IMG/VR virus record: IMGVR_UViG_3300009034_000039
Coordinates: 1-59,413 of that record
Source of the DNA: a virus
Taxonomy: Duplodnaviria > Caudoviricetes
Strand: one strand, 5' to 3'
Length of the DNA stretch: 59,413 nucleotides
The translations under genes and the position numbers were made by a program. How positions within the stretch are numbered: position 1 is the first letter of the stretch; every line of letters starts with the position of its first letter. Positions 1 to 59,413 of the stretch are shown in pieces. The notes beneath the pieces are model-generated. The model saw only the letters and a program-made list of their open reading frames with translations. It did not search any database and had not been told where the DNA came from.

Positions 1-71
1 GGCGACTGGTAAGAAGACTAAGGTGTTTGATGTTGAGATGGCGACTGGTAAGAAGACTAAGGTGTTTGATG
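1..71. repeat. Terminal direct repeat (left copy), containing an internal 32-nt tandem duplication
   Basis: 1-71 is identical to 59343-59413; GGCGACTGGTAAGAAGACTAAGGTGTTTGATG occurs at 1-32 and 40-71 (39-nt period). Confidence 0.97.
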
Positions 72-409
72 CTAAAATCACCGAGAATCAAACAGTTATT
101 AGTAGCAAAATCGTTAATGTATTCGGCTTTACTTCATTTCTGGCTTGGATTAAAAATATTGATGCAGAAGATGATTTAATGTGGCGAGTTCAAAGTCGTA
201 TGACTGGAGATGATCCAGATGCAGCATGGGAGACTCTTATGTCTTGGACAAGAGTAGGTGAAGGAGTTACTGATTATTTTCCAGCTGATATTAATGAAGA
301 GGTTTTAGTTCGTCTTGCATGGGACGAAGTAAGACTTCAAATAGCTAAGTGGCCTAAAGAAGCTGGAGAAGCTCAAGCTGATGCCTGGATCAACAGAAAG
401 CGAGGATAA
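38..409 (+). CDS. Probable virion protein, paralog of 478-816
   Basis: Begins MATGKKTKVFD and ends AWINRKRG like the next gene; lies in the morphogenesis operon; ATG at 38 preferred over GTG at 23. Confidence 0.75.
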   Translation: MATGKKTKVFDAKITENQTVISSKIVNVFGFTSFLAWIKNIDAEDDLMWRVQSRMTGDDPDAAWETLMSWTRVGEGVTDYFPADINEEVLVRLAWDEVRLQIAKWPKEAGEAQADAWINRKRG

Positions 410-477
410 ATACTTGATAGTAATTAATAGTTTAAAAATAGAAAAAAGGAATAAATAAGTAAGTAGGAGGAGAGAAG

Positions 478-816
478 ATGGCGACTGGTAAGAAAACCAA
501 GGTGTTTGACGATAAGGCAACTACTGACGATTACGTTAACTCAATAATTGTCTCTGTCTTTGGGTTTGCTAGAGCATTAATATCAATTAAAGAAGTTAAT
601 ACTAACGCTATTAAGTACAAGATTTTAGCTACGGCGGATCAGTACGATGCTGACGCTCCATGGCACGAGATAGTTGTTGAGACTACTCTAGCTAAGAATG
701 GTTCGGCAGCTCATGGATGTGCTGAAGCTTATGACGCTATTAAGATACAGATAAAAGCTAGCGTAGGTGGAGCACAAGGTAAAGTTAATGCTTGGATTAA
801 CAGAAAGCGAAGGTAA
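478..816 (+). CDS. Probable virion protein, paralog of 38-409
   Basis: Strong AGGAGG SD; MATGKKTKVFD...AWINRKRR; position between capsid/fibre genes and the adaptor. Confidence 0.8.
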   Translation: MATGKKTKVFDDKATTDDYVNSIIVSVFGFARALISIKEVNTNAIKYKILATADQYDADAPWHEIVVETTLAKNGSAAHGCAEAYDAIKIQIKASVGGAQGKVNAWINRKRR

Positions 817-836
817 ACTCTAAGTAGGTAGTTAAC

Positions 837-1580
837 GTGTCTTATACGCCGCAATATACAAGCGAAGCTAAAATTGAAGGTTATCTACAGGTAACCATAA
901 ATGATAGTTCGGATCCTACTACTACAGAGTTATTAGACTGGATAGAAGAAATTGAGTCTGATGCGGACCAGAGAATGTTGGGAAGTTATACGCTAACAGA
1001 CTTAGCATTTGATGTACCGGCTACTAGTACTATACCTAGGAACTTCCAGAAGGCTGGCTGGTTAGAGTGGGTTAGATTGTATGGTTACGACTTTGCTGAA
1101 GGCTTAGTTGTTATTCCTCCTTATATACCGATTGTAAGTGTGTCTTCACTGTCTAGAAGGACTTCAGGCTTAACAGAAGCTGAAGCTTGGGAGGCTTTAA
1201 CTGAAGGGCCTGGTGCTAATAGCTCTTGGGTCCAGCTTAAGAAGAAGACTAGGTCTAAGCAGTACTACGGTATGGCTATATTCTTTTACGATAACATACC
1301 TATAGCGGGGATAGGTAGACTTAAGATGACGTATAACTATGGTTGGAACTTACCGACTGCAGTCATTAGAGAGTGGTGTACTCTTAAGGTAGTTATTAAG
1401 ACTTTAGAAGTTTTACTAGCTATACACGTACCGCTCGGCACACAGGACTATAGTGTGATGGACATAAGAGTTGCTGCAGCTGAACTAAAGCGTAAGTGGG
1501 CTACGGCTTTAGACAGGATAGCAGAAATAGAGGGGAAGCACTTCCCTACTGAACCCAAGAACATAGGGGTTTTGTTGTAA
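837..1580 (+). CDS. Head-tail adaptor (SPP1 gp15/HK97 gp6-like)
   Basis: N-terminal YTSxxxI helix, YNYGW-LP motif, and position before the head-closure and tail genes. Confidence 0.65.
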   Translation: MSYTPQYTSEAKIEGYLQVTINDSSDPTTTELLDWIEEIESDADQRMLGSYTLTDLAFDVPATSTIPRNFQKAGWLEWVRLYGYDFAEGLVVIPPYIPIVSVSSLSRRTSGLTEAEAWEALTEGPGANSSWVQLKKKTRSKQYYGMAIFFYDNIPIAGIGRLKMTYNYGWNLPTAVIREWCTLKVVIKTLEVLLAIHVPLGTQDYSVMDIRVAAAELKRKWATALDRIAEIEGKHFPTEPKNIGVLL

Positions 1581-1600
1581 GATGTTGGTGTTGAAGTATA

Positions 1601-1957
1601 ATGTCGTGGAGTCAGATCCAGAGTAAACAAGGCGAAGCTATTAACCATTATGTTCATAGTTTTGAAGATACTCGAGATAGTGATACTAATCTTAAATTAA
1701 GTAGTTGGGCGTCGCCAGTATCAATAAATGCTGTTGTAAGAAGCCAGCCTACTAGTGTAGTAGTTATACCTGCTGGAATTTTAGAGACAGAAGTAATATT
1801 AGTTCTATTTAATACAGCTTTAGCGAAGAGGGATAGATTTTCTTGGAATAGTAAGTATTGGGAAGCACTGCAAGTAGATGAAGTGTTCTTTAAAGGAGAA
1901 TTACAATACTATAAAGCTACGTGTACTAGAGTAATAGAATGGAGTCCACCCACGTGA
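1601..1957 (+). CDS. Head-closure protein (SPP1 gp16-like)
   Basis: 118 aa, beta-rich, DRFSWNSKYWE pattern, synteny. Confidence 0.6.
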   Translation: MSWSQIQSKQGEAINHYVHSFEDTRDSDTNLKLSSWASPVSINAVVRSQPTSVVVIPAGILETEVILVLFNTALAKRDRFSWNSKYWEALQVDEVFFKGELQYYKATCTRVIEWSPPT

Positions 1958-3063
1958 CAGCGGAAGACTTTACTACTTGGACGGAAGTAGATCCTAATAA
2001 CCATCTTAGTCAGACGAGCCTGAGAGCTACTTGGACTGATATGATAAGGAATGAAAAATGCTACCTATATAGAGAAGTTACTACTCTTACAGACTTCACT
2101 CACTTATTTGAATTCAGAGTAACAGCAATAGATGTTAATACAGACTTTGATAATAGGTCACTTTCGTATGTCTGGGCGGTATCTACAGCTCAACCAATAG
2201 AGTTCTGTTCTGGAACTCCTACTGCTATTGGAGTATACGTACTCGAGATTAACGTCTCAACTAATACATTTAGACTCTATCTTATTCATGGGGTGTGTGC
2301 TGTAGGTGATCCATCTAGTAGCTTAAATGTAGGTACTACTTATTATGTTACAGTCACGAAGAGTGGCGCTACTGTTACATGTACTATTTATTCTGATAGT
2401 AATCGAACTATTGTTATAGACACCTTAACTATGGATCTTACAGGAAGGCTTGAAGAAACAGGAAGCTTTAATTATGTCCAAACTGGACTTAGTGCACAGC
2501 AAACTTCAGATGGTAATGACCAGAGTGACGGCTATGTGGAGAATCTCCATCTAAACATAGCTAGTTGGGAAAGCAGTGTAAAAACTACAGATCCAGAAGA
2601 GACTATTACTGACTTATTAAATGATAATATTAATGAGGGTACTTATGACATTACAGAAGACGATGGGAGTACTCTTGCTACCTTTGCGGCTCAAGGAATA
2701 ATCTCTACAGAAACTGTAAAGGAATCGCTTCTTGATACTGATGTGATAGCAGTAGTATCTCATGGGGAAGCTATGAAAGAGCAGATAGGACTGCAGGTTT
2801 ATGAGGAAAGGATACCTATTAATATAGATATCTATGTTCTAGATAAATACTCATCAGGTAGTAGGGTAATTACTGGAACTAAACTTAGGTGGAAGACTAA
2901 AGACGAGATAATAAAGCTCTTAAAAGCAAGTACTATTACTATAGGTGGGAGCATACTGAGGTTACATCTGATAGAAGATGAGGATGATGATATAACTACT
3001 CAACGTCCTTATCTATACCATTCAATTATAAAGGCTGAGGTAATAATAGTGAGGTTTGGCTAA
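1939..3063 (+). CDS. Lectin/ConA-like beta domain fused to a tail-terminator-like domain
   Basis: N-terminal EDFTTWTEVDPN domain recurs in 5941 and 45559; C-terminal ~160 aa is a paralog of 3063-3539 (RWKTKD, TTxRPYLYHSII); start may be GTG at 1954. Confidence 0.7.
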   Translation: MESTHVTAEDFTTWTEVDPNNHLSQTSLRATWTDMIRNEKCYLYREVTTLTDFTHLFEFRVTAIDVNTDFDNRSLSYVWAVSTAQPIEFCSGTPTAIGVYVLEINVSTNTFRLYLIHGVCAVGDPSSSLNVGTTYYVTVTKSGATVTCTIYSDSNRTIVIDTLTMDLTGRLEETGSFNYVQTGLSAQQTSDGNDQSDGYVENLHLNIASWESSVKTTDPEETITDLLNDNINEGTYDITEDDGSTLATFAAQGIISTETVKESLLDTDVIAVVSHGEAMKEQIGLQVYEERIPINIDIYVLDKYSSGSRVITGTKLRWKTKDEIIKLLKASTITIGGSILRLHLIEDEDDDITTQRPYLYHSIIKAEVIIVRFG

Positions 3064-3539
3064 TGGTAGAAGACCCAAAAGATAGTCTATATGATCTCCT
3101 TAATAGTAACCTTAATACTGCAGGCTATAACATCTATAAAGATGATAACTTAACTAAAGTAACTCTTGTAGTGGAGTATGATTTACCTATAGAAACAATA
3201 GTGGAGCTGCTAGCAAGTACAGATGTAGTAATAACAGTTAAGCAGGAGCCTTCTCCAAAGGAGAGGCTTAGTAAAGGTACATTAATGGATAGTATAGGTA
3301 TAGCCATAGAAATATGGGTTATAGATAAGTATACAACAGGAACAAGGGTAGTCTCAGCAAATAAGATAAGGTGGAAGACTAAAGATGCTATACAGAAACT
3401 ATTAACAGATAATGTTAATACTCCTGGAGGAGATATAGAAATATTACGCTTAATAAGGGATAGTGATGACGATATGACTACTACAAGACCTTACCTCTAT
3501 CATTCAATCATAAGTATAAATACAATAATATATAGATAA
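3063..3539 (+). CDS. Putative tail terminator / tail completion protein
   Basis: Size, position immediately before the tail tube gene, paralogy with the preceding gene. Confidence 0.55.
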   Translation: MVEDPKDSLYDLLNSNLNTAGYNIYKDDNLTKVTLVVEYDLPIETIVELLASTDVVITVKQEPSPKERLSKGTLMDSIGIAIEIWVIDKYTTGTRVVSANKIRWKTKDAIQKLLTDNVNTPGGDIEILRLIRDSDDDMTTTRPYLYHSIISINTIIYR

Positions 3540-3556
3540 AGGAGGAATAAGAAAAA

Positions 3557-4420
3557 ATGTCGGAAGTAATTGCTCCGGAGCATGTCTTACTACAATATGA
3601 TGTAGAGACAGCTTACGGCACTACACCTACTAATCCTACTATGAATTGGATAGGAATAGTACAGGATGTCACTCCAGGACTAGACATGAGTAAACTAAAG
3701 GCAGGAGGAATAGGTTCAGCAGATATAGCATATATCAGAAACGGTCTAAGGAAGCCAGAAATGACTATTAAATACATACCACAAAACATTACATTTATGG
3801 ACTATGCAAGATCTATACCGATAGGACTTACTCTTGAGTACTTAGCAGAATATGGAGCTACACCTTCATACGTTAGTCTAGTACATAAAGGTATGCTTAT
3901 AGACAGTATGGAAGTAGTATTGCCTAAAGAAGATTGGGATGTAGTAACGCTTAGACTTATAGGACAAAATGTAACTTATGGCACTGCAGCTATAACTGGT
4001 GAGACAGCAGCTTCAGATCCAGCAACAGCACCTTACTCTTGGTTTGATGCCGAGATAGAGATGGATGTGAATGGTGGACTTTCAGAGATATTAGTGTTCG
4101 GTACTAGTAAGTTCTACATAAGAAATCATTTAAGACCAATCCCGGTAATAAGAGCTACTAATCCTACGCTACTTAAGTATCTACAACGATCTCAGCGGGA
4201 GTTAGGAGGAGAAATACAAGCATACTTTGAAGACAAGACTCACTTAGATGAAGTGCTAGCAAGTACAGATTTTGCTATACGATTTACCCTTACAGGTTCA
4301 ACACCGTTCTATGATTTTACAGGTTGTTATTGGGATAGACATACTCTAACTACTAGAATAAAAGAAATACCGTGTTATGTTAATCTAGCATTTACAGCTA
4401 CAGGCGTTGATATAACTTAA
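3557..4420 (+). CDS. Tail tube (major tail) protein
   Basis: ETAYGTTP N-terminal motif typical of tube proteins; strong SD; followed by the chaperone pair and tape measure. Confidence 0.75.
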   Translation: MSEVIAPEHVLLQYDVETAYGTTPTNPTMNWIGIVQDVTPGLDMSKLKAGGIGSADIAYIRNGLRKPEMTIKYIPQNITFMDYARSIPIGLTLEYLAEYGATPSYVSLVHKGMLIDSMEVVLPKEDWDVVTLRLIGQNVTYGTAAITGETAASDPATAPYSWFDAEIEMDVNGGLSEILVFGTSKFYIRNHLRPIPVIRATNPTLLKYLQRSQRELGGEIQAYFEDKTHLDEVLASTDFAIRFTLTGSTPFYDFTGCYWDRHTLTTRIKEIPCYVNLAFTATGVDIT

Positions 4421-4448
4421 ACTTAACAACTTAAAGGAGATGATGTAG

Positions 4449-4769
4449 ATGGAGATAGTGGATATAATTGGAGAAGAGTACGGGAAGAAATATAAAGGTA
4501 AGTACGTCTATAGGAGTATCTCTTGGGGAAAGCAGAACAGCATAACAGAACAGTGTACTAAGTACATGCCGGGTGGCAAGACTAGAGTAGATATGAAGTT
4601 ACTCCAAGCGAAACTAGTAATGGCTACTCTTAGAGAATCACCGAAAGTAATTAGACTTAGTCACCTTATAGACGAGAGTGATAATGGCTTACCAGTTGCT
4701 TTAGGAAGTAAGATAATCCAACTAGTAGACAAGGTAAATAGTGTTCAATCAGAAGAAGAAAAAAACTAA
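4449..4769 (+). CDS. Tail assembly chaperone (gpG-like)
   Basis: Ends EEEKN with slippery A AAA AAC immediately before the stop; follows the tail tube gene. Confidence 0.8.
   Translation: MEIVDIIGEEYGKKYKGKYVYRSISWGKQNSITEQCTKYMPGGKTRVDMKLLQAKLVMATLRESPKVIRLSHLIDESDNGLPVALGSKIIQLVDKVNSVQSEEEKN
4760..4766 (+). promoter_or_regulatory. -1 programmed ribosomal frameshift heptamer A AAA AAC
   Basis: The -1 frame reads AAA CTA AAG AGA GCT ATG without a stop into ORF 4778-5020. Confidence 0.8.
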
Positions 4770-4777
4770 AGAGAGCT

Positions 4778-5020
4778 ATGATGTTCGGGACACCGCACCC
4801 GGATTTAGCACTTTATAGGTTGGTAAAGGGAGGAGAAGGTGGACTAGGGTTGAGGATAGAAGACTTGTATGATAGACCAGTAGAGATCAGTTTCTTAGGG
4901 TTGACTATCAAAGGAGTTTTAAAAGCTTATCCAAAGCGATTAATAGATAAACTGATAATGGTTCAGCGGATAGTGGACGATAAGATCTTAGAAGAAATGG
5001 GGAAACCTAAACATGCCTAA
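4778..5020 (+). CDS. Tail chaperone frameshift extension (gpT-like)
   Basis: In the -1 frame of the upstream slippery site. Confidence 0.75.
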   Translation: MMFGTPHPDLALYRLVKGGEGGLGLRIEDLYDRPVEISFLGLTIKGVLKAYPKRLIDKLIMVQRIVDDKILEEMGKPKHA

Positions 5021-5402
5021 AGATACTTTTGAAGTTACAGTGACAGTTGAGAATATGCCTGAGTTTATGAAGGCTTTAAGAGAATTTAATCCAAACCTAA
5101 AGAGTGATATGTTCCCGACTATACAGAAGGTAGCTTCTAAGTTAGAAAGAGCTTATAAAGCTGCAGCACCGGTTAAAACTGGAAGACTTCAACGCATGAC
5201 TTACTGTATCGCTATTTTTAATCCATTAGGTCTTGAGATGGGAAGTTTAGCAGAGTACGCATTCTGGACTGAGACTCCTCATGGTACATGGCCGGGTGGG
5301 TGGTTTGCTAATGCTTATAACCGTAATATATGGCGAATAATAGAAGGTTTTCAACGGGCATTAAAAAGAGCAATAAAGAAATATCAAGATAGAGTGAGGT
5401 GA
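5013..5402 (+). CDS. HK97 gp10-like tail completion protein
   Basis: APVKTGRLQR and EYAFWTE motifs. Confidence 0.7.
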   Translation: MPKDTFEVTVTVENMPEFMKALREFNPNLKSDMFPTIQKVASKLERAYKAAAPVKTGRLQRMTYCIAIFNPLGLEMGSLAEYAFWTETPHGTWPGGWFANAYNRNIWRIIEGFQRALKRAIKKYQDRVR

Positions 5403-5938
5403 GTACTATGGCAATGGCAGGTTTAGGAGGAGTTGGAGGAGGAGCACCAGTTCTATATATGGCTATAAGGGCTAGAGACGAGACTAAAGATACTTTCGAT
5501 AGAGTAGGTAAGAAAGCCTCTAAATTAGGTGCTCAAATGATGACTACTGCAAGGCGTGTAGGAGCATTAGCGATGCGCTTCGCTACTTTAGGAAGAGTTA
5601 CAGGGTTACTTTCAGATGAGCAGGCACGATTTATAGGAATAGTAGGTACGGTAATTAGTGTAACAACTATGATGGCTGAAGTAGTAAAAATGGCTACAGC
5701 AGTAGATTGGGCACATGTAACAGCTCTTATATGGAAACATTCTTTACTAACACTAGGAATTGGAGTAGCGATAGCAGCGGCAGCTGCTCTAGCAATATTG
5801 GCTACGGCTACTCAATCAGCAGCAACAGCTCAGAGTAACTATAATAGAGAATTAGAAGCGGGAGCAATGGCACAAGACAGATATGCTTCTAGACAAAGCG
5901 GTATGGTTAGAAGAGGAGAGTTCGAGGAAGTACTCTAG
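5399..5938 (+). CDS. Short tape measure protein
   Basis: IRARDET N-terminal motif, Ala/Gly-rich helical and hydrophobic segments, position between chaperones and hub. Confidence 0.6.
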   Translation: MSTMAMAGLGGVGGGAPVLYMAIRARDETKDTFDRVGKKASKLGAQMMTTARRVGALAMRFATLGRVTGLLSDEQARFIGIVGTVISVTTMMAEVVKMATAVDWAHVTALIWKHSLLTLGIGVAIAAAAALAILATATQSAATAQSNYNRELEAGAMAQDRYASRQSGMVRRGEFEEVL

Positions 5939-5940
5939 GC

Positions 5941-8433
5941 ATGACAGGGTTACTAGGACTACCAAATCTTACAGGTACAATCTTTGGTACAGTAGCTCCA
6001 GCAGCTGCAGATATCTGGGATCTACATGTACACTTAGGAGTGACTAAAGAAGTATCTAGTTTTAGTATAGTGCTAGATAACACTAATGACAAATACGGAG
6101 TCGGAGCTAAAGAAGACTATACTGCTTATGTTGAATATGATCTAGATTCAAAGTATACCGTCACTGCACATCAGATAACAGTAGAAGATTTAACTAGAAA
6201 CGAAGTAGCTTTTATCTATAGAGACTTTGGAGTTAACTACTTTAGTGGAGATTTTGAATTTGATGTAGAAGGACAAGTAAAGGCTACAAGTAATGGTCTA
6301 GCTACTGGTTACTGCTGGGCTTTAACGAACCTTCTACAGAGTTTAAATGTTATTGATGGTGTCTCAGGAGACTTTCTAGCAGTAAGCTTTCAAGAAGAGG
6401 ACGGTGATGTAGAGTGGAGAATATACTTAACTGAGTGTGATGGAGGAACTCTATATGAAGATTACTATATCTGTTCAGCTGATACTACTTACTATTTAAC
6501 TATAAAGCGAGACGAGTCTGTAGGAACATACGGAACACTTTACTGCTATATCTACTCTGATTCGGCTAGAACTACACTAGTCGATACTCTAACTTTAACA
6601 CTGCACACTAGTAAGAAAGACTTTAGATATCTACATGCTGCCCAATCCTATGGTGGTGGCATACATAATGTCTTTGATGGAGTATATGCTAATCTAGGCC
6701 TTATTAGACCTATAAGCCTCTTTGATGCAGCTAGAATAGATCTAGGTAGAGGAACTAGTCATCCACAGATATTTACTGGTAAAGTAGAAAAAATAGAATA
6801 TATAGACAGAGCTGAAGAATATGAGTATTCTAGTATAGTAAAAATAAGTGGTAGATGTAACGGCTGGCAACTATTTGCTAAGAAGTACTCAGGAGATTTA
6901 ATAGCAGACGCGGGATCAGGACTAGCAGGAACAATAGTAGCATACTTAATAGATAACTATACATCTCTCAGCCATGATCGTAGTGGAGAACTAATAGAAG
7001 ATAGTAGCACTACTTATATCAAACTAGTATATGATGAGCCTACAACTATATGGGAGATACTACGCTTTATCTGTGAGACAGCAGACGATAGCGGGGTTAT
7101 AGGCTACGAGATGAGAATTGAATATGATGGGAAGTTTAGATTCTTTGCTAAGAATAGTATAAGTGAAAGTTACGATCTAGATGCAGAAGTACAGTTAGAG
7201 AACTATACTAAACTTATAGAGAAGGTGAAGAATAAGATAACTATTAAGGGTAGAGCAGATAAACCTTTCCCGTTAGCTAGTGATGGTACGCCAGGATATG
7301 ATGGCTGGACAGATTTAGCAGTACCTCAAGTCAAGACTACGGTAAATAAAGATAGCGCTGCAGCTCAACCCGTACTGTGGGTAGCTGATAAAGACGTCTT
7401 TACTCTAGAAAAGGAAATACTAATTGGTTGGACAACTGTGAGAGAAGAAGCAGTTGAGATAGTAGGTAAAGGCGCAAGTAATGGGGATGAGTATCTACAA
7501 GTAACGCCAGACTTAACTTATGAGCATACAGCAGTCCAAGCAGATTTAGTAGTACAAGAACAGACATGGTTTATAGCTAGGGGTGGCGGATCAATAGCAG
7601 CTGAATCTACAATTAAGCGGGTAGGATCTAGATCAGTTAAGACTATACCAGGATTTGCAACTTCAGAGATAGCATTCTGGACTGGAACTGATAATAAAGT
7701 GGATACAACACTCTATCCAGAATTTAAAGTATTAATAAGAGTTACAGGAGCTTCTGCAGAAGTAGGTCTTAGATTATACGATTCTACAGGCAAGGATGCA
7801 TTCCGAGCACTTGGAACTATAGATGATGATGGCTACTTCCACGACTTTACAGTACGATGTGATGAAGACTATGGAGAAGAATGGGATATAGATTCAGGTT
7901 TTGACTGGTCAGATATCTGGGTAATTGGAATAACAGACGAGTTAGGAACAGCTACTATGTATATTGACTATATGTACTTTACAGGTAAAAGATGGGGAGG
8001 AGGAACTGATAACTCTACAGTAGATGGCTTTGCTGAGGATACTACAAGCCAAACAAGTTATGGTATTAGAGAGTACTTTGAAATAAATGAGAACTTCTTA
8101 TCTGAAGCTGAATGCGAAGCTAGAGCCCAAGCCTTACTAGCATTATATTTAGATCCAGAAGTAATAATAAGAATGCATTCTGATAGCATAGACTGGTCTA
8201 CTACAGCTCCTTTAGCGGGGAATAAGACAGGAGTAGATATGACTCCTATAAATGTAGATGCAGATTATAGGATAGACGAGATGGACATTCATGTAAATAT
8301 GAAGGATAAGACACTCGGTGTAGACTATGTATTATCTGCTACGCCTTCTAGACTAGCTGATTATCTATATAGGCAGCAAAGGAAGATTAAAGAACTATCA
8401 CTTACTAGATCTTCTAAGAGAAGAAAGCGATAG
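5941..8433 (+). CDS. Tail tip / baseplate hub protein with inserted lectin-like domains
   Basis: IFTGKVEKI, GKFRFF, NKITIKG and SQTSYGIRE hub-like motifs; inserted EDYTAYVEYD domain. Confidence 0.7.
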   Translation: MTGLLGLPNLTGTIFGTVAPAAADIWDLHVHLGVTKEVSSFSIVLDNTNDKYGVGAKEDYTAYVEYDLDSKYTVTAHQITVEDLTRNEVAFIYRDFGVNYFSGDFEFDVEGQVKATSNGLATGYCWALTNLLQSLNVIDGVSGDFLAVSFQEEDGDVEWRIYLTECDGGTLYEDYYICSADTTYYLTIKRDESVGTYGTLYCYIYSDSARTTLVDTLTLTLHTSKKDFRYLHAAQSYGGGIHNVFDGVYANLGLIRPISLFDAARIDLGRGTSHPQIFTGKVEKIEYIDRAEEYEYSSIVKISGRCNGWQLFAKKYSGDLIADAGSGLAGTIVAYLIDNYTSLSHDRSGELIEDSSTTYIKLVYDEPTTIWEILRFICETADDSGVIGYEMRIEYDGKFRFFAKNSISESYDLDAEVQLENYTKLIEKVKNKITIKGRADKPFPLASDGTPGYDGWTDLAVPQVKTTVNKDSAAAQPVLWVADKDVFTLEKEILIGWTTVREEAVEIVGKGASNGDEYLQVTPDLTYEHTAVQADLVVQEQTWFIARGGGSIAAESTIKRVGSRSVKTIPGFATSEIAFWTGTDNKVDTTLYPEFKVLIRVTGASAEVGLRLYDSTGKDAFRALGTIDDDGYFHDFTVRCDEDYGEEWDIDSGFDWSDIWVIGITDELGTATMYIDYMYFTGKRWGGGTDNSTVDGFAEDTTSQTSYGIREYFEINENFLSEAECEARAQALLALYLDPEVIIRMHSDSIDWSTTAPLAGNKTGVDMTPINVDADYRIDEMDIHVNMKDKTLGVDYVLSATPSRLADYLYRQQRKIKELSLTRSSKRRKR

Positions 8434-8434
8434 T

Positions 8435-8445
8435 AAACTTTATAA
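8435..8445 (+). promoter_or_regulatory. Archaeal BRE/TATA promoter
   Basis: AAACTTTATAA about 28 nt before the next start codon. Confidence 0.6.
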
Positions 8446-8472
8446 GCTTTGGAACTTCTTAAAGCCTAATAG

Positions 8473-8784
8473 GTGAATGAAATGGATCCTATAATGGAAT
8501 TAGGAACTACACTTGTTGAAGCAGTAGCTGAGAATCCCTTTGCTGTAGCTTTTCTAGCGTCTATAGCTCGTAACGTAACTGGTTATCTTTGGAAGAAAAC
8601 TAAATACAAAGTTAAATATGATAAGCGTGAATTTCTGGCGACTTTAGTGAAATTTGAAGTAGCTGTTCCAGCTTTTACAGTCTTAGCTGGCCTCGTTCTC
8701 GCACCATCACAAGCGACTATTGTAGCCTCAGCAAGTGTTGTTTTAGCAGACGTCGTAGCTTCTTGGAGAGCTAAACTCCAATAA
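8473..8784 (+). CDS. Small membrane protein (holin-like)
   Basis: Two to three hydrophobic segments, located after the tail module, followed by a T-tract. Confidence 0.5.
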   Translation: MNEMDPIMELGTTLVEAVAENPFAVAFLASIARNVTGYLWKKTKYKVKYDKREFLATLVKFEVAVPAFTVLAGLVLAPSQATIVASASVVLADVVASWRAKLQ

Positions 8785-9104
8785 GCTTCATACCTTTTTT
8801 TAGTTAGAAGAGATACATTTATATTCTAGGATGCTAGCTTATTAATTGAGTAAAAATGCGAAGACTAGTATGGAAACGGACGAAGGAACCATTCCGAGTA
8901 AGTGAAGCAATCTCAACGAGTAAGAATAGAATCAAGAAACAAAAGATTACAAGGTGGAGCGGTGGAGTTAAAATCGAGGAGGTAGAATAGAAATGAAAAC
9001 TAAACAAACTATAATATTAGGAATTTTACTAGGACTCTTAGCTATATCAACACAAATACAACCAATATACAATTTAGTAGAAGCGATACTTTAAGGGGTT
9101 TAAC

Positions 9105-9326
9105 TTGGTCAAGGACACGGGTAAGCGAGGAGCACAAGCTAGATCTAAATTCTACAAGAAAGTTAAAAACATCAGCGAAGAACAAGCTATAGAGAATTTT
9201 AAAGAAAAGCAGAGAAGACTAGCAGAAAAGATGGGATGGAATGATACATGGCTTAAAGACGCTAAGAATAGAAGGAATATTAAGAACCATAAATCTAGGG
9301 TGAAGCATTCTGGACATGGTAAATGA
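9105..9326 (+). CDS. Basic hypothetical protein
   Basis: ORF with TTG start and G-rich SD. Confidence 0.5.
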   Translation: MVKDTGKRGAQARSKFYKKVKNISEEQAIENFKEKQRRLAEKMGWNDTWLKDAKNRRNIKNHKSRVKHSGHGK

Positions 9327-9777
9327 TCCTTTAGTAAGATGCGCAAAGAAATTAAATCAGAGACTATCTGAAGAACTTAAAGTAGTTCTTTTGAGTGAGA
9401 TTGATGTAGAAGATAGTGCTTCTCATTTTGCTGTTTGTACTGATAAACGTTGTTGGGGTATTTCGAATCTAGATACTCAAGTAAGCTATCTTGTTTTTGA
9501 TAGAACAGTAAAGAGATGTCATACACTTAAATTAAACCTTATAAAAGCCCTGACAGAAGTCTCTTTACATGAATTAATTCATCAAATTATGAGATATGAT
9601 TACTCAAGATTTATTAATAATGAACCTAAGGTATATGCTTTAACTTACATTTTATTAGCTTACTTTCATTTAGATCATGTAAAGAAACGTATAATAGATA
9701 TATTCAAAAAACTCGATTCTAAGTACGATGTAGGATTATTCTTTAATGAATTAGCGGAGTCTATTATAGATGTGTGA
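9316..9777 (+). CDS. HExxH (zincin-like) protein
   Basis: SLHELIHQ motif. Confidence 0.55.
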   Translation: MVNDPLVRCAKKLNQRLSEELKVVLLSEIDVEDSASHFAVCTDKRCWGISNLDTQVSYLVFDRTVKRCHTLKLNLIKALTEVSLHELIHQIMRYDYSRFINNEPKVYALTYILLAYFHLDHVKKRIIDIFKKLDSKYDVGLFFNELAESIIDV

Positions 9778-9932
9778 TGTTGAGAAATTAGATATGGGAT
9801 TAACATGTTCAAGTCTAGATGAAGACGTTGGTATAGGTTATAAAAAAGATACTGTTTGGGTATGTAAAGCTTGCTTTAATAAGATAGCTGAACAACCATG
9901 GCCTTGGGATATTATAGAGGAGAAAGTTTAGT

Positions 9933-10217
9933 ATGGAAGAAGCAGTTTTCGTATTTAATAAACACCGTGATATGAACTTTACTTATAATAAAAGAACACA
10001 TGAGATTGGATTACCTTGTAAGCTAGGATATACAGAAACAGATCTAGCATCTAAAAGAGAATTTACAACAATATTTCACTGGATTATAAATGCTATTAAT
10101 CATGAATACTTGCATAAACTTCTACATGAATTTATTAGTTATGACACTACATCAACATTTGATACCTTTTATTATGGTGATATGATTTGTGGATTTATTG
10201 ATAGTGAAAAGATATGA
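9933..10217 (+). CDS. Small HExxH (zincin-like) protein
   Basis: INHEYLHKLL; similar to 41012-41311. Confidence 0.6.
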   Translation: MEEAVFVFNKHRDMNFTYNKRTHEIGLPCKLGYTETDLASKREFTTIFHWIINAINHEYLHKLLHEFISYDTTSTFDTFYYGDMICGFIDSEKI

Positions 10218-10521
10218 GGAAAGAAAGATTTATTAAAGAGTAAGTAGCTATATACTTTGAGGATAAAAAGCATGTATGTAGAACGTGACGGCAAGTATTA
10301 CTACATAAACCTTAAAGATCCTAGTGATATTATTAAAATAGTACCAGATTCGAGTTCTATAGCTTTGCTCTATAAATTCCAAGGTAACAACAAACAAGAG
10401 GGTTTATAATGCCTTGGCAAGATCTAGCTCATATAGCAGTTTGGGCTACAATAATTATACTGGCTATTTCAACTGCTATGTTATATATCTATGCTGCTTA
10501 TTATCCTGGGAGTAGTGACTA

Positions 10522-10722
10522 ATGCCCTGCCCCGTCTGTAGAAGTACATCAGTTAAGCGATATAGTTTCGGTACTGTTCTTACAGACGCTAAGAATCTTA
10601 AAGGAATAGTTAAGACAGAACTTGTTGTTTGCGCTATATGTGGGAATGTTTATGATCGTTTACATAGATCAAAGGCTTGTATGAAAAGGAGGAATAAGAG
10701 ATTAACACCTTATATATCGTAA
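10522..10722 (+). CDS. Zn-ribbon protein
   Basis: CPVC...CAICG. Confidence 0.6.
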   Translation: MPCPVCRSTSVKRYSFGTVLTDAKNLKGIVKTELVVCAICGNVYDRLHRSKACMKRRNKRLTPYIS

Positions 10723-11012
10723 GAAGAGATCAACGCTATAAAGTTTGTAGAGGGTACTTCTTACCTGATGCTTTAAAATACTGTCATGAAGAACGAAATC
10801 TTACATGCGCAGGGAAGATTAGATTATCTAAGAAAGGATTGTATTATCATTGTCCAGATTGTGGCTGGACTACCGTTTATGATTTAGAAGGAAAACTTAT
10901 TAGTACTTATGATGAGTACGATCCTGTAAAGGAACTAGAGGCCTTAAATAGAACTATGGTTAAGAAGATGAAGTTAAAGAGCATATTAGCTAAACAGGCG
11001 GGAACAGATTAA
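10701..11012 (+). CDS. Zn-finger protein with probable non-canonical ATT start (not in ORF track)
   Basis: 103-codon open frame (HCPDCG) filling the gap up to the ATG at 11013; AGGAGG at 10687-10692; in-frame stop at 10695. Confidence 0.6.
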   Translation: MNTLYIVRRDQRYKVCRGYFLPDALKYCHEERNLTCAGKIRLSKKGLYYHCPDCGWTTVYDLEGKLISTYDEYDPVKELEALNRTMVKKMKLKSILAKQAGTD

Positions 11013-11216
11013 ATGGAGTTAGCTATACCGACTGTTCATTGGCAAGAAAAGGATTTTGTTAATATTAAGACTTCTATTGATGCTGCATTAAAACAAATCT
11101 TTGGAGAAGTCCCACCATATAAGGTTAAAAAGATCGGTTTATCAGCTTCGACATGGAGGCTTTGGGTGCGGTTGGAAGTAGCTTCTACAAAGTTAGATTA
11201 CGATCCAGGAGTTTAA
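11013..11216 (+). CDS. Hypothetical protein
   Basis: Directly abuts the upstream ORF. Confidence 0.6.
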   Translation: MELAIPTVHWQEKDFVNIKTSIDAALKQIFGEVPPYKVKKIGLSASTWRLWVRLEVASTKLDYDPGV

Positions 11217-11222
11217 ATAAAT

Positions 11223-11546
11223 ATGAAAAGAAATCCTAAACAATGTCCTAGATGTGGAGACATAGTGTCTGAAGAGAAGTACAATAGGCATATAGAGAAG
11301 CGATGTGGAATACCTTCTATGAAGAAGTTTATTCGACTTTACCGGATAATGACAGCTGGCTATAGACTACACCGTAGAGATGAAGCTTTTGTAAAGAACT
11401 TCTTAGCTACTGCTGACATCTTTAGGTTAGAGAGAGCTTTTAGAAAGGCAGCTAAATTAGATCCATATACTGAACTTGAAGATCTAAGACATGGGCAACG
11501 TTTAAGTAAACCGGTGAAGTTTAATATAATTAAGAAGGGTATTTAA
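11223..11546 (+). CDS. Zn-finger protein
   Basis: CPRC...H...C. Confidence 0.55.
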   Translation: MKRNPKQCPRCGDIVSEEKYNRHIEKRCGIPSMKKFIRLYRIMTAGYRLHRRDEAFVKNFLATADIFRLERAFRKAAKLDPYTELEDLRHGQRLSKPVKFNIIKKGI

Positions 11547-11646
11547 TGGCTACGTGTTCAAAATGTGGCAGTTTAGTATTCTATAATTGGAAGACTCACC
11601 GTGAACAGTGTAAAGGATGTGGCGCTTCTCCAGAAAGGGGATATCC

Positions 11647-12054
11647 ATGATTAAAACTGCTTGTTTGAAAGACTTAAAGAAACTTCCTAAAGCCTCTATT
11701 AAAGTAATAGTGATGAGACACTTCCCATGGTGGGTTAGAGGCATTAAGAAGAGGTACACTATTAACGCTCCAGAACTTGGTCCTACTCCTGAACTATTAA
11801 AGGCCTTTATTGAAGCTAAGAAGAAACATGGAGTTAAGTTGGCTTGGATCTATACTCACTATGAGTTAACATTCATTAGACATCTTAACCGTAGCGAGAA
11901 AGCTCAGAAGACTATGAAAGAACTTAAGGCTATCTCTATGGAGAAAGATGTTTATCTAATATGTAAAGAACCGACTGATGAGTACTGCCATAGAAGGTTG
12001 CTTAAAGAGTATATTGAAAAGCACATATACGCTGTTAGAGGAACGGGAAAGTAG
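11647..12054 (+). CDS. DUF488 family protein
   Basis: PELGPTPELL and LICKE...CHRRLL motifs; ATG at 11647 after GGGG SD. Confidence 0.75.
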   Translation: MIKTACLKDLKKLPKASIKVIVMRHFPWWVRGIKKRYTINAPELGPTPELLKAFIEAKKKHGVKLAWIYTHYELTFIRHLNRSEKAQKTMKELKAISMEKDVYLICKEPTDEYCHRRLLKEYIEKHIYAVRGTGK

Positions 12055-12268
12055 GTGAATCGGCAAGGTTCTCAAGTAAGGTTAGCGGGAATGGTACACC
12101 CCAGTACACAACAAAATAGCGGGACTTGGACTTCCTTACTAGGAAGTAGTCAGCGCTTCTTGAAGAGTCATATGTCAAATATCAATTTGCCATTGCTCTT
12201 CAAGAAAGAAAAAGAGTGTACCGAACCAGGTTTACCGATCTTAAAGTTCTTCTACTGGACTGATAAAC

Positions 12269-12547
12269 ATGGTTAGTGTCGTATGGTCTGACTCGCCTGG
12301 ATTAAAGGTACCATATGATAAGAGAACTGAGAAGTTAGAATGGCAAGGTTATTATTGTAAAGAATTTACTTTGATAGTATTAAGTGTGAAAAATGTAAGA
12401 AATACTTATGATTATATAGAAGTTTTATTTCATGAATATCTACATCATTGGATTTTTTACTTACCACTACATTGTACACATACTTTAGGTAAAATAATAG
12501 ATAGTATAGATAGACTTATTCATTACAAACGTATAATGAACATCTAA
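12269..12547 (+). CDS. Small HExxH (zincin-like) protein
   Basis: LFHEYLHH. Confidence 0.55.
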   Translation: MVSVVWSDSPGLKVPYDKRTEKLEWQGYYCKEFTLIVLSVKNVRNTYDYIEVLFHEYLHHWIFYLPLHCTHTLGKIIDSIDRLIHYKRIMNI

Positions 12548-12598
12548 CTGATAAACTTCTTAGTACCTTGAAAGTCTTGTCTTTTAAGAAACAAACGC

Positions 12599-12610
12599 AA
12601 GCTTTATAAA
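12599..12610 (+). promoter_or_regulatory. Archaeal BRE/TATA promoter heading the replication/recombination operon
   Basis: AAGCTTTATAAA followed by AGGTG SD and a TTG start. Confidence 0.65.
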
Positions 12611-12643
12611 GGTAAAAGCACTTAGACTAATTAAGGTGTATTT

Positions 12644-13690
12644 TTGGTAAAGGGTGACGCTTATCCTGGTATTGCATTGGACTATGACCAGGAAAGACTT
12701 TATGAGATAACACTACCTCAGACTAAAGGCTCTCATGGTAAGTTTGGCGAGATTATGTTTGCCGGTGACTTCCATTATGGACATGAATGTTTTTCAAGAT
12801 CTCACTTACTTAAATATATTAATCTAGTAAAGAATAGAAAACATCTTATGGTAGGTTTAATGGGAGATATTATTGAACTTACAAGTCTTAGTCCATTCCT
12901 GGCTAGAGAGAAGATACCTGTAAATAAGCAATTATCGACATTCTTAACTGATTTTATTCCTATAAAAGATAGAATACTCTGGACCTTATGGGGTAATCAC
13001 GAGTTAAGATTCGCTAGTAAAGCTAAAGAAGCTATAGATATGATGGACTATGTTAAAGTTAAATTAGGTAATACTAACATAATAGCAGGAGAACCTAATC
13101 GTGGCATTTGGGTTGTTGTTAGAAGTGGAAAGCAAAGATATCCTATATATGTTGCTCATAGCAAGACTAGAGCAGTAGTTAACGAGGACTTACAGCTTAA
13201 AAGGTCAGGTTCACAGTTCTTAGTTCCTTTAATAGCTCATGGACACACACATCGTATGGGTTGGAAAAGGCGTACTTTTATATCTGTAGTCGGAATTGAT
13301 GATTCATTCTACAGAGGAGTATATGCTCAGTATCTTATGTCAACTGGGTGCTTCTTAAGGTATCCGGGCTATGCTGAAGCACGTTCAATGCCTTTTAGTG
13401 ACATTGGAGCGCCTATAGTAAGGTTTTACTCAAGTCAAAATGAAATTGAATATATTGACTCTAGAGTCCGCTATAAAGACTTTATTCATAAATGTGAAGT
13501 TGCTCCAGAATCATTAACAGGAGAAATTGATTGTTCAGATATTAAACAAGTAGTTCCAACTAGACCTCAGTGCCCTAATTGTAAGGAAACTAATAAAATA
13601 ATGAAGGCAGGGTTTAAGATTAGTAGAAGAGGAAAAGAACAACGTTATCAATGTAGATCTTGTGGATTTAAGTACGTTCCGGTGGATTAA
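12644..13690 (+). CDS. Calcineurin-like metallophosphoesterase with C-terminal Zn ribbon
   Basis: DFH, GD, GNHE, GHTH motifs; CPNC...CRSC. Confidence 0.85.
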   Translation: MVKGDAYPGIALDYDQERLYEITLPQTKGSHGKFGEIMFAGDFHYGHECFSRSHLLKYINLVKNRKHLMVGLMGDIIELTSLSPFLAREKIPVNKQLSTFLTDFIPIKDRILWTLWGNHELRFASKAKEAIDMMDYVKVKLGNTNIIAGEPNRGIWVVVRSGKQRYPIYVAHSKTRAVVNEDLQLKRSGSQFLVPLIAHGHTHRMGWKRRTFISVVGIDDSFYRGVYAQYLMSTGCFLRYPGYAEARSMPFSDIGAPIVRFYSSQNEIEYIDSRVRYKDFIHKCEVAPESLTGEIDCSDIKQVVPTRPQCPNCKETNKIMKAGFKISRRGKEQRYQCRSCGFKYVPVD

Positions 13691-13948
13691 ATGAGTTTAG
13701 GAAGTTCAGTTATAGATATTGGTAATATAATATTTTTTGTTGCTACTTTGCCTCAAATCATTAATGCTTATCGTAACCGTAAAGATCTTAAAGGCTTGTC
13801 TAAATGGATGCTTCTAGGTTATACAGTAGGAGTAGCTTGTTTCATGGTTGGTAACTTTGCAGTTGGAGCTTATATAGGTTCTTTCTTGAATGTAATCAAT
13901 CTTGGTGCCTTTCTGGCTCAGACTTATTGGAAGTTAAAATATAGATGA
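13691..13948 (+). CDS. PQ-loop / SemiSWEET-like membrane protein
   Basis: LPQI...KGLS motif, three transmembrane segments. Confidence 0.75.
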   Translation: MSLGSSVIDIGNIIFFVATLPQIINAYRNRKDLKGLSKWMLLGYTVGVACFMVGNFAVGAYIGSFLNVINLGAFLAQTYWKLKYR

Positions 13949-14625
13949 AGATAGATATAGATCTTAAAAAAACCGCTCAGATCTCTAATATAGTCCATAC
14001 GCCTAATATTCAGACTAGAAATGAATACCACTTGTCTGACGGTGTGTATTGTGAACTTCTACCTTACTGTAGACTAACTGGTCTAGAGTCTTTACCTACT
14101 AGAAGAACTGCAGCTTTCTGGAACATAGGCAAAGCAATGCACAATATAATGGAGAAGAACTTTGAGATAAGTGAGAAAGAGTTTACTTTTGGCGGTGCAG
14201 TCTGCCATATAGACGTTCTATTTGAATCTGAACCTATTGAATTCAAGACTACCAGGAAGACGGTGAAGACTAAAGAAGACTTTGCAGACACATGGATTAA
14301 ACAACTAGCTTTAGAGTGTGTGTTCGCTAATAGTAAAGTTGGGTGGTTATGTATTCTTGAGATTATACCTGCTCTTATTACAGTATGGAAATTTGAATTC
14401 AGTTATGACGATTTAGCTAAATATGGTGGAGCTTACTTGGACTTTCTAGAACGCTGTAAGAAAGCAATTAAGGATAAGAATCCGTATCTATTAGTACCAT
14501 TATCCTGGTTCTCTAAAGGTTGTACGTATGTCGAGAGTTGTCCTAGAGCAGTAGACTGTAGAACGCTCATGAAGAGGATTATAAGGACGAAAGGTCAAGA
14601 TGATAGGAGAAAGAATAAAGCATGA
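13945..14625 (+). CDS. Cas4-like PD-(D/E)XK exonuclease
   Basis: GKAMH, HID, EFKT, KQL motifs and terminal Cys residues. Confidence 0.7.
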   Translation: MKIDIDLKKTAQISNIVHTPNIQTRNEYHLSDGVYCELLPYCRLTGLESLPTRRTAAFWNIGKAMHNIMEKNFEISEKEFTFGGAVCHIDVLFESEPIEFKTTRKTVKTKEDFADTWIKQLALECVFANSKVGWLCILEIIPALITVWKFEFSYDDLAKYGGAYLDFLERCKKAIKDKNPYLLVPLSWFSKGCTYVESCPRAVDCRTLMKRIIRTKGQDDRRKNKA

Positions 14626-14710
14626 CAATATTGATTAAAGTCTGTTCGAAATGTGAAACTACTTGTACCGGAAGTATGGAAAAGTGTCCTATATGTGGTA
14701 GTGATTTAGA

Positions 14711-14911
14711 TTGAGAGATCCTAAACGGATAGACAGAATCCTTAAGATACTTGGGAAAGCTTGGAAAGAGAATACAGATCTAAGGCTTTGTCAATTACTA
14801 AGTATTGTGGCTATTTCAGGTTGTGGATGGCCTAATAATGATCTGTATCATTTAGAAGATAAAGATTTAGAAAAAGGAATAGTAAAAGCGTTTGGAGTTA
14901 AAGTAAAATGA
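14711..14911 (+). CDS. Conserved small phage protein (RDPxRI...W...DLRLxQL type)
   Basis: MRDPKRIDRIL...AWKENTDLRLCQLL pattern. Confidence 0.6.
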   Translation: MRDPKRIDRILKILGKAWKENTDLRLCQLLSIVAISGCGWPNNDLYHLEDKDLEKGIVKAFGVKVK

Positions 14912-15864
14912 AACTAGAAGATATTACTGGTATAGGCCCGGCTATGGCGCAGAAGTTAAGAGAAGCGGGTTACTCTATAGAAGGTTTAGCTACAGCAAGA
15001 GGAGATGAAGTAGCATCTGTTGTTAAAGTGAGTTATAGGATAGCTAAAGGTTGGTGCAATGAAGCTCAAACTATAGTTCTAAGTAAAATGAAGATAGAGA
15101 CTTCTAGTGAAGTAGAGCAAGACATGAAGAAGAATATCCAATATATACCAACAGGTTCAAAGAAACTTGATGCTCTTCTAGGCGGTGGTTTTGCTACAGC
15201 ACAGACAGTTGGCTTAACTGGAGAGTTCTCTACAGGTAAGTCACAGTTATGTAATCAAGCCATTGTTAACTGTATAAAGATGGGAAGGAAAGCTGTTTTT
15301 ATAGAGACTGAACCGAATACATTTGTACCTTCTAGGATTAAAGAGATCGCTATAAAAAGAAATGTTAAGATAGACATTGATGGTAATCTATTAGCAGTTA
15401 GAGTTCAAAGTATTCCAACTGTTAAAGCTCAATACTTAGCGTATAGACTAGTTAAGAAACAACTAGAAAATAAAGACGATATAGGTTTAGTAGTTGTGGA
15501 CAGCTTTACTGCTAAGTTTAGGACTGGATATAGTAGGCGAGAGATGTTGCCTATTAGAAGAGCAGAGTTTGGTGAACACTTCCAACTTATAGACTATTTA
15601 GCAGCTAAGTATAACATCTGCTGGTTGCTCACTTGCCAAGTCATGGGTATACCTACTGCTGGTGGTCAATTAGGAGCGATGAAGAAGGCTGGTATTAGAG
15701 TCTTTCCAGTAGGAGGACATTATCTACTCCACAGTATTAGTACGTGGCTTGCTTTAGAGCAGAAGAAGACTGAAGAATGGAAGGCTCACCTCTTCGATAG
15801 TAGTCATTTAGCTCCAGGTACAGCAGACTTTAGAATAACGTCTAGAGGTATTGAAGATGTATAG
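14908..15864 (+). CDS. radA: RadA/Rad51-family recombinase
   Basis: N-terminal HhH (GIGPA), TGSKKLDALLGGG, Walker A GEFSTGKS, Walker B VVVDS, FRITSRGIED terminus. Confidence 0.93.
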   Translation: MKLEDITGIGPAMAQKLREAGYSIEGLATARGDEVASVVKVSYRIAKGWCNEAQTIVLSKMKIETSSEVEQDMKKNIQYIPTGSKKLDALLGGGFATAQTVGLTGEFSTGKSQLCNQAIVNCIKMGRKAVFIETEPNTFVPSRIKEIAIKRNVKIDIDGNLLAVRVQSIPTVKAQYLAYRLVKKQLENKDDIGLVVVDSFTAKFRTGYSRREMLPIRRAEFGEHFQLIDYLAAKYNICWLLTCQVMGIPTAGGQLGAMKKAGIRVFPVGGHYLLHSISTWLALEQKKTEEWKAHLFDSSHLAPGTADFRITSRGIEDV

Positions 15865-16059
15865 ACGTAATGCAGATATGTATGTCTGGTGCAAAAAGCA
15901 TAAAAGATTATATAAAGTATCAGTTTACGGCGTTGGTAAATGCCCATCGTGTATAAGAGAAGAAAAGGAAAAGGAGTAGAAATAAATGGAAAAAAATTGC
16001 GATCAATGTATAAGTTATGGACATTTCGACTGTGAATATGAGCCTGATAAAAATGGGAA

Positions 16060-16731
16060 GTGTCTAAATTTGAGGTGGAAGTGAAAAAACAATTGCCTAT
16101 TTTTATAGATAACCATGAACCTCAATCTATAATACAGAACTTACTCAGTACTAACATTGATGTAGACGTCCGCCATATAACTAGTGGTGACTACGTCTTT
16201 GGTGAAGTAGGTATAGAAAGAAAGACAAACGAGAACTTTATATTCAGCATAATTAATAAGAAGATACCTGGTCAATTATGGCAACAACTTGAACTACTTA
16301 ATCGTACTTATGATATTCCTATCTTACTAGTTGAAGGATCTATAAAGCCTGAATCTTATATAAGATTATTTGAAGGTTCAATGGATTCTATTACTTTATT
16401 CTGGAAGAAACTTCGTGTAATAAGGACTAAAGATGAAGATCATACTGCAGAAAAAGTAAAAAGTCTTTACATTAAGTATGGTATAGGTAAGTCTGGAAGA
16501 GAACCACCAGCGCCAGTTAGAAAGGCTAAGACTCCAAGACAAGTCAGATTATACATGCTTCAATGCATAGAAGGAGTAGGACCAGTTACTGCTAAGAATA
16601 TAATGAAAGAGTGTCCTACCTTTACTGAACTAGCTCACTTTGCAGCGGACCCTGACATACTCCGTAGAAAGATAAAAGGAGTCAGTAAGAAGTCTGCTTT
16701 CATTATGTCACGCGTATTTAGTTATATATAA
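16060..16731 (+). CDS. ERCC4/XPF-family nuclease with HhH
   Basis: IDNHE, GDY, IERKT, LLVEG motifs; GVGPVTA HhH. Confidence 0.9.
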   Translation: MSKFEVEVKKQLPIFIDNHEPQSIIQNLLSTNIDVDVRHITSGDYVFGEVGIERKTNENFIFSIINKKIPGQLWQQLELLNRTYDIPILLVEGSIKPESYIRLFEGSMDSITLFWKKLRVIRTKDEDHTAEKVKSLYIKYGIGKSGREPPAPVRKAKTPRQVRLYMLQCIEGVGPVTAKNIMKECPTFTELAHFAADPDILRRKIKGVSKKSAFIMSRVFSYI

Positions 16732-16752
16732 ATAAAATATGGAGGAAAAGAG

Positions 16753-17832
16753 ATGAAGAATGAAATAGACAGAAGTGAACTCAAAAGGTTGAAGACTTTA
16801 GCAAAGAAATCTAAGAAAACATCAGATGAACTGATTAAAGAGTTTGATGAAGTTAGATCTACAGTAGCAAATGACCGTTTAGCTGTAAACGTACTCTTCA
16901 ATAAATATCGAAAGACTGTTGCTAGACAGACATATAAAAGTAAGCAGAAAGCTGAAGTGGTTACTGGATTCGTATGGGGCGACACGGGACTTATAGATAA
17001 AGCTCTCTCAATGAGGGAGTCCGCGAAGAGGTTCATTAAGAAGAACGGTAAACAGGCTGCTATAGACGCTCAATTGATTAATGGTGAAGGTAAGTTCTTA
17101 GACCAGAGAAATAAGTTGTACGGTCGAGAGAACCCTAACTACTTAGAACCCATGCCAGACAATTTAAAGATTCGTAAGCGAACTGTATTCGGCATATTTA
17201 AGCGTAATGGTAAGCCATTTAAGTATGGTTCAATACACACTGAAGACAATAGACTTGCTGGTGGTTGGGCTAAGATAAAGAGATTTGTTCCATGCAGTAC
17301 TTTTGCTTTGATTAAAGAAGATACTAGTGAATTGAGAATGAACTCAAGCGCTGCTAAAGACACTACTACAGTTTTTAAGAAGATTGACGAGCCTTGGGAG
17401 ATTGCAAAGATAATAGAAGCTACTGTTGGTAACCGATATACGCCAATAAAACAAGTTGAAGAACACTATGAAGCTTACAAAGACGCTTGGGATAGAAAGA
17501 TATTTGTTAAAGGCATGATAGGCTGGCTAAACTTAGATAGAGTAGACATGTTTGGAAGGCACTCAGGCCTTATATGTGATCCTGACAATCCAGAAAGCGG
17601 TGTTAGACTAGAGATACCTTCTCATGTCCGTATTGAATGGGGAGAAGGTAGTGAAGTGGTAGTGCTAGGCAAGACACGAAGGACTAAGTATCGAGACGAA
17701 GAAGGTGAATTACAGCCAGGCGACGTAGTGATAACAGTATGGGGAATCTTCCCGATACCCGGTATGAGTACTCCTGTCGAAAGCAGTCCAGACGTAAAAA
17801 GTGACGAAGATATAAATGGGTGGCTTGATTAA
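16753..17832 (+). CDS. Probable OB-fold ssDNA-binding protein (RPA-like)
   Basis: C-terminal OB-like strands (GEGSEVVVLGK...ITVWGI), acidic tail ending WLD, next to radA and polB. Confidence 0.5.
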   Translation: MKNEIDRSELKRLKTLAKKSKKTSDELIKEFDEVRSTVANDRLAVNVLFNKYRKTVARQTYKSKQKAEVVTGFVWGDTGLIDKALSMRESAKRFIKKNGKQAAIDAQLINGEGKFLDQRNKLYGRENPNYLEPMPDNLKIRKRTVFGIFKRNGKPFKYGSIHTEDNRLAGGWAKIKRFVPCSTFALIKEDTSELRMNSSAAKDTTTVFKKIDEPWEIAKIIEATVGNRYTPIKQVEEHYEAYKDAWDRKIFVKGMIGWLNLDRVDMFGRHSGLICDPDNPESGVRLEIPSHVRIEWGEGSEVVVLGKTRRTKYRDEEGELQPGDVVITVWGIFPIPGMSTPVESSPDVKSDEDINGWLD

Positions 17833-17866
17833 GCCATCACCTACCTTTTTTATAGGAGGTGTTAAC

Positions 17867-18169
17867 TTGACTAAGAATACTGATAAAAGTAAAAAGGTTA
17901 AGACTAAAACTAAAAGAAAAAGAAAGAAGAAAAGAGAGGTTATTGGAATACACCGCTGTAGATGTGGTAATTGGGTTAGTACTGATGACAATAAGATTAT
18001 CAATGTTGTTATACGTCACGGTAATGTATGCTGTAAAATATGTAAAGCTAATATATTAGTATCAATTAGTGGTGGAAGGCACGCACACCCGAAAGAGGAT
18101 AAGCGTGCTGGTAGATTAATTTCACAATACTATAAAGAAGATCACCCGGATGAAGAGGAAGATTATTAA
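17867..18169 (+). CDS. Basic Zn-ribbon protein
   Basis: TTG after GGAGGTG; CRCG...CKIC. Confidence 0.6.
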   Translation: MTKNTDKSKKVKTKTKRKRKKKREVIGIHRCRCGNWVSTDDNKIINVVIRHGNVCCKICKANILVSISGGRHAHPKEDKRAGRLISQYYKEDHPDEEEDY

Positions 18170-18558
18170 TGCCTAGAAGAACAAGGCAAGACTTAGAAGA
18201 TAAGATAAGGTATAGATGGTCAGATGAGTGGGAAGAACTGTTAGACCAGCGTTCACCACGAGTCTATATGCCAGAGCGTCTACTGCGTAAACTATGGGAA
18301 AGAAGACTTAATAATGAAGGTAGTCTTCTAGAGATCTACTTTAAATATATAGAACCAGAAGAATTGGATCCAGTTAAGTTCAGAAGAGGTTTGCTTTTTA
18401 GAGTCGATAAATGTATTAGAAAGAAGAACTCACTTAACCAAGATAGAACTTCTTTTATAAGCGAAATCATTCATGATTATCTGGTTAATGAAGGTGTAGA
18501 TACAGATCAGGAGACTAGGAAAGGTTTAAACCTAGTTAGGAAGAAGAAAAAGAAATGA
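18169..18558 (+). CDS. Putative DNA-binding protein (RHH-like C-terminus)
   Basis: DRTSFISEIIHDYL. Confidence 0.45.
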   Translation: MPRRTRQDLEDKIRYRWSDEWEELLDQRSPRVYMPERLLRKLWERRLNNEGSLLEIYFKYIEPEELDPVKFRRGLLFRVDKCIRKKNSLNQDRTSFISEIIHDYLVNEGVDTDQETRKGLNLVRKKKKK

Positions 18559-21056
18559 CTGAACAACTTGCGTTTTATCTTTGTGAGTATCACTCATATG
18601 GAGATTCTCAATTCGAGAACGAGCAAAAGCAAGCCGTATGGTTGTTCGGTAGAGACCCTGTCACTAAGAAGAAAAAGATCTTTAAGAAAGTATTTGAACC
18701 GTATTTCTATATTACTCAGTCTAAGTGGTCTGAAATAGCTCGTAGTGATCCTTTTAAGGTTAAAAGAGCTGAAGGAAGTTTTGTCAGGACTTTAGATAAA
18801 AGAGCAGTTACTAAAATAACTCTGTTTAACCCTTTAGCAGCAGAGAAGATTCAGAACTATATAAAGAGGATGTATAAGACCTATCATGTACATACTCCGG
18901 TATACGAACTTGATATGGCTAAAATTACCAGGTTTCCGCAGAGGTTTCTTATTGATATGCATCTTAAATCCGGCGTAACTATATCGCAAGACGAGAGTGG
19001 TAAGTATATTCTTACGCCAACCGATTTAATTTGTCCATTAAGAGTATGGATTATAGACTTTGAATGGGTTACTGAGCTTTCAGGTACAGTCAGTCCAGAG
19101 AGAGATGACCCTATCTGTATGGTGACTGTCTATGACAGTTATGATAATGAGTACGTTACAGTTTATGTGAAAGACTACGATATTAGAAAGACTGCTATGC
19201 ATAAGTTTGTATCAAGTATAATAAGAGTAAACACAGAAGAAGAACTAATATGGTGGTTCTTAGAACATTTAAGAGATAAAGATCCTGATCTCCTTACAGG
19301 TTGGAACTTAGTTAGAGCTGACATAAGAAAGCTCAGGCAAAGGATGAAGAAGTACAGTATAGAACTACGACATCTTAGTCCTAGAATGGGCCGTGTTAAC
19401 TTCAAGAGTTGGCCTCCTAGAATTAAAGGCTTAATACTCTTTGACATGATGAAGGCATATCTATACTTTACAAGTAAAGAACTGGAAAGCTACTCTTTAG
19501 GATTTGTAGCGTCTAAAGAGAAGTTATCAGGGACATATAAACCTTTTAAAGGAAGTCCATTAAAGCAGTGGAAGGAACACCCAGAAAGAACATTCTCTAA
19601 GAATGTAATGGATGTAAAGTTTGTTAAACTTTTAAATGACAAGTACGACCTTATAGGCATGTTCGATACTAGACGAAGAGAGTTTGGTATGCTCTTTCAT
19701 GAAGTATTCTTGCAGCATAGAGTTATTGATACTGAACTTTTACGCTTCGTTAATAAGAGAATAGCTTTACCGTCTTCAAAGATTAAAGTAGCAAAAGGTG
19801 GGTCTTTTAAAGGTGGTGTAGTAGTTGAACCAGACTCTAAACCATATCGTAATATTGCTCAATTAGACTTCTCTAGAATGTATCCTAGATTCATAAAGAA
19901 GTATAATATAAGTCCAGAGACATTTAGGTGGGTGAATGGTCATCATAGAATTGAAGCTGATAATGTTGTTCTGACTTTTGCTAAAAGTCCTATTGGGGTT
20001 ATGCCACAACTAGTAGATAGGTTCTTCAAGATGAGAGACGCCTATGAACTCTTTCTTAAACAAGCAATAAAGAAAGGCGATGAAACAGAGATTAAAATGT
20101 GGAAGCAGCGAGTATGGGTTATTAAGCAAAGTACAAACGCTATATTTGGAGTCACTGATTATGAAGGTTTTAGGTTATATAAGAAAGAATGCTCCCAAGC
20201 AATAGCTCTATTTGGTAGAGAAGCTATTGAATGGACTATTAAAGAACTTAGGCGCATTGGCTATACTGTATTATATGGTGATACTGACTCTATCTTTATT
20301 CAACTATATAACACTGAACTTAAGAAGCAGATTGAAGAAATTAAAATGGTTGCTAAGTATATTCGTTACTTCTTATTTACTGAACTAGGTCAGAAGTTAC
20401 ATAAGATTGAAGGTAAACTAGATGAGAGTCCTTATCAGCTTAGTCCTAGAAGAATATATAGCGACTACTTTCCGCTCACTAAGAAACGCTATATAGGTAA
20501 GTATACATGGGACGAGAAGAGAGGCTTTCATACTGGCTACGACATAAAAGGTGCTGAGGCTATAAGGACTGACGCTAGCAAGCTTGAAAAGAAAGTTACA
20601 ATCTACATTCTCAAGATGATAGTTGATAGAAAGACTATAAAAGATGGTAAAGCATATTGGGTTAAAGTACAGAAGGACTTCTGGCGCAAGAAGATGGATC
20701 CTCTAGAGATATCTTACCCGACTGGTATAAAGAAAAGAAGTATACAGGACTATAAAAAGACTTTACCAGCTCATATTAAAGCCTCAATATACAGCAACTT
20801 CTACTTAGGCACTGACTTTAGGTCTGGTGATAAACCTAGACGTCTATCAATAAAGCAGAAGAATCCTTCTATGGAACTCTTTGGGAAGACTACGTTTCCA
20901 TGGGGTAAGAAGACTTACAAACTTAAAGATATTGCTATAGATGAGTATACTAAAATCCCTAAACCATATCTAGATAGCATTGATTGGGATAGAATATTTA
21001 AGAGACTTGAAGGCAAAGTTAAGCGTCTCTTTGAAAGATGGGAGAAGATTAAATAA
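18555..21056 (+). CDS. polB: Family B DNA polymerase
   Basis: ExoI DFE, ExoII GWN...D, motif A DFSRMYP, motif B KQSTNAIFG, motif C YGDTDS, KKRY. Confidence 0.96.
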   Translation: MTEQLAFYLCEYHSYGDSQFENEQKQAVWLFGRDPVTKKKKIFKKVFEPYFYITQSKWSEIARSDPFKVKRAEGSFVRTLDKRAVTKITLFNPLAAEKIQNYIKRMYKTYHVHTPVYELDMAKITRFPQRFLIDMHLKSGVTISQDESGKYILTPTDLICPLRVWIIDFEWVTELSGTVSPERDDPICMVTVYDSYDNEYVTVYVKDYDIRKTAMHKFVSSIIRVNTEEELIWWFLEHLRDKDPDLLTGWNLVRADIRKLRQRMKKYSIELRHLSPRMGRVNFKSWPPRIKGLILFDMMKAYLYFTSKELESYSLGFVASKEKLSGTYKPFKGSPLKQWKEHPERTFSKNVMDVKFVKLLNDKYDLIGMFDTRRREFGMLFHEVFLQHRVIDTELLRFVNKRIALPSSKIKVAKGGSFKGGVVVEPDSKPYRNIAQLDFSRMYPRFIKKYNISPETFRWVNGHHRIEADNVVLTFAKSPIGVMPQLVDRFFKMRDAYELFLKQAIKKGDETEIKMWKQRVWVIKQSTNAIFGVTDYEGFRLYKKECSQAIALFGREAIEWTIKELRRIGYTVLYGDTDSIFIQLYNTELKKQIEEIKMVAKYIRYFLFTELGQKLHKIEGKLDESPYQLSPRRIYSDYFPLTKKRYIGKYTWDEKRGFHTGYDIKGAEAIRTDASKLEKKVTIYILKMIVDRKTIKDGKAYWVKVQKDFWRKKMDPLEISYPTGIKKRSIQDYKKTLPAHIKASIYSNFYLGTDFRSGDKPRRLSIKQKNPSMELFGKTTFPWGKKTYKLKDIAIDEYTKIPKPYLDSIDWDRIFKRLEGKVKRLFERWEKIK

Positions 21057-21436
21057 TGGGCAAACTATGGACTTTAACTGAAGATGTTGTACTTAGAAGA
21101 CTTTACGGTTCAGCTTCATGGCCAAGATTATTTGCTGCTTTACCCAATCGCAATAAGAATTCTATTAAAGCTAGAGCTCGTACATTAAGTTTAATTAGAG
21201 ACTCTTATGCGGTTGGTAGATATTTTCTGTATACCTTATGTAGTAAACATGGAAACATTCATCGAACTGAAATTGTATGGAAAGTTACTGAGAAAGGTAA
21301 GAAATATCCTACATGTCCTAGATTACATTGTGGTAGAAGATTAAGAACTGTTCCTAAGAATAGTAAACAGAAAAGACGTTATATTGATTTAGGTTTAATG
21401 GAGAAATTGAAAAGTGGAACCAAACAAGAATTTTAA
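21056..21436 (+). CDS. Myb/SANT-like HTH plus Zn-ribbon protein
   Basis: WTxxED...LPNRxxxSIKAR; CSKH and CP...CGRRLRT. Confidence 0.6.
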   Translation: MGKLWTLTEDVVLRRLYGSASWPRLFAALPNRNKNSIKARARTLSLIRDSYAVGRYFLYTLCSKHGNIHRTEIVWKVTEKGKKYPTCPRLHCGRRLRTVPKNSKQKRRYIDLGLMEKLKSGTKQEF

Positions 21437-21653
21437 GATGTTCTGGAGAAGGCTACATATGACGCGAATAGCACTTAAAAAGCTATTTACGTGTTCACAT
21501 AAGTGTGGTAGAGTAATCTTAACTGGGTTTGCCGTAACTCCAGTATTAGGTTTAGTTCAGGCCAAGAATACTATATGTGTTAACTGTGGCACTGTTCTAG
21601 AGTCTCGTAGAATACTGCCTTTAGTAGTAAAGTTTAATAAGAACGGGGAGTAG
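21414..21653 (+). CDS. Zn-ribbon protein
   Basis: CSHKC...CVNCG. Confidence 0.45.
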   Translation: MEPNKNFKMFWRRLHMTRIALKKLFTCSHKCGRVILTGFAVTPVLGLVQAKNTICVNCGTVLESRRILPLVVKFNKNGE

Positions 21654-21662
21654 AGTTAGATT

Positions 21663-22136
21663 ATGAGAAAGCTAGATCCTAAAGTTCTTTCCTTATTAAA
21701 GGCGTTAAGTCAAGGTAAGAAGGAATCACCGATAAAATATAAACTTGCTTACGTTATCTTTCCTTGGCATAATAACCCAGAGTCTAATACTAGACAAGTC
21801 GGTGAGATATGTAGGGATATAATGGCCAAGCACCCTATTATAACTATCTCCAGTCACTTTGCATTTGACTTACTATATGGAGCTACTAATAATAGAGATC
21901 CGCTCCAAGATGTGTGGTCTCGACTGCCATCTGAAGACAAATGGCAGTGTTTACAGGTTGGTATAGCTGACCTAACTTTAGTTGCTAAATGTGATCTAAT
22001 TATTGTCGCTCATCCGTTACAGTATGATGTTAGTCCCGGTATGTGCTGGGAATACTGTTTAGCTAAATTACTAGGTAAACCTATACTATACTGGAAAGAT
22101 GGGAAGTTAAAGGAGAAATACCCATGGGTAGAATAA
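21663..22136 (+). CDS. Nucleoside 2-deoxyribosyltransferase-like (DUF4406/DUF1937-like) protein
   Basis: CDLIIV...SPGMCWEYCLAKLLGKPI motif. Confidence 0.65.
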   Translation: MRKLDPKVLSLLKALSQGKKESPIKYKLAYVIFPWHNNPESNTRQVGEICRDIMAKHPIITISSHFAFDLLYGATNNRDPLQDVWSRLPSEDKWQCLQVGIADLTLVAKCDLIIVAHPLQYDVSPGMCWEYCLAKLLGKPILYWKDGKLKEKYPWVE

Positions 22137-22537
22137 ACCAAGAAGAAATGGAAAAGAGAACTAAAGCGCATTTAAAGTCTTTAATAGATCTTATGATTCA
22201 AAGAAATAAGAAGTACTCTACAACCGACATTACTAAGAAAGAAGCAACGCAGAACTTCTTAAGGAATGCAGAGTTAAATAAGATTTTTCGTTTAAAAGAG
22301 TTGATTGAAGAACCGTATGGGATCTCTATTCATTATGCCATACAGAAGATTGACAGATTAATTAATACAATTCTTATTGCTCATCAACAAAGTTATGATA
22401 GATCTATGGTATTACCACCACCTTATTTGCTTCATGCTGTGGATAAAGATTTAAAAAAGGTTATTTCAGACTCTGTTGATGACGCTATAGTCTATCTTAT
22501 AATAACTAAACGGATTCTAGAGGAAATGAGATTATGA
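22124..22537 (+). CDS. DUF1599 / nucleotide-modification-associated alpha-helical protein
   Basis: RNKKY...NF...KIDRL...DSVDDAIVY pattern. Confidence 0.6.
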   Translation: MGRINQEEMEKRTKAHLKSLIDLMIQRNKKYSTTDITKKEATQNFLRNAELNKIFRLKELIEEPYGISIHYAIQKIDRLINTILIAHQQSYDRSMVLPPPYLLHAVDKDLKKVISDSVDDAIVYLIITKRILEEMRL

Positions 22538-22745
22538 ATAAAAAGAAGAAATGCCCACCAGATACAATATACTGTTCGATCATTAAAGATTGTTGTCCTA
22601 GAATAAGGAACTGCTTTGACTGTGAGAAGGTGAAGAAATGACTTTAGTTGAAGCACAAGGAATATCAGCTATCATTGTAATAATAATATGTCTTATTCTT
22701 TTATGTAAGATATTATATAACTATGCACATTAAGAAGATGAAAAG

Positions 22746-22973
22746 ATGAGAAAACGTAAAAAGTCTGAAAAGTTAGAAGAAATAATACTTCAAGGTTTAA
22801 TGGAGTATCCTGAGTTGACTACTAGAGAGTTATTCCTATTCGTTAAGAAGACTTTACATGATAGGAGCTTTGGCTATACTGTGGGAACGATATCAGCAGT
22901 CTTAATAAAACTTAAGAAACTTAATATAGTAGTAGAAGTATCTAAATACCCAGCATGTTGGTCTTTGAAATGA
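22746..22973 (+). CDS. Winged-helix DNA-binding protein
   Basis: LTTREL...TISAVLIKLKKLNIV...WSL. Confidence 0.6.
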   Translation: MRKRKKSEKLEEIILQGLMEYPELTTRELFLFVKKTLHDRSFGYTVGTISAVLIKLKKLNIVVEVSKYPACWSLK

Positions 22974-23173
22974 AGTTAGACACTTTAGAAGAGTTCAGTA
23001 TTAAAGCTCTATTGAGAAACTTTAAGATCATTAAAATTGACGCTAAGTTCTGGAAGAAAAAGTTAGTTCAAAAGTATTGCAGATCATGTAAAAAGTCAGC
23101 TTCAGAGTGTAATGGTTGCCAGATTTATAAGACTTTATGTAATCTAATTACAATGGTGGAGGCTAAAGATTAA
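22955..23173 (+). CDS. Cys-rich hypothetical protein
   Basis: CRSC...CNGC. Confidence 0.45.
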   Translation: MLVFEMKLDTLEEFSIKALLRNFKIIKIDAKFWKKKLVQKYCRSCKKSASECNGCQIYKTLCNLITMVEAKD

Positions 23174-23330
23174 TGCCATATAAGAAAGTAGTTAAGGTGA
23201 TAAAGAATACTATTCGATACTTCTATAGCACTATTAAATATCATTATCAGCTAACTATCCTTGTAACAGTATATATAGCAATAATGACTGGTATAATGGC
23301 AGTAGTCTATTATTATCTGTGGTTATAAAT

Positions 23331-23612
23331 ATGCCCTATATATCTCAAGAGTTAAGAAGAGAAGTAGACAGGATAATAAAGAAGTCTACTAACATCTGTG
23401 AACTAAAAGTAGGACTTATAAATTTAAGTAAAGATCCTGATTCTATACTTGCTTATCTGTTCTATTGGTTGTTAGTTCATTCATATAGCATAGGGCCTTG
23501 GACTATTAAAGCAAAGCCTCTTAAGATTCTTTCAGATATAGATAAAGAATACTATGAGAGAGTATTAAAACCTTATGCTGATAAGAAGATTAAGGAGAAT
23601 GGAGATATTTGA
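23331..23612 (+). CDS. Conserved phage protein (DUF6899-like)
   Basis: MPYI...R...Y...EYYERVLKPYADKKIKENGDI. Confidence 0.7.
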   Translation: MPYISQELRREVDRIIKKSTNICELKVGLINLSKDPDSILAYLFYWLLVHSYSIGPWTIKAKPLKILSDIDKEYYERVLKPYADKKIKENGDI

Positions 23613-23708
23613 ATAAGAAAAAAGAACTAATAGATTGTGGAGTATGTGGTAAAGAAAAGGTCTTACCTAGTCAACCTATGTGTGAAAAGTGTTATAGGTG
23701 GATACGAT

Positions 23709-23942
23709 TTGGTAGGTAAAAAGAAAAAGAAGTTAGCTTTCTTAAATATACCAGACGTTGATGGAAAGGAACTAATAATGCTAATGAATGGCTTAAATGA
23801 GATTATTAAACAAAGCGATATAGATATGCCTTATGAACTAGTAATTATAGCTGGTAAACCATGGACTACTTTATCAAGAAAAGAAGTACTTGAACTACTA
23901 AAGGGCTTACAGCGAGTCGATAAGAATAAGTTTAGCGTTTAG
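23709..23942 (+). CDS. Hypothetical protein
   Basis: TTG start after AGGTGG SD. Confidence 0.55.
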   Translation: MVGKKKKKLAFLNIPDVDGKELIMLMNGLNEIIKQSDIDMPYELVIIAGKPWTTLSRKEVLELLKGLQRVDKNKFSV

Positions 23943-23952
23943 AGGCTAAATA

Positions 23953-24315
23953 ATGGTAACTAAAGAGCAGAAATTACGTACTAGATTGAAGAATATAGAA
24001 CAAGCTAGTTTTACTCTTTTAGATTCTATTCAGAAAAAGATGGACTCTGGAGAAATACCATCTGATGAAGAAGTTAGATTCATTAAGAAGTTCACGTCTT
24101 TAATTAAAGATCTAGACATGATGAGGAAGACTTCTGTAGATATAGTCAAGAAACCTATTACTAATGAAAAGCTTGCAGATCTTATAAAGCGCCACGAAAA
24201 GTATGGAGTTAATGCCGATAAAATTATGGAAACTGCAGGTTACTATAAATGCACTAAATGCTCTTTATACCATAAGAAATTAGAAGGATGTCCATTTAAG
24301 GAGGTGAAGGTTTGA
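23953..24315 (+). CDS. Helical protein with C-terminal Zn finger (possible terminase small subunit)
   Basis: Coiled helices and CTKC...H...C; the function is a guess. Confidence 0.35.
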   Translation: MVTKEQKLRTRLKNIEQASFTLLDSIQKKMDSGEIPSDEEVRFIKKFTSLIKDLDMMRKTSVDIVKKPITNEKLADLIKRHEKYGVNADKIMETAGYYKCTKCSLYHKKLEGCPFKEVKV

Positions 24316-24584
24316 GACTATTTAAGAAAAAAGTAGTTAACCCTATATTAACAGACTTTGAAACTCAACTTAAAAAGAGAGGATTCTTATTAGTTAAAGC
24401 ATTTTATGTTCGACGCGATGTTTACATTAATAGTAGAAGTGAGTTTATAAGCTTTGCAAAAAGACAGGCAGTACAAACAATATTCGTCGATGAAAGTCCT
24501 ACCTATAATATTAATGATTATTTTTATTTAACTATTGGTGGACGTATAGTTAGTATAACATTGAGAAGGAGGGTTAAAGAATAG
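24312..24584 (+). CDS. Hypothetical protein
   Basis: GGAGGTG SD, TTG start. Confidence 0.55.
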   Translation: MRLFKKKVVNPILTDFETQLKKRGFLLVKAFYVRRDVYINSRSEFISFAKRQAVQTIFVDESPTYNINDYFYLTIGGRIVSITLRRRVKE

Positions 24585-24766
24585 CAGAAGGTATTCATGA
24601 AGGATCAACTGTCTACGATATATTTTACCAGTGTAAAGCTTGCAGCAAATACGTTACATGTCCAATAGAACCTGGTTCTCCAAGAATGAAGTTAATAATA
24701 GAGAATGGAGATTGTCCTAACTACAACTTTAGCAGCACTACGCGATATAGGAGAGGCTTTAAATAA
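24581..24766 (+). CDS. Cys-rich protein with probable ATA start (not in ORF track)
   Basis: 61-codon open frame (CKAC...CP...CPNY); AGGAGG at 24567-24572; ATAG overlap with the upstream stop. Confidence 0.5.
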   Translation: MAEGIHEGSTVYDIFYQCKACSKYVTCPIEPGSPRMKLIIENGDCPNYNFSSTTRYRRGFK

Positions 24767-25152
24767 ACTTTAAATACTGCTAAATGTAAAGATTATATAG
24801 AGTTAATTCCGGTGAAAGAATGAAGAAAAGAGAATGCGACTATTGTGGCGTAGAAGTTGATGTTCCAGACGATTTAGAAGATTATATACCAGTCTTCTGT
24901 TCAAAGAAATGCAGATATAAAGAAGCTGGTTGGTAAAAATGAATGAATATAAAGATATTGAAGACTTACTTAATAAACTTCTTAAAGAGAAGTATCCAAA
25001 GATAGCTAAGAACTGGGAAGTAAAATTAGTTAAAGTTAGATGGGATGAATAAAAAATGACTAAAGTTACTCTAAAAGACTTTGAGATTAAGTTGAACTTG
25101 ATAAAATTGTATTGAGAATGGTGCAAGGAAGGAATTAACTGGGAGTGTTAAA

Positions 25153-25338
25153 ATGGTAAAATGTCCTTGTCTTAATTGTTCATATTCTGTATTTATAGAT
25201 GGATACTTTAAGCATACACATGATGATGTAGTGAAAAACCTTATATCACATATAAAACATAAACATACAATAGAAGAAATTTCTGAATGGTTAGAAAGAT
25301 GTGTAGTTGAATATGTTTTAAAAGATGGAGACTGGTAA
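25153..25338 (+). CDS. C2H2-like Zn-finger protein
   Basis: CPCLNC...HIKHKH. Confidence 0.5.
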   Translation: MVKCPCLNCSYSVFIDGYFKHTHDDVVKNLISHIKHKHTIEEISEWLERCVVEYVLKDGDW

Positions 25339-25341
25339 TAA

Positions 25342-25578
25342 ATGGTAGGAACGCATGGATCTCTTAGTAAAGCAGGTAAGTCTAGAGATAGAACTAAGCA
25401 TCTAATAAAAAGAGACGAGAGAGGTAAAGTAATACATCATAATAAGCCTCATAAAAGCCCTTTAAGGAGAAATAGAAATAACTATCACAAGAAAGTCACT
25501 TTAGTACGCATTTATGGCCAAGATGCTTGCAAGAATCCTAAAGAAAGTGGAAAAAGAAGAAGGAGGAAACGTAGATGA
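25342..25578 (+). CDS. rps30e: Ribosomal protein eS30 (S30e)-like
   Basis: THGSLSKAGK N-terminal signature, RNRNNYHKK helix motif, LxRxxGQ tail; highly basic. Confidence 0.8.
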   Translation: MVGTHGSLSKAGKSRDRTKHLIKRDERGKVIHHNKPHKSPLRRNRNNYHKKVTLVRIYGQDACKNPKESGKRRRRKRR

Positions 25579-25763
25579 GAGATGAAGTTCAAGTTCAAGA
25601 ATGCGGTTGTAAAATAGGAAGGACAAAGGTTGGTATGTGGGTTTACGATTATCTATGCGATATACACGTTAAACAGGTTAAAAAGAATGGTAAATACTCT
25701 TTTGAGAAAGCATGTAAATTAACAGAGAAACTGAATAAAGACATGAAGGAGAAGACTAACTAA
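25575..25763 (+). CDS. Cys/His hypothetical protein
   Basis: CGC...CDIH; overlapping start. Confidence 0.5.
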   Translation: MRDEVQVQECGCKIGRTKVGMWVYDYLCDIHVKQVKKNGKYSFEKACKLTEKLNKDMKEKTN

Positions 25764-25978
25764 TGAGACGTATAATGAAAACAAGTCTATTATATCAGAT
25801 AGTGAATATAATATGTGCTTGTTTATCTTCTCTTTTAATATGGTGCCTTACTGATAGAGATTTTATGGCTACAATCATAATAACTTTAGTTATTTTACTT
25901 ACTATTATTGCTATGTTAGCGCATTATGTTTCTCGCCAGTATATTATTAGAGAAGAATTGGAGAATAAAGTAAGATGA
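25763..25978 (+). CDS. Small two-TM membrane protein
   Basis: Two hydrophobic segments. Confidence 0.55.
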   Translation: MRRIMKTSLLYQIVNIICACLSSLLIWCLTDRDFMATIIITLVILLTIIAMLAHYVSRQYIIREELENKVR

Positions 25979-26084
25979 AGTGTCCAAACTGTGGAGAAAA
26001 TAGAGAAGCATACTTTATATTTTCTTGTGGTGCATCTACGGCGAAATGTTTAAGTTGTGGTCACGAATTTGAGGTAGAATAAAA

Positions 26085-26303
26085 ATGGCTAAGTGTCCAA
26101 ACTGTGGTTATCCAAGAGTCAAATACAACGTCTCTAGAAGGCAGTATCATAAAGGACATTCTCATGGGAACATAGAACCCAGAAAAGACTTTAACGCTTA
26201 TTGCCCTAAATGCAAGAAGAAATGGATAGATAGTAATGATCCAGACATAGTTCTAAAACACATAATAGAGAAGAATGATGAAATATTAAAGGGATTAGCA
26301 TGA
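26085..26303 (+). CDS. Zn-ribbon protein
   Basis: CPNCG...CPKC. Confidence 0.6.
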   Translation: MAKCPNCGYPRVKYNVSRRQYHKGHSHGNIEPRKDFNAYCPKCKKKWIDSNDPDIVLKHIIEKNDEILKGLA

Positions 26304-26485
26304 CTAGAACTATTACACATCGAACTAAAAATAAGCATAGATTATGGCCTTTATGCCCGGAATGTAAACATGCCATGAGATATATATGTTCTAATACTTA
26401 CATTTGTAGAGATTGCAAGATGAGAGCTACGTGGAACCATAATAGAAAAGAATGGGAGTTCGAAAAGAGTAAAAAACTATTATAA
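26300..26485 (+). CDS. Zn-ribbon protein
   Basis: CPEC...CRDC. Confidence 0.55.
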   Translation: MTRTITHRTKNKHRLWPLCPECKHAMRYICSNTYICRDCKMRATWNHNRKEWEFEKSKKLL

Positions 26486-27097
26486 AGAGGTGAAGAGAAA
26501 AAATGTGTAAACTATGTGCAGAAGCACTAGAAAAACGAAATAAAGGAGAAATAACTAATGAAGAACTAGATTTAGTGATGATTAATTGTGTTAAAAAAGC
26601 AAGAAGAAAAGAATCTGAAGAACTTAAAAATAAAGGAGTATCATTAATTAAGGAGGTGTAATTAATTGAGCACTTCAAATAATGAATTTAAATGTCCAAT
26701 GTGTAAAGGTACTAAACAGATTCCTCAACCAAGCGAAGTAGATTGTACTGCTGTTAAATACGATATATGCCCACTATGTGGTGGAAGTGGTACTCTTAGC
26801 GCAATAGAAATAAAAATTCTTAGTTAAGTGATTAGTAATGAGAGAAAAGATCCTCTTTATAAGAGTTAAAGATCCTGTGGAAGGCCAACCAGTAGCTTAT
26901 CTTAAAATACCTGGAGAATGGTTCGGCAGTATTGAAATACCATACTATTATCTTTATTTTTATCAATAAAGTGTTAGATATGAAGCGTAAAAAAGTAAGT
27001 AAGTTCAAGCTAGAACAAAAGTGTAAGAATCCTAAGTGTAACAAGATGATCTCAATACCTATGGTTTACTGTAGTTCTATATGCTGGAGAGAATGTA

Positions 27098-27286
27098 ATG
27101 GAGAAAGCTGAGTTCTGTTGGAACAGCAGAAGATGGATAGAATTAATGGTTCTAAGACTAGGAGCTCCAGATACGTGTCCTAATCAGAAGATGCAGTTAA
27201 CTAAATGTGAAGAATGTGGGTATTACGAAATGCGAGAACCGACTAAGTATCTTCTTTATATAAGAAAAGTTTTAATGAGTTTCTAA
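27098..27286 (+). CDS. Cys-rich hypothetical protein
   Basis: FCW...CP...CEECGYY. Confidence 0.5.
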   Translation: MEKAEFCWNSRRWIELMVLRLGAPDTCPNQKMQLTKCEECGYYEMREPTKYLLYIRKVLMSF

Positions 27287-27673
27287 TTGTAGAAAGATTT
27301 AAAATGAATAACTATAAATTAGACAGTGTTATAAGATATATTTGTGATGAACATGGTTGAAGTTATAGTTAAAACGAGATCAGGGAAAGTTTATCCAGCA
27401 ACAGACTGCAATCGAAAGCAACTAATTAAAGCTAGAAATAAGATTAATGCCATTATAGATAGAAGACTCTTAAAATAAATTGATGTTAAAAGGTCACTAG
27501 AAGTCACTAATTTAGTCGCTTTTTAATCGTTTTTAGTATACTATACTCTAGTCGAGCTAAAGGCCCTAGTACTCGGCAAGAGGTTTTATAATAGAGTGTA
27601 GGACTCACTAGAGAAGTAGTAGGAAGTATGCGCCGGCCTCCTTATACGGGAGTATTTTGCCGACGGAGAGGAG

Positions 27674-27685
27674 AAAGGTTTATAT
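27674..27685 (+). promoter_or_regulatory. BRE/TATA promoter upstream of structured RNA candidate 1
   Basis: AAAGGTTTATAT about 22 nt before the first helix; no + strand ORF follows. Confidence 0.6.
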
Positions 27686-27706
27686 TCTAATATAGCGCTA
27701 TATCTA

Positions 27707-27975
27707 TTGAGCGCCAAAGAACGCCTGAGAACGGCCAAAGACCTTTCAGGCCTACAGGACCGCAAGGTTGTCTGGGGTCAAATAAGACATTAGAAGTCGG
27801 CGCTTAAGCATACTCCTGTCCCCATAAGGGATTAACAGGTTGAGAGCAAAGCGCAGATCTGATCGAATAAGATCGCTCCTTTCGGATGATAGATCTGTAG
27901 CCGCTCTCGTAATTCATTAACAACCACCACAGGCCAGTGGAGCTGCGTAAAGCTGGATGGTAGCTGAGGCTGCAG
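27707..27975 (+). ncRNA. Candidate structured non-coding RNA 1, unknown class
   Basis: GC-enriched; helices 27707-15/27799-807, 27723-30/27744-51, GACC-GCAA-GGTT tetraloop, 27842-47/27903-08, 27853-60/27891-98 and others; G-U pairs favour the + strand. Confidence 0.65.
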
Positions 27976-28304
27976 CGTAGCGCGACCTGATATACTCTTA
28001 TACACTTCTTCTCTACAAGTCTAGTACCTGGAATAGACGTCAACATCCTTTATAGACACGCTCATATACAGTAGCGAGTCATGGCGCGACGTCAGCATAC
28101 TACTTTACTGTCTCTATAATGGGAGGTCACTATTTTGCCGAGCACTCCTTATCACTACTATTAAATAATAAATCTTAAGAACTATTTGATGATGATGATA
28201 GTTGTAAAGAAAACATTTAGATATTATATAAATAGAATCATTGTGTTAAATGATAGAAAAGTTTTAATAGAGCCATCGGTTACTATCTATAGGTGAGAAT
28301 GTAA

Positions 28305-28505
28305 ATGGGTTATAAATTAAAAATAAAGTACAATAATTCTGAAGGGGAAGGAGAAATCATACTAACAGATAGTAACAAACTTAAAGCCACAGGTATTGTA
28401 TTAAACAATGCTAATGCAGGACCAGCATTAATAGACTTGATTAGAAAACTTACATCATGGATGAGTAAGAATAATATACACTCTCTGGAGATAGAAGAAG
28501 AGTAA
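28305..28505 (+). CDS. Small hypothetical protein between the two RNA candidates
   Basis: Own TATA (28257-28269) and AGGTG SD. Confidence 0.65.
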   Translation: MGYKLKIKYNNSEGEGEIILTDSNKLKATGIVLNNANAGPALIDLIRKLTSWMSKNNIHSLEIEEE

Positions 28506-28544
28506 CGTTTAAATAATTGTTTGAACATAGTTAAGTATGTCCCT

Positions 28545-28940
28545 GCTTCATAGTACTCTTCAATGCGTCTATGGAGACTTTGAGCCACAAGGGCTACACG
28601 AAGCTTAAGTGATGCGGCAATGCAGCGTACAAGACCAAGCCGTATAGTTTAATGAATATATACATCCTGAGAAACTGGCCGGAGTCGTGACCGGTTATGG
28701 CTCAGGCGGGATGGGAAGACAGAGGGAAATCAGAATACCTTTGTGTGTATGACGCCCTATCCTGATTAAAATATAATGGATCGTCAGGATGTTGCTGGGA
28801 TGATAACATTCCTGGTTAATGATTAACACTTAACTTAACCTAATTAGGTGTTAATTGGCGTGGGGATCTTTGGTCTCCTTTGGCAAAGAGACGGGATGCA
28901 CTACATACTTCACGTAGCCAAGTATGTTTGGTGGCATCCA
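28545..28940 (+). ncRNA. Candidate structured non-coding RNA 2, unknown class
   Basis: TATA at 28504-28515; long helices 28546-53/28569-76, 28612-18/28639-45, 28666-71/28701-06, 28707-15/28755-64, 28784-94/28804-15, 28822-33/28844-55, 28894-910/28920-39. Confidence 0.7.
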
Positions 28941-29004
28941 TCAATATGAACTAGAAAGCTTTAATAGTTCTAGAGACATTCATAGATTATACGGAGGTGA
29001 AACT

Positions 29005-29559
29005 ATGGAATTAGAGAGATTTAAGGAAACTCTGCTTGAGTTCCTCAGTGATGTGACTACAATATCAGAGAAGGCAAAGACAACATTCATACATGATGAT
29101 GGCTCCTGGGTACCTAATCAGGCGCCTAATGATTATGTAGTTCTGACTGACTTCTTATTGGTTAAAGTACAAACATCTACTAAGATACCGGATAGACCAA
29201 TTCCTACTAGAGGAAAAGATGAAGAGACGACTCCAACAAATGAAGTACAAGGAGGAGAGATATATCATTGTATAGTTAAATTTGCATTCTTTACGGAGAA
29301 GAATGTTTACTATATAAGTGCAACATGGCTAAACAACACTGCTCAGTATTTAGGTGCTATGTGTAATAGCCGTACCTCTAGGCCTGGAGAGAATTGGGTA
29401 AGAGGTCATGACTTACCAGACGGCTACTTCTGTCGCGAGACATGGGAAAGGATTAAAAATCGCTTTGTAAAAGGCGAGATGAAAGCCTTGTCTAAATACA
29501 TCACTAGCGGTCGGTATATGTATCCTCAAGCAGACATAGAGAAAGAAGTATGCGGATAA
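29005..29559 (+). CDS. Conserved hypothetical viral protein
   Basis: TATA at 28955-28966 and GGAGGTG SD place the start at 29005; YLG...RPGENWxRGxDLPDG motif. Confidence 0.65.
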   Translation: MELERFKETLLEFLSDVTTISEKAKTTFIHDDGSWVPNQAPNDYVVLTDFLLVKVQTSTKIPDRPIPTRGKDEETTPTNEVQGGEIYHCIVKFAFFTEKNVYYISATWLNNTAQYLGAMCNSRTSRPGENWVRGHDLPDGYFCRETWERIKNRFVKGEMKALSKYITSGRYMYPQADIEKEVCG

Positions 29560-29579
29560 TATAAGAATAGACCAAATTT

Positions 29580-29607
29580 GGACTAATGATAGTCCATACC
29601 TCTTTTT
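29580..29607 (+). terminator. Hairpin plus T-tract
   Basis: GGACTA-ATGA-TAGTCC followed by TCTTTTT. Confidence 0.45.
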
Positions 29608-29699
29608 ATATAGATTTAATGTAGTATGCCATAAAATAGGTAACTACTTTAAAGCTTGTAAAAGAAAGATTTAAATAACAAGGAGTACTTATCTTAATC

Positions 29700-29957
29700 G
29701 TGTTGAAATTGCCTGAAAGATTAGATATTAATCCAGATGTGGATCATCCAGATAACGATCCACCAACTCTATCTTGGTATGAAGCGGTTACACCAAAGAC
29801 ATGTAAAATTTGTAATGGGTCTTTAGGACTTATAGAGCATTATGATCATGATGGCGGATGGTTAGTTGACGGCTTTGAAAAGAAGCAGTGGCTTTACCGT
29901 ACCTGTTTTAAGTGTGGATATCAGTGGGCTATTTGGAAGCTGGGCGTTCCGAGGTAA
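29700..29957 (+). CDS. Zn-ribbon protein
   Basis: CKIC...CFKCG; TATA at 29665-29677. Confidence 0.6.
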   Translation: MLKLPERLDINPDVDHPDNDPPTLSWYEAVTPKTCKICNGSLGLIEHYDHDGGWLVDGFEKKQWLYRTCFKCGYQWAIWKLGVPR

Positions 29958-29999
29958 GGTTTAAATAATACCGGGTACCTAAGATAAATAGGTGTTAAA

Positions 30000-30248
30000 T
30001 TGAAAGTAATTTGCAGCTCTTGTAACGTTTTAATGCAACTGGATAAGATAGGTCTAGTACTCTATAATCTTACAGTTGATGATTGTGTTGCATTCATTAT
30101 TAAAGCTGATCAATATAAATGTCTATGTTGTAACTCTTCAGTTATAACTGATATGGGTATACCATTCTACTTTCCACACTCTTTATCAATGGAAGAGTTT
30201 AAAGAGAAATTTAAGAAGAACTTATGTTTAAACTATAGTTGGTTGTAA
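30000..30248 (+). CDS. Zn-ribbon protein
   Basis: CSSC...ADQYKCLCC; TATA at 29956-29967. Confidence 0.55.
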   Translation: MKVICSSCNVLMQLDKIGLVLYNLTVDDCVAFIIKADQYKCLCCNSSVITDMGIPFYFPHSLSMEEFKEKFKKNLCLNYSWL

Positions 30249-30545
30249 AATGGGTTATACAAATATAACTGAAACAATGAGGCTTAACCGCTATAACCTG
30301 AAGAGGCTAACGGAGGAAGAACTAGATCATCTACAGAATTCGGAACATCTATCAGCAAAGTTTAAATTAGCTTTATTACGCTTTAGAAGTGTGAAAGTAA
30401 GATGACTAAAATAAAATGTCCTCAGACACACTGTAAAGATAATAAAGAAGGATTCTGTCAGGCAAAAGAGATAGAATTAGAACAAGAACCCTATCACGCT
30501 CCTGAATGTATGAATATGTATTGTCCTTGGAAGAAAGATTAAAAC

Positions 30546-32120
30546 ATGTTCAGAATAAGAGGAACAGATAGACGTAAAGAGTTCGTAAAGGGTACTCTAG
30601 TAGAAGCTCAACAGATCCGAGGTAAGAAGGTAGAGTACTTTAGTCCGGAGACAGGTTTTATCTTACTTAAAAGGATAATGCCTATTAACTATACTAAGAA
30701 AGTCATACAGAGAGCTAGATCAGCAGCTAAGCTTAGTTTAGAGACTCCTCTCTCATTAAGAGAGTTCTATTATACTTTGAGAGTTACACCAGATCTAGTT
30801 AAAGCTTTCGATACTGGTAATCCAGACGCTATCTATCCTATGGTATTGAGAGCTATATGTGACGTTGAGATCTTATGTGATATAGGCCGAGAGTACTTTA
30901 CAGTGGGAAACCTTAGTAAAGGCTTTATCTACTATTACCACTCTGAGAAGTTTAGTGACAAGGACAGAATGATTGCATTCACTGAGAACATAGCTAGATC
31001 AGCTCTAGCTGACGAAGAACTAGAAGCATGTGAAAACATTATAGTAATCGAGAAGAACGCTGCAGCTACTAGGTTAGTTGATCTAGGTATGTCAGAGCTA
31101 ACTAACAGCGTTATAGTGACAGTTGGTGGAAACTTTAACCGAGCAATATGGGCTCTAACTGACAGGTTTAAAGACTCTAAGAATATCATATACTTTTGTG
31201 ACGCTGATGCCTACGGTGTAGACATGCTTAGGACTATAGCTGTAGGGACTAAGAATAGTAGACATTTAACATTTAAGTTTCCTCCAGCAAAGAACCCTAA
31301 CATATACTTAGCTGGTCTATATCCGTCTGTCGGTGAGAGTTTAGGACTACCTAACGACGTCCAGCAGAAGAGGCCTTTAGCTAACCCATTCGTACAGAGA
31401 AGGATTAACTTCTTACGTAGCCACGGGCTACTAAACCAACAGGATTACGATACATGGATGAGAGATAAGACCTACGAGCTAGAGTCTCTTTCTACAGCTT
31501 ATAAGAGTAGGAAGGACGGTAAACCTATAGGCTTAGCTATTCACCTGATAGAATACATGAGGCTCTTTGAGATACCAGTTAAGCCTCCTCTTCCACCAGA
31601 TGAAGAGTTGGAAAAAGAGTTTAGGAAGAAAGCTTACGAAGAGCTTAAGAGTGAAATTGAAGAGAAGCTTCAGTATCCTAAGGTAGTATGGGATCTATAC
31701 TGGCACTTTGAACAGGCTAAGAAGGATTTAATAGAAGAGATCTTTGAAGACCTTAAACCAGAATACGATGACGCTTTAGACGAAGTGACAGCTAAAGAGA
31801 TTAAGTTCCATATCTATAAGCAGTTTGAAGAGGATCCAGAACGGGCTACATACGATCTTAAAGCGATAGCTCATAAGCTTAAAGTACAGTTTGACATTAA
31901 ACCAGAATGGAAAGCAGATGAACTTACAGAGAGAGTTGAAGGCGCACTGGCAGACTATAAAGCAGAGGTTGTCGAGTTCGTTAAAGAAGTTGTCTTTGCT
32001 CCAATACATAACGAGACTACTATCATAGACACCTACGACTTGATACTTCAGAAGCTGGGTGCGGACCCGGAGGATTGTAGGAAAGTAAGAGAAGCTCTAG
32101 AGAAGAGGTTTAAGGAATGA
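30546..32120 (+). CDS. Topoisomerase VI subunit A / Spo11-like protein with long C-terminal extension
   Basis: WHD LREFYY (catalytic Tyr), TOPRIM VIEK and DADAYG, YELESL. Confidence 0.85.
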   Translation: MFRIRGTDRRKEFVKGTLVEAQQIRGKKVEYFSPETGFILLKRIMPINYTKKVIQRARSAAKLSLETPLSLREFYYTLRVTPDLVKAFDTGNPDAIYPMVLRAICDVEILCDIGREYFTVGNLSKGFIYYYHSEKFSDKDRMIAFTENIARSALADEELEACENIIVIEKNAAATRLVDLGMSELTNSVIVTVGGNFNRAIWALTDRFKDSKNIIYFCDADAYGVDMLRTIAVGTKNSRHLTFKFPPAKNPNIYLAGLYPSVGESLGLPNDVQQKRPLANPFVQRRINFLRSHGLLNQQDYDTWMRDKTYELESLSTAYKSRKDGKPIGLAIHLIEYMRLFEIPVKPPLPPDEELEKEFRKKAYEELKSEIEEKLQYPKVVWDLYWHFEQAKKDLIEEIFEDLKPEYDDALDEVTAKEIKFHIYKQFEEDPERATYDLKAIAHKLKVQFDIKPEWKADELTERVEGALADYKAEVVEFVKEVVFAPIHNETTIIDTYDLILQKLGADPEDCRKVREALEKRFKE

Positions 32121-32320
32121 AAAGAACAGCAAAATGTGATTTGTGTGATTTTGAAATAACAAAAAATGGACATTGGCAAACTCGTAATGCCATTCATAAT
32201 CACATCAGAACAGTGCATCCGAAAGAATGGGCAAAACATTTTGAATATAATAAAAAGATAAGACACCAAATAACAAAGTTAAGACAAAAAATACAACTAC
32301 TTTGGAAGTTTATAGATTGA
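32117..32320 (+). CDS. C2H2 Zn-finger protein
   Basis: CDLC...HIRTVHP. Confidence 0.6.
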   Translation: MKRTAKCDLCDFEITKNGHWQTRNAIHNHIRTVHPKEWAKHFEYNKKIRHQITKLRQKIQLLWKFID

Positions 32321-32453
32321 CTCATCGAGAACTAGAAGTTTATCTTGGTAGAGGCCTTTCGAATAGAGTTTATCGCAAGATTACTGATGAACGGATAACT
32401 GTTTGGATAGACGACATTAAAGTGTACGATTCAGAAGACTTGGAGGATTAAAG

Positions 32454-32669
32454 ATTACACAAAATAATGAGAAAGAGAAACTTAAAGAGTTAATGTTAAG
32501 TAACTTTGGTCAGATAGTAGATAAAGAAGAAATTATGAAGATCTTTAAAGAAGAACTTAAGAAAGAAGCTAAGCGAATTATAAAGACTTACTTTGAACAG
32601 ATTGTTCCAGATGAAGCTAAGATGTCTGACTTAATAAGAGATGTTATAATTAGGATGGTAAAGAAATGA
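32454..32669 (+). CDS. Hypothetical helical protein (ATT or downstream ATG start)
   Basis: Open frame ending in an ATGA overlap with 32666; GGAGG at 32442-32446. Confidence 0.45.
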   Translation: MTQNNEKEKLKELMLSNFGQIVDKEEIMKIFKEELKKEAKRIIKTYFEQIVPDEAKMSDLIRDVIIRMVKK

Positions 32670-33016
32670 AACTTAAGATTTATAATTATGGGGAAACTAC
32701 TTATGGTATTAAAGAGTTTGGAGCAAAAGATAGAATTGAGAGAGTAGATGTTACTTACTTTGCTAGAATTAGATCTAGAAATGCAATGCTTCAAAGACTT
32801 TTAAAACTTCCTAATATGGATACTTCTTCGGTTAATTGGATTAGACAGAGAATTTCTCAAGGAGAAGGTGGAATGGAAAAGATTGTAACCGACGATTCAA
32901 TCTATGTAATAACTGATCATGATAAAATTATTGGTAAATTCACTTTAGATAATCAGTGGATTCCTTTTGATCCACCATTGAAACCATATAGACCTTGGTT
33001 GGATGAATATAAATGA
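32666..33016 (+). CDS. Hypothetical protein
   Basis: 116-aa ORF in operon context. Confidence 0.6.
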   Translation: MKLKIYNYGETTYGIKEFGAKDRIERVDVTYFARIRSRNAMLQRLLKLPNMDTSSVNWIRQRISQGEGGMEKIVTDDSIYVITDHDKIIGKFTLDNQWIPFDPPLKPYRPWLDEYK

Positions 33017-33166
33017 ATTATTTAGAAGTGTTCTTTCTTGGTTTCTTTGGTAGCTTTTTTGGGACTATGGTAGCTTTTATAGTCCAATACTGGCTCTATA
33101 AGAAACAAGTAGTCGCCTTTAAGAGATTAGAGAGATACGTCCAAAGAGCTGTGAGGAGATTAAAGA

Positions 33167-33460
33167 GTGGTAGGTAAGAAGTTCTGTTTGATTTGCAAAC
33201 GGGGCGATCTTAAGACCTGGGAGTCTGTATGTAATTACTGCTGGAAGAAACTTGAGGAGCATGATAAGTGCTGGATGTGCCATGGAATAGGAACAGTACC
33301 AGATAGACGTTTAAATGGAGAAGTTTCAGAAGTACTGTTATGTCCTAAATGTAACGGAACTGGATTTGTAGGTAAATGGAGAGAACAAATGATTGTACTT
33401 AATACCTTTAGGGAAGAACTCCGACGTAGTGGTATTGATCTATTCGATAGCCCTTGGTGA
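33167..33460 (+). CDS. DnaJ-type Zn-finger protein
   Basis: CWMCHGIG and CPKCNGTG repeats. Confidence 0.7.
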   Translation: MVGKKFCLICKRGDLKTWESVCNYCWKKLEEHDKCWMCHGIGTVPDRRLNGEVSEVLLCPKCNGTGFVGKWREQMIVLNTFREELRRSGIDLFDSPW

Positions 33461-33716
33461 TTGAATGACTGAAGGAACATGGGACGAGCAAGAAGATAAG
33501 TTAGTTAAGAACTTTTTAGCCGGTAAGATAAACGCTAAGATTCTACTAGAAGAGTTTACTAAAATAGACAGGAAGAGGACTGGTTATATAAAATGAGAGA
33601 AGATCCTTGTAAGACTTGTTTGATGCCGGTTTGCTGTGCAAGGTGTAGAGCATTTAGAGCTTTTCTCAAGTAATCTTTATAAAGCTTAGGAACCTAGTTC
33701 TCTTATAGGTGTTTGG

Positions 33717-34667
33717 ATGCAAGCAATTCTAACTCCTGAAGAGATAGTAAACATACACGATACTGTTCTATATCCTGTAGTTAGGGTAAGAACAAGGAAA
33801 GCAGGCGGGACTGGAGTAATCATTTACAGCAATCCTTTACCAACAGCTAAAGATATTAAGCGACCAAAACATGAAGCAGTATCTAAAGTGGTAAAATATG
33901 AGACGTATTTAGTGACATGTTGGCACGTTATTGAAGATGCTATAACATGGAAAGAGAAGTGGTCAGACATAGCTAAAAGGAATATTAAAGTTGAATCTAA
34001 GGAACAGGTTACAGTAGAAGTCTTTGAGTACGAAGAACTCTCTAGATGTATAGGCGGAACTACATACAAAGCAGACATTATGACTTGGAACAAAGAAAAG
34101 GACTTAGCAGTTCTTAAACTGAGAACAGTTAAGCGGTTTGTTGATGTAGCTAAACTATATCCTAAAGGCCAGGCAGACAAGATTAAACTCGGTGAGAGTA
34201 TGGTAGCTTGTGGTTGCTCTTTAGGTCATGAACCGCTATTTACCTTTGGTAACCTAGTAGCTAAACATGACATGATAGATAATGAGGAGTATTGGCTAAC
34301 TACAGCAAACACAGTATTCGGCAATAGTGGAGGACCAGTGTTCTTACTTAAGACTAAAGAATATCTAGGCAACTCTGCTAGGATCTCCGGTGTACGTATG
34401 GGCTTTGGCTTCGACGTTATCACATGGATGGGATTCTTCATACCTATTGACAGTATATACAACTTCTTTGATGAGAAGTTCCTACAGTTCCTATATGATC
34501 CTAATACAACTAGTAAGATATGCGATGCCAGAAGAAAGCGGAAAGAAAAAGAGGAAGAGAAGAAGCTGCTCGTGCCGGGTGGTTCTTCATCTTCTGATAA
34601 AGATGAAGCAAAGACTCCTGAAAGTACGGACTCAATAGATTGGACTGAATCAACAATTAGTAGCTAG
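33717..34667 (+). CDS. Trypsin-like (S1) serine protease
   Basis: TCWHV (His), DLAVL (Asp), GNSGGP (Ser); TATA at 33672-33683. Confidence 0.9.
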   Translation: MQAILTPEEIVNIHDTVLYPVVRVRTRKAGGTGVIIYSNPLPTAKDIKRPKHEAVSKVVKYETYLVTCWHVIEDAITWKEKWSDIAKRNIKVESKEQVTVEVFEYEELSRCIGGTTYKADIMTWNKEKDLAVLKLRTVKRFVDVAKLYPKGQADKIKLGESMVACGCSLGHEPLFTFGNLVAKHDMIDNEEYWLTTANTVFGNSGGPVFLLKTKEYLGNSARISGVRMGFGFDVITWMGFFIPIDSIYNFFDEKFLQFLYDPNTTSKICDARRKRKEKEEEKKLLVPGGSSSSDKDEAKTPESTDSIDWTESTISS

Positions 34668-34694
34668 TTTAAAACTAGCTTCTATCTTTCTCTG

Positions 34695-34964
34695 GTGCTG
34701 TGTATGAATACTGTTAAGCGTATGGCAGAGTCTAGGCGTAAGCTTAGACAAGTAGCCGATATGGCCCATGGGGTCTATCTTAGAGCTGAAACTAATAAAG
34801 GTGACTCTTGGAGAGACGTAGATCGACATATCATACTTGCTAAGATACTTCTTAAACTCGATGAACTTGTAAATAAGCAGAATATTAAATCAGTTCTTGA
34901 TACGATAAATTGGCTTGAAATGTATGGAGCTAAACTGGTGGAGAAAGAGAATGGGTCAATTTGA
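34695..34964 (+). CDS. Small helical protein, possibly MazG-like
   Basis: KGDSW...EL...DTIN pattern; acidic residues look degenerate. Confidence 0.35.
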   Translation: MLCMNTVKRMAESRRKLRQVADMAHGVYLRAETNKGDSWRDVDRHIILAKILLKLDELVNKQNIKSVLDTINWLEMYGAKLVEKENGSI

Positions 34965-35134
34965 ACAAGGTAAGATCTATCCATGTCTTAGATGCTCTAA
35001 TCTAATGGAATGGGTGTGTATGCCAACAGGTGAAATATGGACTATGGTACGTATTGAGAAAGATAAAACAACAATGCATTTTGGTCTTCTACACTGTCTT
35101 AAATGTGGGAACGCACAGATGCAGAGGTTTAAGA

Positions 35135-35452
35135 TTGAAACTAAAAAGAATTAGAATAACTCCAGAGCTTTTAGTTGCACTACTTAGAGGAAATTATAGA
35201 CACTTTACAACTGAACCTAGATTACCAAGAGATCTTAAGATTGTAGATATTACTCGGACTTTTTATCCATATCCATCAAATACTTTTGATTTAATAGTTG
35301 AAAGTGAAGAATTTGAAGAACTAAAAGAAGCTGAAACTATACCTGATATTGAACTTATTTGTCGTGATATACCAACAGTAGATGTATGGGCTATAGATCC
35401 TGATACCGAAAAGAAGATTAAGGTTGTTATTGAAGGTGCCACAGTTTATTAA
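35135..35452 (+). CDS. Hypothetical protein
   Basis: TTG after GAGG; LPRDLKIV...LIVESEEF pattern. Confidence 0.55.
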   Translation: MKLKRIRITPELLVALLRGNYRHFTTEPRLPRDLKIVDITRTFYPYPSNTFDLIVESEEFEELKEAETIPDIELICRDIPTVDVWAIDPDTEKKIKVVIEGATVY

Positions 35453-36206
35453 CAAGACAGCTCTAGATATAGAGAAGGCACTTGAGAGAGGTATTGTACA
35501 CAGAGACTATATTGCTCATTGTCTTCGTTGGAATTTTGTTCTTAAATTTGCTAAGAGAGGCATGAAGATTTTAGATGTAGGTTGCGGTAATGGTATGTTG
35601 GCCCAGGTTCTTTATTCTAATAAATATAAACCTGCTCTCTATGTTGGTATAGATATTAGATCTTCAGTAATAAAAAAGATGTTGGAGAGAAAAACTAACT
35701 TTCCAAAGATAGGTTACGTAATGGATATACGGTTTGGTATTAACCGATTAGGTGATATTGAGAGAGAAGAAGGTTTTTTTGATCTAATTACTTGTTTTGA
35801 AGTCATTGAACATTTTGAGGTTCAATATATTGAACATGTGCTCAAAGAAATGAATCGACTACTTAAACCTGGTGGTGTTCTACTTTTATCTACTCCTAAC
35901 TACGATGGAGTCCATAAAGCAAGTAATCATATTCACGAGTATCGAGAAGGAGAGTTAGAAGGGTTCTTAGGTAAATACTTTACTATCGAGCGCAAAGTAG
36001 GAACCTTTGCTAGTCAGAAGGATATCTTACCAGTTATGAGCGGAAGTGAGACATATATCTTTAATCTACTTAAGCAGTGGTTTGACTCTAACGTGTTAAG
36101 CGTTATATTTGCTAGTCTTCATCCGAGTCAGAGTCGTAACATACTATGGGTATGTCGTAAACTAGAAGGAAACTTTATTAAGAATAAGCAGCTTAGTTTA
36201 AGATGA
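35424..36206 (+). CDS. Class I SAM-dependent methyltransferase
   Basis: ILDVGCGNG, FDLITCFEVIEH, LLKPGG, STPN. Confidence 0.9.
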   Translation: MLLKVPQFINKTALDIEKALERGIVHRDYIAHCLRWNFVLKFAKRGMKILDVGCGNGMLAQVLYSNKYKPALYVGIDIRSSVIKKMLERKTNFPKIGYVMDIRFGINRLGDIEREEGFFDLITCFEVIEHFEVQYIEHVLKEMNRLLKPGGVLLLSTPNYDGVHKASNHIHEYREGELEGFLGKYFTIERKVGTFASQKDILPVMSGSETYIFNLLKQWFDSNVLSVIFASLHPSQSRNILWVCRKLEGNFIKNKQLSLR

Positions 36207-36838
36207 GAACAATGAAACAGGGTAATCTAATAGACTTTGAGCCTACTAAAGAAGAGAAATACGAGATTTATCTAAGAGAACTTAAAGACTGTCGGAACTG
36301 TACTTTAAAGGATGACGGTCAGCATTGCTGTCCAGGCTGGGGTAATCGAAATGCAGATGTTATGTTTGTAGGAGAAGCTCCAGGTGAAGTAGAGAACCCC
36401 GCTTTAAGGGGTTTAGCTTTTGTTGGTAACAGATCTAGTGATATGTTCTATAAAGCAGTTAAGGATACGTTCGGAGTTTATGGAGACATTTGGACTACGA
36501 ATATAGTTAAGTGTAATCCACCCGGTAATAGGACTCCAACTGAGATTGAAGTTAAGATATGTAGTACATTTATTCTTAAAGAGGTTCATATTGTTAAGCC
36601 AAGAATGATTGTGGCTTTAGGTCGAACAGCTATTAACTATTTTATGCCGCACATGAAAGGTAGATCTATTAGATCTATGCTTGGTTCTAGGTTTACTTGG
36701 AGAGGAATTGATTTGTATGTTTTGTACCATCCTGCTTATGCTTGCCGTAATGGACCTAAGTTTGAGAAGGTTTACCTAGGTTGGTTCAAAATACTTAAAC
36801 GGAAACTGGATGAGTTGGTATCTAATGGGAGAGAATGA
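36203..36838 (+). CDS. udg: Uracil-DNA glycosylase family 4
   Basis: CxxC, GEAPG, FVG, TNIVKCNPPGNRTP, YHPA. Confidence 0.9.
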   Translation: MRTMKQGNLIDFEPTKEEKYEIYLRELKDCRNCTLKDDGQHCCPGWGNRNADVMFVGEAPGEVENPALRGLAFVGNRSSDMFYKAVKDTFGVYGDIWTTNIVKCNPPGNRTPTEIEVKICSTFILKEVHIVKPRMIVALGRTAINYFMPHMKGRSIRSMLGSRFTWRGIDLYVLYHPAYACRNGPKFEKVYLGWFKILKRKLDELVSNGRE

Positions 36839-37085
36839 AAGAGAACGGATTAAGTTCAAGATAGTCATCTCTTATGATGAGAAGTGTAAGAAAGCGAGAG
36901 AAGAGAGTAAGAAAGCAGGAACTATACGATCTTTTATTACGATAAAAGTTACTCCTAAAGATACAAAGAAGAAAGTAGTAGAGAATGTTCTTATTTATGC
37001 TCTGAACTGGATGCTAACAGGAGATCCAGAAGCATTAGAACGTTATGTTAAAGAATTAAAGAAAATGCCGGTGGGTATAGTATGA
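36810..37085 (+). CDS. Hypothetical protein
   Basis: ORF in operon context. Confidence 0.5.
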   Translation: MSWYLMGENERERIKFKIVISYDEKCKKAREESKKAGTIRSFITIKVTPKDTKKKVVENVLIYALNWMLTGDPEALERYVKELKKMPVGIV

Positions 37086-37208
37086 GTGAAGAAGTACGAA
37101 GTTGTGAAGGTTGTCCAATAATTGGTAATTGTGAAGCATGTCAACATCATAATGTTGGTCCTAATGAACGTTGTGAATGTTGTAGTTACGTTATAAGGTG
37201 TACTTCAA

Positions 37209-37997
37209 ATGCTTAATGAAACTTGTCCGGTAATTAAAGAATTTTGTGATGGTCTAATCGTGCATCTAATTAAGAGTGGGACTTACAAAGGTGGATCTCT
37301 ATTATGGTGTGCCGATGAGCAGAGAGATCCTGTTTATATGGATTATTGTCCTAGGAAGTTACCAGAGTTGGAAGGAAGAGAAAAGATAAGAAGGATACAG
37401 CATCTTAAAGAGCTGGGTTTAAACTGTCCGGAGTATATGGTAATAAGAAAACCATCGGACACCGAACTACTAAAAAAATATCCTAGATGGAGTATTAGGA
37501 GCTTTCCTACTATAGGTTTAAAGATAAGTACTTCTGATCTTCTTCAATTAAAAGAATTTAAAGCCTTACTTGAACCTAGTATAGTACCTCCACATGCACC
37601 ATCAATAAGCACAACGCTTGCTATACCTCTTTGTAAAGCTATGCTTAAACTAGGTTATTATCCAATGCCATGTCCAGTAATAGATCCTAAAGATGCTCAG
37701 TGGGCTGGCTGCGCTATTAGAACTCCTAAAGGTGTTACATTAGAAATAGCTGTAGGTCCAGTGATGGTCCGTAAAGTTAGTAGAGATGGCGAAATAGACG
37801 TTAAATATAAGAACATAACTAAAGACAAGTTGAAACTCCTCGACAACATCTTAGTTAAAACTGCTATACTAGAGATTTTACAGAAAGTCCCTGTAGGATT
37901 TGTTTTAGAATTAAGTTGGTATAACGTGCCTGTTGGGTATCAAGATTCACATCTGATCTTCTGGGACATTATGCCGAGTAATAAGTATATGGTGTAA
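37209..37997 (+). CDS. Putative ATP-grasp-like protein
   Basis: LKELGLNCP, SIRS and LELSW...LIFWD resemble ATP-grasp elements. Confidence 0.4.
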   Translation: MLNETCPVIKEFCDGLIVHLIKSGTYKGGSLLWCADEQRDPVYMDYCPRKLPELEGREKIRRIQHLKELGLNCPEYMVIRKPSDTELLKKYPRWSIRSFPTIGLKISTSDLLQLKEFKALLEPSIVPPHAPSISTTLAIPLCKAMLKLGYYPMPCPVIDPKDAQWAGCAIRTPKGVTLEIAVGPVMVRKVSRDGEIDVKYKNITKDKLKLLDNILVKTAILEILQKVPVGFVLELSWYNVPVGYQDSHLIFWDIMPSNKYMV

Positions 37998-38000
37998 AAG

Positions 38001-38882
38001 ATGAATATAGAAGTAGGAAGTTGTTTAGAAGCGATTCAACGAGCAGCAACTCATGTAGTTGGAGTTGGTGAAGAATTTCGTAGGTCTAGTGGATCTTGGT
38101 GTATGTGCGATGCTACAATGACTAAAATGATAGAAGTACAGAATACTACTATAACTATTCAGAATCCTCTATTTAGATGGAATACTCTTTTAAGTAGAGG
38201 AACACTAGTTGAGACAGTAGACTTTCTATTAGGCCTTAATCCAGGGTTTATACCGAATGTCTGGGACTACTATGCGAAGAAGATTGCTCTTAGAGGGAAA
38301 CTACCTTATACTTACGGTGAGAGAATCTTTGGTGGAGAAATAGACCAGTGGAAGCATGTAGTTAAGTTATTGAAAGAGAATCCTACAACTAGGCATGCTA
38401 CTATTCTTATGCACCGAGTTATTGATAGAACTAGAGATTACGTACCATGTACATTCTTATGGCACTTTCAAGTAGATAAGGACAAGCGACTGAACATGAC
38501 TACGACTATGAGATCACAGGATGTCTTTAAAGGCTTACCCGGTGATCTATTTGCTTTTACATTGTTCCATGAGCAAATGGCACTAGAAACAGATTTAGAA
38601 CTTGGAGAGTATACACACTTCTGTTGTAATCTACATCTATATGAACCTGGCCATGAGAAGGCTTTAGATAAGATCTTTAAGGCTAAAGAACCATCTTCAG
38701 CTCTAGAAGCCGATCTCTTAACTGAAGAGTTGAAATATGATCTATATTGGGGTATTAGAGGTTTGACAGTTAGCGACAAAAGGCTTAAATTAAAACAACT
38801 AGAGAACTTTATTACTTCGACGAAAAGCTATTGGGAGAATTATATAAATTTAATAAATGGTGGTTATCCTGATCCTAAGTGA
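38001..38882 (+). CDS. Thymidylate synthase homolog, probably a dCMP (hydroxy)methyltransferase
   Basis: YGER, VPCT (catalytic Cys), RSQD, HLYE; Asp at the position of E. coli ThyA Asn177. Confidence 0.85.
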   Translation: MNIEVGSCLEAIQRAATHVVGVGEEFRRSSGSWCMCDATMTKMIEVQNTTITIQNPLFRWNTLLSRGTLVETVDFLLGLNPGFIPNVWDYYAKKIALRGKLPYTYGERIFGGEIDQWKHVVKLLKENPTTRHATILMHRVIDRTRDYVPCTFLWHFQVDKDKRLNMTTTMRSQDVFKGLPGDLFAFTLFHEQMALETDLELGEYTHFCCNLHLYEPGHEKALDKIFKAKEPSSALEADLLTEELKYDLYWGIRGLTVSDKRLKLKQLENFITSTKSYWENYINLINGGYPDPK

Positions 38883-39315
38883 TAGATTAATACGAGCTGC
38901 TATAATTAACGAGCAGATCAAGATAGAGCCTTTTAATGAAGAAAATCTTAGACCCGTAAGTTATGATCTAACTGTAGGAAACATATTCGAATTTATGGGT
39001 GAAGTTCCAATGATGAAAGATCCAGAGACTTGGTTAGAACCACATACTCTTTATGGTATTGAAACTATGGAGACAATAGGAGTTAAAGATTTAACAGGGT
39101 TTATTAGTATAAGATCCTGGGCTGCTAGGCAAGGTATATTCGCTTCTTACTCTCATTTAGTGGATCCAGGTTATTTAGGTAAATTAACTTTTACTATACT
39201 TCCTAAACTTACTAGAGTTTTGTGTAAGAAGAATGTAACTAGTATGTTTCAGATTCTATTCTTGGAGAATTCTTTAATAGATAAGCTTTGGGAAGGAGAC
39301 AGCAAGCACTTCTAG
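38857..39315 (+). CDS. Trimeric dUTPase / dCTP deaminase-family protein
   Basis: LSD, SYDLTVG, RSxxARxG, VDPGYxG. Confidence 0.85.
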   Translation: MVVILILSDRLIRAAIINEQIKIEPFNEENLRPVSYDLTVGNIFEFMGEVPMMKDPETWLEPHTLYGIETMETIGVKDLTGFISIRSWAARQGIFASYSHLVDPGYLGKLTFTILPKLTRVLCKKNVTSMFQILFLENSLIDKLWEGDSKHF

Positions 39316-39524
39316 GAGGTGATTGCTTGAGTAAATGGTGTCCAAAATGTGAATGGGCTGGTAATGAATCAATTGCTAACTATTGTAAGTTATGTGGAAC
39401 ACAATTAATAGTGCAGAGATTTGAATACTGTTCTGATCCATGTTGTAATAAAACGTATTTAAGCCCTTCTAATGCTTCTTATTGTGAACAATGTGGAGCA
39501 GAGTTAGAGGTTAGTAAGAAATGA
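39288..39524 (+). CDS. Double Zn-ribbon protein
   Basis: Four CxxC-type motifs. Confidence 0.6.
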   Translation: MGRRQQALLGGDCLSKWCPKCEWAGNESIANYCKLCGTQLIVQRFEYCSDPCCNKTYLSPSNASYCEQCGAELEVSKK

Positions 39525-41008
39525 CTGAAGTTAAAGCTATTAGAGATCTTATATCTAGAGCGAATAGTCTAGAAGAGATCATTAATATCTGTAAGATCTG
39601 GAGAGATATACTCTGCAAGAAGGTTAGGATTAAGTTCAGACCTTACCAGACAGAGTTTAGTGACAGGATTATAGAGTTCGTTATTAGTGAAGGCATTATT
39701 GGTAACGAGATTACAGTAATGTTTGCTAGGCAAAGTGGCAAGACTGAAACTGTAGCCCTGACTACTCTTGCTTTAGGTCTATTCTATATTCTCTTTATGT
39801 GGCAAGACTTTGACACTGGTCTATTTGCTCCGGTACAGAGCATGATTACTCATGTTACTAGGAATAGGGTTAGGAAGAGATATAAGACTGCTAGGAACTG
39901 GTTAGCTAAAGAAGGTATTACTCAGATTGCTGGAGAAGGTATTACTTCAAGTCTATTTATTTTAGCCTGTAAGACTAGTAATAAAGAATTCTCTATCAGG
40001 AGTCTTAGTGCTGGGGATAGAGCTGAGATTATAGGAGAAACATTCAGATATATGGTTATAGAACAGAGTGAACTTATTAATCCTATGAAGCTTAAGAACG
40101 ATATATTTCCTATGGGTGCTGAAGCTGGGGGAGTTAAAGTACTAACCGGTACTGCTAGTCCTTATTTAAAAAATGATTACTTTAGGAAAGCTATAGATAG
40201 ATGGAATGATAATCCTAGAAAGAATAAGAGTACATCTGATTGGGTTAAATGCGTTGACTGGAGAGAAGCAGCAAGCTGTTCGTCAAAATATAAAAGGTAT
40301 GTAGAGAAAGAACGAATGAGGATGGGGCCAGACAGTATTGAATTTAAGACACAGTTTGCTTTAGAATGGGTTGGTTTAAAAGTTAAATTTATCACATGGG
40401 ACGACTTAACTTTATTAGAACAGGACTACATTTCTAAACCAGAGAACTTAAGATTTGTTGGTATGGATGTAGCTCAGGCTGGAGATTCTACTGTAGTTAC
40501 TGTTATAGAGATTAATGGGATTGACATCCATATAATAGCATGGCTAGAGTTAGAAGGAGTAAACTATGAGGATCAAGTTAAACTCATAGCTGAATGGCTA
40601 GGTCAGTTTAGACCTATTCGCTATATGCTAGTCGATATAGTTACTCTGGGTAAACCAGTCTTTGACTTCCTTAAGAGAGAACTTAGACATCTTTACCCAC
40701 CACTAGGTTTAAGAATAGATGGGTTCTATGGGTCGAGTAAGAGTAATGATGAGATGTTTAAAGCGATGGACAGGGAGTTTACTCACGGTAGATTACACTA
40801 CTCTAAGAAGACAAAGCAAAAGAAGGAATTGAATAAATTTATGGAACAACTTCTAGAGTTAGAGAGGACCTATTCAGCAATGTATTTAAAGCTTCATCAC
40901 CCACCTGTTAAAGGTAAACATGACGATTATCCTATGTCTTTAGCTATGGCGATTTATGCTTTTAAAGAGAAGAGTTTTCGGGGAGGAGTAGCTTTTGTGG
41001 AGCTTTAA
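39521..41008 (+). CDS. terL: Terminase large subunit
   Basis: PYQ, Walker A ARQSGKT, LTGT, nuclease GMDVA...DST and HDD. Confidence 0.92.
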   Translation: MTEVKAIRDLISRANSLEEIINICKIWRDILCKKVRIKFRPYQTEFSDRIIEFVISEGIIGNEITVMFARQSGKTETVALTTLALGLFYILFMWQDFDTGLFAPVQSMITHVTRNRVRKRYKTARNWLAKEGITQIAGEGITSSLFILACKTSNKEFSIRSLSAGDRAEIIGETFRYMVIEQSELINPMKLKNDIFPMGAEAGGVKVLTGTASPYLKNDYFRKAIDRWNDNPRKNKSTSDWVKCVDWREAASCSSKYKRYVEKERMRMGPDSIEFKTQFALEWVGLKVKFITWDDLTLLEQDYISKPENLRFVGMDVAQAGDSTVVTVIEINGIDIHIIAWLELEGVNYEDQVKLIAEWLGQFRPIRYMLVDIVTLGKPVFDFLKRELRHLYPPLGLRIDGFYGSSKSNDEMFKAMDREFTHGRLHYSKKTKQKKELNKFMEQLLELERTYSAMYLKLHHPPVKGKHDDYPMSLAMAIYAFKEKSFRGGVAFVEL

Positions 41009-41011
41009 GAC

Positions 41012-41311
41012 ATGGAGATTATATTAACACATTGTAAATGTAAAACAGATCCATTATCTCTTTTCTTAATGAGTCTTCAGCTACGCCCATCATACTATTG
41101 TCCTAAGTATAAAACATTAAGTCTTATGAATACACCTGAATATTGGTTAATATATACTTTGAATCATGAGATGATTCATGAAGTTTTAAATGAGATAGAA
41201 GGTGAACATACTGGTAAAGCTTTCGATAACATATTTATAAAAAAAGCTTTGAAGGATGTAGTATTAATAAATAAATATATGTGGGAAGACGGAACACCAA
41301 AGTTTAATTAA
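41012..41311 (+). CDS. Small HExxH (zincin-like) protein
   Basis: LNHEMIHEVL...AFDNI; paralog of 9933. Confidence 0.6.
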   Translation: MEIILTHCKCKTDPLSLFLMSLQLRPSYYCPKYKTLSLMNTPEYWLIYTLNHEMIHEVLNEIEGEHTGKAFDNIFIKKALKDVVLINKYMWEDGTPKFN

Positions 41312-41363
41312 AAAGTGATTGTACTAATGATCTAAGTGATATTAGTCATATTAGTAATTTAAT

Positions 41364-41498
41364 TAATTTGACTTCTTCATTGCTTCTGATTGTTGATAGT
41401 ACTTACATCTCCAATTGTCTCCTGTTCCTCGTCTAGAATCAATTACTCCAGCTTCTTCTAACTCGATAAGTATTTGGCTTACACGAGATATATCTATT
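41364..41498 (-). pseudogene. Truncated winged-HTH gene fragment
   Basis: Minus strand reads IDISRVSQILIELEEAGVIDSRRGTGDNWRCKYYQ with no canonical start upstream. Confidence 0.5.
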
Positions 41499-41888
41499 TG
41501 ATTTATATAACTCTTTTAACATAGTAGTTATTGCAAGAATTTATTCTGAGTAGCCACATAGAGGGGCAGAATATGCGACCAGAACCTTTACCTGTTCTTA
41601 AAGGTAAAAGTGCAAAAGAATTCATGAAACAAGTAGCGAAGCCCTCAAGTCAAAGAGATTTAGAGACTTTCAAGAAAGCTGAAAAAGTTTTCAAGGGAAT
41701 AAAACCAGCAAAATAGAAACGTTTTAAGTTAGATTAGATCGTTCTGAACAATCAGATGCGGCAACTCGCTATTGTTTTCCCTTGGGTAAGGAAGAACTGT
41801 GACTTAGTTGACTAAACCCATGTCGCCATGTTAACTCTCGCTCTAATTTAATCCTTTGATTTATATACTTCTTTTAGCATAGTATTTA
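41497..41888. repeat. 34-nt imperfect direct repeats (41497-41530 and 41855-41888) flanking a small gene
   Basis: TTTGATTTATATAACTCTTTTAACATAGTAGTTA vs TTTGATTTATATACTTCTTTTAGCATAGTATTTA, 30/34 identical. Confidence 0.9.
41573..41716 (+). CDS. 47-aa protein within the repeat-flanked segment
   Basis: ATG after GAGGGG; MRPEPLPVLKGKSAKEF. Confidence 0.6.
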   Translation: MRPEPLPVLKGKSAKEFMKQVAKPSSQRDLETFKKAEKVFKGIKPAK

Positions 41889-41914
41889 GTGTACATAGTT
41901 TTGGGGACGAGTAT

Positions 41915-44437
41915 TTGTCGAGCAGAGGGAGAAGGGGAAGTAGGGCAGCTAAGCTTGCAATGAGGTTAAATCCAACTCAGAAGAAGCTTAGTAGAAGGCA
42001 ACGCCTTGTTAAGACTCTAGGATCTTTAGTAGGTATTAAAGTTGAGAAGACACGGGCAGTAATGCCTACTTATGTATTTGAAACGGAACCTGTAGTTAGA
42101 AGGCCAGCATTTGATTATATAAGTCTATTTGAAGTAGCTACCACTTCATGGCCACTGCGTAGAGCTTTTAGAGCTATTGTTCAGGAGTGTATGAGGAACC
42201 GTTGGGATATTAAGCCTAGGTTTAAGTGGAAGTGCAAGAATGAAGAATGTAGTAAAGAGTTCGATACTACTCCTAAGGATGAAAAGTGTGATAGTTGTAA
42301 TGGAGACCTTAGAAAGCCTGATCCTAAACAGGAACAGATGTTTAGAGAACTTCTTAGAGCGCCTAATGATGAGTATAACTTTGATGACTTCGTGCGTTCA
42401 AGCATATTCTATGACTTGTCTTTAGATGATTGGTATTGGAGTTTTACATGGTTAAGAAAGCCTAGGACTAAAGCTGGATTAACAGTCTTAGATGAAGATA
42501 CTAAGAAACCTGTTTATGATTATACGCCTAAAATGATGTATGTTGAAGATAGTAGGTTCGTCTTTCCTATAGCAGATTCGTGGGGAAGATTAGGCAGTAC
42601 TCAGTACTTCTGTCCTGTATGTTATGATAAGCCAGAACACATGGGACAAGACGTATTCGAAGACTTTAAAGGTGAAACTCAAGAATTTATTAACGAGCAA
42701 GTGTGTAAGGAGTGTGGTGGACCTCTAACAGAAACTGCTTACGTTCAAGAGATTGGTGGAGCTATTAGAGCTAGGTGGGGTAAAAATGAGATTATTCATG
42801 GATCTAGTTCTAGAGTTATACCTCAGCTATTCGGCAACAGTAAGATTATTACAGTATGGACCATAGTTCAGACGATCTTAGCTATGGATGGTTACAACTG
42901 GGAAGTGTTTAGCGAGGGTAAAGTAGGATCTATTATAGGTTTTCCAGGCGAAGACGATATAGAAGTAGCTGCTAGAAAAGCTTCTATTGAGGAAGAAATT
43001 AAGAAGCTGGACACTGAAGATATACAGACAGGGAGGATGATGACTAGTAAGAAGATTAGGACTCTAATGATAGGGATAAAAAAGGGTGAAGAACTTAAAA
43101 GATTATCAATTATGGAAGACCATAAAGCTATGCAGAGTGTAGAGTTTTATAGGATGTATATAGAAGCTATCTGTGGGGTGTATGGTGTTACGCCTTCTTT
43201 TGTAAGCATACCTTCTACAGCCGGTAGAAGTCCTAGGATGGAGATAGAGGTTCAGAATAGAACGACTCAAGACCACCAGAGTAACTTTGCTGATTTATTC
43301 AATGATGAACTGTTAGCTAAGTTTAAGATTACTGATTGGATCCTAGTCTTTAATGCGGTTGAAGAGAGAGATGAGTTTAGAGAGATGCAGACTATACACA
43401 CTAAACTTGCTGCAGCTTTAACGGGTCTACGTTGTAACTTTAAGGTAGAAATAGACGAAACTGGAGAACTTCACGTAATAGGTAAAGGTTCTCTACCGGA
43501 AGTTGGTGGACTAGGTTCTAGAGCTAGCGAGACACCTAGGCCTATGGAAGGTAAACCAGGAGCTACTGTTGAAGGAGCACCCAGGACAAGCCAAGGTGAA
43601 CATTTTATGTTAACGGAAAAAGGAACAGCTGGATTACCTATCTCATGGGAGAGTCTAACGCAGATAAGACTAGGCTCATCGGTATTTATGCTTGAACAAG
43701 ATCAAGATGAAGTCTTTATATCTTGGAATGCAACTGAAATTCAAGACACTAGAACTCCTATACTTAATGTGGGTAAAGCACTGTCAAACTATTTAAGTAT
43801 AGTACTTAATTGGATTGGTACAAGAATACTTAGTGGAGTTGAAGGTTTTAACAAAGAAGATTATAATGTAATGTGCGATGGTATAACTCAAGGCTTTAGA
43901 AGAGACTTTGATACTACAGTACCTATGTTAGTTATGTTAGCTAATTACTTTGAAAACCTTGGACAAGCTAACTTAGCAGAGAAGATTGATAATCTAAGGC
44001 GCAGATGGATGAATCTAGAACTTAGTAGAATAGTACCACCTTCTCAAGGGACTACTGAGGGTAGTGGTGAAATGCCAGAGACTGCACTGTTAAGTTCTAA
44101 AAGTAAAGCAGCTAAGCCAATGGCTAAAGCTCCTTATGGAATAACCTATGAAGAAGAAAGACTCGCAGACAATCTGAATAAGATAGTTAAATGGGCAGTA
44201 AAGCAAGTTAAAGGTGGGAGGACTAAAAAGTCTATAAAAGCTAAAGCTAAATTAAAGGCTAAACGACTTATAGAGAAAAGTTATGAAGCAGTGCATCGTA
44301 GAGGAATAAAGCACGCTCAGATTAGAACTAAACAGAAGAATATCACCTTAAGTAAAGAGCAGATAAGAAGGTTAGAAGACTTTAAAGCTATAGCTTTAAG
44401 AGATTTTGTGGAGATTTTAGGAGACAGATTGGGGTAG
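41915..44437 (+). CDS. Portal protein with Zn-binding insertions and C-terminal extension
   Basis: Follows terL; LLRAPN, EIIH, LFGNS and ICGVYGVTP portal-like motifs. Confidence 0.85.
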   Translation: MSSRGRRGSRAAKLAMRLNPTQKKLSRRQRLVKTLGSLVGIKVEKTRAVMPTYVFETEPVVRRPAFDYISLFEVATTSWPLRRAFRAIVQECMRNRWDIKPRFKWKCKNEECSKEFDTTPKDEKCDSCNGDLRKPDPKQEQMFRELLRAPNDEYNFDDFVRSSIFYDLSLDDWYWSFTWLRKPRTKAGLTVLDEDTKKPVYDYTPKMMYVEDSRFVFPIADSWGRLGSTQYFCPVCYDKPEHMGQDVFEDFKGETQEFINEQVCKECGGPLTETAYVQEIGGAIRARWGKNEIIHGSSSRVIPQLFGNSKIITVWTIVQTILAMDGYNWEVFSEGKVGSIIGFPGEDDIEVAARKASIEEEIKKLDTEDIQTGRMMTSKKIRTLMIGIKKGEELKRLSIMEDHKAMQSVEFYRMYIEAICGVYGVTPSFVSIPSTAGRSPRMEIEVQNRTTQDHQSNFADLFNDELLAKFKITDWILVFNAVEERDEFREMQTIHTKLAAALTGLRCNFKVEIDETGELHVIGKGSLPEVGGLGSRASETPRPMEGKPGATVEGAPRTSQGEHFMLTEKGTAGLPISWESLTQIRLGSSVFMLEQDQDEVFISWNATEIQDTRTPILNVGKALSNYLSIVLNWIGTRILSGVEGFNKEDYNVMCDGITQGFRRDFDTTVPMLVMLANYFENLGQANLAEKIDNLRRRWMNLELSRIVPPSQGTTEGSGEMPETALLSSKSKAAKPMAKAPYGITYEEERLADNLNKIVKWAVKQVKGGRTKKSIKAKAKLKAKRLIEKSYEAVHRRGIKHAQIRTKQKNITLSKEQIRRLEDFKAIALRDFVEILGDRLG

Positions 44438-44456
44438 TTTAGAATAGGTGGTAAAA

Positions 44457-44576
44457 ATGGGAGACACTCCAACTGTTGGAAGAGTTAGAGTTAAAGCTCT
44501 AGCCGGTCGTGATCCGACTACTGGTAAAAATTACGTTATTCAGATAGACTCTAATGGAAAACTTATAACTAATTGA
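44457..44576 (+). CDS. 39-aa paralog of the N-terminus of the next gene (not in ORF track)
   Basis: MGDTPTVGRV...AGRDPTTGKNYVIQIDSNGKLIT vs MPDTVEVGRI...AGYDPVTSTYYVIQVDTNGKVQIT; AGGTGG SD. Confidence 0.7.
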   Translation: MGDTPTVGRVRVKALAGRDPTTGKNYVIQIDSNGKLITN

Positions 44577-44577
44577 G

Positions 44578-45549
44578 ATGGATGGAATGCCAGACACTGT
44601 AGAAGTAGGAAGAATTCCACATATAGCTTGGGCAGGTTACGATCCAGTAACGAGTACTTATTATGTAATTCAGGTTGACACTAATGGTAAAGTACAGATT
44701 ACTAGTGCTACATTAACTACAATTCTAGAAGAGATACAGAATAGTACTTACGGCTTAGAAGCATTAAAAGACTTATTAGTTACTGCACAAGCAGATTTAG
44801 ATAATCCAAGTCAGTATAAAGCAGATGTTAGTGCATTAGCCTTAGAAGCTACAGTAGCAGCATTAAATGATCTAGCACAATCTGATATATTATCTGATGC
44901 TACACCCTTTGATGGCGCAAGTATAGCACTAATTAAAACTGAGACTGATAAAATAGCAGCTTTAGTTACAGAGTCGGGAAGTCATCCAACCTTAGCTGAG
45001 ATAGAAGCCTCAACTGTACTAGCACTCGAAGCAACTTTAGGTACTCTCAATACAGATATGAAAGCAGACTTTGATAGACACTTAACTAGATGGGATATAT
45101 GGAGCGAGAATGTTAGTGTAGTTCAGATACCAGCTACAGCGGATCAAGATATAAACTTGCCAGATGTAGTAGTGCCTGCCTTACCTACTGGAGCTACAAT
45201 CTTTAAAGTATATTTACTCTTTAAATGTTCTATTATAAGAGACACTAGCGGCTCAGATAACGGAATAGACGAAGCAGGAACAATAGAAATAAAGAAGTCT
45301 GGTGATTCATGGGATGCAGGAGATTCAGAACAGTTAACTGCTTACGTTATTTTAGATAATGCATGGACTGTAGATGTAACTAATGTAGGTAGAGACAGGG
45401 GAGGAGATGCTTTTATAGGAAAGACTGATATCAGTGACGCGGTTGATGGTGCAGATACTTATAATTTAAGGTTAGAGAGTGTATCTGCTGATGGAACTAA
45501 CTTAGAATTACATGATGTAGCAGTTGGATTACGAGTTATCTTCTATTAG
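44578..45549 (+). CDS. Probable virion fibre/decoration protein
   Basis: ALEAT coiled repeats and a beta-rich C-terminal domain. Confidence 0.6.
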   Translation: MDGMPDTVEVGRIPHIAWAGYDPVTSTYYVIQVDTNGKVQITSATLTTILEEIQNSTYGLEALKDLLVTAQADLDNPSQYKADVSALALEATVAALNDLAQSDILSDATPFDGASIALIKTETDKIAALVTESGSHPTLAEIEASTVLALEATLGTLNTDMKADFDRHLTRWDIWSENVSVVQIPATADQDINLPDVVVPALPTGATIFKVYLLFKCSIIRDTSGSDNGIDEAGTIEIKKSGDSWDAGDSEQLTAYVILDNAWTVDVTNVGRDRGGDAFIGKTDISDAVDGADTYNLRLESVSADGTNLELHDVAVGLRVIFY

Positions 45550-45558
45550 GTGATATGA

Positions 45559-46284
45559 TTGGTATATGAAGACTTTACTACTTATACAGAAGTTGACCCG
45601 AATAGCCATATTGGTTTGGTTGGAACCGACCATGTTGATTTTAAGGCGTATAGTAATGAAGAGGCTCTTTTGTATCTTGATAAAGATGCAGGGTTTTTTA
45701 CTGATTTTGAACATCTAATAGATGTTAAAATGAATGATCATTCGGGTGATAACTGTCCTTCTATGGTGTGGTTGCTTTCAAATGATGTGGATAGTTATTA
45801 TGGTTTACATCTTGCAAGTAAACATCATATTGGTATTGAAGCTTATTGGTATGAAGCTTGGGGAGCATACCGTTTTAGAGTGTGGGAGAGTTATGGAGGA
45901 ACACCTTATGTTGACACTTCCATTGATATGACAAAAGGTACTATGTATTATTTTGATATAATAAAAGATGGAACAAGTTTAACAGTTGCTATTTATAATG
46001 ATTCAGCGAGAACTTCTTTAAAAGATACAATTTCTTTAACTATGCATGCTGATATAAATTTTCAATATATTTTTGTTTGTAATTCATGGGATGCTGCTGC
46101 GAATAAATGGATTGATGTTGATATTGAAAATCTTGATTTACAAGAAGCAGTAGCTCTAAAGCCAAGTTCTAGTTCTATAGTACCAATAATGGAAGGTATA
46201 GGTATGCTTCAGACTAAAAGGAAGTTTATACTTAAACCATTTACTTCAAGGATGCCTAAGTTTAGTCCTAGGATAGTGATTTAG
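45559..46284 (+). CDS. Stand-alone lectin/ConA-like domain protein
   Basis: EDFTTYTEVDPN...YYFDI...IYNDSART shared with 1939 and 5941. Confidence 0.7.
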   Translation: MVYEDFTTYTEVDPNSHIGLVGTDHVDFKAYSNEEALLYLDKDAGFFTDFEHLIDVKMNDHSGDNCPSMVWLLSNDVDSYYGLHLASKHHIGIEAYWYEAWGAYRFRVWESYGGTPYVDTSIDMTKGTMYYFDIIKDGTSLTVAIYNDSARTSLKDTISLTMHADINFQYIFVCNSWDAAANKWIDVDIENLDLQEAVALKPSSSSIVPIMEGIGMLQTKRKFILKPFTSRMPKFSPRIVI

Positions 46285-46556
46285 TGGTTGAGTTCTGGGA
46301 TAGCGAGAAGGGTATAGCTTTACGACTAGAGGATCTAGCTCATGAGCTTAATTGGACTGTATATAATAATGCCCTACACATGAGCTTTAAGGAAGCTGGA
46401 TTTAAAAGTCTTATCTGGATAGCTACTTACGTTAATAATGTTCCATGTAAGTACTGTGATAGTCAACATGGAAGAAAATATAGAGTTGGCCAGTTCTTAC
46501 CGAGGATGCCTCATCACATAAAATGTAAATGTATTTGGGACTTTACGGAGGATTAA
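46284..46556 (+). CDS. MuF/SPP1 gp7-like minor head protein, C-terminal domain only
   Basis: W...CKYC...G..Y...PHHIKCKC motif. Confidence 0.7.
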   Translation: MVEFWDSEKGIALRLEDLAHELNWTVYNNALHMSFKEAGFKSLIWIATYVNNVPCKYCDSQHGRKYRVGQFLPRMPHHIKCKCIWDFTED

Positions 46557-46558
46557 AT

Positions 46559-46918
46559 ATGAGAAAAAGAACTTTAAGAGAAAGAAGAAGACTTTCATAT
46601 CAAGGTTTAGCTTCTAGATCTGGAGATCCAGGATACACAATACAACATCACCCGCGAGTACATAATAAGCCTTTGAGATGTAAAAGTGGTAAACATCAGA
46701 TGCAGACTACATTAATTGAAAGAGTACCATTCTATGTTTGTAAAAAGTGTGGTGTTTTCATACTTAAGACTCTCTATGAGAAAACTATGGCTAAGTCTGA
46801 TAGAGAAAGAATTGAAGCCATGCTTAATAAGAATGTCACTCCTAAGCAGAGGTTAATCAATAAGATAGCCTATAAACAGTATATGGAAAAGAGATATGGC
46901 GCAAGGGTTCTACCTTGA
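46559..46918 (+). CDS. Basic Zn-finger protein
   Basis: CKSGKH...CKKCG; ATG after GGAGG. Confidence 0.55.
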   Translation: MRKRTLRERRRLSYQGLASRSGDPGYTIQHHPRVHNKPLRCKSGKHQMQTTLIERVPFYVCKKCGVFILKTLYEKTMAKSDRERIEAMLNKNVTPKQRLINKIAYKQYMEKRYGARVLP

Positions 46919-48846
46919 GTAAGAAAGACATAACTATTAAGTTCCTAGGAACATGTGCGGAAAGATCTTTACCTAGAGAGAGTCCTGCAGCTTGTGCTCA
47001 GTGTGTTGAAGCCGTTAAAGATTCTAAACATGCCTTTCAGAGTAGTCTATTAGTTAATAATAAGTTTATGCTAGATGCCGGGTGGAACTTCTCTAAGTTA
47101 TTAGGTGAAATAGGAGCTAAGTATATTCTTATAACTCATGCCCATTCGGATCATGTAGGAGCTATAGTATCTGAAGACCGGAAGATTAAAGCAGAGATTC
47201 ATGGACCTAAAGGTCTTAGGTCAGACATAACTGAGTTGTATGGTAGTATAGGTCATCAGATAACTGAGCACGAACTTGGAAAGTCTTTTACTTTAGATGG
47301 TGTTAAGTTTAAGTTTGTACCCGTCTATCATAGTAGTAAAGTAGCAACTTACGCTATAAAGATTGATGATCGTGTAATGTACGCCCCGGACTTCTTAGGC
47401 TTTATTAAAGGTTTTGAATTAGAAGGCATTGAACTCTTTATTGGCGATGGTAGTTGTCTTAATAGGTCTATTAAAAGAAAGAACAATGTAGGTCACATGA
47501 GCATGATTAAGCAAGTACAGATGTGTTTTGAAGCTAAAGTTAAATATGTCATGTTTACGCACGTCGGACATCTTTATACTAAGTATGATGAGAGCTTACT
47601 AACTCTAAGAAAGCTCACTAAAGATAGTAAGTTCTATCTGAATACGGAGAAGGTTTACATAGCTAAAGACGCCGACAAGTTTACACTTAAAGCCGACTCT
47701 AGAATCATTAAAGGCGTAGGATCCTATATGAAGTCTAACAAACCTGCTTGGAAGATATCGGCTGCTGAAGAAATCTTCGATGTACCAGGATTTAAATTAC
47801 CTGCCCAGATTATTCTTAAAGTAGATGGTATAAGGATTCAGATGCATATAGCTGAAACAGTATGTTTATTTTTAGAAGATGGGACTTTAGAGAAGAGAGA
47901 TATCTTTAAGAGCTCTGTAGTGGAATTTGCTGAGAAGATTCCCGAAGATACTGTTCTAGATGTTAGAGGTATAGTAAAAGATAATAAGGTTGTAGAGTTC
48001 CAGGTACTCGATATTCTATTCTATAAGAATAAAGATTTAAGAGATCTACCGTTAAGCGAAAGAATGAAGTATCTAGCTAAGATTCCTACCACTAAATATC
48101 TTAAACCTCTTAAGGAAGGAAAGGGATTAGTAACTTGTAAGACTAAAGAGGAGCTTTTTATTGCTATGAAGTGTTCAGAAAATGTGATGATTAAAACTTT
48201 ATCGGGTGCTATTCTTAGGAAAAGTGTTCATAATAAAGGTTGGATTAAGAGGCTAATAGAGAAAGATTGGTGTGAAGGAGAAGGAGGTAAATGGATAACA
48301 GTCAAAGGAAAACATATTTGTATTTCTGCCGATGTTAAGATTTTAAGAGATAGTTCTAAATTAGTTAGAGTTCTTCATGGCAAGGATTCTTCAACTGATT
48401 TAAGATGGCATAAAGGGGTTCCTAATGAGACTGCTCAGAAGATGGCAAAGGATTTACAATATTATCCAATTAAAGTGAGAAATCGCGTTAAAAGTATTGA
48501 AGTTTTTCCGGATGTATTAAATAGTAAAACAACTGGTTTACATATAAATACAGTATCTGGTGGGTATATTAATATTTCTACAAAGAGTACTTCAGTTGAA
48601 CACACCTTTCATCATGAATTAGGTCATTCGGTTTGGAAAGATTTTATTCGAGACACCGACTTTGAGCAATCGTATAGAAGAGTTGCTAAAGGAAGAACTA
48701 TGACTGCTTATGCTAAAACCTCTATAGAAGAGGATTTTTCAGAACACTTTGCTTTCTTTAAAAAGCAACCTGGAGCTTTAAAAGGGTTTTCACCAAAACG
48801 GTATAATCTAATATCAAAATTAATGGAGGATTTAGAACGCAAGTAA
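46915..48846 (+). CDS. Multidomain protein: MBL-fold hydrolase + ATP-dependent ligase-like adenylation domain + zincin peptidase
   Basis: FLGT, THAHSDH; KVDGIR, DILF...PLSER, ENVMIK; HELGH...EDFSE. Confidence 0.8.
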   Translation: MSKKDITIKFLGTCAERSLPRESPAACAQCVEAVKDSKHAFQSSLLVNNKFMLDAGWNFSKLLGEIGAKYILITHAHSDHVGAIVSEDRKIKAEIHGPKGLRSDITELYGSIGHQITEHELGKSFTLDGVKFKFVPVYHSSKVATYAIKIDDRVMYAPDFLGFIKGFELEGIELFIGDGSCLNRSIKRKNNVGHMSMIKQVQMCFEAKVKYVMFTHVGHLYTKYDESLLTLRKLTKDSKFYLNTEKVYIAKDADKFTLKADSRIIKGVGSYMKSNKPAWKISAAEEIFDVPGFKLPAQIILKVDGIRIQMHIAETVCLFLEDGTLEKRDIFKSSVVEFAEKIPEDTVLDVRGIVKDNKVVEFQVLDILFYKNKDLRDLPLSERMKYLAKIPTTKYLKPLKEGKGLVTCKTKEELFIAMKCSENVMIKTLSGAILRKSVHNKGWIKRLIEKDWCEGEGGKWITVKGKHICISADVKILRDSSKLVRVLHGKDSSTDLRWHKGVPNETAQKMAKDLQYYPIKVRNRVKSIEVFPDVLNSKTTGLHINTVSGGYINISTKSTSVEHTFHHELGHSVWKDFIRDTDFEQSYRRVAKGRTMTAYAKTSIEEDFSEHFAFFKKQPGALKGFSPKRYNLISKLMEDLERK

Positions 48847-48908
48847 AAATAATTTTAGTTACTAAAGACGACAAATTAACAGAAAATATTGAAAAGGCAA
48901 TAGAAGCA

Positions 48909-49670
48909 ATGGTGACATTTACGGAAGATAATGTATTTCTTGGTGAAATGTTCTTAAAGAATCCGAGCAAAGATGATTTAAATAAAGATCATTTAATTAA
49001 TTTCTTTAAAGAACAACAAAAGACCATTCAGAAAGAAGTAACCACTGAGACTCCAAGTTGGCACGAACCTAGGCATGATGAAGACAAGCCTACGGAGCAA
49101 GAGGTTTTAGGAGAGTTAAAGGATGTTATTAAAGATGATTGGTGCGCTTCAATGGGTGGAGTGTGGCGGACTATAAGAGGTAATAAAATTTGTATATTAC
49201 CTGGGGAAGGAGCAGCTGAAGCGTTTCGTAGACAACGCTTTGCAAGGATAGAGATACCAGGACAGGAAAAAGGTTGGACTATTAAAGACAATAAAAAACT
49301 TACTAAATTACGGACACAAAATAACAGAAGAAAAGAACTTTGGAAGGAATATAATAAGGAATATGATAATTTACCAAATTGGGTTCAAGACTCGGTACAA
49401 AGAAGAGTAATTTATGGAAGTTATGTAACTGATAAAGAAAAACCTGGAGATATAGATGTAGTTCTATTTATAGATTCTAAAGTGGAACTAACTGATGATC
49501 AGACTGAGTATCTATTCGGAGAATTAGAAGAGAAATTTAATAAACCAACTGCTGAAGTAAACTTTCATATACTACCAGATGATGAGGAGTTTAGAGAAGA
49601 ATATTTAGAATGTATGAAGTTAGGAGAAGAAATTAGAGGATATGAAGATTATCAGGGGATTCAACATTGA
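48909..49670 (+). CDS. Protein with WxTxxG motif and C-terminal Pol-beta-like nucleotidyltransferase
   Basis: WRTIRGNKICI; YGSYVTDKEKPGDIDVV. Confidence 0.75.
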   Translation: MVTFTEDNVFLGEMFLKNPSKDDLNKDHLINFFKEQQKTIQKEVTTETPSWHEPRHDEDKPTEQEVLGELKDVIKDDWCASMGGVWRTIRGNKICILPGEGAAEAFRRQRFARIEIPGQEKGWTIKDNKKLTKLRTQNNRRKELWKEYNKEYDNLPNWVQDSVQRRVIYGSYVTDKEKPGDIDVVLFIDSKVELTDDQTEYLFGELEEKFNKPTAEVNFHILPDDEEFREEYLECMKLGEEIRGYEDYQGIQH

Positions 49671-49841
49671 AAAAAGAAACTAAAAAGAAGCTTATACTAC
49701 TTAGTTTAGCTACACATTTAAGAACAGAATTTAACTTTTCGAAAGAAGAAGCTAAAAAGAAAGCTGAAGAACTTTACAATAAATTTAAGAAGAAAAGAAA
49801 GCTAAAGTATCAGAGTACAAAAAAGTGGGTGAGGTGATAAC

Positions 49842-50081
49842 ATGAGTAGAGAAGCGCCAAAGTCAATGCTATATTTCATATACCTTTGTAACATTATAGC
49901 AGCTTTAGGTATAGGACTGATATTCTGGACCCGAATGCTTAGACAGAGTAGTCTAGTAATACCAGGATTCTTTCTTCTGATTATGGGTCTAATGGGTTTA
50001 GCGTACTGTTACTATTGGGCACAAAGAGAGATGCAGAGGAAAAGAAAAGAAGAAAAGGAAGAAGAACAAGATGTGGCATGA
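49842..50081 (+). CDS. Two-TM membrane protein
   Basis: Two hydrophobic segments; GAGGTG SD. Confidence 0.6.
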   Translation: MSREAPKSMLYFIYLCNIIAALGIGLIFWTRMLRQSSLVIPGFFLLIMGLMGLAYCYYWAQREMQRKRKEEKEEEQDVA

Positions 50082-50589
50082 CAACTTTGAGTCTGACTAT
50101 GCGACAGTTAGTCTTAATAGATGGATATGGCCAACTGTATTTGAATTAATGCTTAAGTACTTTAAACCTACTAGTATAGTAGATTTAGGTTGTGGTGAAC
50201 ATAGATGGTCTTGGTCAGATGCTGTTATTGTTGGATTTGATAGAGAGAAGATACCTTGGGTTATTTATTCTGATTTTAATAACCAGATAGGTCTATCTAA
50301 TAACTCTACTGACTATTCACTTGCTATAGAAGTTATTGAACATTTAGAGAATCCATTACACTTCTTAAGAGAGATTAAACGAGTAACTAGAAAACGGAGT
50401 ATTATATCTCATCCGGATAGAGCTAATAGTACTGCTTTTTATGGTGAAAGTACTTATGACTCAATGGGTCATATAAGTATAATATCAAGTTGGTTGATGA
50501 AAAAACACTTTGAGAAGTTAGATATGAAGTTACTAGAGACTAGACATGTTAGACACGGACAGATGGCTATTCATGTGGTTGATGTATGA
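50071..50589 (+). CDS. Class I SAM-dependent methyltransferase
   Basis: VDLGCG, EVIEHLENP. Confidence 0.85.
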   Translation: MWHDNFESDYATVSLNRWIWPTVFELMLKYFKPTSIVDLGCGEHRWSWSDAVIVGFDREKIPWVIYSDFNNQIGLSNNSTDYSLAIEVIEHLENPLHFLREIKRVTRKRSIISHPDRANSTAFYGESTYDSMGHISIISSWLMKKHFEKLDMKLLETRHVRHGQMAIHVVDV

Positions 50590-51311
50590 AAGTTATTCTA
50601 TTAGTAGCTTTAAAAGACAGTGAAGATATTCTAGACGACTGGTTTAAGTACGTTAACTTATTAGATCCACAGCCAGATAAGATTATATTTTGTGAGAATA
50701 ACAGTACAGATAAAACTTTAGATAAGCTCCAGGACTGTAAGGTAGACTATGAACTAATAAGATTCTGGACTAGGCCTTGGAAAGAGATAGCTAAGATAAA
50801 CAGGTATTTGACTATTGCTGTAGCTAGACAGTTCTTATTAACTAAAGCCAGATATTTAGATCCAGACAACGCTATATTCTTAGACGATGATGTATTCTCT
50901 AAGAGTAGAGATATGATAGAGTCTTTGACTACATGGGGTTTAGATATAGTTGGTGGACCTTATTTGAGACTATTCCCTACTGGTATCTTTATAGGATCTC
51001 TTTGGAGAGACGCTACGAGAAGGTATAAATATACAACGATAAAGAAGATTAGAAGAGTTCTAGACGAGCCAATAGCTACTAGTGCTGGGTGTCTGTGCTT
51101 AAGTAGAAAGGTTATCCAGGATAGGAGACTTAACTTCTATCCTAGACCTAAGCCAGACGCTTCAGAGGACTTTGGTTACTGTCTTAAGGCTAGGGAGTTA
51201 GGGTATAATATTTACTTGGACGGATTACTTACCTTAACTCACAGACTTAGAAGGAAGAAGAGAGCTTGGATGAGAGATGGTAAAGATGGTAAGTTTATAT
51301 ACGAAGAGTAA
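50586..51311 (+). CDS. GT-A fold (family 2-like) glycosyltransferase
   Basis: ENNSTDKT, FLDDD, SEDFGYC. Confidence 0.85.
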   Translation: MKVILLVALKDSEDILDDWFKYVNLLDPQPDKIIFCENNSTDKTLDKLQDCKVDYELIRFWTRPWKEIAKINRYLTIAVARQFLLTKARYLDPDNAIFLDDDVFSKSRDMIESLTTWGLDIVGGPYLRLFPTGIFIGSLWRDATRRYKYTTIKKIRRVLDEPIATSAGCLCLSRKVIQDRRLNFYPRPKPDASEDFGYCLKARELGYNIYLDGLLTLTHRLRRKKRAWMRDGKDGKFIYEE

Positions 51312-51352
51312 TATTTAAATACTTGTTTAGCTTAATATTAATCAGATAAGAA

Positions 51353-51556
51353 ATGGTAGCTAGACAGACAAAGAAAAATGGTTGTAAAGTTACTTATTGT
51401 GACTACCATATCTGTGGAAGTATGAGCTGTATAGGTCGCGAGGAAGATAATATAACCATTCTTAAATATCCAAATGCTTGTAATAGAGGAATGGCTTGGA
51501 TGGCTGATGCACTAGCTGGTAAGAAGGTTAGAAGTTTTTACCATAATAAAGTCTAG
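51353..51556 (+). CDS. Cys-rich hypothetical protein
   Basis: TATA at 51310-51321. Confidence 0.45.
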   Translation: MVARQTKKNGCKVTYCDYHICGSMSCIGREEDNITILKYPNACNRGMAWMADALAGKKVRSFYHNKV

Positions 51557-52090
51557 AATCTTTTTAATAACTAAGTCCCATCTATCAAACTCTTTAGCAG
51601 TTATATGTAGACTTTCTATACCGAATGAAGCAAACCACTTATCCTTTCTAGCGTCTGCCTTCTTAGTCATCTTATGGAAAGGACCATCTGCTTCTATTCT
51701 CTTCTGGGTAAAGGGATTATAGAAGTCTATCCTGCATCTACCACTTTTAGGACCAGGGAAAGGACAGTTATGAATAAAGTCATTAGCAACATCTAGGTAT
51801 ATTAGAAACATCCAAGTTAACTCTTCTAGAGAAGACCAGTGGTTATAGTGCCATCTACGTGAACAGGAAGAAGAGAACTTAATAAAGGCTACTTCTCTAG
51901 GGGAAGTACGTGGATACTTCCTATTAGTGGCTCTGCAGAAAGCTCTATAGCCACCGAACACTTCCATAAGCCTCTCAAAGAGTTCAGGCCTCTTCTTCTT
52001 AACCGTCTTATAATGAGGAGTACCTCTTTTAAGTTCTTCTCTAAACTCAGTCTCAAAAGCTATGTTTAGATCTTTACGAATAAAGCTCAA
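51512..52090 (-). CDS. DUF559/Vsr-like PD-(D/E)XK endonuclease
   Basis: RIDFY...IEADGPFH...DARKDKW...G; TTG start at 52090 preferred. Confidence 0.75.
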   Translation of the reverse strand: MSFIRKDLNIAFETEFREELKRGTPHYKTVKKKRPELFERLMEVFGGYRAFCRATNRKYPRTSPREVAFIKFSSSCSRRWHYNHWSSLEELTWMFLIYLDVANDFIHNCPFPGPKSGRCRIDFYNPFTQKRIEADGPFHKMTKKADARKDKWFASFGIESLHITAKEFDRWDLVIKKILDFIMVKTSNLLTS

Positions 52091-52226
52091 TGATCTTGTT
52101 GAGCATTTTGATGAAGGCTGGTTTCTTTGTACTTTCTCCAAGTAACTCAACTGCCCGCCAGAACTTACCATACTCAGTTGGTGTTAGTGTAAATTGTAAA
52201 CTTTTAGTCTTAGACCGTTTGTTCAA
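52074..52226 (-). CDS. 50-aa RHH-like protein (not in ORF track)
   Basis: MNKRSKTKSLQFTLTPTEYGKFW...; TTG start overlapping the upstream gene. Confidence 0.5.
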   Translation of the reverse strand: MNKRSKTKSLQFTLTPTEYGKFWRAVELLGESTKKPAFIKMLNKIIELYS

Positions 52227-52380
52227 TGTCACGACGCCTCTTTAATTCACGTCTATAAGCTTCTTCTACGAACTCAGTAATGCCTATCTTGTGCTTTAGA
52301 CAGAATGTACGGATCTCTAACCAAAGCTTCTCTGAGACTCTAGCGCCACAAGTCTTACGGCCATTAGGTTTACTTGGCAT
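52210..52380 (-). CDS. 56-aa ribbon-helix-helix protein (not in ORF track)
   Basis: MPSKPNGRKTCGARVSEKLWLEIRTFCLKHKIGITEFVEEAY. Confidence 0.65.
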   Translation of the reverse strand: MPSKPNGRKTCGARVSEKLWLEIRTFCLKHKIGITEFVEEAYRRELKRRRDIEQTV

Positions 52381-52385
52381 TTTTA

Positions 52386-52589
52386 TTACCCTGATATATA
52401 CATCCCATAAGTGAAAGAAAAGAATGCGAGAATACCTATACCAGCGCCTAAACCTAGATTTACCGTTATTGCTGTTACCACTGAAGCTATTATAAGAAAA
52501 AGACTACTTACTATTAATAGGGCACTAAGTAGGATCGGATCTCGTAGTCCACCTATAAGATTCTTTTTTAACCAGTTCCAATATCCCAT
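52386..52589 (-). CDS. Two-TM membrane protein
   Basis: Hydrophobic; first gene of the only minus-strand operon. Confidence 0.6.
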   Translation of the reverse strand: MGYWNWLKKNLIGGLRDPILLSALLIVSSLFLIIASVVTAITVNLGLGAGIGILAFFSFTYGMYISG

Positions 52590-52624
52590 TTTAAAGCTTC
52601 CTAATAAGAGTCTTAGTTCTAGCA

Positions 52625-52690
52625 TTTATAAAGATTACTAGAGGACTGATGGGTTAAAAGATTAATAATTTAATTAGCTAGTTTAAATAA
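52625..52690. promoter_or_regulatory. Divergent TATA promoters
   Basis: Minus strand AATCTTTATAAA (52625-52636, identical to 33672-33683); plus strand GTTTAAATAA (52681-52690). Confidence 0.6.
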
Positions 52691-52724
52691 TGTTTATGTA
52701 CATCTTTATATTAGCGGTGGATAA

Positions 52725-54446
52725 ATGGTAGACTATTTGGGAACCAATGAGGGTATACTCAAACACCCTCTGGTTCAATCACTGCTGAACCAAGCAAAGA
52801 TAAATAAGATCAAGCTAGATTATATTCTAGATTTTTCTATAGTCAAGAAGTTCAAGACTAAGGATCGTTTTGTTATAGCTGGTTACGCTTCAGTAGAGGT
52901 TATAGATACTCAGAATGAACTCATACCTATAGAGACTCTTAAGGAGTCTTTCGATAGGTTCATGAAAACAGATGAATTTGCTCTTAGTTCTATTATGCAT
53001 AGTAATATTCCTATAGCTAAGATTTTAAAGGAATATACTGACTCTGAAGGTACTAAGTGGGTTAGTCACGTTAATGAAGATGGCTTGTTTATAGTTGCTG
53101 AGGTAAGGCAAGACATAAAGAAGGGAGAGCAGACCTGTGATCTAATTGAGAAAGGAGTTCTAACAGGTTTCTCTATAGGCGGAGAAGCGCTCGCTACTTC
53201 TACAGTATGTGAAGGACCTACTGGATCTAGTTGTTACACGAAAATTGATAAACTTGATATCCATGAGATAGCTATTGTGGATAGGCCAGCTAATCAACCT
53301 TCAGTATTTACTATAGTTAAAAGGTATGAACCTATGTTAAAGGTTTGGGAAGAGACAGAAGAGAATATTAGAAGTGGACATGGAGATTTAGCTTCTTTCG
53401 ACAAAGACAGCATGCGGACAATTACAATAGATCAAGATAAAGGAATTAAAGCTATAGTTGGTTGCCCAAAGGGTAACTATGAAGGCGGTAAGTGTAAAGT
53501 TGGAGTTGAAGTTCAATCATTTCTATTTGATAAAGAAAAATGGACAATGGAAAGAGCGAAGAAATGGTTTAAGAAGCATAAAGATGCTAAGAAGGTCTAT
53601 ACTGTGAAGAAGGGGATAACAGTAGAGGAGATTAAGGCTAAACTAATAGAAGCCTTTAAACGAAGAGATACTCTACAGAAGAAGATAAATGATTTTTGGA
53701 GTAGCCAACCGAAGCCTTCAAGTATTATAGAAGTAGAGAGAAGTGTTTCTATGGTAAATGCTGAGATCAGTGCTCTAGAGAAGGCTTTAGGTGAGCTTAT
53801 TATTAAAGGTTCAGAAGATCCTAATAAGGTCAGGACTGGAGAGCAACCTGAAGGAGACGAGGAACTAGAGAAAGTTGACTCTTTACTTGAACTCGGTAAA
53901 GTTATGAAAGGCCCTGTAGATAGATTAGGTTTTAAACTATTATTATTACGGGTAAAAGCTCTTAAAGAAGAAGAGAAACCTACGATTGGTGATAAAAAAA
54001 TTCCTTATAATAAAATAGGGAATATGAAAAAAGCTGAATTTAATGGCCAAGAAGGTAAATGGGTTACAATTCGAGGTAAGAAAGTATTTATTCCTAGTGG
54101 TTATGGTGAATTAGATAAATATGAATTATCTGGTAAAGAGAGGTTTCTTGCCGAGCACGTAGATAAACATGGAACTAGATATTATGCTCGACAGTCCGTA
54201 TATGGTGATCATTATGTTCTTTTAGGTCGAGGTAAGGATCAAGAGTATGCTGGATTTATATCAGTTCAACGTAAAACTAAAAAGTTTAAAACGAAAGAAG
54301 AAGCAGTGACTTATGCTAAGAAACATTTTCCAAAAGGAAATAAAAAGAAGTTAAAGTTTTATAGTGCTTGTCAAGTATTAAAGTTACGGGCGGAAGCCTT
54401 AACCAAATTGAAGAGAGTCGGTGGCGTTGGCTCTTCGAGGGTTTAG
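52725..54446 (+). CDS. HK97-type prohead protease with extra C-terminal domains
   Basis: IAGYAS...DTQNE, MH, GFSIGG, EIAIVDRPAN. Confidence 0.9.
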   Translation: MVDYLGTNEGILKHPLVQSLLNQAKINKIKLDYILDFSIVKKFKTKDRFVIAGYASVEVIDTQNELIPIETLKESFDRFMKTDEFALSSIMHSNIPIAKILKEYTDSEGTKWVSHVNEDGLFIVAEVRQDIKKGEQTCDLIEKGVLTGFSIGGEALATSTVCEGPTGSSCYTKIDKLDIHEIAIVDRPANQPSVFTIVKRYEPMLKVWEETEENIRSGHGDLASFDKDSMRTITIDQDKGIKAIVGCPKGNYEGGKCKVGVEVQSFLFDKEKWTMERAKKWFKKHKDAKKVYTVKKGITVEEIKAKLIEAFKRRDTLQKKINDFWSSQPKPSSIIEVERSVSMVNAEISALEKALGELIIKGSEDPNKVRTGEQPEGDEELEKVDSLLELGKVMKGPVDRLGFKLLLLRVKALKEEEKPTIGDKKIPYNKIGNMKKAEFNGQEGKWVTIRGKKVFIPSGYGELDKYELSGKERFLAEHVDKHGTRYYARQSVYGDHYVLLGRGKDQEYAGFISVQRKTKKFKTKEEAVTYAKKHFPKGNKKKLKFYSACQVLKLRAEALTKLKRVGGVGSSRV

Positions 54447-54475
54447 AATCGCTAACGAAAAGAAAAGTGAGAAAA

Positions 54476-55093
54476 ATGACAAAAGAAAAGGTTACAAAAC
54501 CTTGCCCCGAAGAAGAGAAGAAGAAAGGCAATATAGTTATAAATGCAGACGTGAAGCCGGAAGACGAAGAAGAAAAGACTAAAGCTGAAGTTATACCTCA
54601 GTGGGGTCTAGACCTCAAAGCGTCTCTTGAACGTGTTGTAGATCTTATAGAGCGCAAGCAAGATCCAGAAGAGGAAAAAGAACCTCCTAAGGATGAGGAA
54701 GAAAAGAAACAGGACGACGAGGAGAAAGTACCTCCAAAGGACGAGGAAGAGAAGCAAGACGATGAAGAGAAAGAACCACCTAAAGATGAAGAGAAGCAAG
54801 ATGACGAAGAGAAGCCAGAAGATGAGGAAGAAAAGAATAAAGTTCTTACTGACATGGTTAAGACTGAAGTTGCACGCGTTGTTGGGGATATTGGTGCTGT
54901 TGAATTAGCTAAGAGAGGTAAGGCTGGAGATGGGAAGCCTAAAGCTCTTGACTTGTTCACCATGCATAAGATACCATTCAGCGCTATCCATAAAGCATCT
55001 GGTTTTCCAGATGTTCCGGAGTACGACTTAACTCAAGTGCCAGGTTGGAAAGGACAGTCTTCACTGCTTATCAGGACTAGGAAGAAGGATTAG
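54476..55093 (+). CDS. Scaffolding protein
   Basis: Acidic repeats; lies between protease and capsid genes; ATG at 54476 preferred. Confidence 0.7.
   Translation: MTKEKVTKPCPEEEKKKGNIVINADVKPEDEEEKTKAEVIPQWGLDLKASLERVVDLIERKQDPEEEKEPPKDEEEKKQDDEEKVPPKDEEEKQDDEEKEPPKDEEKQDDEEKPEDEEEKNKVLTDMVKTEVARVVGDIGAVELAKRGKAGDGKPKALDLFTMHKIPFSAIHKASGFPDVPEYDLTQVPGWKGQSSLLIRTRKKD
54655..54835 (+). repeat. Four degenerate KQDDEEKEPPKDEE coding repeats
   Basis: Visible in both DNA and translation. Confidence 0.85.
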
Positions 55094-55095
55094 AG

Positions 55096-56241
55096 ATGCC
55101 AGTAAAAAGATTTAATTCGATGGATGCTCTATTTGCGCATTACTACGGTGATATGCGACTTGTTCGTAAAGAGATAACGAGACAGACACCAGGTCAAGGC
55201 ACTTGGTGGGAGCCACTGTACGGCGCTAAAGTCTGGAGTCAAGTGAACCTTGAAGCTAATGGTTTCGCTATAGTTCCTAAGGAACCATGGCGTAGTTCAG
55301 GTTTCAGGTATCTATTGACCACAGGCGACACTCTGACAGTAGCGGGTTCAGCAACGCATACTATAGCCGAATCTGGTGCAATCTCAGGAACGCTATCAGA
55401 TCCGACTTTCTTGCAGTTGAACCTTACGCCTAAGACTATTGTTCAAGGCCTAAATGCTTCTGAAGTAGCGGAATTTCTGGGTAAAGTTGACGACGCTGTT
55501 GACATTGTACCTTATCTGAGAGAACTCAAAGGTAAAGTGCACGCGAGGATGTTGAACATCCTAGTCATAGGTGAAGTTGACACTGTTGACTCTGCGGGAT
55601 TTACGCCACTTGACAGGATTGTGTCAAGCTATGCAGAAGTTAACGGCAATGGATACATAGACGCTAACGACTCAGACGTGTTCGGCCAAGACAGAGACTC
55701 GGCAGCTAATGACTCGATAGACGCTCAAGTTTCAGAGAACGACGGTACTCTTCGAGACCTTACACTAAGCGTTATTGATAACATCCAGGACAACATCTGG
55801 GACCACGACGGACATCCTAAAGTGATCTTTACAAGGAACAACACGCTTGTTGCTTGGCAAGCACTTCTAGAGTCCGAGAGGAGATTCATGGACTCAGCGA
55901 GAGTAGTTCCTACTTTCGGTGGAGTTCGTGGAGTTGCTCCGGGAGTTGAAGCTGGTTTCATGGTAGCGACATACCTCGGTGTGCCTATCATAACTAGCAT
56001 AGACGTTCCTTACTCAGATGCTCCGAACTCTGGAGGTACATCAGGCTTAGGTAAGATATACTTCTTAGATACGGACTATCTCCGGCTAAGAGTAATGAAG
56101 CCTACCACGTACTTCGAGACTGAGAGAAATGTAGGGTTCGCCTACATGGACGATCTAACGATCAAAGGCTACTACGAGACCATAGCAGAGATGCTATGTA
56201 CATCTCTTAACAGGCAAGGCAAAGTAACGGACATCCAGTAG
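55096..56241 (+). CDS. Major capsid protein (HK97 fold)
   Basis: 381 aa after protease/scaffold; YGAKVW, PKxPW, YLGVPII, IYFLDT motifs. Confidence 0.88.
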   Translation: MPVKRFNSMDALFAHYYGDMRLVRKEITRQTPGQGTWWEPLYGAKVWSQVNLEANGFAIVPKEPWRSSGFRYLLTTGDTLTVAGSATHTIAESGAISGTLSDPTFLQLNLTPKTIVQGLNASEVAEFLGKVDDAVDIVPYLRELKGKVHARMLNILVIGEVDTVDSAGFTPLDRIVSSYAEVNGNGYIDANDSDVFGQDRDSAANDSIDAQVSENDGTLRDLTLSVIDNIQDNIWDHDGHPKVIFTRNNTLVAWQALLESERRFMDSARVVPTFGGVRGVAPGVEAGFMVATYLGVPIITSIDVPYSDAPNSGGTSGLGKIYFLDTDYLRLRVMKPTTYFETERNVGFAYMDDLTIKGYYETIAEMLCTSLNRQGKVTDIQ

Positions 56242-56243
56242 TA

Positions 56244-56428
56244 GAGCTAATCGCTCAACTAAACAAGTTCCCGGTGGAACTAGACATTCCATCGAGCCTT
56301 GGTGGAAAAGGCTTAGAACCACCATCACTATTCACAGTCATTAAGGTATGACAGCTCCCAATCATAGGAGCACTTTAAGAAACTATCCCGAAGTGGGACC
56401 AAACTCAGGACGAGTGTCTCAAGTTGAG
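56244..56428 (+). other. Array of eight short hairpins with possible pseudoknots in the capsid 3' intergenic region
   Basis: Stems at 56244-56, 56266-81, 56294-314, 56337-52, 56354-71, 56386-98, 56403-15, 56418-28. Confidence 0.65.
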
Positions 56429-56474
56429 GGTGGAAAGATCTTAACCGATAAATATATAGGAGGGGATAAGAAAA

Positions 56475-58328
56475 ATGGCAATCGCAAAACCGATTAGTCG
56501 AGCACCATGCCCGATATTTGCGGGTAGAGGACTCGAGAAGAATGGATTTACACTCGCACTAAATAAGAAGACTTACTTAACTAGTGATCAGACTAATATT
56601 GATTCAGAACGAGGATTACTTTCAGTCTTTAACTACGATCTAGCAGAAGCAGTCTATAATGATGCAGACGATAGAGTAGGATTCCTAGTCTACATCAAAG
56701 CAGGCGCTTACGCTAATACTATAGTGACAGCTAAGACTATGCACGCTTTAGATGTATTAATGGAATGTGATTATGAGTACACTCCAACAAATGATGACCG
56801 AAATGCTTACTGTAGGGGAGCAAGACTACAAGCCTATGGTAAGAAGAACATGGACGGCGGAATTATGGGAGCATACATTAATGCTCAGGTACAAGGCGGA
56901 TACACTTACACTGGTACTACTTCTGTAGGTACCTTTGCTGGTGCTATAGGAGCAGAAATTAGAACTGAAGCGATGGGACCAGGAACTACAGCAGTCTGTA
57001 AATTTGTATCTCTGTTACTGTGGGGTAGGTATATGGCAGCCGTTACTGGAGCCGTTACCATGCTACAGATTGAACCACCTTGGAGATACGCTACTATAAG
57101 CGGTAATCTTATAGGTATAGAATTTACTAAAGGCTACAAGTATACTGCAGCTAGCGAACCAGACTTTGACATAGGTATAGATCTTGGCGATCACTGCACG
57201 ACTGGTATAGATATAGGAACATGTACTACAGGTATTAGCTTTACTGGTACCGTTACTGATGGTATCAAATTTGAGACAGGAGCAACAGTTACTACAGCTA
57301 TTAACGTAGCGGATGCTTGTAGCACAGCAGCTATTACGATCTCAGGCGATACACCTATAGCTCTAAATATAACTAGTGGCGTATCAGCCGCTACAGCAGC
57401 TATACAAGTTGCAGGAATAAATGCTATAGCACTTAATATTACAGGAGCTAACACTACAGCAGCTATAGAGATCTCGTCAGGAACTACTATAGGACTACAC
57501 ATTAAGACGACTGTTCAGGCAGACGGTATACTTATAGCTAGTGCATGTACAGATGGTATACATATCTCAGGAGCATGTGCAACAAATGCTATAAACATAT
57601 CTGCTACTACTACCATAGGTATAGCTATATCAAGTGCGGCTGCAGATGCAATCAAGATATCTGGAGACGGCACAGATGCTATAGAAATCTCTGGTAACAA
57701 TACTTACGGTATTAATATCAGTGACAGCCAGACAGCAGGATTCTACTATGTCTCTAACATGGCAGTATCTGAAGGAGCATGGGTACACGGACTTAAGATA
57801 GAATTAACTAGGAGTGCTGATGCAGAAATAGCCTCAGGAGCATTCTACGGTGCTCAGATTGTAATCAATAAAGGAGCACAAGCTACTACTTTGGCACCTA
57901 ATATATACGGCTTACAAGTCGTAGTAAAGGGAGCAGCTACTGGTGGTAACTGTTATGGCTTCCAAGTTGAAACACAGTCTTCAGGTGAAGTAGATTACTT
58001 AGCTCACGTGCGTCTGAATACTGGTACTACATTAGCATCTGGTGGTGCTATGTTGTATTTACAGACGTACGTTACTACAGCAAAGGCTCTAAAGATAGAG
58101 GTACTTGCAGCTGTGACTATGACTTCTTCTATATCTATAGAAGATAATGCTGGAACAGGGACTATAACTAATCTGATAAGTGTTGATTGTGAAAATACTA
58201 CGTACTTCTTAGCAGATGCTGCTGGTGATGCAGGATTCTTGGCTGGAGTAACTACACACGATACCGAGTCTGACGAAATAGCTTGTAATATAGGCGGTAC
58301 AGTTAAGTATATAAAACTGTATACTTAG
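56475..58328 (+). CDS. Beta-helix-like repetitive virion fibre/spike protein
   Basis: About 11-aa GIxIxG/AIxIS repeats; C-terminal IGGTVKYIKLY. Confidence 0.65.
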   Translation: MAIAKPISRAPCPIFAGRGLEKNGFTLALNKKTYLTSDQTNIDSERGLLSVFNYDLAEAVYNDADDRVGFLVYIKAGAYANTIVTAKTMHALDVLMECDYEYTPTNDDRNAYCRGARLQAYGKKNMDGGIMGAYINAQVQGGYTYTGTTSVGTFAGAIGAEIRTEAMGPGTTAVCKFVSLLLWGRYMAAVTGAVTMLQIEPPWRYATISGNLIGIEFTKGYKYTAASEPDFDIGIDLGDHCTTGIDIGTCTTGISFTGTVTDGIKFETGATVTTAINVADACSTAAITISGDTPIALNITSGVSAATAAIQVAGINAIALNITGANTTAAIEISSGTTIGLHIKTTVQADGILIASACTDGIHISGACATNAINISATTTIGIAISSAAADAIKISGDGTDAIEISGNNTYGINISDSQTAGFYYVSNMAVSEGAWVHGLKIELTRSADAEIASGAFYGAQIVINKGAQATTLAPNIYGLQVVVKGAATGGNCYGFQVETQSSGEVDYLAHVRLNTGTTLASGGAMLYLQTYVTTAKALKIEVLAAVTMTSSISIEDNAGTGTITNLISVDCENTTYFLADAAGDAGFLAGVTTHDTESDEIACNIGGTVKYIKLYT

Positions 58329-58449
58329 ATAGCTAGATAAATATCTATTAGGTTGGTAAACCTTTTTCAAGATTCCAACTCCGTAAGGAGCATAGGCAAG
58401 TAAAGTATAAATATACTGATAACAACTAGTAAGATAGTAGGAGATTAAA

Positions 58450-58803
58450 ATGAGAAAGATAAATCTCAAAAACTACACAGTCGAAGGGTATGACCGTGAG
58501 AACGATAAGCTAATACAAGTCCCATACGATGTCAAAAAGTCTATTGTAAACATCTTACTAGTAACTGGAGAAATAACTAAGCAACGACTAGACAAAGCTA
58601 GTCTACTTCGGAATAACTTGATCGCTCAAAAGATATTGAGTGCTAAAGACTTCGTGCTTATAGAGGAATCAGAGTTTAGAATCATTGATCAGGCCTTTAA
58701 CTCGTTCCAAGGGTTCGGCAAGAATGAAGTAGAACTGTGCAAGAGGATAGACGAAGCTGAGACTGTAGAAGTCAAAGAGAGTAAGAAAAGTAAAGATAAG
58801 TAA
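58450..58803 (+). CDS. Hypothetical protein (possible fibre chaperone)
   Basis: GGAG SD; follows the fibre gene. Confidence 0.6.
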   Translation: MRKINLKNYTVEGYDRENDKLIQVPYDVKKSIVNILLVTGEITKQRLDKASLLRNNLIAQKILSAKDFVLIEESEFRIIDQAFNSFQGFGKNEVELCKRIDEAETVEVKESKKSKDK

Positions 58804-58867
58804 CAAGGATAGAAGTATCCTGTCACCTCTCTAAGGAGAGTTTACGATCAAAAGGAGGAGATGAAAG

Positions 58868-59134
58868 ACGACTCTAACTATAACGCACCTGAGGACTGTA
58901 GTAGTTGGTCCTCTGAAAGTAGTGTTCTTTTCAGTAGTAGATAGCGACGGTACTGGTGGAGATGTAGAGCTAAGTGGCCATTTAAGACACATATACTGGG
59001 CTTGTGGTAATAGCATCACTCATAATGCTGTTGTATCTGCTAAGCGGAGTAGTGGGATAGACGACGAGACTATTACTCTAGGCAGTGAAGCTACAGCTGG
59101 AGACACTATTGAATTAATAGTATTTGGAAAATAA
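58868..59134 (+). CDS. Probable small virion protein, likely ACG start
   Basis: Frame open from 58865; AGGAGG at 58853-58858; reads (M)TLTITHLRTVVVGPLKVV... Confidence 0.6.
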   Translation, partial: TTLTITHLRTVVVGPLKVVFFSVVDSDGTGGDVELSGHLRHIYWACGNSITHNAVVSAKRSSGIDDETITLGSEATAGDTIELIVFGK

Positions 59135-59330
59135 AAGAAAAATAAAGAGGAAGATGGGAAGTATGAAGTCTCTGCATAAGTTAATACTCGGTCTATTCAC
59201 TATAGGCTGTATAACTGTGTTAGAAGCGGTAAATATTATCTACTTAGGTGTAGATGGTAGCGTTCTAACAGGAGTTGTAGCGTCTATAGCAGGAATAGTC
59301 GGAATAGTTATAGGAAAGAAAAGTAAATAG
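59124..59330 (+). CDS. Two-TM membrane protein
   Basis: Hydrophobic hairpin with basic ends. Confidence 0.6.
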   Translation: MENKRKIKRKMGSMKSLHKLILGLFTIGCITVLEAVNIIYLGVDGSVLTGVVASIAGIVGIVIGKKSK

Positions 59331-59342
59331 GGAGATAGATAA

Positions 59343-59413
59343 GGCGACTGGTAAGAAGACTAAGGTGTTTGATGTTGAGATGGCGACTGGTAAGAAGACT
59401 AAGGTGTTTGATG
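59343..59413. repeat. Terminal direct repeat (right copy)
   Basis: Identical to 1-71. Confidence 0.97.

What the first reader, a model, noticed from the sequence alone, without database searches (positions are those of the whole stretch)
27707..27975. Unclassified ~270-nt multi-domain structured RNA with its own promoter
Seen: a TATA box followed by a closed multibranch domain (9-bp closing stem, GCAA tetraloop), a hairpin, a three-way junction (GAGAGC/GCTCTC, GCAGATCT/AGATCTGT) and a further junction. It is GC-enriched in an AT-rich genome and has no + strand ORF. I do not see SRP, RNase P, tRNA or hammerhead signatures. Inferred: a new viral ncRNA class.
Basis: partly seen in the sequence, partly recalled or inferred. 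Interest (0 to 1): 0.8.

Follow-up and report, generated by a model that had tools for sequence, protein, structure and literature searches.

The report
Orphan GC-rich structured RNA candidate
A gene-free, GC-rich stretch of about 600 bases in an archaeal-type tailed virus genome folds into a rod-closed, branched shape slightly better than chance, but with no relatives and no expression data it is only a candidate non-coding RNA.

Summary
The coordinates are too narrow and the evidence is thin.

- **Extent.** 27707-27975 is the apical core of a larger ORF-free GC island, about 27560-28150. It has 46.5% GC against 36.7% for the genome. 60 nested long-range base pairs close it.
- **Flank complementarity.** The two flanks pair better than 60 of 60 shuffles (z -3.0).
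- **Folding excess.** Overall it is modest: z -2.2 to -2.6 on + and -2.3 to -3.1 on -, so the strand is undetermined.
- **Known families.** None of the 4227 Rfam families matches. ROOL, GOLLD and a group II intron model were also tested singly, without a match. ARAGORN finds no tRNA or tmRNA.
- **Relatives.** The island is single-copy and lies in a hypervariable accessory block. That block is absent from the only complete relative. I found no similarity in 20 further related loci or in about 400 archaeal genomes.
- **Untested.** Covariation and transcription could not be tested.

Best reading (about 0.35): a large structured RNA, either stand-alone or a long leader of the next small gene. Inert spacer DNA is nearly as likely. 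A second, + strand-biased structured gap follows at 28506-29004.

The parts
27560..28150 (.). Whole candidate element: an ORF-free GC island predicted to fold as a long rod capped by a multi-branched core. Strand not determined.
   Evidence: GC 0.46-0.50. 8 or more stops in every frame. MFE -186.1 kcal/mol with z -2.22 on +, and -189.7 with z -3.10 on -. 60 long-range pairs.
27707..27975 (+).
   Evidence: z -2.38 (+) and -2.92 (-). The helices keep probability 0.75-1.0 in three different sequence contexts.
27560..27701 (.). Left arm of the closing rod. It holds the helix strands 27560-63, 27568-79, 27609-31, 27667-86 and 27695-701, with two side hairpins.
   Evidence: The arm-to-arm cofold gain is -25.2 kcal/mol, against -12.6 +/- 4.2 in shuffles; 0 of 60 shuffles reach it.
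27977..28150 (.). Right arm of the closing rod, with three side hairpins (28020-32, 28036-93, 28118-34).
27842..27908 (.). Three-way junction (GAGAGC/GCUCUC, GCAGAUCU/AGAUCUGU, and two small hairpins). It is the only locally outstanding fold in the island.
   Evidence: Pair probabilities 0.97-1.0. The 150-nt window 27751-27900 gives z -2.58 (+) and -3.67 (-). The AGATCT core is a DNA palindrome, read.
27679..27686 (+). It would place a start near 27707, but it is paired with 27989-99 in the large fold.
   Evidence: The 12-mer around it is not enriched in the genome: 23 matches against 16.1 +/- 4.2 expected.
27520..27541 (+). Two T5 runs, which look like archaeal terminators for the upstream genes, plus a T/A-rich stretch. 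This stretch could be an alternative promoter for an RNA starting near 27560.
   Evidence: Read. This is inference only.
28226..28233 (-). TTTATATA on the - strand, a possible promoter for a leftward transcript through the island.
   Evidence: Read. This is inference only.
28305..28505 (+). 66-aa ORF with an AGGTGA ribosome-binding-like site 8 nt upstream. It would be the cargo if the island is a 5' leader.
   Evidence: Apart from itself it has no homologue.
28506..29004 (+). Second ORF-free, GC-enriched gap. It begins with a TTTAAATA box (28508) and shows a + strand-biased fold.
   Evidence: 28506-28923 folds to -127.6 kcal/mol (z -3.22, 0 of 100 shuffles) on + and to -100.1 (z -1.97) on -. 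Over 28506-29004 the MFE has 25 G-U pairs on + and 13 on -. The true start of the next gene is 29005.
29005..29559 (+). 184-aa accessory gene. The 211-aa ORF call starts 27 codons too early.
   Evidence: All 16 homologues align from MELERF onward. No Pfam, PHROG or NCBIfam family. No PDB fold match at E <= 0.001.

Best explanation
The host genome is a complete 59.4-kb archaeal-type tailed virus.

The element is most likely transcribed and folds into a long imperfect rod: 60 nested long-range pairs in four helical segments, separated by side hairpins. The rod is capped by a multi-branched core made of a closed multiloop, a hairpin, a three-way junction and two hairpins.

I think it acts as RNA in one of two ways. 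It may be a stable stand-alone transcript that serves as a protein-binding scaffold or decoy during infection. Or it may be a long structured leader that sets the stability or translation of the 66-aa gene that follows.

What is shown: it is non-coding, GC-enriched and single-copy; its flanks are complementary beyond chance; and it matches no known family. What is inferred: that it is transcribed, its strand, its ends, and any function.
For: 1. It is the longest + strand ORF gap in the genome (826 nt, 27479-28304). Together with the next gap it is the only GC-enriched one, at 0.41-0.43 overall and 0.46-0.50 in the core. Three of the other four gaps are at 0.29-0.35. The fourth, at 0.40, overlaps the - strand gene 51512-52171.

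2. Long, GC-enriched intergenic regions are the criterion of a published structured-RNA discovery pipeline. I read the abstract of PMC8632094.

3. All six frames are closed under the standard code and under any single stop reassignment. The longest - strand ORF has no homologue and no Pfam family. There is no translated similarity to any related locus.

4. The flanking arms pair with each other far better than shuffled arms do: gain -25.2 against -12.6 +/- 4.2 kcal/mol, with 0 of 60 shuffles reaching it.

5. The long-range helices have probabilities of 0.80-0.97. The core helices persist in three different sequence contexts.

6. Global z-scores range from -2.2 to -3.1.

7. 5 of the 60 long-range pairs are G-U on the + strand, against one A/C mismatch that would be G-U on the - strand.

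8. Base composition is nearly strand-symmetric (A 176, T 156, C 142, G 147), unlike the purine-skewed coding strand around it.

9. TATA-like boxes in this genome normally lie 30-55 nt before start codons: 29670, 29960, 33676, 12603, 52682, 41860. The boxes at 27679 and 28508 are followed by 626 and 497 nt without a gene.
Against: - There is only one sequence. I found no homologue, so there is no covariation evidence. There is also no expression evidence of any kind.
- The thermodynamic excess is modest. It is strand-symmetric or slightly better on the - strand.
- Only 1 of 7 local 150-nt windows in the island is unusual on the + strand. 3 of 37 coding background windows reach the same level.
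- No T5 terminator follows the element on the + strand (read).
- The element is absent from the closest complete relative, so it is dispensable for this virus lineage.
- Any GC-rich insert in an AT-rich genome yields low folding energies. Only the shuffle tests control for this.
Confidence: 0.35

Rival explanations
1. Inert spacer: a decayed or foreign, higher-GC DNA remnant in a fast-turnover accessory block. The predicted fold would be what any 47% GC sequence of this length gives, plus a few chance inverted repeats.
For: - The island lies in window 24087-30528, which has no counterpart in the otherwise collinear relative G001.
- It is single-copy and an orphan.
- z-scores are only about -2 to -3 and are strand-symmetric.
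- Most local windows fold no better than shuffles.
Against: - Arm-to-arm complementarity exceeds 60 of 60 shuffles.
- No trace of a coding past was found: no Pfam family, no homologue and no tblastx similarity.
- Compact viral genomes rarely keep 600 nt of junk. Here 826 and 499 nt of gene-free sequence sit side by side, each behind a TATA-like box.
Confidence: 0.33
2. One reading: an independent RNA of about 270 nt, started about 25 nt downstream of the TTTATATT box at 27679 and ending near 27975.
For: - The box resembles those upstream of genes in this genome, with purine-rich bases before it.
- A start near 27707 would coincide with the first base of the 9-bp closing stem.
- The core folds on its own with z -2.38.
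Against: - There is no T-run or other end signal near 27975.
- This reading leaves unexplained the GC enrichment and the above-chance complementarity of the flanks 27560-27701 and 27977-28150.
- The box itself pairs within the larger fold.
- TATA-like octamers are common in a 37% GC genome: 30 matches on the + strand, several of them inside genes.
Confidence: 0.12
3. A DNA-level element: a replication origin, a recombination site or a protein-binding control region. Alternatively, a non-autonomous mobile element (MITE-like) bounded by imperfect terminal inverted repeats (AGTACTCGGCAA / TTGCCGAGCACT).
For: - The stability is strand-symmetric.
- A 12-nt inverted repeat with 92% complementarity lies at the edges (I5).
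- Similar 14-mers flank the island: GAAGTCACTAATTT at 27500 and GAGGTCACTATTTT at 28123 (D2).
- 3 of the 4 + strand GTCACTA copies in the genome flank the island.
- The location is in a variable block.
Against: - Origins are usually AT-rich with iterons. Only one small tandem repeat lies upstream, at 27511-35.
- GTCACTA is not enriched genome-wide: 11 matches against 9.1 expected.
- The arms match over only about 60 of about 150 positions, with bulges, which is too imperfect for a cruciform or for transposon ends.
- The right inverted repeat lies outside the right direct repeat, while the left one lies inside. That does not fit a TIR plus target-duplication layout.
- No second copy exists in this genome. 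None was found in 2 MAGs or in the 401 sampled genomes, where there were only five 24-38-nt chance-level hits.
Confidence: 0.15

Closest known systems
ROOL and GOLLD, the large ornate non-coding RNAs of bacteriophages and bacteria (Rfam RF03087 and RF02032). Their biology is recalled, not read here.
   Same: Similar size class: the ROOL model has 574 positions. Like them, this element is virus-borne, non-coding, multi-branched, and not attached to an obvious cognate protein gene.
   Different: Neither covariance model matches at E <= 10 (and 3, 4, 51). There are no neighbouring tRNA genes. The host virus is archaeal-type rather than bacterial. Here there is a single orphan copy, with no family behind it.
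GC-rich intergenic structured-RNA candidates (the GC-IGR approach, PMC8632094, abstract read). An earlier use of GC islands to find RNA genes in AT-rich archaea is recalled, not read.
   Same: It meets both selection criteria: an unusually long intergenic region and GC content well above the genome's.
   Different: Those studies accept a motif only after comparative analysis shows conservation or covariation. Here no second sequence exists to compare.
Long structured 5' leaders (cis-regulatory RNAs such as riboswitches or stability elements)
   Same: The element sits on the coding strand, upstream of a small gene with a ribosome-binding-like site. A TATA-like box lies far from the start codon. 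A neighbouring gene (29005) has a similar 497-nt structured gap.
   Different: About 600 nt is far longer than typical leaders. No riboswitch or leader family matches. The downstream 66-aa gene has no homologues, so no conserved leader-gene pairing can be shown.
MITE-like non-autonomous transposons
   Same: Non-coding, a few hundred nt long, with inverted complementarity between the ends, and located in a variable region.
   Different: It is single-copy, has poor terminal repeats, shows no consistent target-site duplication, and has a branched rather than hairpin-like interior.

Membership tests
Any Rfam 15 family (4227 models) | Covariance-model score at or above the family's gathering threshold | tested here: not met
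   0 matches over the whole window. At E <= 10 there are 0 matches in 27660-28000. In 27200-28500 there is one irrelevant match, at 27250-27279.
ROOL (RF03087) | Match to the 574-position covariance model | tested here: not met
   No match at E <= 10. The tool's 14 control genomes did not ring either, so that call alone is weak. The all-family scans agree with it.
GOLLD (RF02032) | Match to the covariance model | tested here: not met
   No match at E <= 10; 14 candidates were scored.
Group I / group II self-splicing introns | Match to the intron core models; flanking exons of an interrupted gene | tested here: not met
   group-II-D1D4-1 gives no match, while its controls rang in 10 genomes. 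No intron family appears at E <= 10. The flanking ORFs have no homologues that would reveal a split gene, so the exon test is inconclusive.
Small self-cleaving ribozymes (hammerhead and others) | Conserved catalytic core within the three-way junction | tested here: not met
   No ribozyme family at E <= 10 in a 341-nt search with permissive filters. The cleavage assay cannot be done with these tools.
tRNA, tmRNA, RNase P RNA, SRP RNA | Detection by ARAGORN or the Rfam models | tested here: not met
   ARAGORN finds 0 genes. Rfam finds none.
GC-IGR type structured-RNA candidate | Long intergenic region with GC content above the genome's | tested here: met
   The gap is 826 nt, the longest of the 6 + strand gaps. 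Core GC is 0.46-0.50 against a genome value of 0.367 (sd 0.044).
GC-IGR type structured-RNA candidate | Conservation and covariation among homologues | not testable with these tools
   No homologue was found in:
- the phage records;
- the complete relative G001;
- 18 metagenome loci;
- 2 MAGs;
- 401 sampled genomes;
- two 18-mer scans of IMG/VR, which gave 4 and 5 chance hits;
- 24 sources searched with a single-sequence covariance model.
MITE-like mobile element | Multiple copies, terminal inverted repeats and a target-site duplication | tested here: not met
   One copy in the genome and none elsewhere. The repeat layout is inconsistent.

The most novel reading that the evidence does not exclude
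A stand-alone, rod-closed 'ornate' non-coding RNA of about 590 nt, encoded by an archaeal tailed virus. It would be the first large structured ncRNA class known from archaeal viruses and a functional analogue of phage ROOL/GOLLD, acting as a scaffold or decoy during infection. It may work together with the second structured RNA immediately downstream (28506-29004).
Probability: 0.15. Interest if true: 0.7.

Novelty: new variant of a known kind. Interest (0 to 1): 0.35.

Why it matters
Large structured non-coding RNAs without a known function are rare. To my recollection they are known from bacteria and their phages and not from archaeal viruses; my one relevant literature search listed no such paper among the 15 shown. 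If this island is a real RNA, archaeal viruses would also carry large ornate RNAs. That would give a compact target of about 600 nt for structure probing or cryo-EM. As it stands, the practical value is narrower. It has a companion element next door. It cannot be promoted beyond 'candidate' until a second sequence or a transcript is found.

Tried and rejected
**Known RNA families.**
- Whole-window and local Rfam scans, ARAGORN, and single-family tests for ROOL, GOLLD and group-II-D1D4-1 found nothing.
- RF01998 was entered from a wrong recollection of GOLLD's accession. It turned out to be a group II intron model, and that result is reported as such.

**Homologue hunting.**
- blastn against the phage records: none.
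- Two 18-mer scans of IMG/VR: 4 and 5 loci, all matching over the 18 nt only.
- Neighbour-gene scans of IMG/VR with the Toprim gene, PolB, the 211-aa ORF, alignments A1 and A2, and the 66-aa ORF yielded L002 (a locus of the complete relative G001) and L003, a 5.5-kb contig with a 24%-identical PolB.
- The metagenome scan with A1 gave 18 loci. The species-genome scan gave 2.
- None of these showed blastn, nhmmer, tblastx or covariance-model similarity to the island.
- Large + strand gaps in relatives turned out to be other things. L019 7099-7729 is - strand coding with z -0.78. L014 4748-5359 is a repeat-rich, non-GC-enriched intergenic region.
- DNA search of 2 MAGs and of 401 genomes of one archaeal phylum gave only chance-level short hits.

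**Protein checks.**
- The - strand 80-aa ORF has no homologue.
- The structure prediction and PDB fold search for the downstream 184-aa protein gave no match at E <= 0.001.

**Tools and searches that gave nothing usable.**
- The look-up of sequencing runs listed no run and no RNA holder, so read laying could not be used.
- The metagenome records behind my loci are not held for whole-record search.
- The look-up of encoding contigs is declared closed and was not called. As a result the 3.2-kb contig encoding P0002 could not be fetched. P0002 is 82% identical to the downstream gene, so that contig is the most promising source of a homologous island.

**Signals and motifs.**
- The bacterial promoter and terminator scan was not above shuffles.
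- No bulge-helix-bulge splicing motif was seen in the long-range helices (my reading).

**Literature.** Three searches listed no paper on structured RNAs of archaeal viruses among those shown. Supplements were not consulted.

Full report
**Context.** The window is a complete virus record of 59,413 bases with 71-nt direct terminal repeats and 36.7% GC.
- Of the 46 ORF entries of at least 120 aa (one frame is listed twice), 44 lie on the + strand.
- The genome encodes a family B DNA polymerase. Its best tblastn matches in the phage collection are haloarchaeal tailed viruses, at about 25% identity.
- It also encodes a RadA/Rad51 recombinase with an HHH_5 N-terminus, a tail tube protein, a terminase, a portal, a prohead protease, and a protein with the Topo VI-A/Spo11 Toprim domain.
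- Relatives of that Toprim protein occur on contigs binned into a Thermoplasmata MAG.
- I therefore read it as an archaeal-type tailed virus. The host itself is not established.

**The observation.**
- Reproduced: the 9-bp closing stem 27707-15/27799-807; the stem 27723-30/27744-51; the hairpin 27815-39; the three-way junction built on GAGAGC/GCUCUC and GCAGAUCU/AGAUCUGU; and the hairpin 27927-40. Their pair probabilities are 0.75-1.0, and they persist when 269, 454 or 621 nt are folded.
- Not reproduced: the GCAA tetraloop hairpin is not in the MFE or the centroid. The 'further junction' is predicted as a stem with an internal loop.
- The region is GC-enriched: 0.46-0.50 in 200-nt windows, against a genome mean of 0.367 with sd 0.044.
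- It is non-coding. All six frames carry at least 8 stops across 27540-28160, and no single stop reassignment opens a frame.
- The longest - strand ORF (80 aa) has no Pfam family and no homologue.

**Is it more than chance?** Only moderately.
- The 269-nt region gives z -2.38 on + (2 of 200 shuffles fold as well) and z -2.92 on - (0 of 200).
- Of the seven 150-nt windows inside the island, only 27751-27900, which holds the three-way junction, reaches z <= -2 on the + strand. 3 of 37 coding background windows do as well.

**The real extent.**
- The + strand ORF gap runs from 27479 to 28304. At 826 nt it is the longest in the genome.
- The GC island spans about 27540-28160.
- Folding 27540-28160 gives 60 long-range base pairs, which join 27560-27701 to 27977-28150 in nested helical segments. 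The main ones are 27572-79/28135-42, 27609-31/28095-116, 27667-86/27989-28014 and 27695-701/27977-83. Their probabilities are 0.80-0.97.
- I tested this closure separately. Co-folding the two arms gains -25.2 kcal/mol, against -12.6 +/- 4.2 with a shuffled right arm. 0 of 60 shuffles reach it, on either strand.
- The whole 591-nt element gives z -2.22 on + (1 of 100 shuffles) and z -3.10 on - (0 of 100).
- So the anatomy is a long imperfect rod with side hairpins, capped by the multi-branched core. The strand cannot be assigned from energy. Only a slight G-U asymmetry favours +: 5 G-U pairs in the rod on +, against one position that would be G-U on -.

**Promoter.**
- Octamers of the TTTAWATA type sit 30-55 nt upstream of several start codons. 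Examples are 29670 before 29700, 29960 before 30000, 33676 before 33717, 12603 before 12644, 52682 before 52725, and 41860 before 41915. This fits archaeal TATA boxes with short leaders.
It would put a start at about 27707, the first base of the closing stem.
- In the large fold, however, the same box is base-paired with 27989-99.
- Such octamers are frequent, with 30 on the + strand. The surrounding 12-mer is not enriched.
- There are alternatives. A T/A-rich stretch at 27520-41 follows two T5 runs that look like terminators for the upstream genes. A perfect TTTATATA lies on the - strand at 28233-28226. Both are read.
- No T5 run follows the element on the + strand, so read-through into the 66-aa ORF at 28305 is possible. 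That ORF has an AGGTGA site 8 nt upstream. 'Own promoter' is plausible but unproven.

**Known families.** None of the 4227 Rfam families matches at its gathering score anywhere in the window.
- At E <= 10 nothing matches in 27660-28000. In 27200-28500 there is only an irrelevant hit, outside the island.
- Single-family tests for ROOL, GOLLD and a group II intron model were negative.
- ARAGORN finds no tRNA or tmRNA.

**Relatives.** The island is single-copy in the genome.
- The only complete relative, G001, is 51 kb with terminal repeats. Conserved proteins are about 45-70% identical, and the genome is collinear with the window. It has no counterpart to window 24087-30528, so the island lies in a hypervariable accessory block. 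G001 has no DNA match to it.
- Eighteen metagenome loci and two MAG loci carry the neighbouring Toprim gene. None shows blastn, nhmmer, tblastx or covariance-model similarity.
- Searches of the phage records, of IMG/VR by two 18-mers, of 2 MAGs and of 401 sampled genomes of one archaeal phylum gave nothing beyond chance.
- No sequencing run was listed.
- Covariation and expression, the two tests that would decide the matter, therefore could not be run.

**A companion element.** The next gap is 28506-29004. Alignment with 16 homologues shows that the following gene really starts at 29005.
- The gap begins with a TTTAAATA box at 28508 and has 0.43 GC.
- It folds much better on + than on -. For 28506-28923 the values are -127.6 kcal/mol (z -3.22, 0 of 100 shuffles) on + and -100.1 kcal/mol (z -1.97) on -.
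- Over 28506-29004 the MFE has 25 G-U pairs on + and 13 on -.
- Its only Rfam hits are far below threshold.
- Two consecutive TATA-like boxes, each followed by about 500-600 nt of GC-enriched gene-free sequence and then a small gene, argue that this block makes unusually long structured transcripts.

**Interpretation.** I weigh four readings.
- *Best reading (0.35).* The island is transcribed and acts as a large structured RNA, either a stand-alone scaffold or decoy, or a long leader of the 66-aa gene.
- *Inert remnant of higher-GC DNA in a fast-turnover region (0.33).* This is nearly as likely.
- *DNA-level or mobile-element readings (0.15).* These fit the strand symmetry and the edge repeats. 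They do not fit the poor, bulged arm complementarity, the GC-richness, or the single copy.

**Novelty.** If the element is real, it belongs to no known family. It would resemble the large ornate RNAs of phages (ROOL, GOLLD; their biology is recalled, not read) only in size and setting. With one sequence and no transcript it is a candidate, not a class.

Noticed in passing
window 28506-29004: A second ORF-free, GC-enriched gap (0.43) behind a TTTAAATA box. It has a clearly + strand-biased predicted fold: z -3.22 on + against -1.97 on -, and 25 against 13 G-U pairs. It may be a better structured-RNA candidate than the finding itself. The only Rfam hit is a sub-threshold DABA-DC-AT match (18 bits against a threshold of 56).
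   Followed up: partly
window 28924-29559: The 211-aa ORF call starts too early. All 16 metagenomic homologues (45-82% identity) begin at MELERF, which is 29005. The family has no Pfam, PHROG or NCBIfam name. Its AlphaFold model (pLDDT 71.9) has no PDB fold match at E <= 0.001.
   Followed up: yes
window 25342-25578: A 78-aa ORF with weak, sub-threshold similarity to the archaeal/eukaryotic ribosomal protein S30e. NCBIfam gives E 2.2e-5 at 24 bits against a cut-off of 75. Pfam Ribosomal_S30 gives E 0.013. It may be a virus-encoded eS30-like protein.
   Followed up: partly
window 24087-30528 versus G001 28373-32617: A hypervariable accessory block in otherwise collinear genomes. It holds many 30-85-aa ORFs, some zinc-ribbon-like (for example 26666-26827). 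The relative has no tblastx similarity in this block.
   Followed up: partly
window 28491-28522 and 51297-51328: A shared 32-nt stretch (84% identity) covering a gene end plus a TTTAAATA box. A similar pair of boxes lies at 41502 and 41860 (TTTATATA followed by ctcttttaacatagta and cttcttttagcatagta). These are probably reused promoter modules.
   Followed up: no
window 2824-3031 and 3306-3513; also 36-75, 476-515 and 59312-59411: An internal 208-nt duplication at 67% identity spans two adjacent structural-region ORFs. Short repeats lie near the terminal repeat.
   Followed up: no
L014 4748-5359: A related 60.7-kb metagenome contig has a 612-nt ORF-free region that is not GC-enriched. It carries several direct repeats (gagtagatatata twice, a run of tgtaca-like units, cattagtgaccctctaa twice). 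It looks like an origin or control region and is unrelated to the island.
   Followed up: no

Follow-up and report, generated by a model that had tools for sequence, protein, structure and literature searches.

A GC-rich, ORF-free island behind a recurrent promoter-like box as a candidate structured leader RNA in an archaeal-type tailed virus

In the genome of a tailed virus, which we treat as archaeal-type on the basis of its gene content, a promoter-like box is followed by a gene-free island of distinct composition, called here 'RNA 2' (28535-28950, plus strand), and both the promoter and the island are real. The reading that we prefer, to which we give a probability of roughly 40%, is that 'RNA 2' is an untranslated, structured segment of a plus strand transcript that would be launched at 28507, and that it would form the leader of the mRNA of a gene for a 184-aa protein located immediately downstream. 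In more general terms, a non-coding plus strand transcript from 28507 is plausible because the promoter is recurrent and is not followed by an ORF led by a ribosome site, the island is GC-rich and free of ORFs, and a three-way junction of 131 nt within it (28662-28792) is strand-specific. This junction is the only part of 'RNA 2' with an RNA-specific signal and is a reasonable RNA candidate; 'RNA 2' as a whole is best regarded as an orphan, single-sequence ncRNA candidate. For the unit that begins at 28507, we infer transcription, the start point, read-through, and a regulatory role.

The window, i.e., the whole stretch of DNA that was analyzed, corresponds to a complete virus record, 59,413 bases (59.4 kb) long and bounded by direct terminal repeats. 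All of its ORFs of at least 150 aa but one are on the plus strand, and 85.5% of this strand lies within ORFs of at least 60 aa. Pfam searches identified virion genes (portal, large terminase, prohead protease, tail tube, and a weak match to a major capsid protein), genes for replication and repair of archaeal type, namely a family-B DNA polymerase, a RadA/Rad51 with a HhH domain, a Mre11-like phosphoesterase, an ERCC4 nuclease with HhH, and a Top6A/Spo11-like protein, and genes involved in nucleotide metabolism (UDG, thymidylate synthase, and dCTP deaminase). The 40 larger ORFs scanned against Pfam, a set that leaves out some smaller ORFs, include neither an integrase nor a reverse transcriptase domain, the latter being the mark of retrons, DGRs, and other RT-associated ncRNAs; no tRNA or tmRNA was found. 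Among the relatives that carry the Top6A-like gene, one is found in a MAG labeled Thermoplasmata and another in a MAG labeled bacterium, so that binning is an unreliable indicator of the host.

Some other regions of this genome have features of their own. The only sizeable minus-strand gene (51512-52171) encodes a DUF559 (Vsr-like endonuclease) domain and could represent an insertion of the selfish or homing type, lying just upstream of a further copy of the promoter box at 52681. The ORF at 54368-55093, which has the prohead protease on one side and the capsid gene on the other, resembles a scaffold protein and contains a 45-48-nt tandem repeat (54656-54825) encoding an acidic lysine-rich repeat. 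Directly upstream of the islands discussed below, the segment 25153-27478 holds about 12 very small ORFs (35-78 aa), many of them with paired CxxC motifs and zinc-ribbon-like.

The promoter-like box GTTTAAATAAT is located on the plus strand at 28507-28517, just after the stop codon of a gene for a 66-aa protein, with its TATA core at 28508-28515. The first-pass annotation of this locus had proposed a TATA box ahead of the RNA at 28504; the box itself stands, at the corrected position. The same 11-mer occurs exactly at 28507, 29959, and 52681, always on the plus strand, against 0.12 occurrences expected, and three or more copies appeared in 0 of 100 shuffles. The copies at 29959 and 52681 are placed 41 and 44 nt, respectively, ahead of the ribosome-site-led starts at 30000 and 52725, and the motif also precedes a 75-aa gene in a relative (G002/L002), being the sole BLAST match of the locus in that genome. 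Judged by its letters, the site at 28507 therefore qualifies as a putative promoter of the archaeal TATA/BRE type, i.e., an A/T-rich box that recurs at a fixed distance upstream.

The genes on the two sides of 'RNA 2' have boxes of their own, which differ in type from GTTTAAATAAT. The box AAAGTTTTAATAG (28258-28270, plus strand) is found 47 nt upstream of the 66-aa start, and AAAGCTTTAATAG (28955-28967, plus strand) 50 nt upstream of the 184-aa start; these TATA-like 13-mers are nearly identical, AAAGYTTTAATAG, and similarly spaced. In all, eight genes, including these two, have a TATA-like box 40-54 nt upstream of a ribosome-site-led start. The set of TATA patterns used is loose: it matched this AT-rich genome at 46 places, of which no more than 12 are within 70 nt of a ribosome-site-led start, and for this reason the evidential weight is placed on the exact 11-mer GTTTAAATAAT. 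A bacterial sigma-70-like site at 28749-28777 was set aside in view of the archaeal gene content and of the number of promoter-like sites, which was 11 versus 9.4 expected.

Runs of at least five T occur at 27520 and 27530, and then none is found until 29603, where, after the 184-aa gene, a hairpin with a T5 run (29579-29607, plus strand) resembles a terminator; the folding window at 29551, which covers this hairpin, has a z of -5.8. A spacing of about 2 kb between T5 runs is common in this genome, and larger gaps occur. Given that no oligo-T separates the promoter at 28507 from 29603, the transcript most likely runs into the 184-aa gene. Archaeal TATA boxes are centered about 26 nt upstream of the transcription start, and the transcript would here start about 25 nt after the TATA core. 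The segment 28535-28950 would then be its untranslated, partly structured part, and, with the transcript most likely reading on through the 184-aa gene, 'RNA 2' would constitute a leader of roughly 470 nt. For any transcript reading through from the 66-aa gene, 'RNA 2' would in turn serve as the 3' tail. Most simply, the locus may be pictured as a single accessory unit whose promoters are nested and whose transcripts share an end at 29603, and in which the 184-aa gene would also have its own proximal promoter.

The 66-aa ORF (28305-28505, plus strand), with its ribosome site GGTGAG at 28292-28297, is a genuine gene, and the earlier description of it as separately promoted agrees with the box at 28258-28270. 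A word-index search with its product retrieved only the query itself; a full HMMER pass yielded eight homologous proteins of 63-81 aa, with 34-44% identity and end-to-end alignment. Two long matches to the same query turned out to be RCC1/beta-propeller repeat proteins and were dropped as spurious, and a four-sequence alignment of the family found no locus in IMG/VR. The 184-aa gene (29005-29559, plus strand) has the ribosome site GGAGGTG at 28993-28999, and its family comprises 22 homologs besides itself, the best of which is 82% identical and encoded on a 3.2-kb contig. In the alignment, all but three rows begin at MELERF or only a few residues away from it, and most of the homologs have their own ribosome site; P0012 and P0003/P0004 are extended at the N-terminus, and P0019 is truncated. 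With the profile of this family, IMG/VR gave only distant C-terminal matches (22 loci), and 401 genomes of one archaeal phylum gave one weak match. Neither protein has a match in Pfam, PHROGs, or the PDB sequences. Their AF2 models (pLDDT of 68 for the 66-aa and 78 for the 184-aa protein) have best fold matches at background level (Z of 5.8 and 8.0, respectively), and neither has an RNA- or nucleic-acid-binding fold above background. Both represent real, uncharacterized families.

Regarding composition, 'RNA 2' has a GC content of 46-47% in the windows starting at 28550-28700 and at 28850, with a dip to 36-40% in those starting at 28750-28800, and its flanks are at 25-33%. After 28507, about 415 nt (to about 28950) are free of ribosome-site-led ORFs; the helices had been said to end before the next promoter, and indeed this ORF-free stretch is followed by the box at 28955-28967. 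No plus strand ORF of at least 30 aa with a ribosome site is present in 28535-28950, and the sole ATG ORF noticed on inspecting the sequence has 23 codons (28537-28608); it would start at about the expected start of the transcript, as placed by the TATA distance of about 26 nt that is usual in archaea. 'RNA 2' and a second island, 'RNA 1' (27550-28150, plus strand, ORF-free, 44-54% GC), are the only long ORF-free stretches of the genome with raised GC. The remaining gaps of at least 250 nt are low in GC, and one of them, 24585-25152, seems on inspection to contain short ORFs.

The plus strand minimum free energy structure of 28535-28950 contains helices of 11, 12, 12, 12, 8+7, 9, 13, and 17 bp, totaling 128 bp, 19 of which are G-U, and it thus bears out the earlier description of helices of 8-17 bp with G-U pairs. 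At the level of the whole island, folding is modestly above chance and both strands are alike: for 28506-28966, z is -2.81 on the plus strand (0 of 100 shuffles) and -2.65 on the minus strand (1 of 100), and for 28535-28950 it is -2.32 on either strand. The GC content of stems versus loops is the same as in shuffled sequences. The three-way junction at 28662-28792 is the only strand-specific structure of 'RNA 2', with -47.9 kcal/mol on the plus strand (z of -4.09, inflated by the fact that the boundaries were picked after folding; 0 of 200 shuffles) and -30.6 kcal/mol on the minus strand (z of -1.10; 31 of 200). The probabilities of its helices range from 0.69 to 0.99, and its stability is confined to the plus strand because it depends on G-U pairs. 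The 5' part of the island, 28546-28652, is at background (z of -1.08 on the plus and +0.32 on the minus strand). Three hairpins at the 3' side (28794-28816, 28821-28856, and 28894-28939) are palindromic and can form on either strand; taken together (28794-28939), they fold better on the minus strand (z of -4.37) than on the plus strand (z of -2.35), which fits DNA or either RNA strand and is uninformative about RNA. As for the suspicion that the stems might act only as DNA palindromes, these hairpins would suit that case equally well, whereas the junction is strand-specific.

The folding of the islands can be compared with that of the genome through a plus strand scan in 847 windows, each of 150 nt, with 15-20 shuffles per window and a step of 50 nt in 1-20350 and 26000-31000 and of 100 nt elsewhere, which gave a mean z of -0.18 (sd 1.22). 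The six windows of 'RNA 2' have z values of +0.3, -1.3, -3.1, -1.8, -3.5, and -2.1, and they fold more stably than the 831 windows that belong to neither island (Mann-Whitney p 0.001), 2.2% of which also reach a z of -3 or lower. Seven windows are below the best 'RNA 2' window (12101, 29551, 55801, 55201, 58001, 59201, and 36301), down to a minimum z of -6.8. This strongest signal of the scan belongs to window 12101, and the region 12104-12221, between the ORFs 11617-12054 and 12269-12547, holds two near-perfect hairpins with a GUACAC/GUGUAC closing stem and has a z of -5.1 on both strands. The lowest folding energies of the genome are found in 55200-55950, a part of the putative major capsid gene where GC rises to 50% and where windows 55201 and 55801 have a z of about -5.

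The interpretation of 'RNA 2' as a leader is favored by the recurrence of the promoter, the absence of ORFs, the distinct GC content, the strand-specific junction, and the lack of a gene remnant. Against it count the proximal promoter of the 184-aa gene, which makes a long leader unnecessary for expression, the fact that no homolog was found in the collections searched, and the whole-island z, which is equal on the two strands. Within such a leader, the junction would be the likeliest functional core, as a cis element for stability, processing, or protein binding. In a long transcript, 28634-28651 is predicted to pair with 28983-28999, which would cover the 184-aa ribosome site; masking by the leader was rejected as chance-level, since 89 of 1000 shuffled leaders gave a duplex of no lower stability and the gene is only 10th among 43.

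Instead of a leader, 'RNA 2' could be a non-functional spacer, i.e., what is left of DNA that was acquired from a relative or host richer in GC or that has decayed, placed between promoters and incidentally transcribed in a hypervariable accessory region, and we hold this to be rather doubtful. Relatives of the virus, collected through the Top6A-like gene, consist of one IMG/VR record, 18 metagenome loci, and two MAG contigs, and in them the zone that separates the polymerase module from the Top6A-like gene is hypervariable and wholly different from one relative to another, as would be expected of a spacer. Neither blastn nor nhmmer found nucleotide similarity to 27300-29000 in 19 related loci, and the nearest complete relative, G002, whose Top6A-like protein is 62% identical, has no RNA domain and no member of the 66-aa or the 184-aa family. 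In L002, the non-coding stretch 4560-5110 folds at background (z of -1.1), and the 75-aa ORF beside it is unrelated to the 66-aa protein. A spacer would also be in line with the GC content of the island, which is close to the overall GC of related viruses (0.40-0.47), with the absence of conserved sequence in the relatives searched, and with a global folding z that is modest and strand-symmetric. As a separate observation, the Top6A-like match is split in three of the loci into two pieces (residues 1-230 and 226-522) about 60 nt apart, namely in L010 (4069-5725), L011 (2382-4036), and L021 (477-2133), which suggests an insertion or a frame change there.

Counting against a spacer, no trace of a protein-coding remnant was detected. 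Comparison of the island with 2570 translated ORFs of relatives gave nothing significant, and the 10 tested of the 19 stop-free frames of at least 35 aa had no Pfam match at E of 0.01 or lower. No second copy of the island is present in the virus, nor were homologs found in the phage and plasmid collections; BLAST against the 401 genomes of the archaeal phylum gave three short AT-rich matches, all outside the GC-rich island (28167-28212, 28333-28367, and 28495-28527). The island is thus single-copy in the virus and has no copy in those 401 genomes, which bears on the multiple copies expected of a MITE; a 16-nt direct repeat that flanks it (28525 and 28912) is 81% identical, which is at chance level in a region with 17 repeat families. 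The tight packing of the rest of the genome, together with the strand-specific stability of the junction, also speaks against a spacer.

It is unlikely, in our estimation, that 'RNA 2' is a structured RNA of about 400 nt that stands alone and acts in trans; it would start from 28507, end near 28940-28955 by processing or at an unrecognized terminator, and act perhaps with the 66-aa and/or the 184-aa protein, in line with the ncRNA or RNP of the first-pass annotation. Its promoter is its own and of a strong type, unlike the AAAGYTTTAATAG boxes of the flanking genes, and the 184-aa gene, having its own promoter, does not require the island as a leader; the junction inside is strand-specific, and the proteins on both sides come from real, uncharacterized families. 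On the other hand, no oligo-T or other recognizable terminator is found before 29603, G002 lacks the RNA and both protein families, and the models of both proteins fail to reveal a nucleic-acid-binding fold above background. In addition, no homolog of the RNA was found: none of the 4227 Rfam 15 families, including GOLLD, ROOL, group I/II introns, RNase P, SRP, and C/D sRNAs, reached its gathering score anywhere in the window, and at E up to 10 the segment 27400-29100 gave five sub-threshold matches (16-23 bits versus thresholds of 39-56). An exact 18-mer from the junction had 0 matches in IMG/VR, and a single-sequence covariance model of the junction (R1) found only itself in 44 sources (428,895 bases), with no match in G001 or G002.

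The comparison with 'RNA 1' is likewise unfavorable to a stand-alone RNA, as this island is indistinguishable from background structure: over ten sliding windows it is not more structured than the genome (p 0.46). As a whole it has a z of -1.57 to -2.43 on the plus strand and of -2.91 on the minus strand, and within it only 27813-27912, a palindromic segment, is significantly structured, on both strands (z of -3.31 and -4.31). 'RNA 1' also shows a 12-bp long-range closing stem (27568-27579 with 28135-28146) and an exact 11-mer, TATTTTGCCGA, present at 27653 and 28131.

Palindromes of this kind raise the question of an element that acts as DNA, i.e., palindromes bound by proteins, an origin of replication, or a site for recombination, placed beside the replication genes, which we regard as quite unlikely. 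The segments 28794-28939 and 27813-27912 are near-perfect palindromes that fold as well or better on the minus strand, and an AT-rich stretch (28150-28300, 19-25% GC) separates the two islands. In relatives, this zone of the genome also includes large non-coding regions that contain repeats, with CGTCATTAGTGACCC-like motifs in L006 and a GTATG cluster in L004. The L006 region (4717-6610 of a 60.7-kb contig) is intergenic, divergent, and large, and with its repeats of CGTCATTAGTGACCCTCTAA-like boxes it looks like an operator or origin array. The L004 stretch (3713-4580, about 860 nt), which, like 1017-1338 of L003, is non-coding and occupies the same genome zone, contains 10 of the 13 GTATG of its locus, all on the plus strand, within 680 nt and in repeated CTGTATG-like units, which may be iterons or repeated promoter/initiator elements. 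The islands of the window show a mild enrichment, with four GTATG in about 1 kb versus 1.4 per kb. Against an element of this type, 28257-28966 contains no iterons or tandem repeats, the cumulative GC skew has no turning point, the central junction needs G-U pairs and is unstable as the complementary strand, and no integrase was detected among the 40 larger ORFs scanned.

Very improbable, lastly, is a self-contained accessory module of archaeal tailed viruses spanning 27550-29603 (island 1, the 66-aa gene, island 2, and the 184-aa gene), in which a new RNA with its core in the junction would work with one or both of the small proteins, for example as an anti-defense decoy or scaffold; a TATA-like box is apparent before each part (before island 1 by sequence inspection only) and one terminator closes the whole. 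The first-pass proposal of a dedicated RNA/small protein/RNA system acting as a decoy, scaffold, or ribozyme is unsupported: G002 lacks the RNA and both protein families, 'RNA 1' is at background, and no homolog of the RNA was found.

Returning to the leader reading, 'RNA 2' can be set against systems already described. It resembles long structured 5' leaders and cis-regulatory RNAs known from the mRNAs of bacteria and archaea in having a promoter, hundreds of folded untranslated nucleotides, and a gene led by a ribosome site, with no terminator in between; it differs from the known leaders in that it matches no ligand-binding or leader family, site masking is at chance level, and the gene has a proximal promoter. 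Klein, Misulovin and Eddy reportedly showed in 2002 that GC-rich islands mark RNA genes in AT-rich archaeal genomes, with a screen said to have been validated on the cellular tRNA, rRNA, and sRNA genes of hyperthermophiles. Like those islands, 'RNA 2' has a GC content more than 10 points above an AT-rich coding background and lacks ORFs, whereas it is viral and its rise in GC is moderate (to 46-49%). GOLLD and ROOL are described, in the accounts cited, as large structured ncRNAs in or near phage genomes, bacterial and defined by deep alignments with covariation (PMC12286853, PMC5737381). 'RNA 2' resembles them in its length of several hundred nucleotides, its multiple helices, its viral location, the lack of an assigned function, and a definition that requires no protein partner, and it is unlike them in that it is a single sequence of about 415 nt, has no Rfam match, and is far less striking in stability.

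Some further classes were considered and rejected. A self-splicing intron with an internal ORF is at odds with the 184-aa homologs, most of which start near MELERF with their own ribosome site, and there is neither a match to an intron model nor a match of the 66-aa protein to a homing-endonuclease or maturase family. A Type III toxin-antitoxin system, in which a repeat RNA is paired with a toxin of about 170 aa, was discarded because 28257-28966 holds no tandem repeat and the 184-aa protein has no Pfam match. CRISPR-like direct repeats (24-37 nt with spacers), as in a mini-array or a solitary unit, were searched for and none was found.

To our knowledge, the ncRNAs of archaeal viruses are almost unexplored, and a non-exhaustive search of the literature found no description of a large structured ncRNA from one of them. 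For now, the main value of this work lies in mapping the promoters of the locus with good support and in defining a precise candidate target of 131 nt. If the RNA-protein module were true, it would be the first large structured ncRNA described for an archaeal virus. If 'RNA 2' is a functional RNA, it would add an RNA class without Rfam relatives, and it would open a way to study how an accessory gene is controlled, or the host countered, by viruses of this kind.

Follow-up and report, generated by a model that had tools for sequence, protein, structure and literature searches.

A probable pre-replicative cytosine-modification gene cluster in a virus with a probable archaeal host

Does the set of genes around a thymidylate synthase (TS) homolog in this virus supply a modified cytosine for viral DNA, or does it serve ordinary nucleotide metabolism? 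The stretch analysed, called the window below, is a complete 59.4-kb virus genome (59,413 nucleotides), and its relevant features are collected in Table 1. Judging from the sequence, cytosine in the viral DNA is most likely replaced by a methylated or hydroxymethylated form by way of this tight gene set. The host is probably archaeal: the genome encodes RadA, an XPF/ERCC4 nuclease and a family-4 (archaeal-type) uracil-DNA glycosylase (UDG), its PolB is closest to those of haloarchaeal tailed viruses (~25% identity), and the genome-bin matches of the window's TS family are all archaeal MAGs (3/3), which makes the archaeal virus of the original prediction plausible. The same prediction placed a SAM methyltransferase, a UDG and an ATP-grasp-like gene beside the TS gene, and Pfam and NCBIfam matches together with the ATP-grasp fold agree. 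This clustering exceeds chance, because the cluster recurs in other lineages with its gene order rearranged.

Table 1. Features of the 34695-39315 range and one distant ORF (window coordinates).
Feature	Position	Strand	Length	Basis or remark
Small ORF	34695-34964	+	89 aa	5' end of the 34695-39315 range
Small ORF	35030-35452	+	140 aa	phrog_20473, 7.1e-6
Class I SAM methyltransferase	35424-36206	+	260 aa	Methyltransf_23
Family-4 (archaeal-type) UDG homolog	36203-36838	+	211 aa	PF03167
ORF between UDG and ATP-grasp genes	36810-37085	+	91 aa	conserved in L003
Mini ATP-grasp protein	37209-37997	+	262 aa	AlphaFold model, Foldseek, VIA-align
TS-family enzyme	38001-38882	+	293 aa	Pfam PF00303 match
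dUTPase/DCD-fold protein without deaminase Glu	38857-39315	+	152 aa	Pfam DCD
ORF, weakly nucleoside 2-deoxyribosyltransferase-like	21663-22136	+	157 aa	phrog_355

The TS homolog matches Pfam Thymidylat_synt at 6.3e-22 (78.4 bits, cut-off 24.3) and contains RSQDVFKGLPGD, where E. coli K-12 ThyA (NC_000913) has RSCDVFLGLPFN at the aligned place. The alignment identifies Cys150 as the catalytic nucleophile and sets Asp182 opposite ThyA N177, Asp174 opposite D169, Tyr147 opposite L143 and Asp146 opposite A142. Its diagnostic columns were compared with those of E. coli ThyA, T4 gp42, RB69 gp48 and the XP12 and Sa157lw enzymes; T4 gp42 likewise bears Asp at the Asn177 position. Among 5.8 billion proteins 16 members of the family were identified, and D182 is invariant in 16/16, as are Cys150, Arg171, Ser172, Asp174, Tyr105, His212 and Tyr214; in ThyA numbering, the equivalents kept in 16/16 are the catalytic Cys, Arg166/Ser167/Asp169, Tyr94, Glu58, His207/Tyr209 and the Asp at N177. 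The N177D mutation is described as turning TS towards dCMP, and position 177 as the residue that best tells modified contigs apart (PMC8670742; PMC13326640). The Asp at the Asn177 position therefore makes dCMP the predicted substrate, and the dCMP-specifying Asp of the original prediction is upheld.

These residues bear directly on a housekeeping role, in which TS would make dTMP, the dUTPase would supply dUMP, UDG would repair uracil, the other genes would be unrelated and the DNA would be canonical. We consider this improbable. The NCBIfam model nearest the TS homolog is the methanogen-type thymidylate synthase (2.5e-20), related records annotate the genes in this sense (gp28 of the cultured phage AXL3 was read as thymidylate synthase by its authors; PMC7504290), and Dcd, Tmk, ThyX and NDT (deoxyribosyltransferase) genes are described as common among haloarchaeal tailed viruses (PMC8651126). 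However, the Asp stands in all 16 relatives although true Asn177 members occur in the same family, N177D is reported from mutagenesis to shift the substrate to dCMP, and the module recurs beside dCTPase-like and deaminase genes, as cytosine-replacing phages typically carry; AXL3, in addition, encodes ThyX separately, and its DNA is resistant to restriction (PMC7504290).

The group added to C5 is a finer question. The window enzyme has Tyr at ThyA position 143 and retains the D169 equivalent. Residue 143 "appears to correlate" with the product (PMC13326640), and we checked this rule, which is a correlation, on five fetched enzymes. Methyl-formers have non-acidic residues there: E. coli ThyA has Leu, and XP12, whose enzyme is reported as a validated 5mdCMP producer (bioRxiv 10.1101/2024.12.05.627091), has Asn. 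The hydroxymethylases T4 gp42 and the Kuttervirus enzyme, which carries a dUMP hydroxymethylase annotation, both have Asp, and RB69 gp48, a 5-hydroxy-dCMP synthase, has Glu143 plus D169N. Because Tyr143 is non-acidic, 5-methyl-dCMP is somewhat favoured over 5-hydroxymethyl-dCMP; on residues we lean slightly towards the former as the predicted product and treat the latter as a possible but less expected one. Asp146, one residue upstream of Tyr147, might assume the water-positioning role, which counts against the methyl reading. Moreover, Asp143 TS genes adjoin the same methyltransferase and/or ATP-grasp gene in L051, AXL3, L089, L120 and L121, so a common final base may require a hydroxymethyl handle. 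Of the 5-(hydroxy)methylcytosine proposed originally, then, the C5 modification of cytosine stands, on residues, synteny and AXL3, while its hydroxymethyl form is the less favoured. In a quick tree of the window's TS clade, an Asn177 Tyr/Phe143 subclade is nested among Asp177 Tyr/Phe143 members (SH-aLRT 97); the substrate switch therefore occurred with the position 143 background unchanged.

Overlapping the TS gene by 26 bases is the gene for the DCD-fold protein (Pfam DCD, 2.2e-18; NCBIfam dCTP_deam, 71.4 bits, under the 92.8-bit cut-off). In PDB alignments its GKLTFTI lies against GQITLEL in 4xjc and GNLTLML in 9ln0: Thr replaces the deaminase Glu of dCTP deaminase 4xjc, and the VDPGY Asp is retained. 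The protein was correctly described at the outset as a dUTPase-family member lacking the deaminase Glu, and we predict it to be a dCTP and/or dUTP pyrophosphatase. It adjoins TS in L003 and L051 only (2/80 viral and 0/33 metagenome loci). It may be a plain dUTPase, and dUTPase and UDG together could simply keep uracil from the archaeal-type PolB; both points count against the cytosine-replacement module set out below.

The ATP-grasp protein has no family match in Pfam, PHROG or NCBIfam, and a relevant Pfam match is absent in all 67 scanned members of its unnamed family of 169 cluster representatives. An AlphaFold model built with 67 homologs (pLDDT 86.8) nevertheless gave 160 Foldseek matches at E<=0.001, and among the matches listed most are ATP-grasp enzymes; the best VIA-align Z scores against ATP-grasp domains are 8-10.3. 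The fold implied by the earlier label is thus borne out, with a core at about residues 55-262 that follows a Cys-rich N-terminal extension specific to the window's clade. Phosphotransferases are among the structural relatives (rifampin phosphotransferase, Z 10.3; PPIP5K2 and ITPK, Z 7-7.8). The gene lies next to an Asp177 TS gene in each of four independent virus lineages (L003; L089/L091/L096/L108; L120; L121).

What this protein does is suggested by the sister virus L051, which has the same gene order (56% identity in TerL, 51% in portal and 61% in the methyltransferase). At the ATP-grasp slot it carries a P-loop protein that matches Thymidylate_kin at 30.4 bits (cut-off 27) and whose PDB matches are thymidylate kinases in 14/14 cases. 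A conventional dNMP kinase was undetected in the complete window genome, the T4 gp1 query search having been run without a positive control, and the only Walker A motif there is that of RadA, besides two matches in implausible contexts. Thymidylate_kin matches occur in 0/5 ATP-grasp-bearing virus records (2 of them complete) versus 13/14 control genomes. Because L051 has a Tmk-like gene in the slot and the window has no detected dNMP kinase, the ATP-grasp protein is best read as the pathway kinase. We put it at about an even chance that it phosphorylates modified dCMP as a non-orthologous displacement of the kinase; the alternative is another ATP-dependent step of the pathway. We know of no ATP-grasp nucleotide-monophosphate kinase. 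As for the "new chemistry" once suggested for further modification, the ATP-grasp protein more likely substitutes for the absent dNMP kinase.

The methyltransferase and UDG genes, which overlap by 4 bases, are each a conserved part of the module. The methyltransferase (Methyltransf_23, 7.1e-21) has UbiG as its top match both in NCBIfam (4.3e-20, below cut-off) and in the PDB (4kdr, 6.8e-9). Counted at E<=1e-30 within 5 kb of TS, its orthologs occur at 4/80 viral and 5/33 metagenome loci; one lies in L120 (1.5e-50), and AXL3 gp31 is orthologous (1e-36). UDG matches PF03167 (1.6e-25) and the NCBIfam type-4 model Arch_udg (2e-37), with UDG_fam4 at 119.5 bits, slightly below its 125.3-bit cut-off; it is near TS at 5/80 viral and 6/33 metagenome loci, and in L077 and AXL3 gp29 a UDG-like domain is fused with a Tmk-like P-loop. 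UDG may remove uracil, and a second methyl group may come from the methyltransferase.

A hypermodified cytosine would give the methyltransferase a larger part: 5-hydroxymethyl-dCMP would be made despite Tyr143 and then derivatised by ATP-grasp (activation or ligation) and/or methyltransferase, before or after incorporation, yielding a base not yet described and possibly identical to AXL3's protective one. This is unlikely, though it has several points in its favour. In at least seven lineages an ortholog of the methyltransferase recurs as a partner of Asp177 TS; most partner TS genes (L051, L077, L089, L120, L121, AXL3) have the Asp143 hydroxymethylase signature, and Asp146 adjoins position 143 in the window; UbiG-type O-methyltransferases are the best named relatives, and ATP-grasp enzymes are mostly ligases. 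AXL3, whose gp27-gp31 form the same module, is described as having DNA that withstands 35/37 restriction enzymes, is cleaved only at A/T-only sites and carries a G/C modification (PMC7504290). That pattern would, however, also be explained by full replacement of cytosine with plain 5mC or 5hmC. Tyr/Phe143 is conserved throughout the window's clade and common to its Asn177 members, L051 and AXL3 replace ATP-grasp with a Tmk-like kinase rather than with another ligase, and the methyltransferase also stands beside the L082 TS, which has an XP12-like Asn143.

Mildiomycin and bacimethrin biosynthesis offer another comparison. The TS homolog has its best PDB match in MilA, a CMP 5-hydroxymethylase (8.6e-13), and TS could hydroxymethylate a free cytosine nucleotide that a deoxyribosyltransferase-like hydrolase and the adjacent methyltransferase turn into a metabolite. 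This is very improbable: the virus is of a lytic, tailed type and has replication and packaging genes beside the module, its partners (dNTP pyrophosphatase, kinase-slot protein, UDG) all act on DNA or its precursors, TS retains His212 and Tyr214 (ThyA H207 and Y209), and the deoxyribosyltransferase-like ORF is weak and 13 kb distant. That ORF matches phrog_355 "nucleoside 2-deoxyribosyltransferase" at 2.7e-6 and DUF7768 at 6.2e-5, below the Pfam cut-off, with no NCBIfam or PDB match, so the earlier assignment survives in weak form. Its neighbour (22124-22537), called DUF1599-like, has no match in Pfam, NCBIfam, PHROGs or the PDB, which leaves that name unsupported. The genes at 21663-22537 contribute nothing to the cytosine-modification inference. 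Within the 34695-39315 range, the 140-aa ORF's sole match is of unknown function, neither it nor the 89-aa ORF has homologs near TS in 113 loci, and the 91-aa ORF, with no family match in Pfam, PHROG or NCBIfam, has a conserved counterpart in the near relative L003 alone (77% identity).

The core inference of pre-replicative C5 cytosine modification holds, on residue analysis against characterised enzymes, conserved synteny and AXL3. More specifically, the cluster is probably a pre-replicative cytosine-replacement module of four steps. The DCD-fold protein would hydrolyse dCTP (and dUTP) to the monophosphate, supplying dCMP and depleting dCTP. The TS homolog, with the dCMP specificity indicated by its diagnostic residues, would use methylene-tetrahydrofolate to place a one-carbon unit on C5 of dCMP. 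The mini ATP-grasp protein would phosphorylate modified dCMP to the diphosphate, as synteny and non-orthologous displacement suggest, and host nucleoside-diphosphate kinase and viral PolB would bring the modified nucleotide into viral DNA. Against this reading, the methyltransferase, although conserved, lies outside the four steps, and a Pfam scan of 50 window ORFs found no DHFR, whereas in phage XP12 a DHFR gene adjoins the methylase.

In L121 the ATP-grasp gene accompanies a MazG-like PRA-PH, TS and dCMP deaminase, which is the T4 set without the kinase. Where other such pathways have a required T4 gp1 or Tmk-type kinase, the window has ATP-grasp; what is unusual here is this enzyme in a place where related viruses carry an ordinary nucleotide kinase.

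The TS homolog of the window belongs to the thymidylate synthase superfamily both by profile (Pfam Thymidylat_synt, PF00303, 6.3e-22; 78.4 bits against a cut-off of 24.3) and by its residues, all of the superfamily positions E58, Y94, C146, R166, S167, D169, H207 and Y209 (E. coli numbering) being present when it is aligned to ThyA. As the original prediction had noticed, it has Asp where ThyA has Asn; this residue is D182, in the column of N177, and all 16 of 16 relatives keep it unchanged. According to the portion of PMC13326640 that was available, C146 is the nucleophile, N177D makes dCMP the substrate, a bulky residue at position 143 such as L143 goes with a methyl product and Asp or Glu there with a hydroxymethyl product, and D169N is the mark of flavin-dependent 5-hydroxy-dCMP synthases. 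An independent ranking, in the available part of PMC8670742, places position 177 first among the discriminators of modified contigs. Under the rule given in these two sources the window enzyme is predicted to use dCMP, as had been proposed. We took reference enzymes from annotated records, aligned them to the window TS and read columns 143, 169 and 177.

Residues at three diagnostic positions of TS-family enzymes (E. coli ThyA numbering)
Enzyme	143	169	177	Product
E. coli ThyA	L	D	N	dTMP
XP12	N	D	D	5mdCMP, validated (available text of bioRxiv 10.1101/2024.12.05.627091)
T4 gp42	D	D	D	5hmdCMP
Kuttervirus enzyme annotated as dUMP hydroxymethylase	D	D	N	5hmdUMP
RB69 gp48	E	N	D	5hodCMP
Window TS	Y	D	D	none assigned

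By alignment, then, the window TS carries the dCMP signature, is folate-type and has a non-acidic residue at position 143. Tyr147 falls in the L143 column in three independent alignments, in place of the Asp or Glu expected of a hydroxymethylase; Asp is found there in T4 gp42, the Sa157lw enzyme, AXL3 and L051, a sister of the window virus. Asp146 lies one residue upstream of the 143 position, and it leaves some doubt about the enzyme's function. Asp174 is kept where RB69 gp48 has Asn, so that the D169N mark of 5-hydroxy-dCMP synthases is absent. The residue pattern of an XP12-type dCMP methylase (Asp177, Asp169, non-acidic 143) is present in an enzyme that stands outside the XP12 clade.

The window TS family is rare (16 proteins among 5.8 billion, 33 metagenome loci and three genome loci) and includes three active-site types. 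After removal of fragments shorter than 200 aa and of identical sequences, 45 rows were kept: a non-acidic 143 residue accompanies Asp177 in 31 (the window type, with XP12 counted in) and Asn177 in four (E. coli ThyA counted in), and an acidic one accompanies Asp177 in 10. Because the Asp was written into one of the TS search patterns, its near-universal presence among IMG/VR matches is biased and was not counted. In a quick tree the family forms one clade of 36 rows (SH-aLRT 99), within which a subclade with Asn177 and Tyr or Phe at 143 is nested among Asp177 members with Tyr or Phe at 143 (support 97), the pattern expected if the substrate residue alone had changed. XP12 lies elsewhere in this tree, grouped with E. 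coli ThyA and far from the window clade. Both archaeal MAGs that have the Asn177/Tyr-Phe143 enzyme also encode ThyX, which we looked for as a test of whether such an enzyme is the sole thymidylate synthase. One of them, a Nanoarchaeota MAG, has on the same 81-kb contig as its Asn177/Tyr143 homolog a 575-aa open frame with two tandem ThyX (Thy1) domains. Because of the non-acidic residue at 143 and the tree pattern in which only the substrate residue would have changed, we favour 5-methyl-dCMP, a somewhat probable product on the residues read here, over 5-hydroxymethyl-dCMP, which is possible though on the whole doubtful. Of the 5-(hydroxy)methylcytosine originally proposed, the dCMP-type signature stands; the hydroxymethylase residue at 143 is absent, and methyl would be the likelier group.

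The window methyltransferase scores above the cut-offs of Methyltransf_23, _31, _11, _25 and _12 and is therefore a class I SAM-dependent enzyme, in agreement with the SAM methyltransferase first described in this cluster; its closest named relatives are, with weak scores, UbiG-type O-methyltransferases. It partners TS genes of all sorts, with Tyr or Phe, Asn (locus L082) or Asp at position 143, and its presence beside all three types argues against a role that depends on a hydroxymethyl handle. A second methyl group, and with it a new base, could be its contribution.

Family-4 UDGs are defined by GE(A/G)PG and HP motifs and by Cys ligands. The neighbouring UDG is of this type, as had been claimed: it matches Arch_udg (2e-37), UDG_fam4 (119.5 bits, 6 bits under the cut-off) and Pfam UDG (90.2 against 24.3), and GEAPG and YHPAY are readable in its translation. 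It may simply remove uracil. In AXL3 gp29 and in locus L077, the gene directly 5' of an Asp177/Asp143 TS gene encodes a Tmk-like P-loop domain (EGPDGxGK[ST]T) followed, in one fused protein, by a UDG-like domain at the C terminus; these fusions suggest that the UDG is more closely tied to the module, with the UDG-fold protein integral to it and not a repair enzyme alone.

Coordinates of the genes and features discussed, in the window and in other loci
Feature	Sequence	Positions	Strand
DUF488-N3a protein	window	11617-12054	
Deoxyribosyltransferase-like ORF	window	21663-22136	
ORF once called DUF1599-like	window	22124-22537	
Topo VI-A/Spo11 Toprim protein	window	30546-32120	
Methyltransferase	window	35424-36206	+
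UDG	window	36203-36838	+
p91	window	36810-37085	+
ATP-grasp protein	window	37209-37997	+
Cys-rich extension (residues 1-55 of ATP-grasp protein)	window	37209-37375	+
TS homolog	window	38001-38882	+
DCD-fold protein	window	38857-39315	+
Metallo-beta-lactamase-fold protein	window	46915-48846	
DUF6932 protein	window	48909-49670	
Second class I methyltransferase together with the 241-aa ORF directly 3' of it	window	50071-51311	
241-aa GT2-like ORF	window	50586-51311	
DUF559-like ORF	window	51512-52171	-
Two overlapping terminase ORFs	L003	4631-5720 (4631-4996, 4986-5720)	
C5-cytosine DNA methylase homolog	L051	6857-7771	
C5-cytosine DNA methylase homolog	L121	5743-7074	
Methyltransferase/ATP-grasp/TS trio	L120	7003-9995	
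Tmk-UDG fusion	L077	8722-9717	
Tmk-UDG fusion (gp29)	AXL3 (L135)	7292-8275	
Tandem ThyX frame	Nanoarchaeota MAG G001, contig C2 (L130/L131)	~62.7-64.1 kb	

The DCD-fold gene encodes a protein (Pfam DCD 2.2e-18; 67.3 bits, cut-off 27) whose fold profile, together with the Asp of VDPGY, which it keeps, would fit a trimeric dUTPase-fold pyrophosphatase for dUTP and/or dCTP. In dCTP deaminases the Glu of G-x-I-T-L-E is catalytic (E138 in E. coli, E145 in M. jannaschii). The window protein reads GKLTFTI against GQITLEL of the Glu-bearing dCTP deaminase 4xjc, with Thr at the Glu position, and the earlier observation of GKLTFT without the deaminase Glu is thereby confirmed both in translation and against a solved structure. 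A dCTP deaminase and a bifunctional DCD-DUT were ruled out by the absent Glu; the NCBIfam dCTP_deam score is 71.4 bits, under the 92.8-bit cut-off. The motif III Asp of this fold positions the water used in catalysis. A catalytic role is described for the equivalent Asp of dUTPases (available portion of PMC5519681), and the accessible text of PMC8651126 calls such DCD genes common in haloarchaeal tailed viruses. The protein may also be a plain dUTPase only. Its best solved relatives (5.6e-12) are PDB 9ln0 and 8y1w, small archaeal DCD-like proteins of 155-156 aa deposited as 'dCTP deaminase'; these are of the same length class and likewise have no Glu at the TLE position (GNLTLML), but the window gene, unlike theirs, overlaps a dCMP-type TS gene.

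Two further ORFs had been linked to the same pathway. The one called deoxyribosyltransferase-like has a weak match over 102 residues to phrog_355 (nucleoside 2-deoxyribosyltransferase, 2.7e-6); its Pfam DUF7768 match is under the cut-off, and NCBIfam and PDB gave nothing. The one called DUF1599-like (a family we take to be PF07659) lost its label, as searches found no Pfam family at E<=0.01 and no match in NCBIfam, PHROG or PDB.

The ORF immediately 5' of the TS gene has no family match in profile searches of Pfam, PHROG and NCBIfam; by profile search its family has 169 representatives, and there is no Pfam model for it. AlphaFold gave a pLDDT of 32 from the single sequence and of 86.8 when the 262-aa protein was aligned with 67 homologs. 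Foldseek returned 160 matches at E<=0.001, headed by MdnC, PurK, the succinyl-CoA synthetase beta subunit (SCS-beta), Ddl and RimK, and VIA-align aligned 19 chains at Z of 8-10.3, with ATP-grasp proteins at the head (rifampin phosphotransferase 10.3; SCS-beta, synapsin and CPS 9-10), with the ATP-grasp phosphotransferases PPIP5K2 and ITPK as structural relatives at 7-7.8. As modelled, the protein has the ATP-grasp fold, and the two structure searches bear out the 'ATP-grasp-like' gene of the original prediction. It shares its fold over residues ~49-262 with the SCS-beta/rifampin phosphotransferase/PPDK group (Z 10.3 for 5hv1, 9.6 for 1jkj and 7.0 for 1vbg), but identity to that group is 5-15%, its setting is one of nucleotide modification, and it has neither the pre-ATP-grasp substrate domain nor the swivelling His domain. 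No fused form was found among the longer proteins searched, which is weak evidence; the longer representatives P0106 and P0138 have N-terminal extensions only and are uninformative. Two tblastn queries from the family matched nothing among 50,697 records of cultured phages. The first 55 residues form a Cys-rich extension (CPV..EFC ... LWC ... YC) that is found only in the window's close relatives P0018 and P0020; its model is poor (pLDDT 39-74), and it is a possible zinc binder.

For C5 modification before replication, the modified dCMP has to be taken up by a suitable kinase, and in published assays T4 gp1 or a cognate dNMP kinase is expressed along with the other enzymes (PMC13326640; bioRxiv 10.1101/2024.12.05.627091; both in their available parts). 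In the complete window genome no Walker A motif was found in a plausible ATPase context besides that of RadA, and the 262-aa protein itself is without one. PF02223 (Thymidylate_kin) matches none of the five ATP-grasp-bearing records, as against 13 of 14 control genomes, and a T4 gp1 search of the window genome, run without a positive control, gave no match. On these three grounds membership of the ATP-grasp protein in the P-loop dNMP/thymidylate kinase family was rejected; it may work like a kinase though outside that family. The sister virus L051 has the same gene order 5' of TerL (identity to the window 56% for TerL, 51% for the portal, 61% for the methyltransferase, 46% for the UDG and 36% for the DCD-fold protein) and a distantly related TS of the Asp177/Asp143 type, and where the window has its ATP-grasp gene, L051 has, between UDG and TS, a P-loop protein of 185 aa (Thymidylate_kin 30.4 bits, cut-off 27); in PDB it matches thymidylate kinases in 14 of 14 cases at E<=0.1. 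With the Tmk-like domains of L077 and AXL3 also lying directly upstream of an Asp177 TS, the occurrence of an ATP-grasp protein or a Tmk-like protein in this slot looks, from these comparisons, like non-orthologous displacement, and because of it the ATP-grasp protein is best read as the pathway's kinase, a reading to which we give an even chance. It would then take the kinase step of the window pathway. We know of no ATP-grasp nucleotide-monophosphate kinase. A complex prediction for the TS dimer with the ATP-grasp protein scored 0.03 against a mark of 0.32; it was run without controls and is uninformative either way.

For each locus retrieved by its TS (80 viral and 33 metagenome), the ORFs lying up to 5 kb from the TS gene were compared with the proteins of the window. 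A methyltransferase ortholog (E<=1e-30) was found in 4/80 viral and 5/33 metagenome loci, a UDG in 5/80 and 6/33, a DCD-like protein in 2/80 and 0/33, and an ATP-grasp protein in 1/80 and 4/33; being minorities, these counts indicate that the partnership is lineage-specific. A stronger test is the reverse search, from distant ATP-grasp members of ~200 aa to viral contigs, which gave four loci, in two of which (L120 and L121) the ATP-grasp gene overlaps a TS gene. The former is a complete 28.5-kb virus with methyltransferase, ATP-grasp, TS and integrase genes, in which a pyrophosphatase was not detected among the ORFs scanned; the latter has a MazG-like PRA-PH, a C5-methylase-like gene, TS, ATP-grasp and dCMP deaminase. 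Asp177/Asp143 is the type of both TS enzymes. L122 and L123, the remaining loci, are short pieces, apparently of one virus, with no TS within them. The order methyltransferase-UDG-p91-ATP-grasp-TS-DCD-TerL is common to the window and its near relative L003, and the lineage of L089 (L091, L096 and L108 being near-identical fragments) has ATP-grasp-methyltransferase-TS-UDG followed by RadA and PolB. The module neighbours are thus conserved as a lineage-specific partnership that recurs with rearranged gene order, and the proposed clustering of methyltransferase, UDG and ATP-grasp with TS holds in other lineages.

Three observations were made on these loci in passing. The L120 trio, with an Asp177/Asp143 TS, lies immediately 5' of the integrase gene. 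C5-cytosine DNA methylase homologs (PF00145) adjoin the Asp177 TS module in the unrelated viruses L051 (2.1e-21) and L121 (3.9e-14), which is puzzling in a cytosine-replacing virus. The terminase gene of L003 is present as two overlapping ORFs, perhaps as the result of a frameshift or of misassembly.

The window record is a complete virus with direct terminal repeats (an exact repeat of 71 bases was found), has a GC content of ~36% and carries nearly all of its genes on the + strand, among them the tailed-virus genes for large terminase, portal, prohead protease, major capsid protein and tail tube. Its replication and repair genes look archaeal (RadA/Rad51, 6e-36; a family-B polymerase; a Topo VI-A/Spo11 Toprim domain), and so do its XPF/ERCC4 nuclease with helix-hairpin-helix and its type-4 'archaeal' UDG. 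The top cultured matches of its PolB are haloarchaeal tailed viruses at ~25% identity, and all three genome-bin matches of the TS family are archaeal MAGs (Nanoarchaeota, Nitrososphaerales and Thermoplasmata). An archaeal host is plausible on this gene content, and the 'archaeal virus' of the original prediction is kept at that grade and no higher. The Toprim domain (2.5e-9) is in a 524-aa protein whose partner B subunit was not detected among the ORFs scanned. Also present are a 643-aa protein with a metallo-beta-lactamase-fold domain (Lactamase_B_2, 1.7e-14) and a weak ATP-dependent DNA ligase domain (0.001, under cut-off), a DUF488-N3a 'active DUF488-N3 subclade' protein (6.7e-15), a DUF6932/Pol-beta-type nucleotidyltransferase protein, and a DUF559-like ORF that is among the few long minus-strand ORFs. 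A second, weaker class I methyltransferase (Methyltransf_11, 7.1e-6) precedes an ORF with faint GT2-type glycosyltransferase similarity (0.0033, under cut-off; phrog_1574, 2.1e-6) and no match in a PDB search; if real, this glycosyltransferase could bear on glycosylation of a hydroxymethylated base.

The methyltransferase of the TS module has a cultured counterpart. It gave five tblastn matches in 50,697 cultured or deposited phage records, namely Stenotrophomonas phage AXL3 (two records), PW916 and two uncultured Caudoviricetes. The AXL3 protein is orthologous to that of the window (phmmer 1e-36, with a C-terminal motif in common). Of 37 restriction enzymes tried on AXL3 DNA, 35 failed to cut it, and the two that did have sites made up of A/T alone; its authors concluded that there is an unknown modification on G/C bases, and took gp28 for an ordinary thymidylate synthase in a phage that also has ThyX (all from the available part of PMC7504290). 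In our alignment gp28 is Asp143/Asp177. PW916 is a near relative of AXL3 (89.6% identical), and its paper is without a restriction test. The orthologous methyltransferase ties the window module to a cultured phage, so that its chemistry is directly testable. A bolder proposal, unlikely in its entirety, is that the mini ATP-grasp family would be a new non-P-loop class of deoxynucleotide kinase for C5-modified dCMP and that, with a class I methyltransferase, a UDG-fold protein and an Asp177 TS, it would yield an undescribed cytosine derivative, the base that protects AXL3 DNA at every G/C-containing site tested, from a module that phages of bacteria would have in common with a deep-branching lineage of tailed viruses of archaea.

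Cytosine replacement by TS-family enzymes is a classic, well-known anti-restriction strategy of bacteriophages, and our literature search found no report of it in archaeal viruses; a survey of archaeal tailed viruses (PMC8651126) lists, in the part available, only ThyX, Dcd, Tmk and NDT. The search likewise found no ATP-grasp/TS association, an earlier prediction being possible in a 2013 Aravind-lab paper on predicted DNA base-modification systems; in the accessible portion of PMC7824862, ATP-grasp appears only as RNA ligases and R2K ligases. If confirmed, the present reading would add archaeal viruses to those with pre-replicative cytosine modification, assign a function to a protein family of 169 cluster representatives and put an ATP-grasp enzyme in the place of a P-loop nucleotide kinase. 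Enzymes that make or discriminate modified cytosines are useful tools in epigenetic sequencing.

The logic of the window module is that of T4 (gp56 dCTPase/dUTPase, gp42 dCMP hydroxymethylase, gp1 dNMP kinase): a pyrophosphatase would supply dCMP, an Asp177 TS would modify C5, a dedicated kinase would follow and the viral polymerase would incorporate the product. T4 gp42 and the window TS share Cys146, Asp169 and Asp177. Unlike T4, the window has Tyr and not Asp at 143, a pyrophosphatase of the trimeric dUTPase/DCD fold, an ATP-grasp and not a P-loop protein in the kinase slot, and no glucosyltransferase in the cluster; identity of its TS to known phage TS homologs is below 34%. The XP12 5-methyl-dCMP synthase, which accounts for replacement of all C by 5mC, has Asp177, Asp169 and a non-acidic 143 in common with the window, but its residue there is Asn and its gene is adjoined by DHFR and dCMP deaminase, none of which the window has. 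The best solved sequence relative of the window TS (8.6e-13) is MilA, the CMP 5-hydroxymethylase of mildiomycin biosynthesis (PDB 5b6d), in which an Asp aligns with window Asp182; MilA has Asp opposite window Tyr147 (our alignment; PMC13326640, in part), and it acts on a ribonucleotide in antibiotic synthesis, unlike the window setting.

AXL3 has the order gp31 methyltransferase, gp30 NTP pyrophosphohydrolase, gp29 kinase with UDG-like domain, gp28 TS and gp27 dCMP deaminase, and so shares with the window a methyltransferase, an NTP pyrophosphatase, a kinase-slot protein, a UDG-like domain and an Asp177 TS. It differs in being a bacterial phage with PolA, in its MazG-like pyrophosphatase, in its fused Tmk-like kinase, in its Asp143 TS and in having an extra dCMP deaminase and ThyX. 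From this shared gene set, the window module appears to be the AXL3 parts list with two components displaced, a DCD-fold protein for MazG and an ATP-grasp protein for Tmk.
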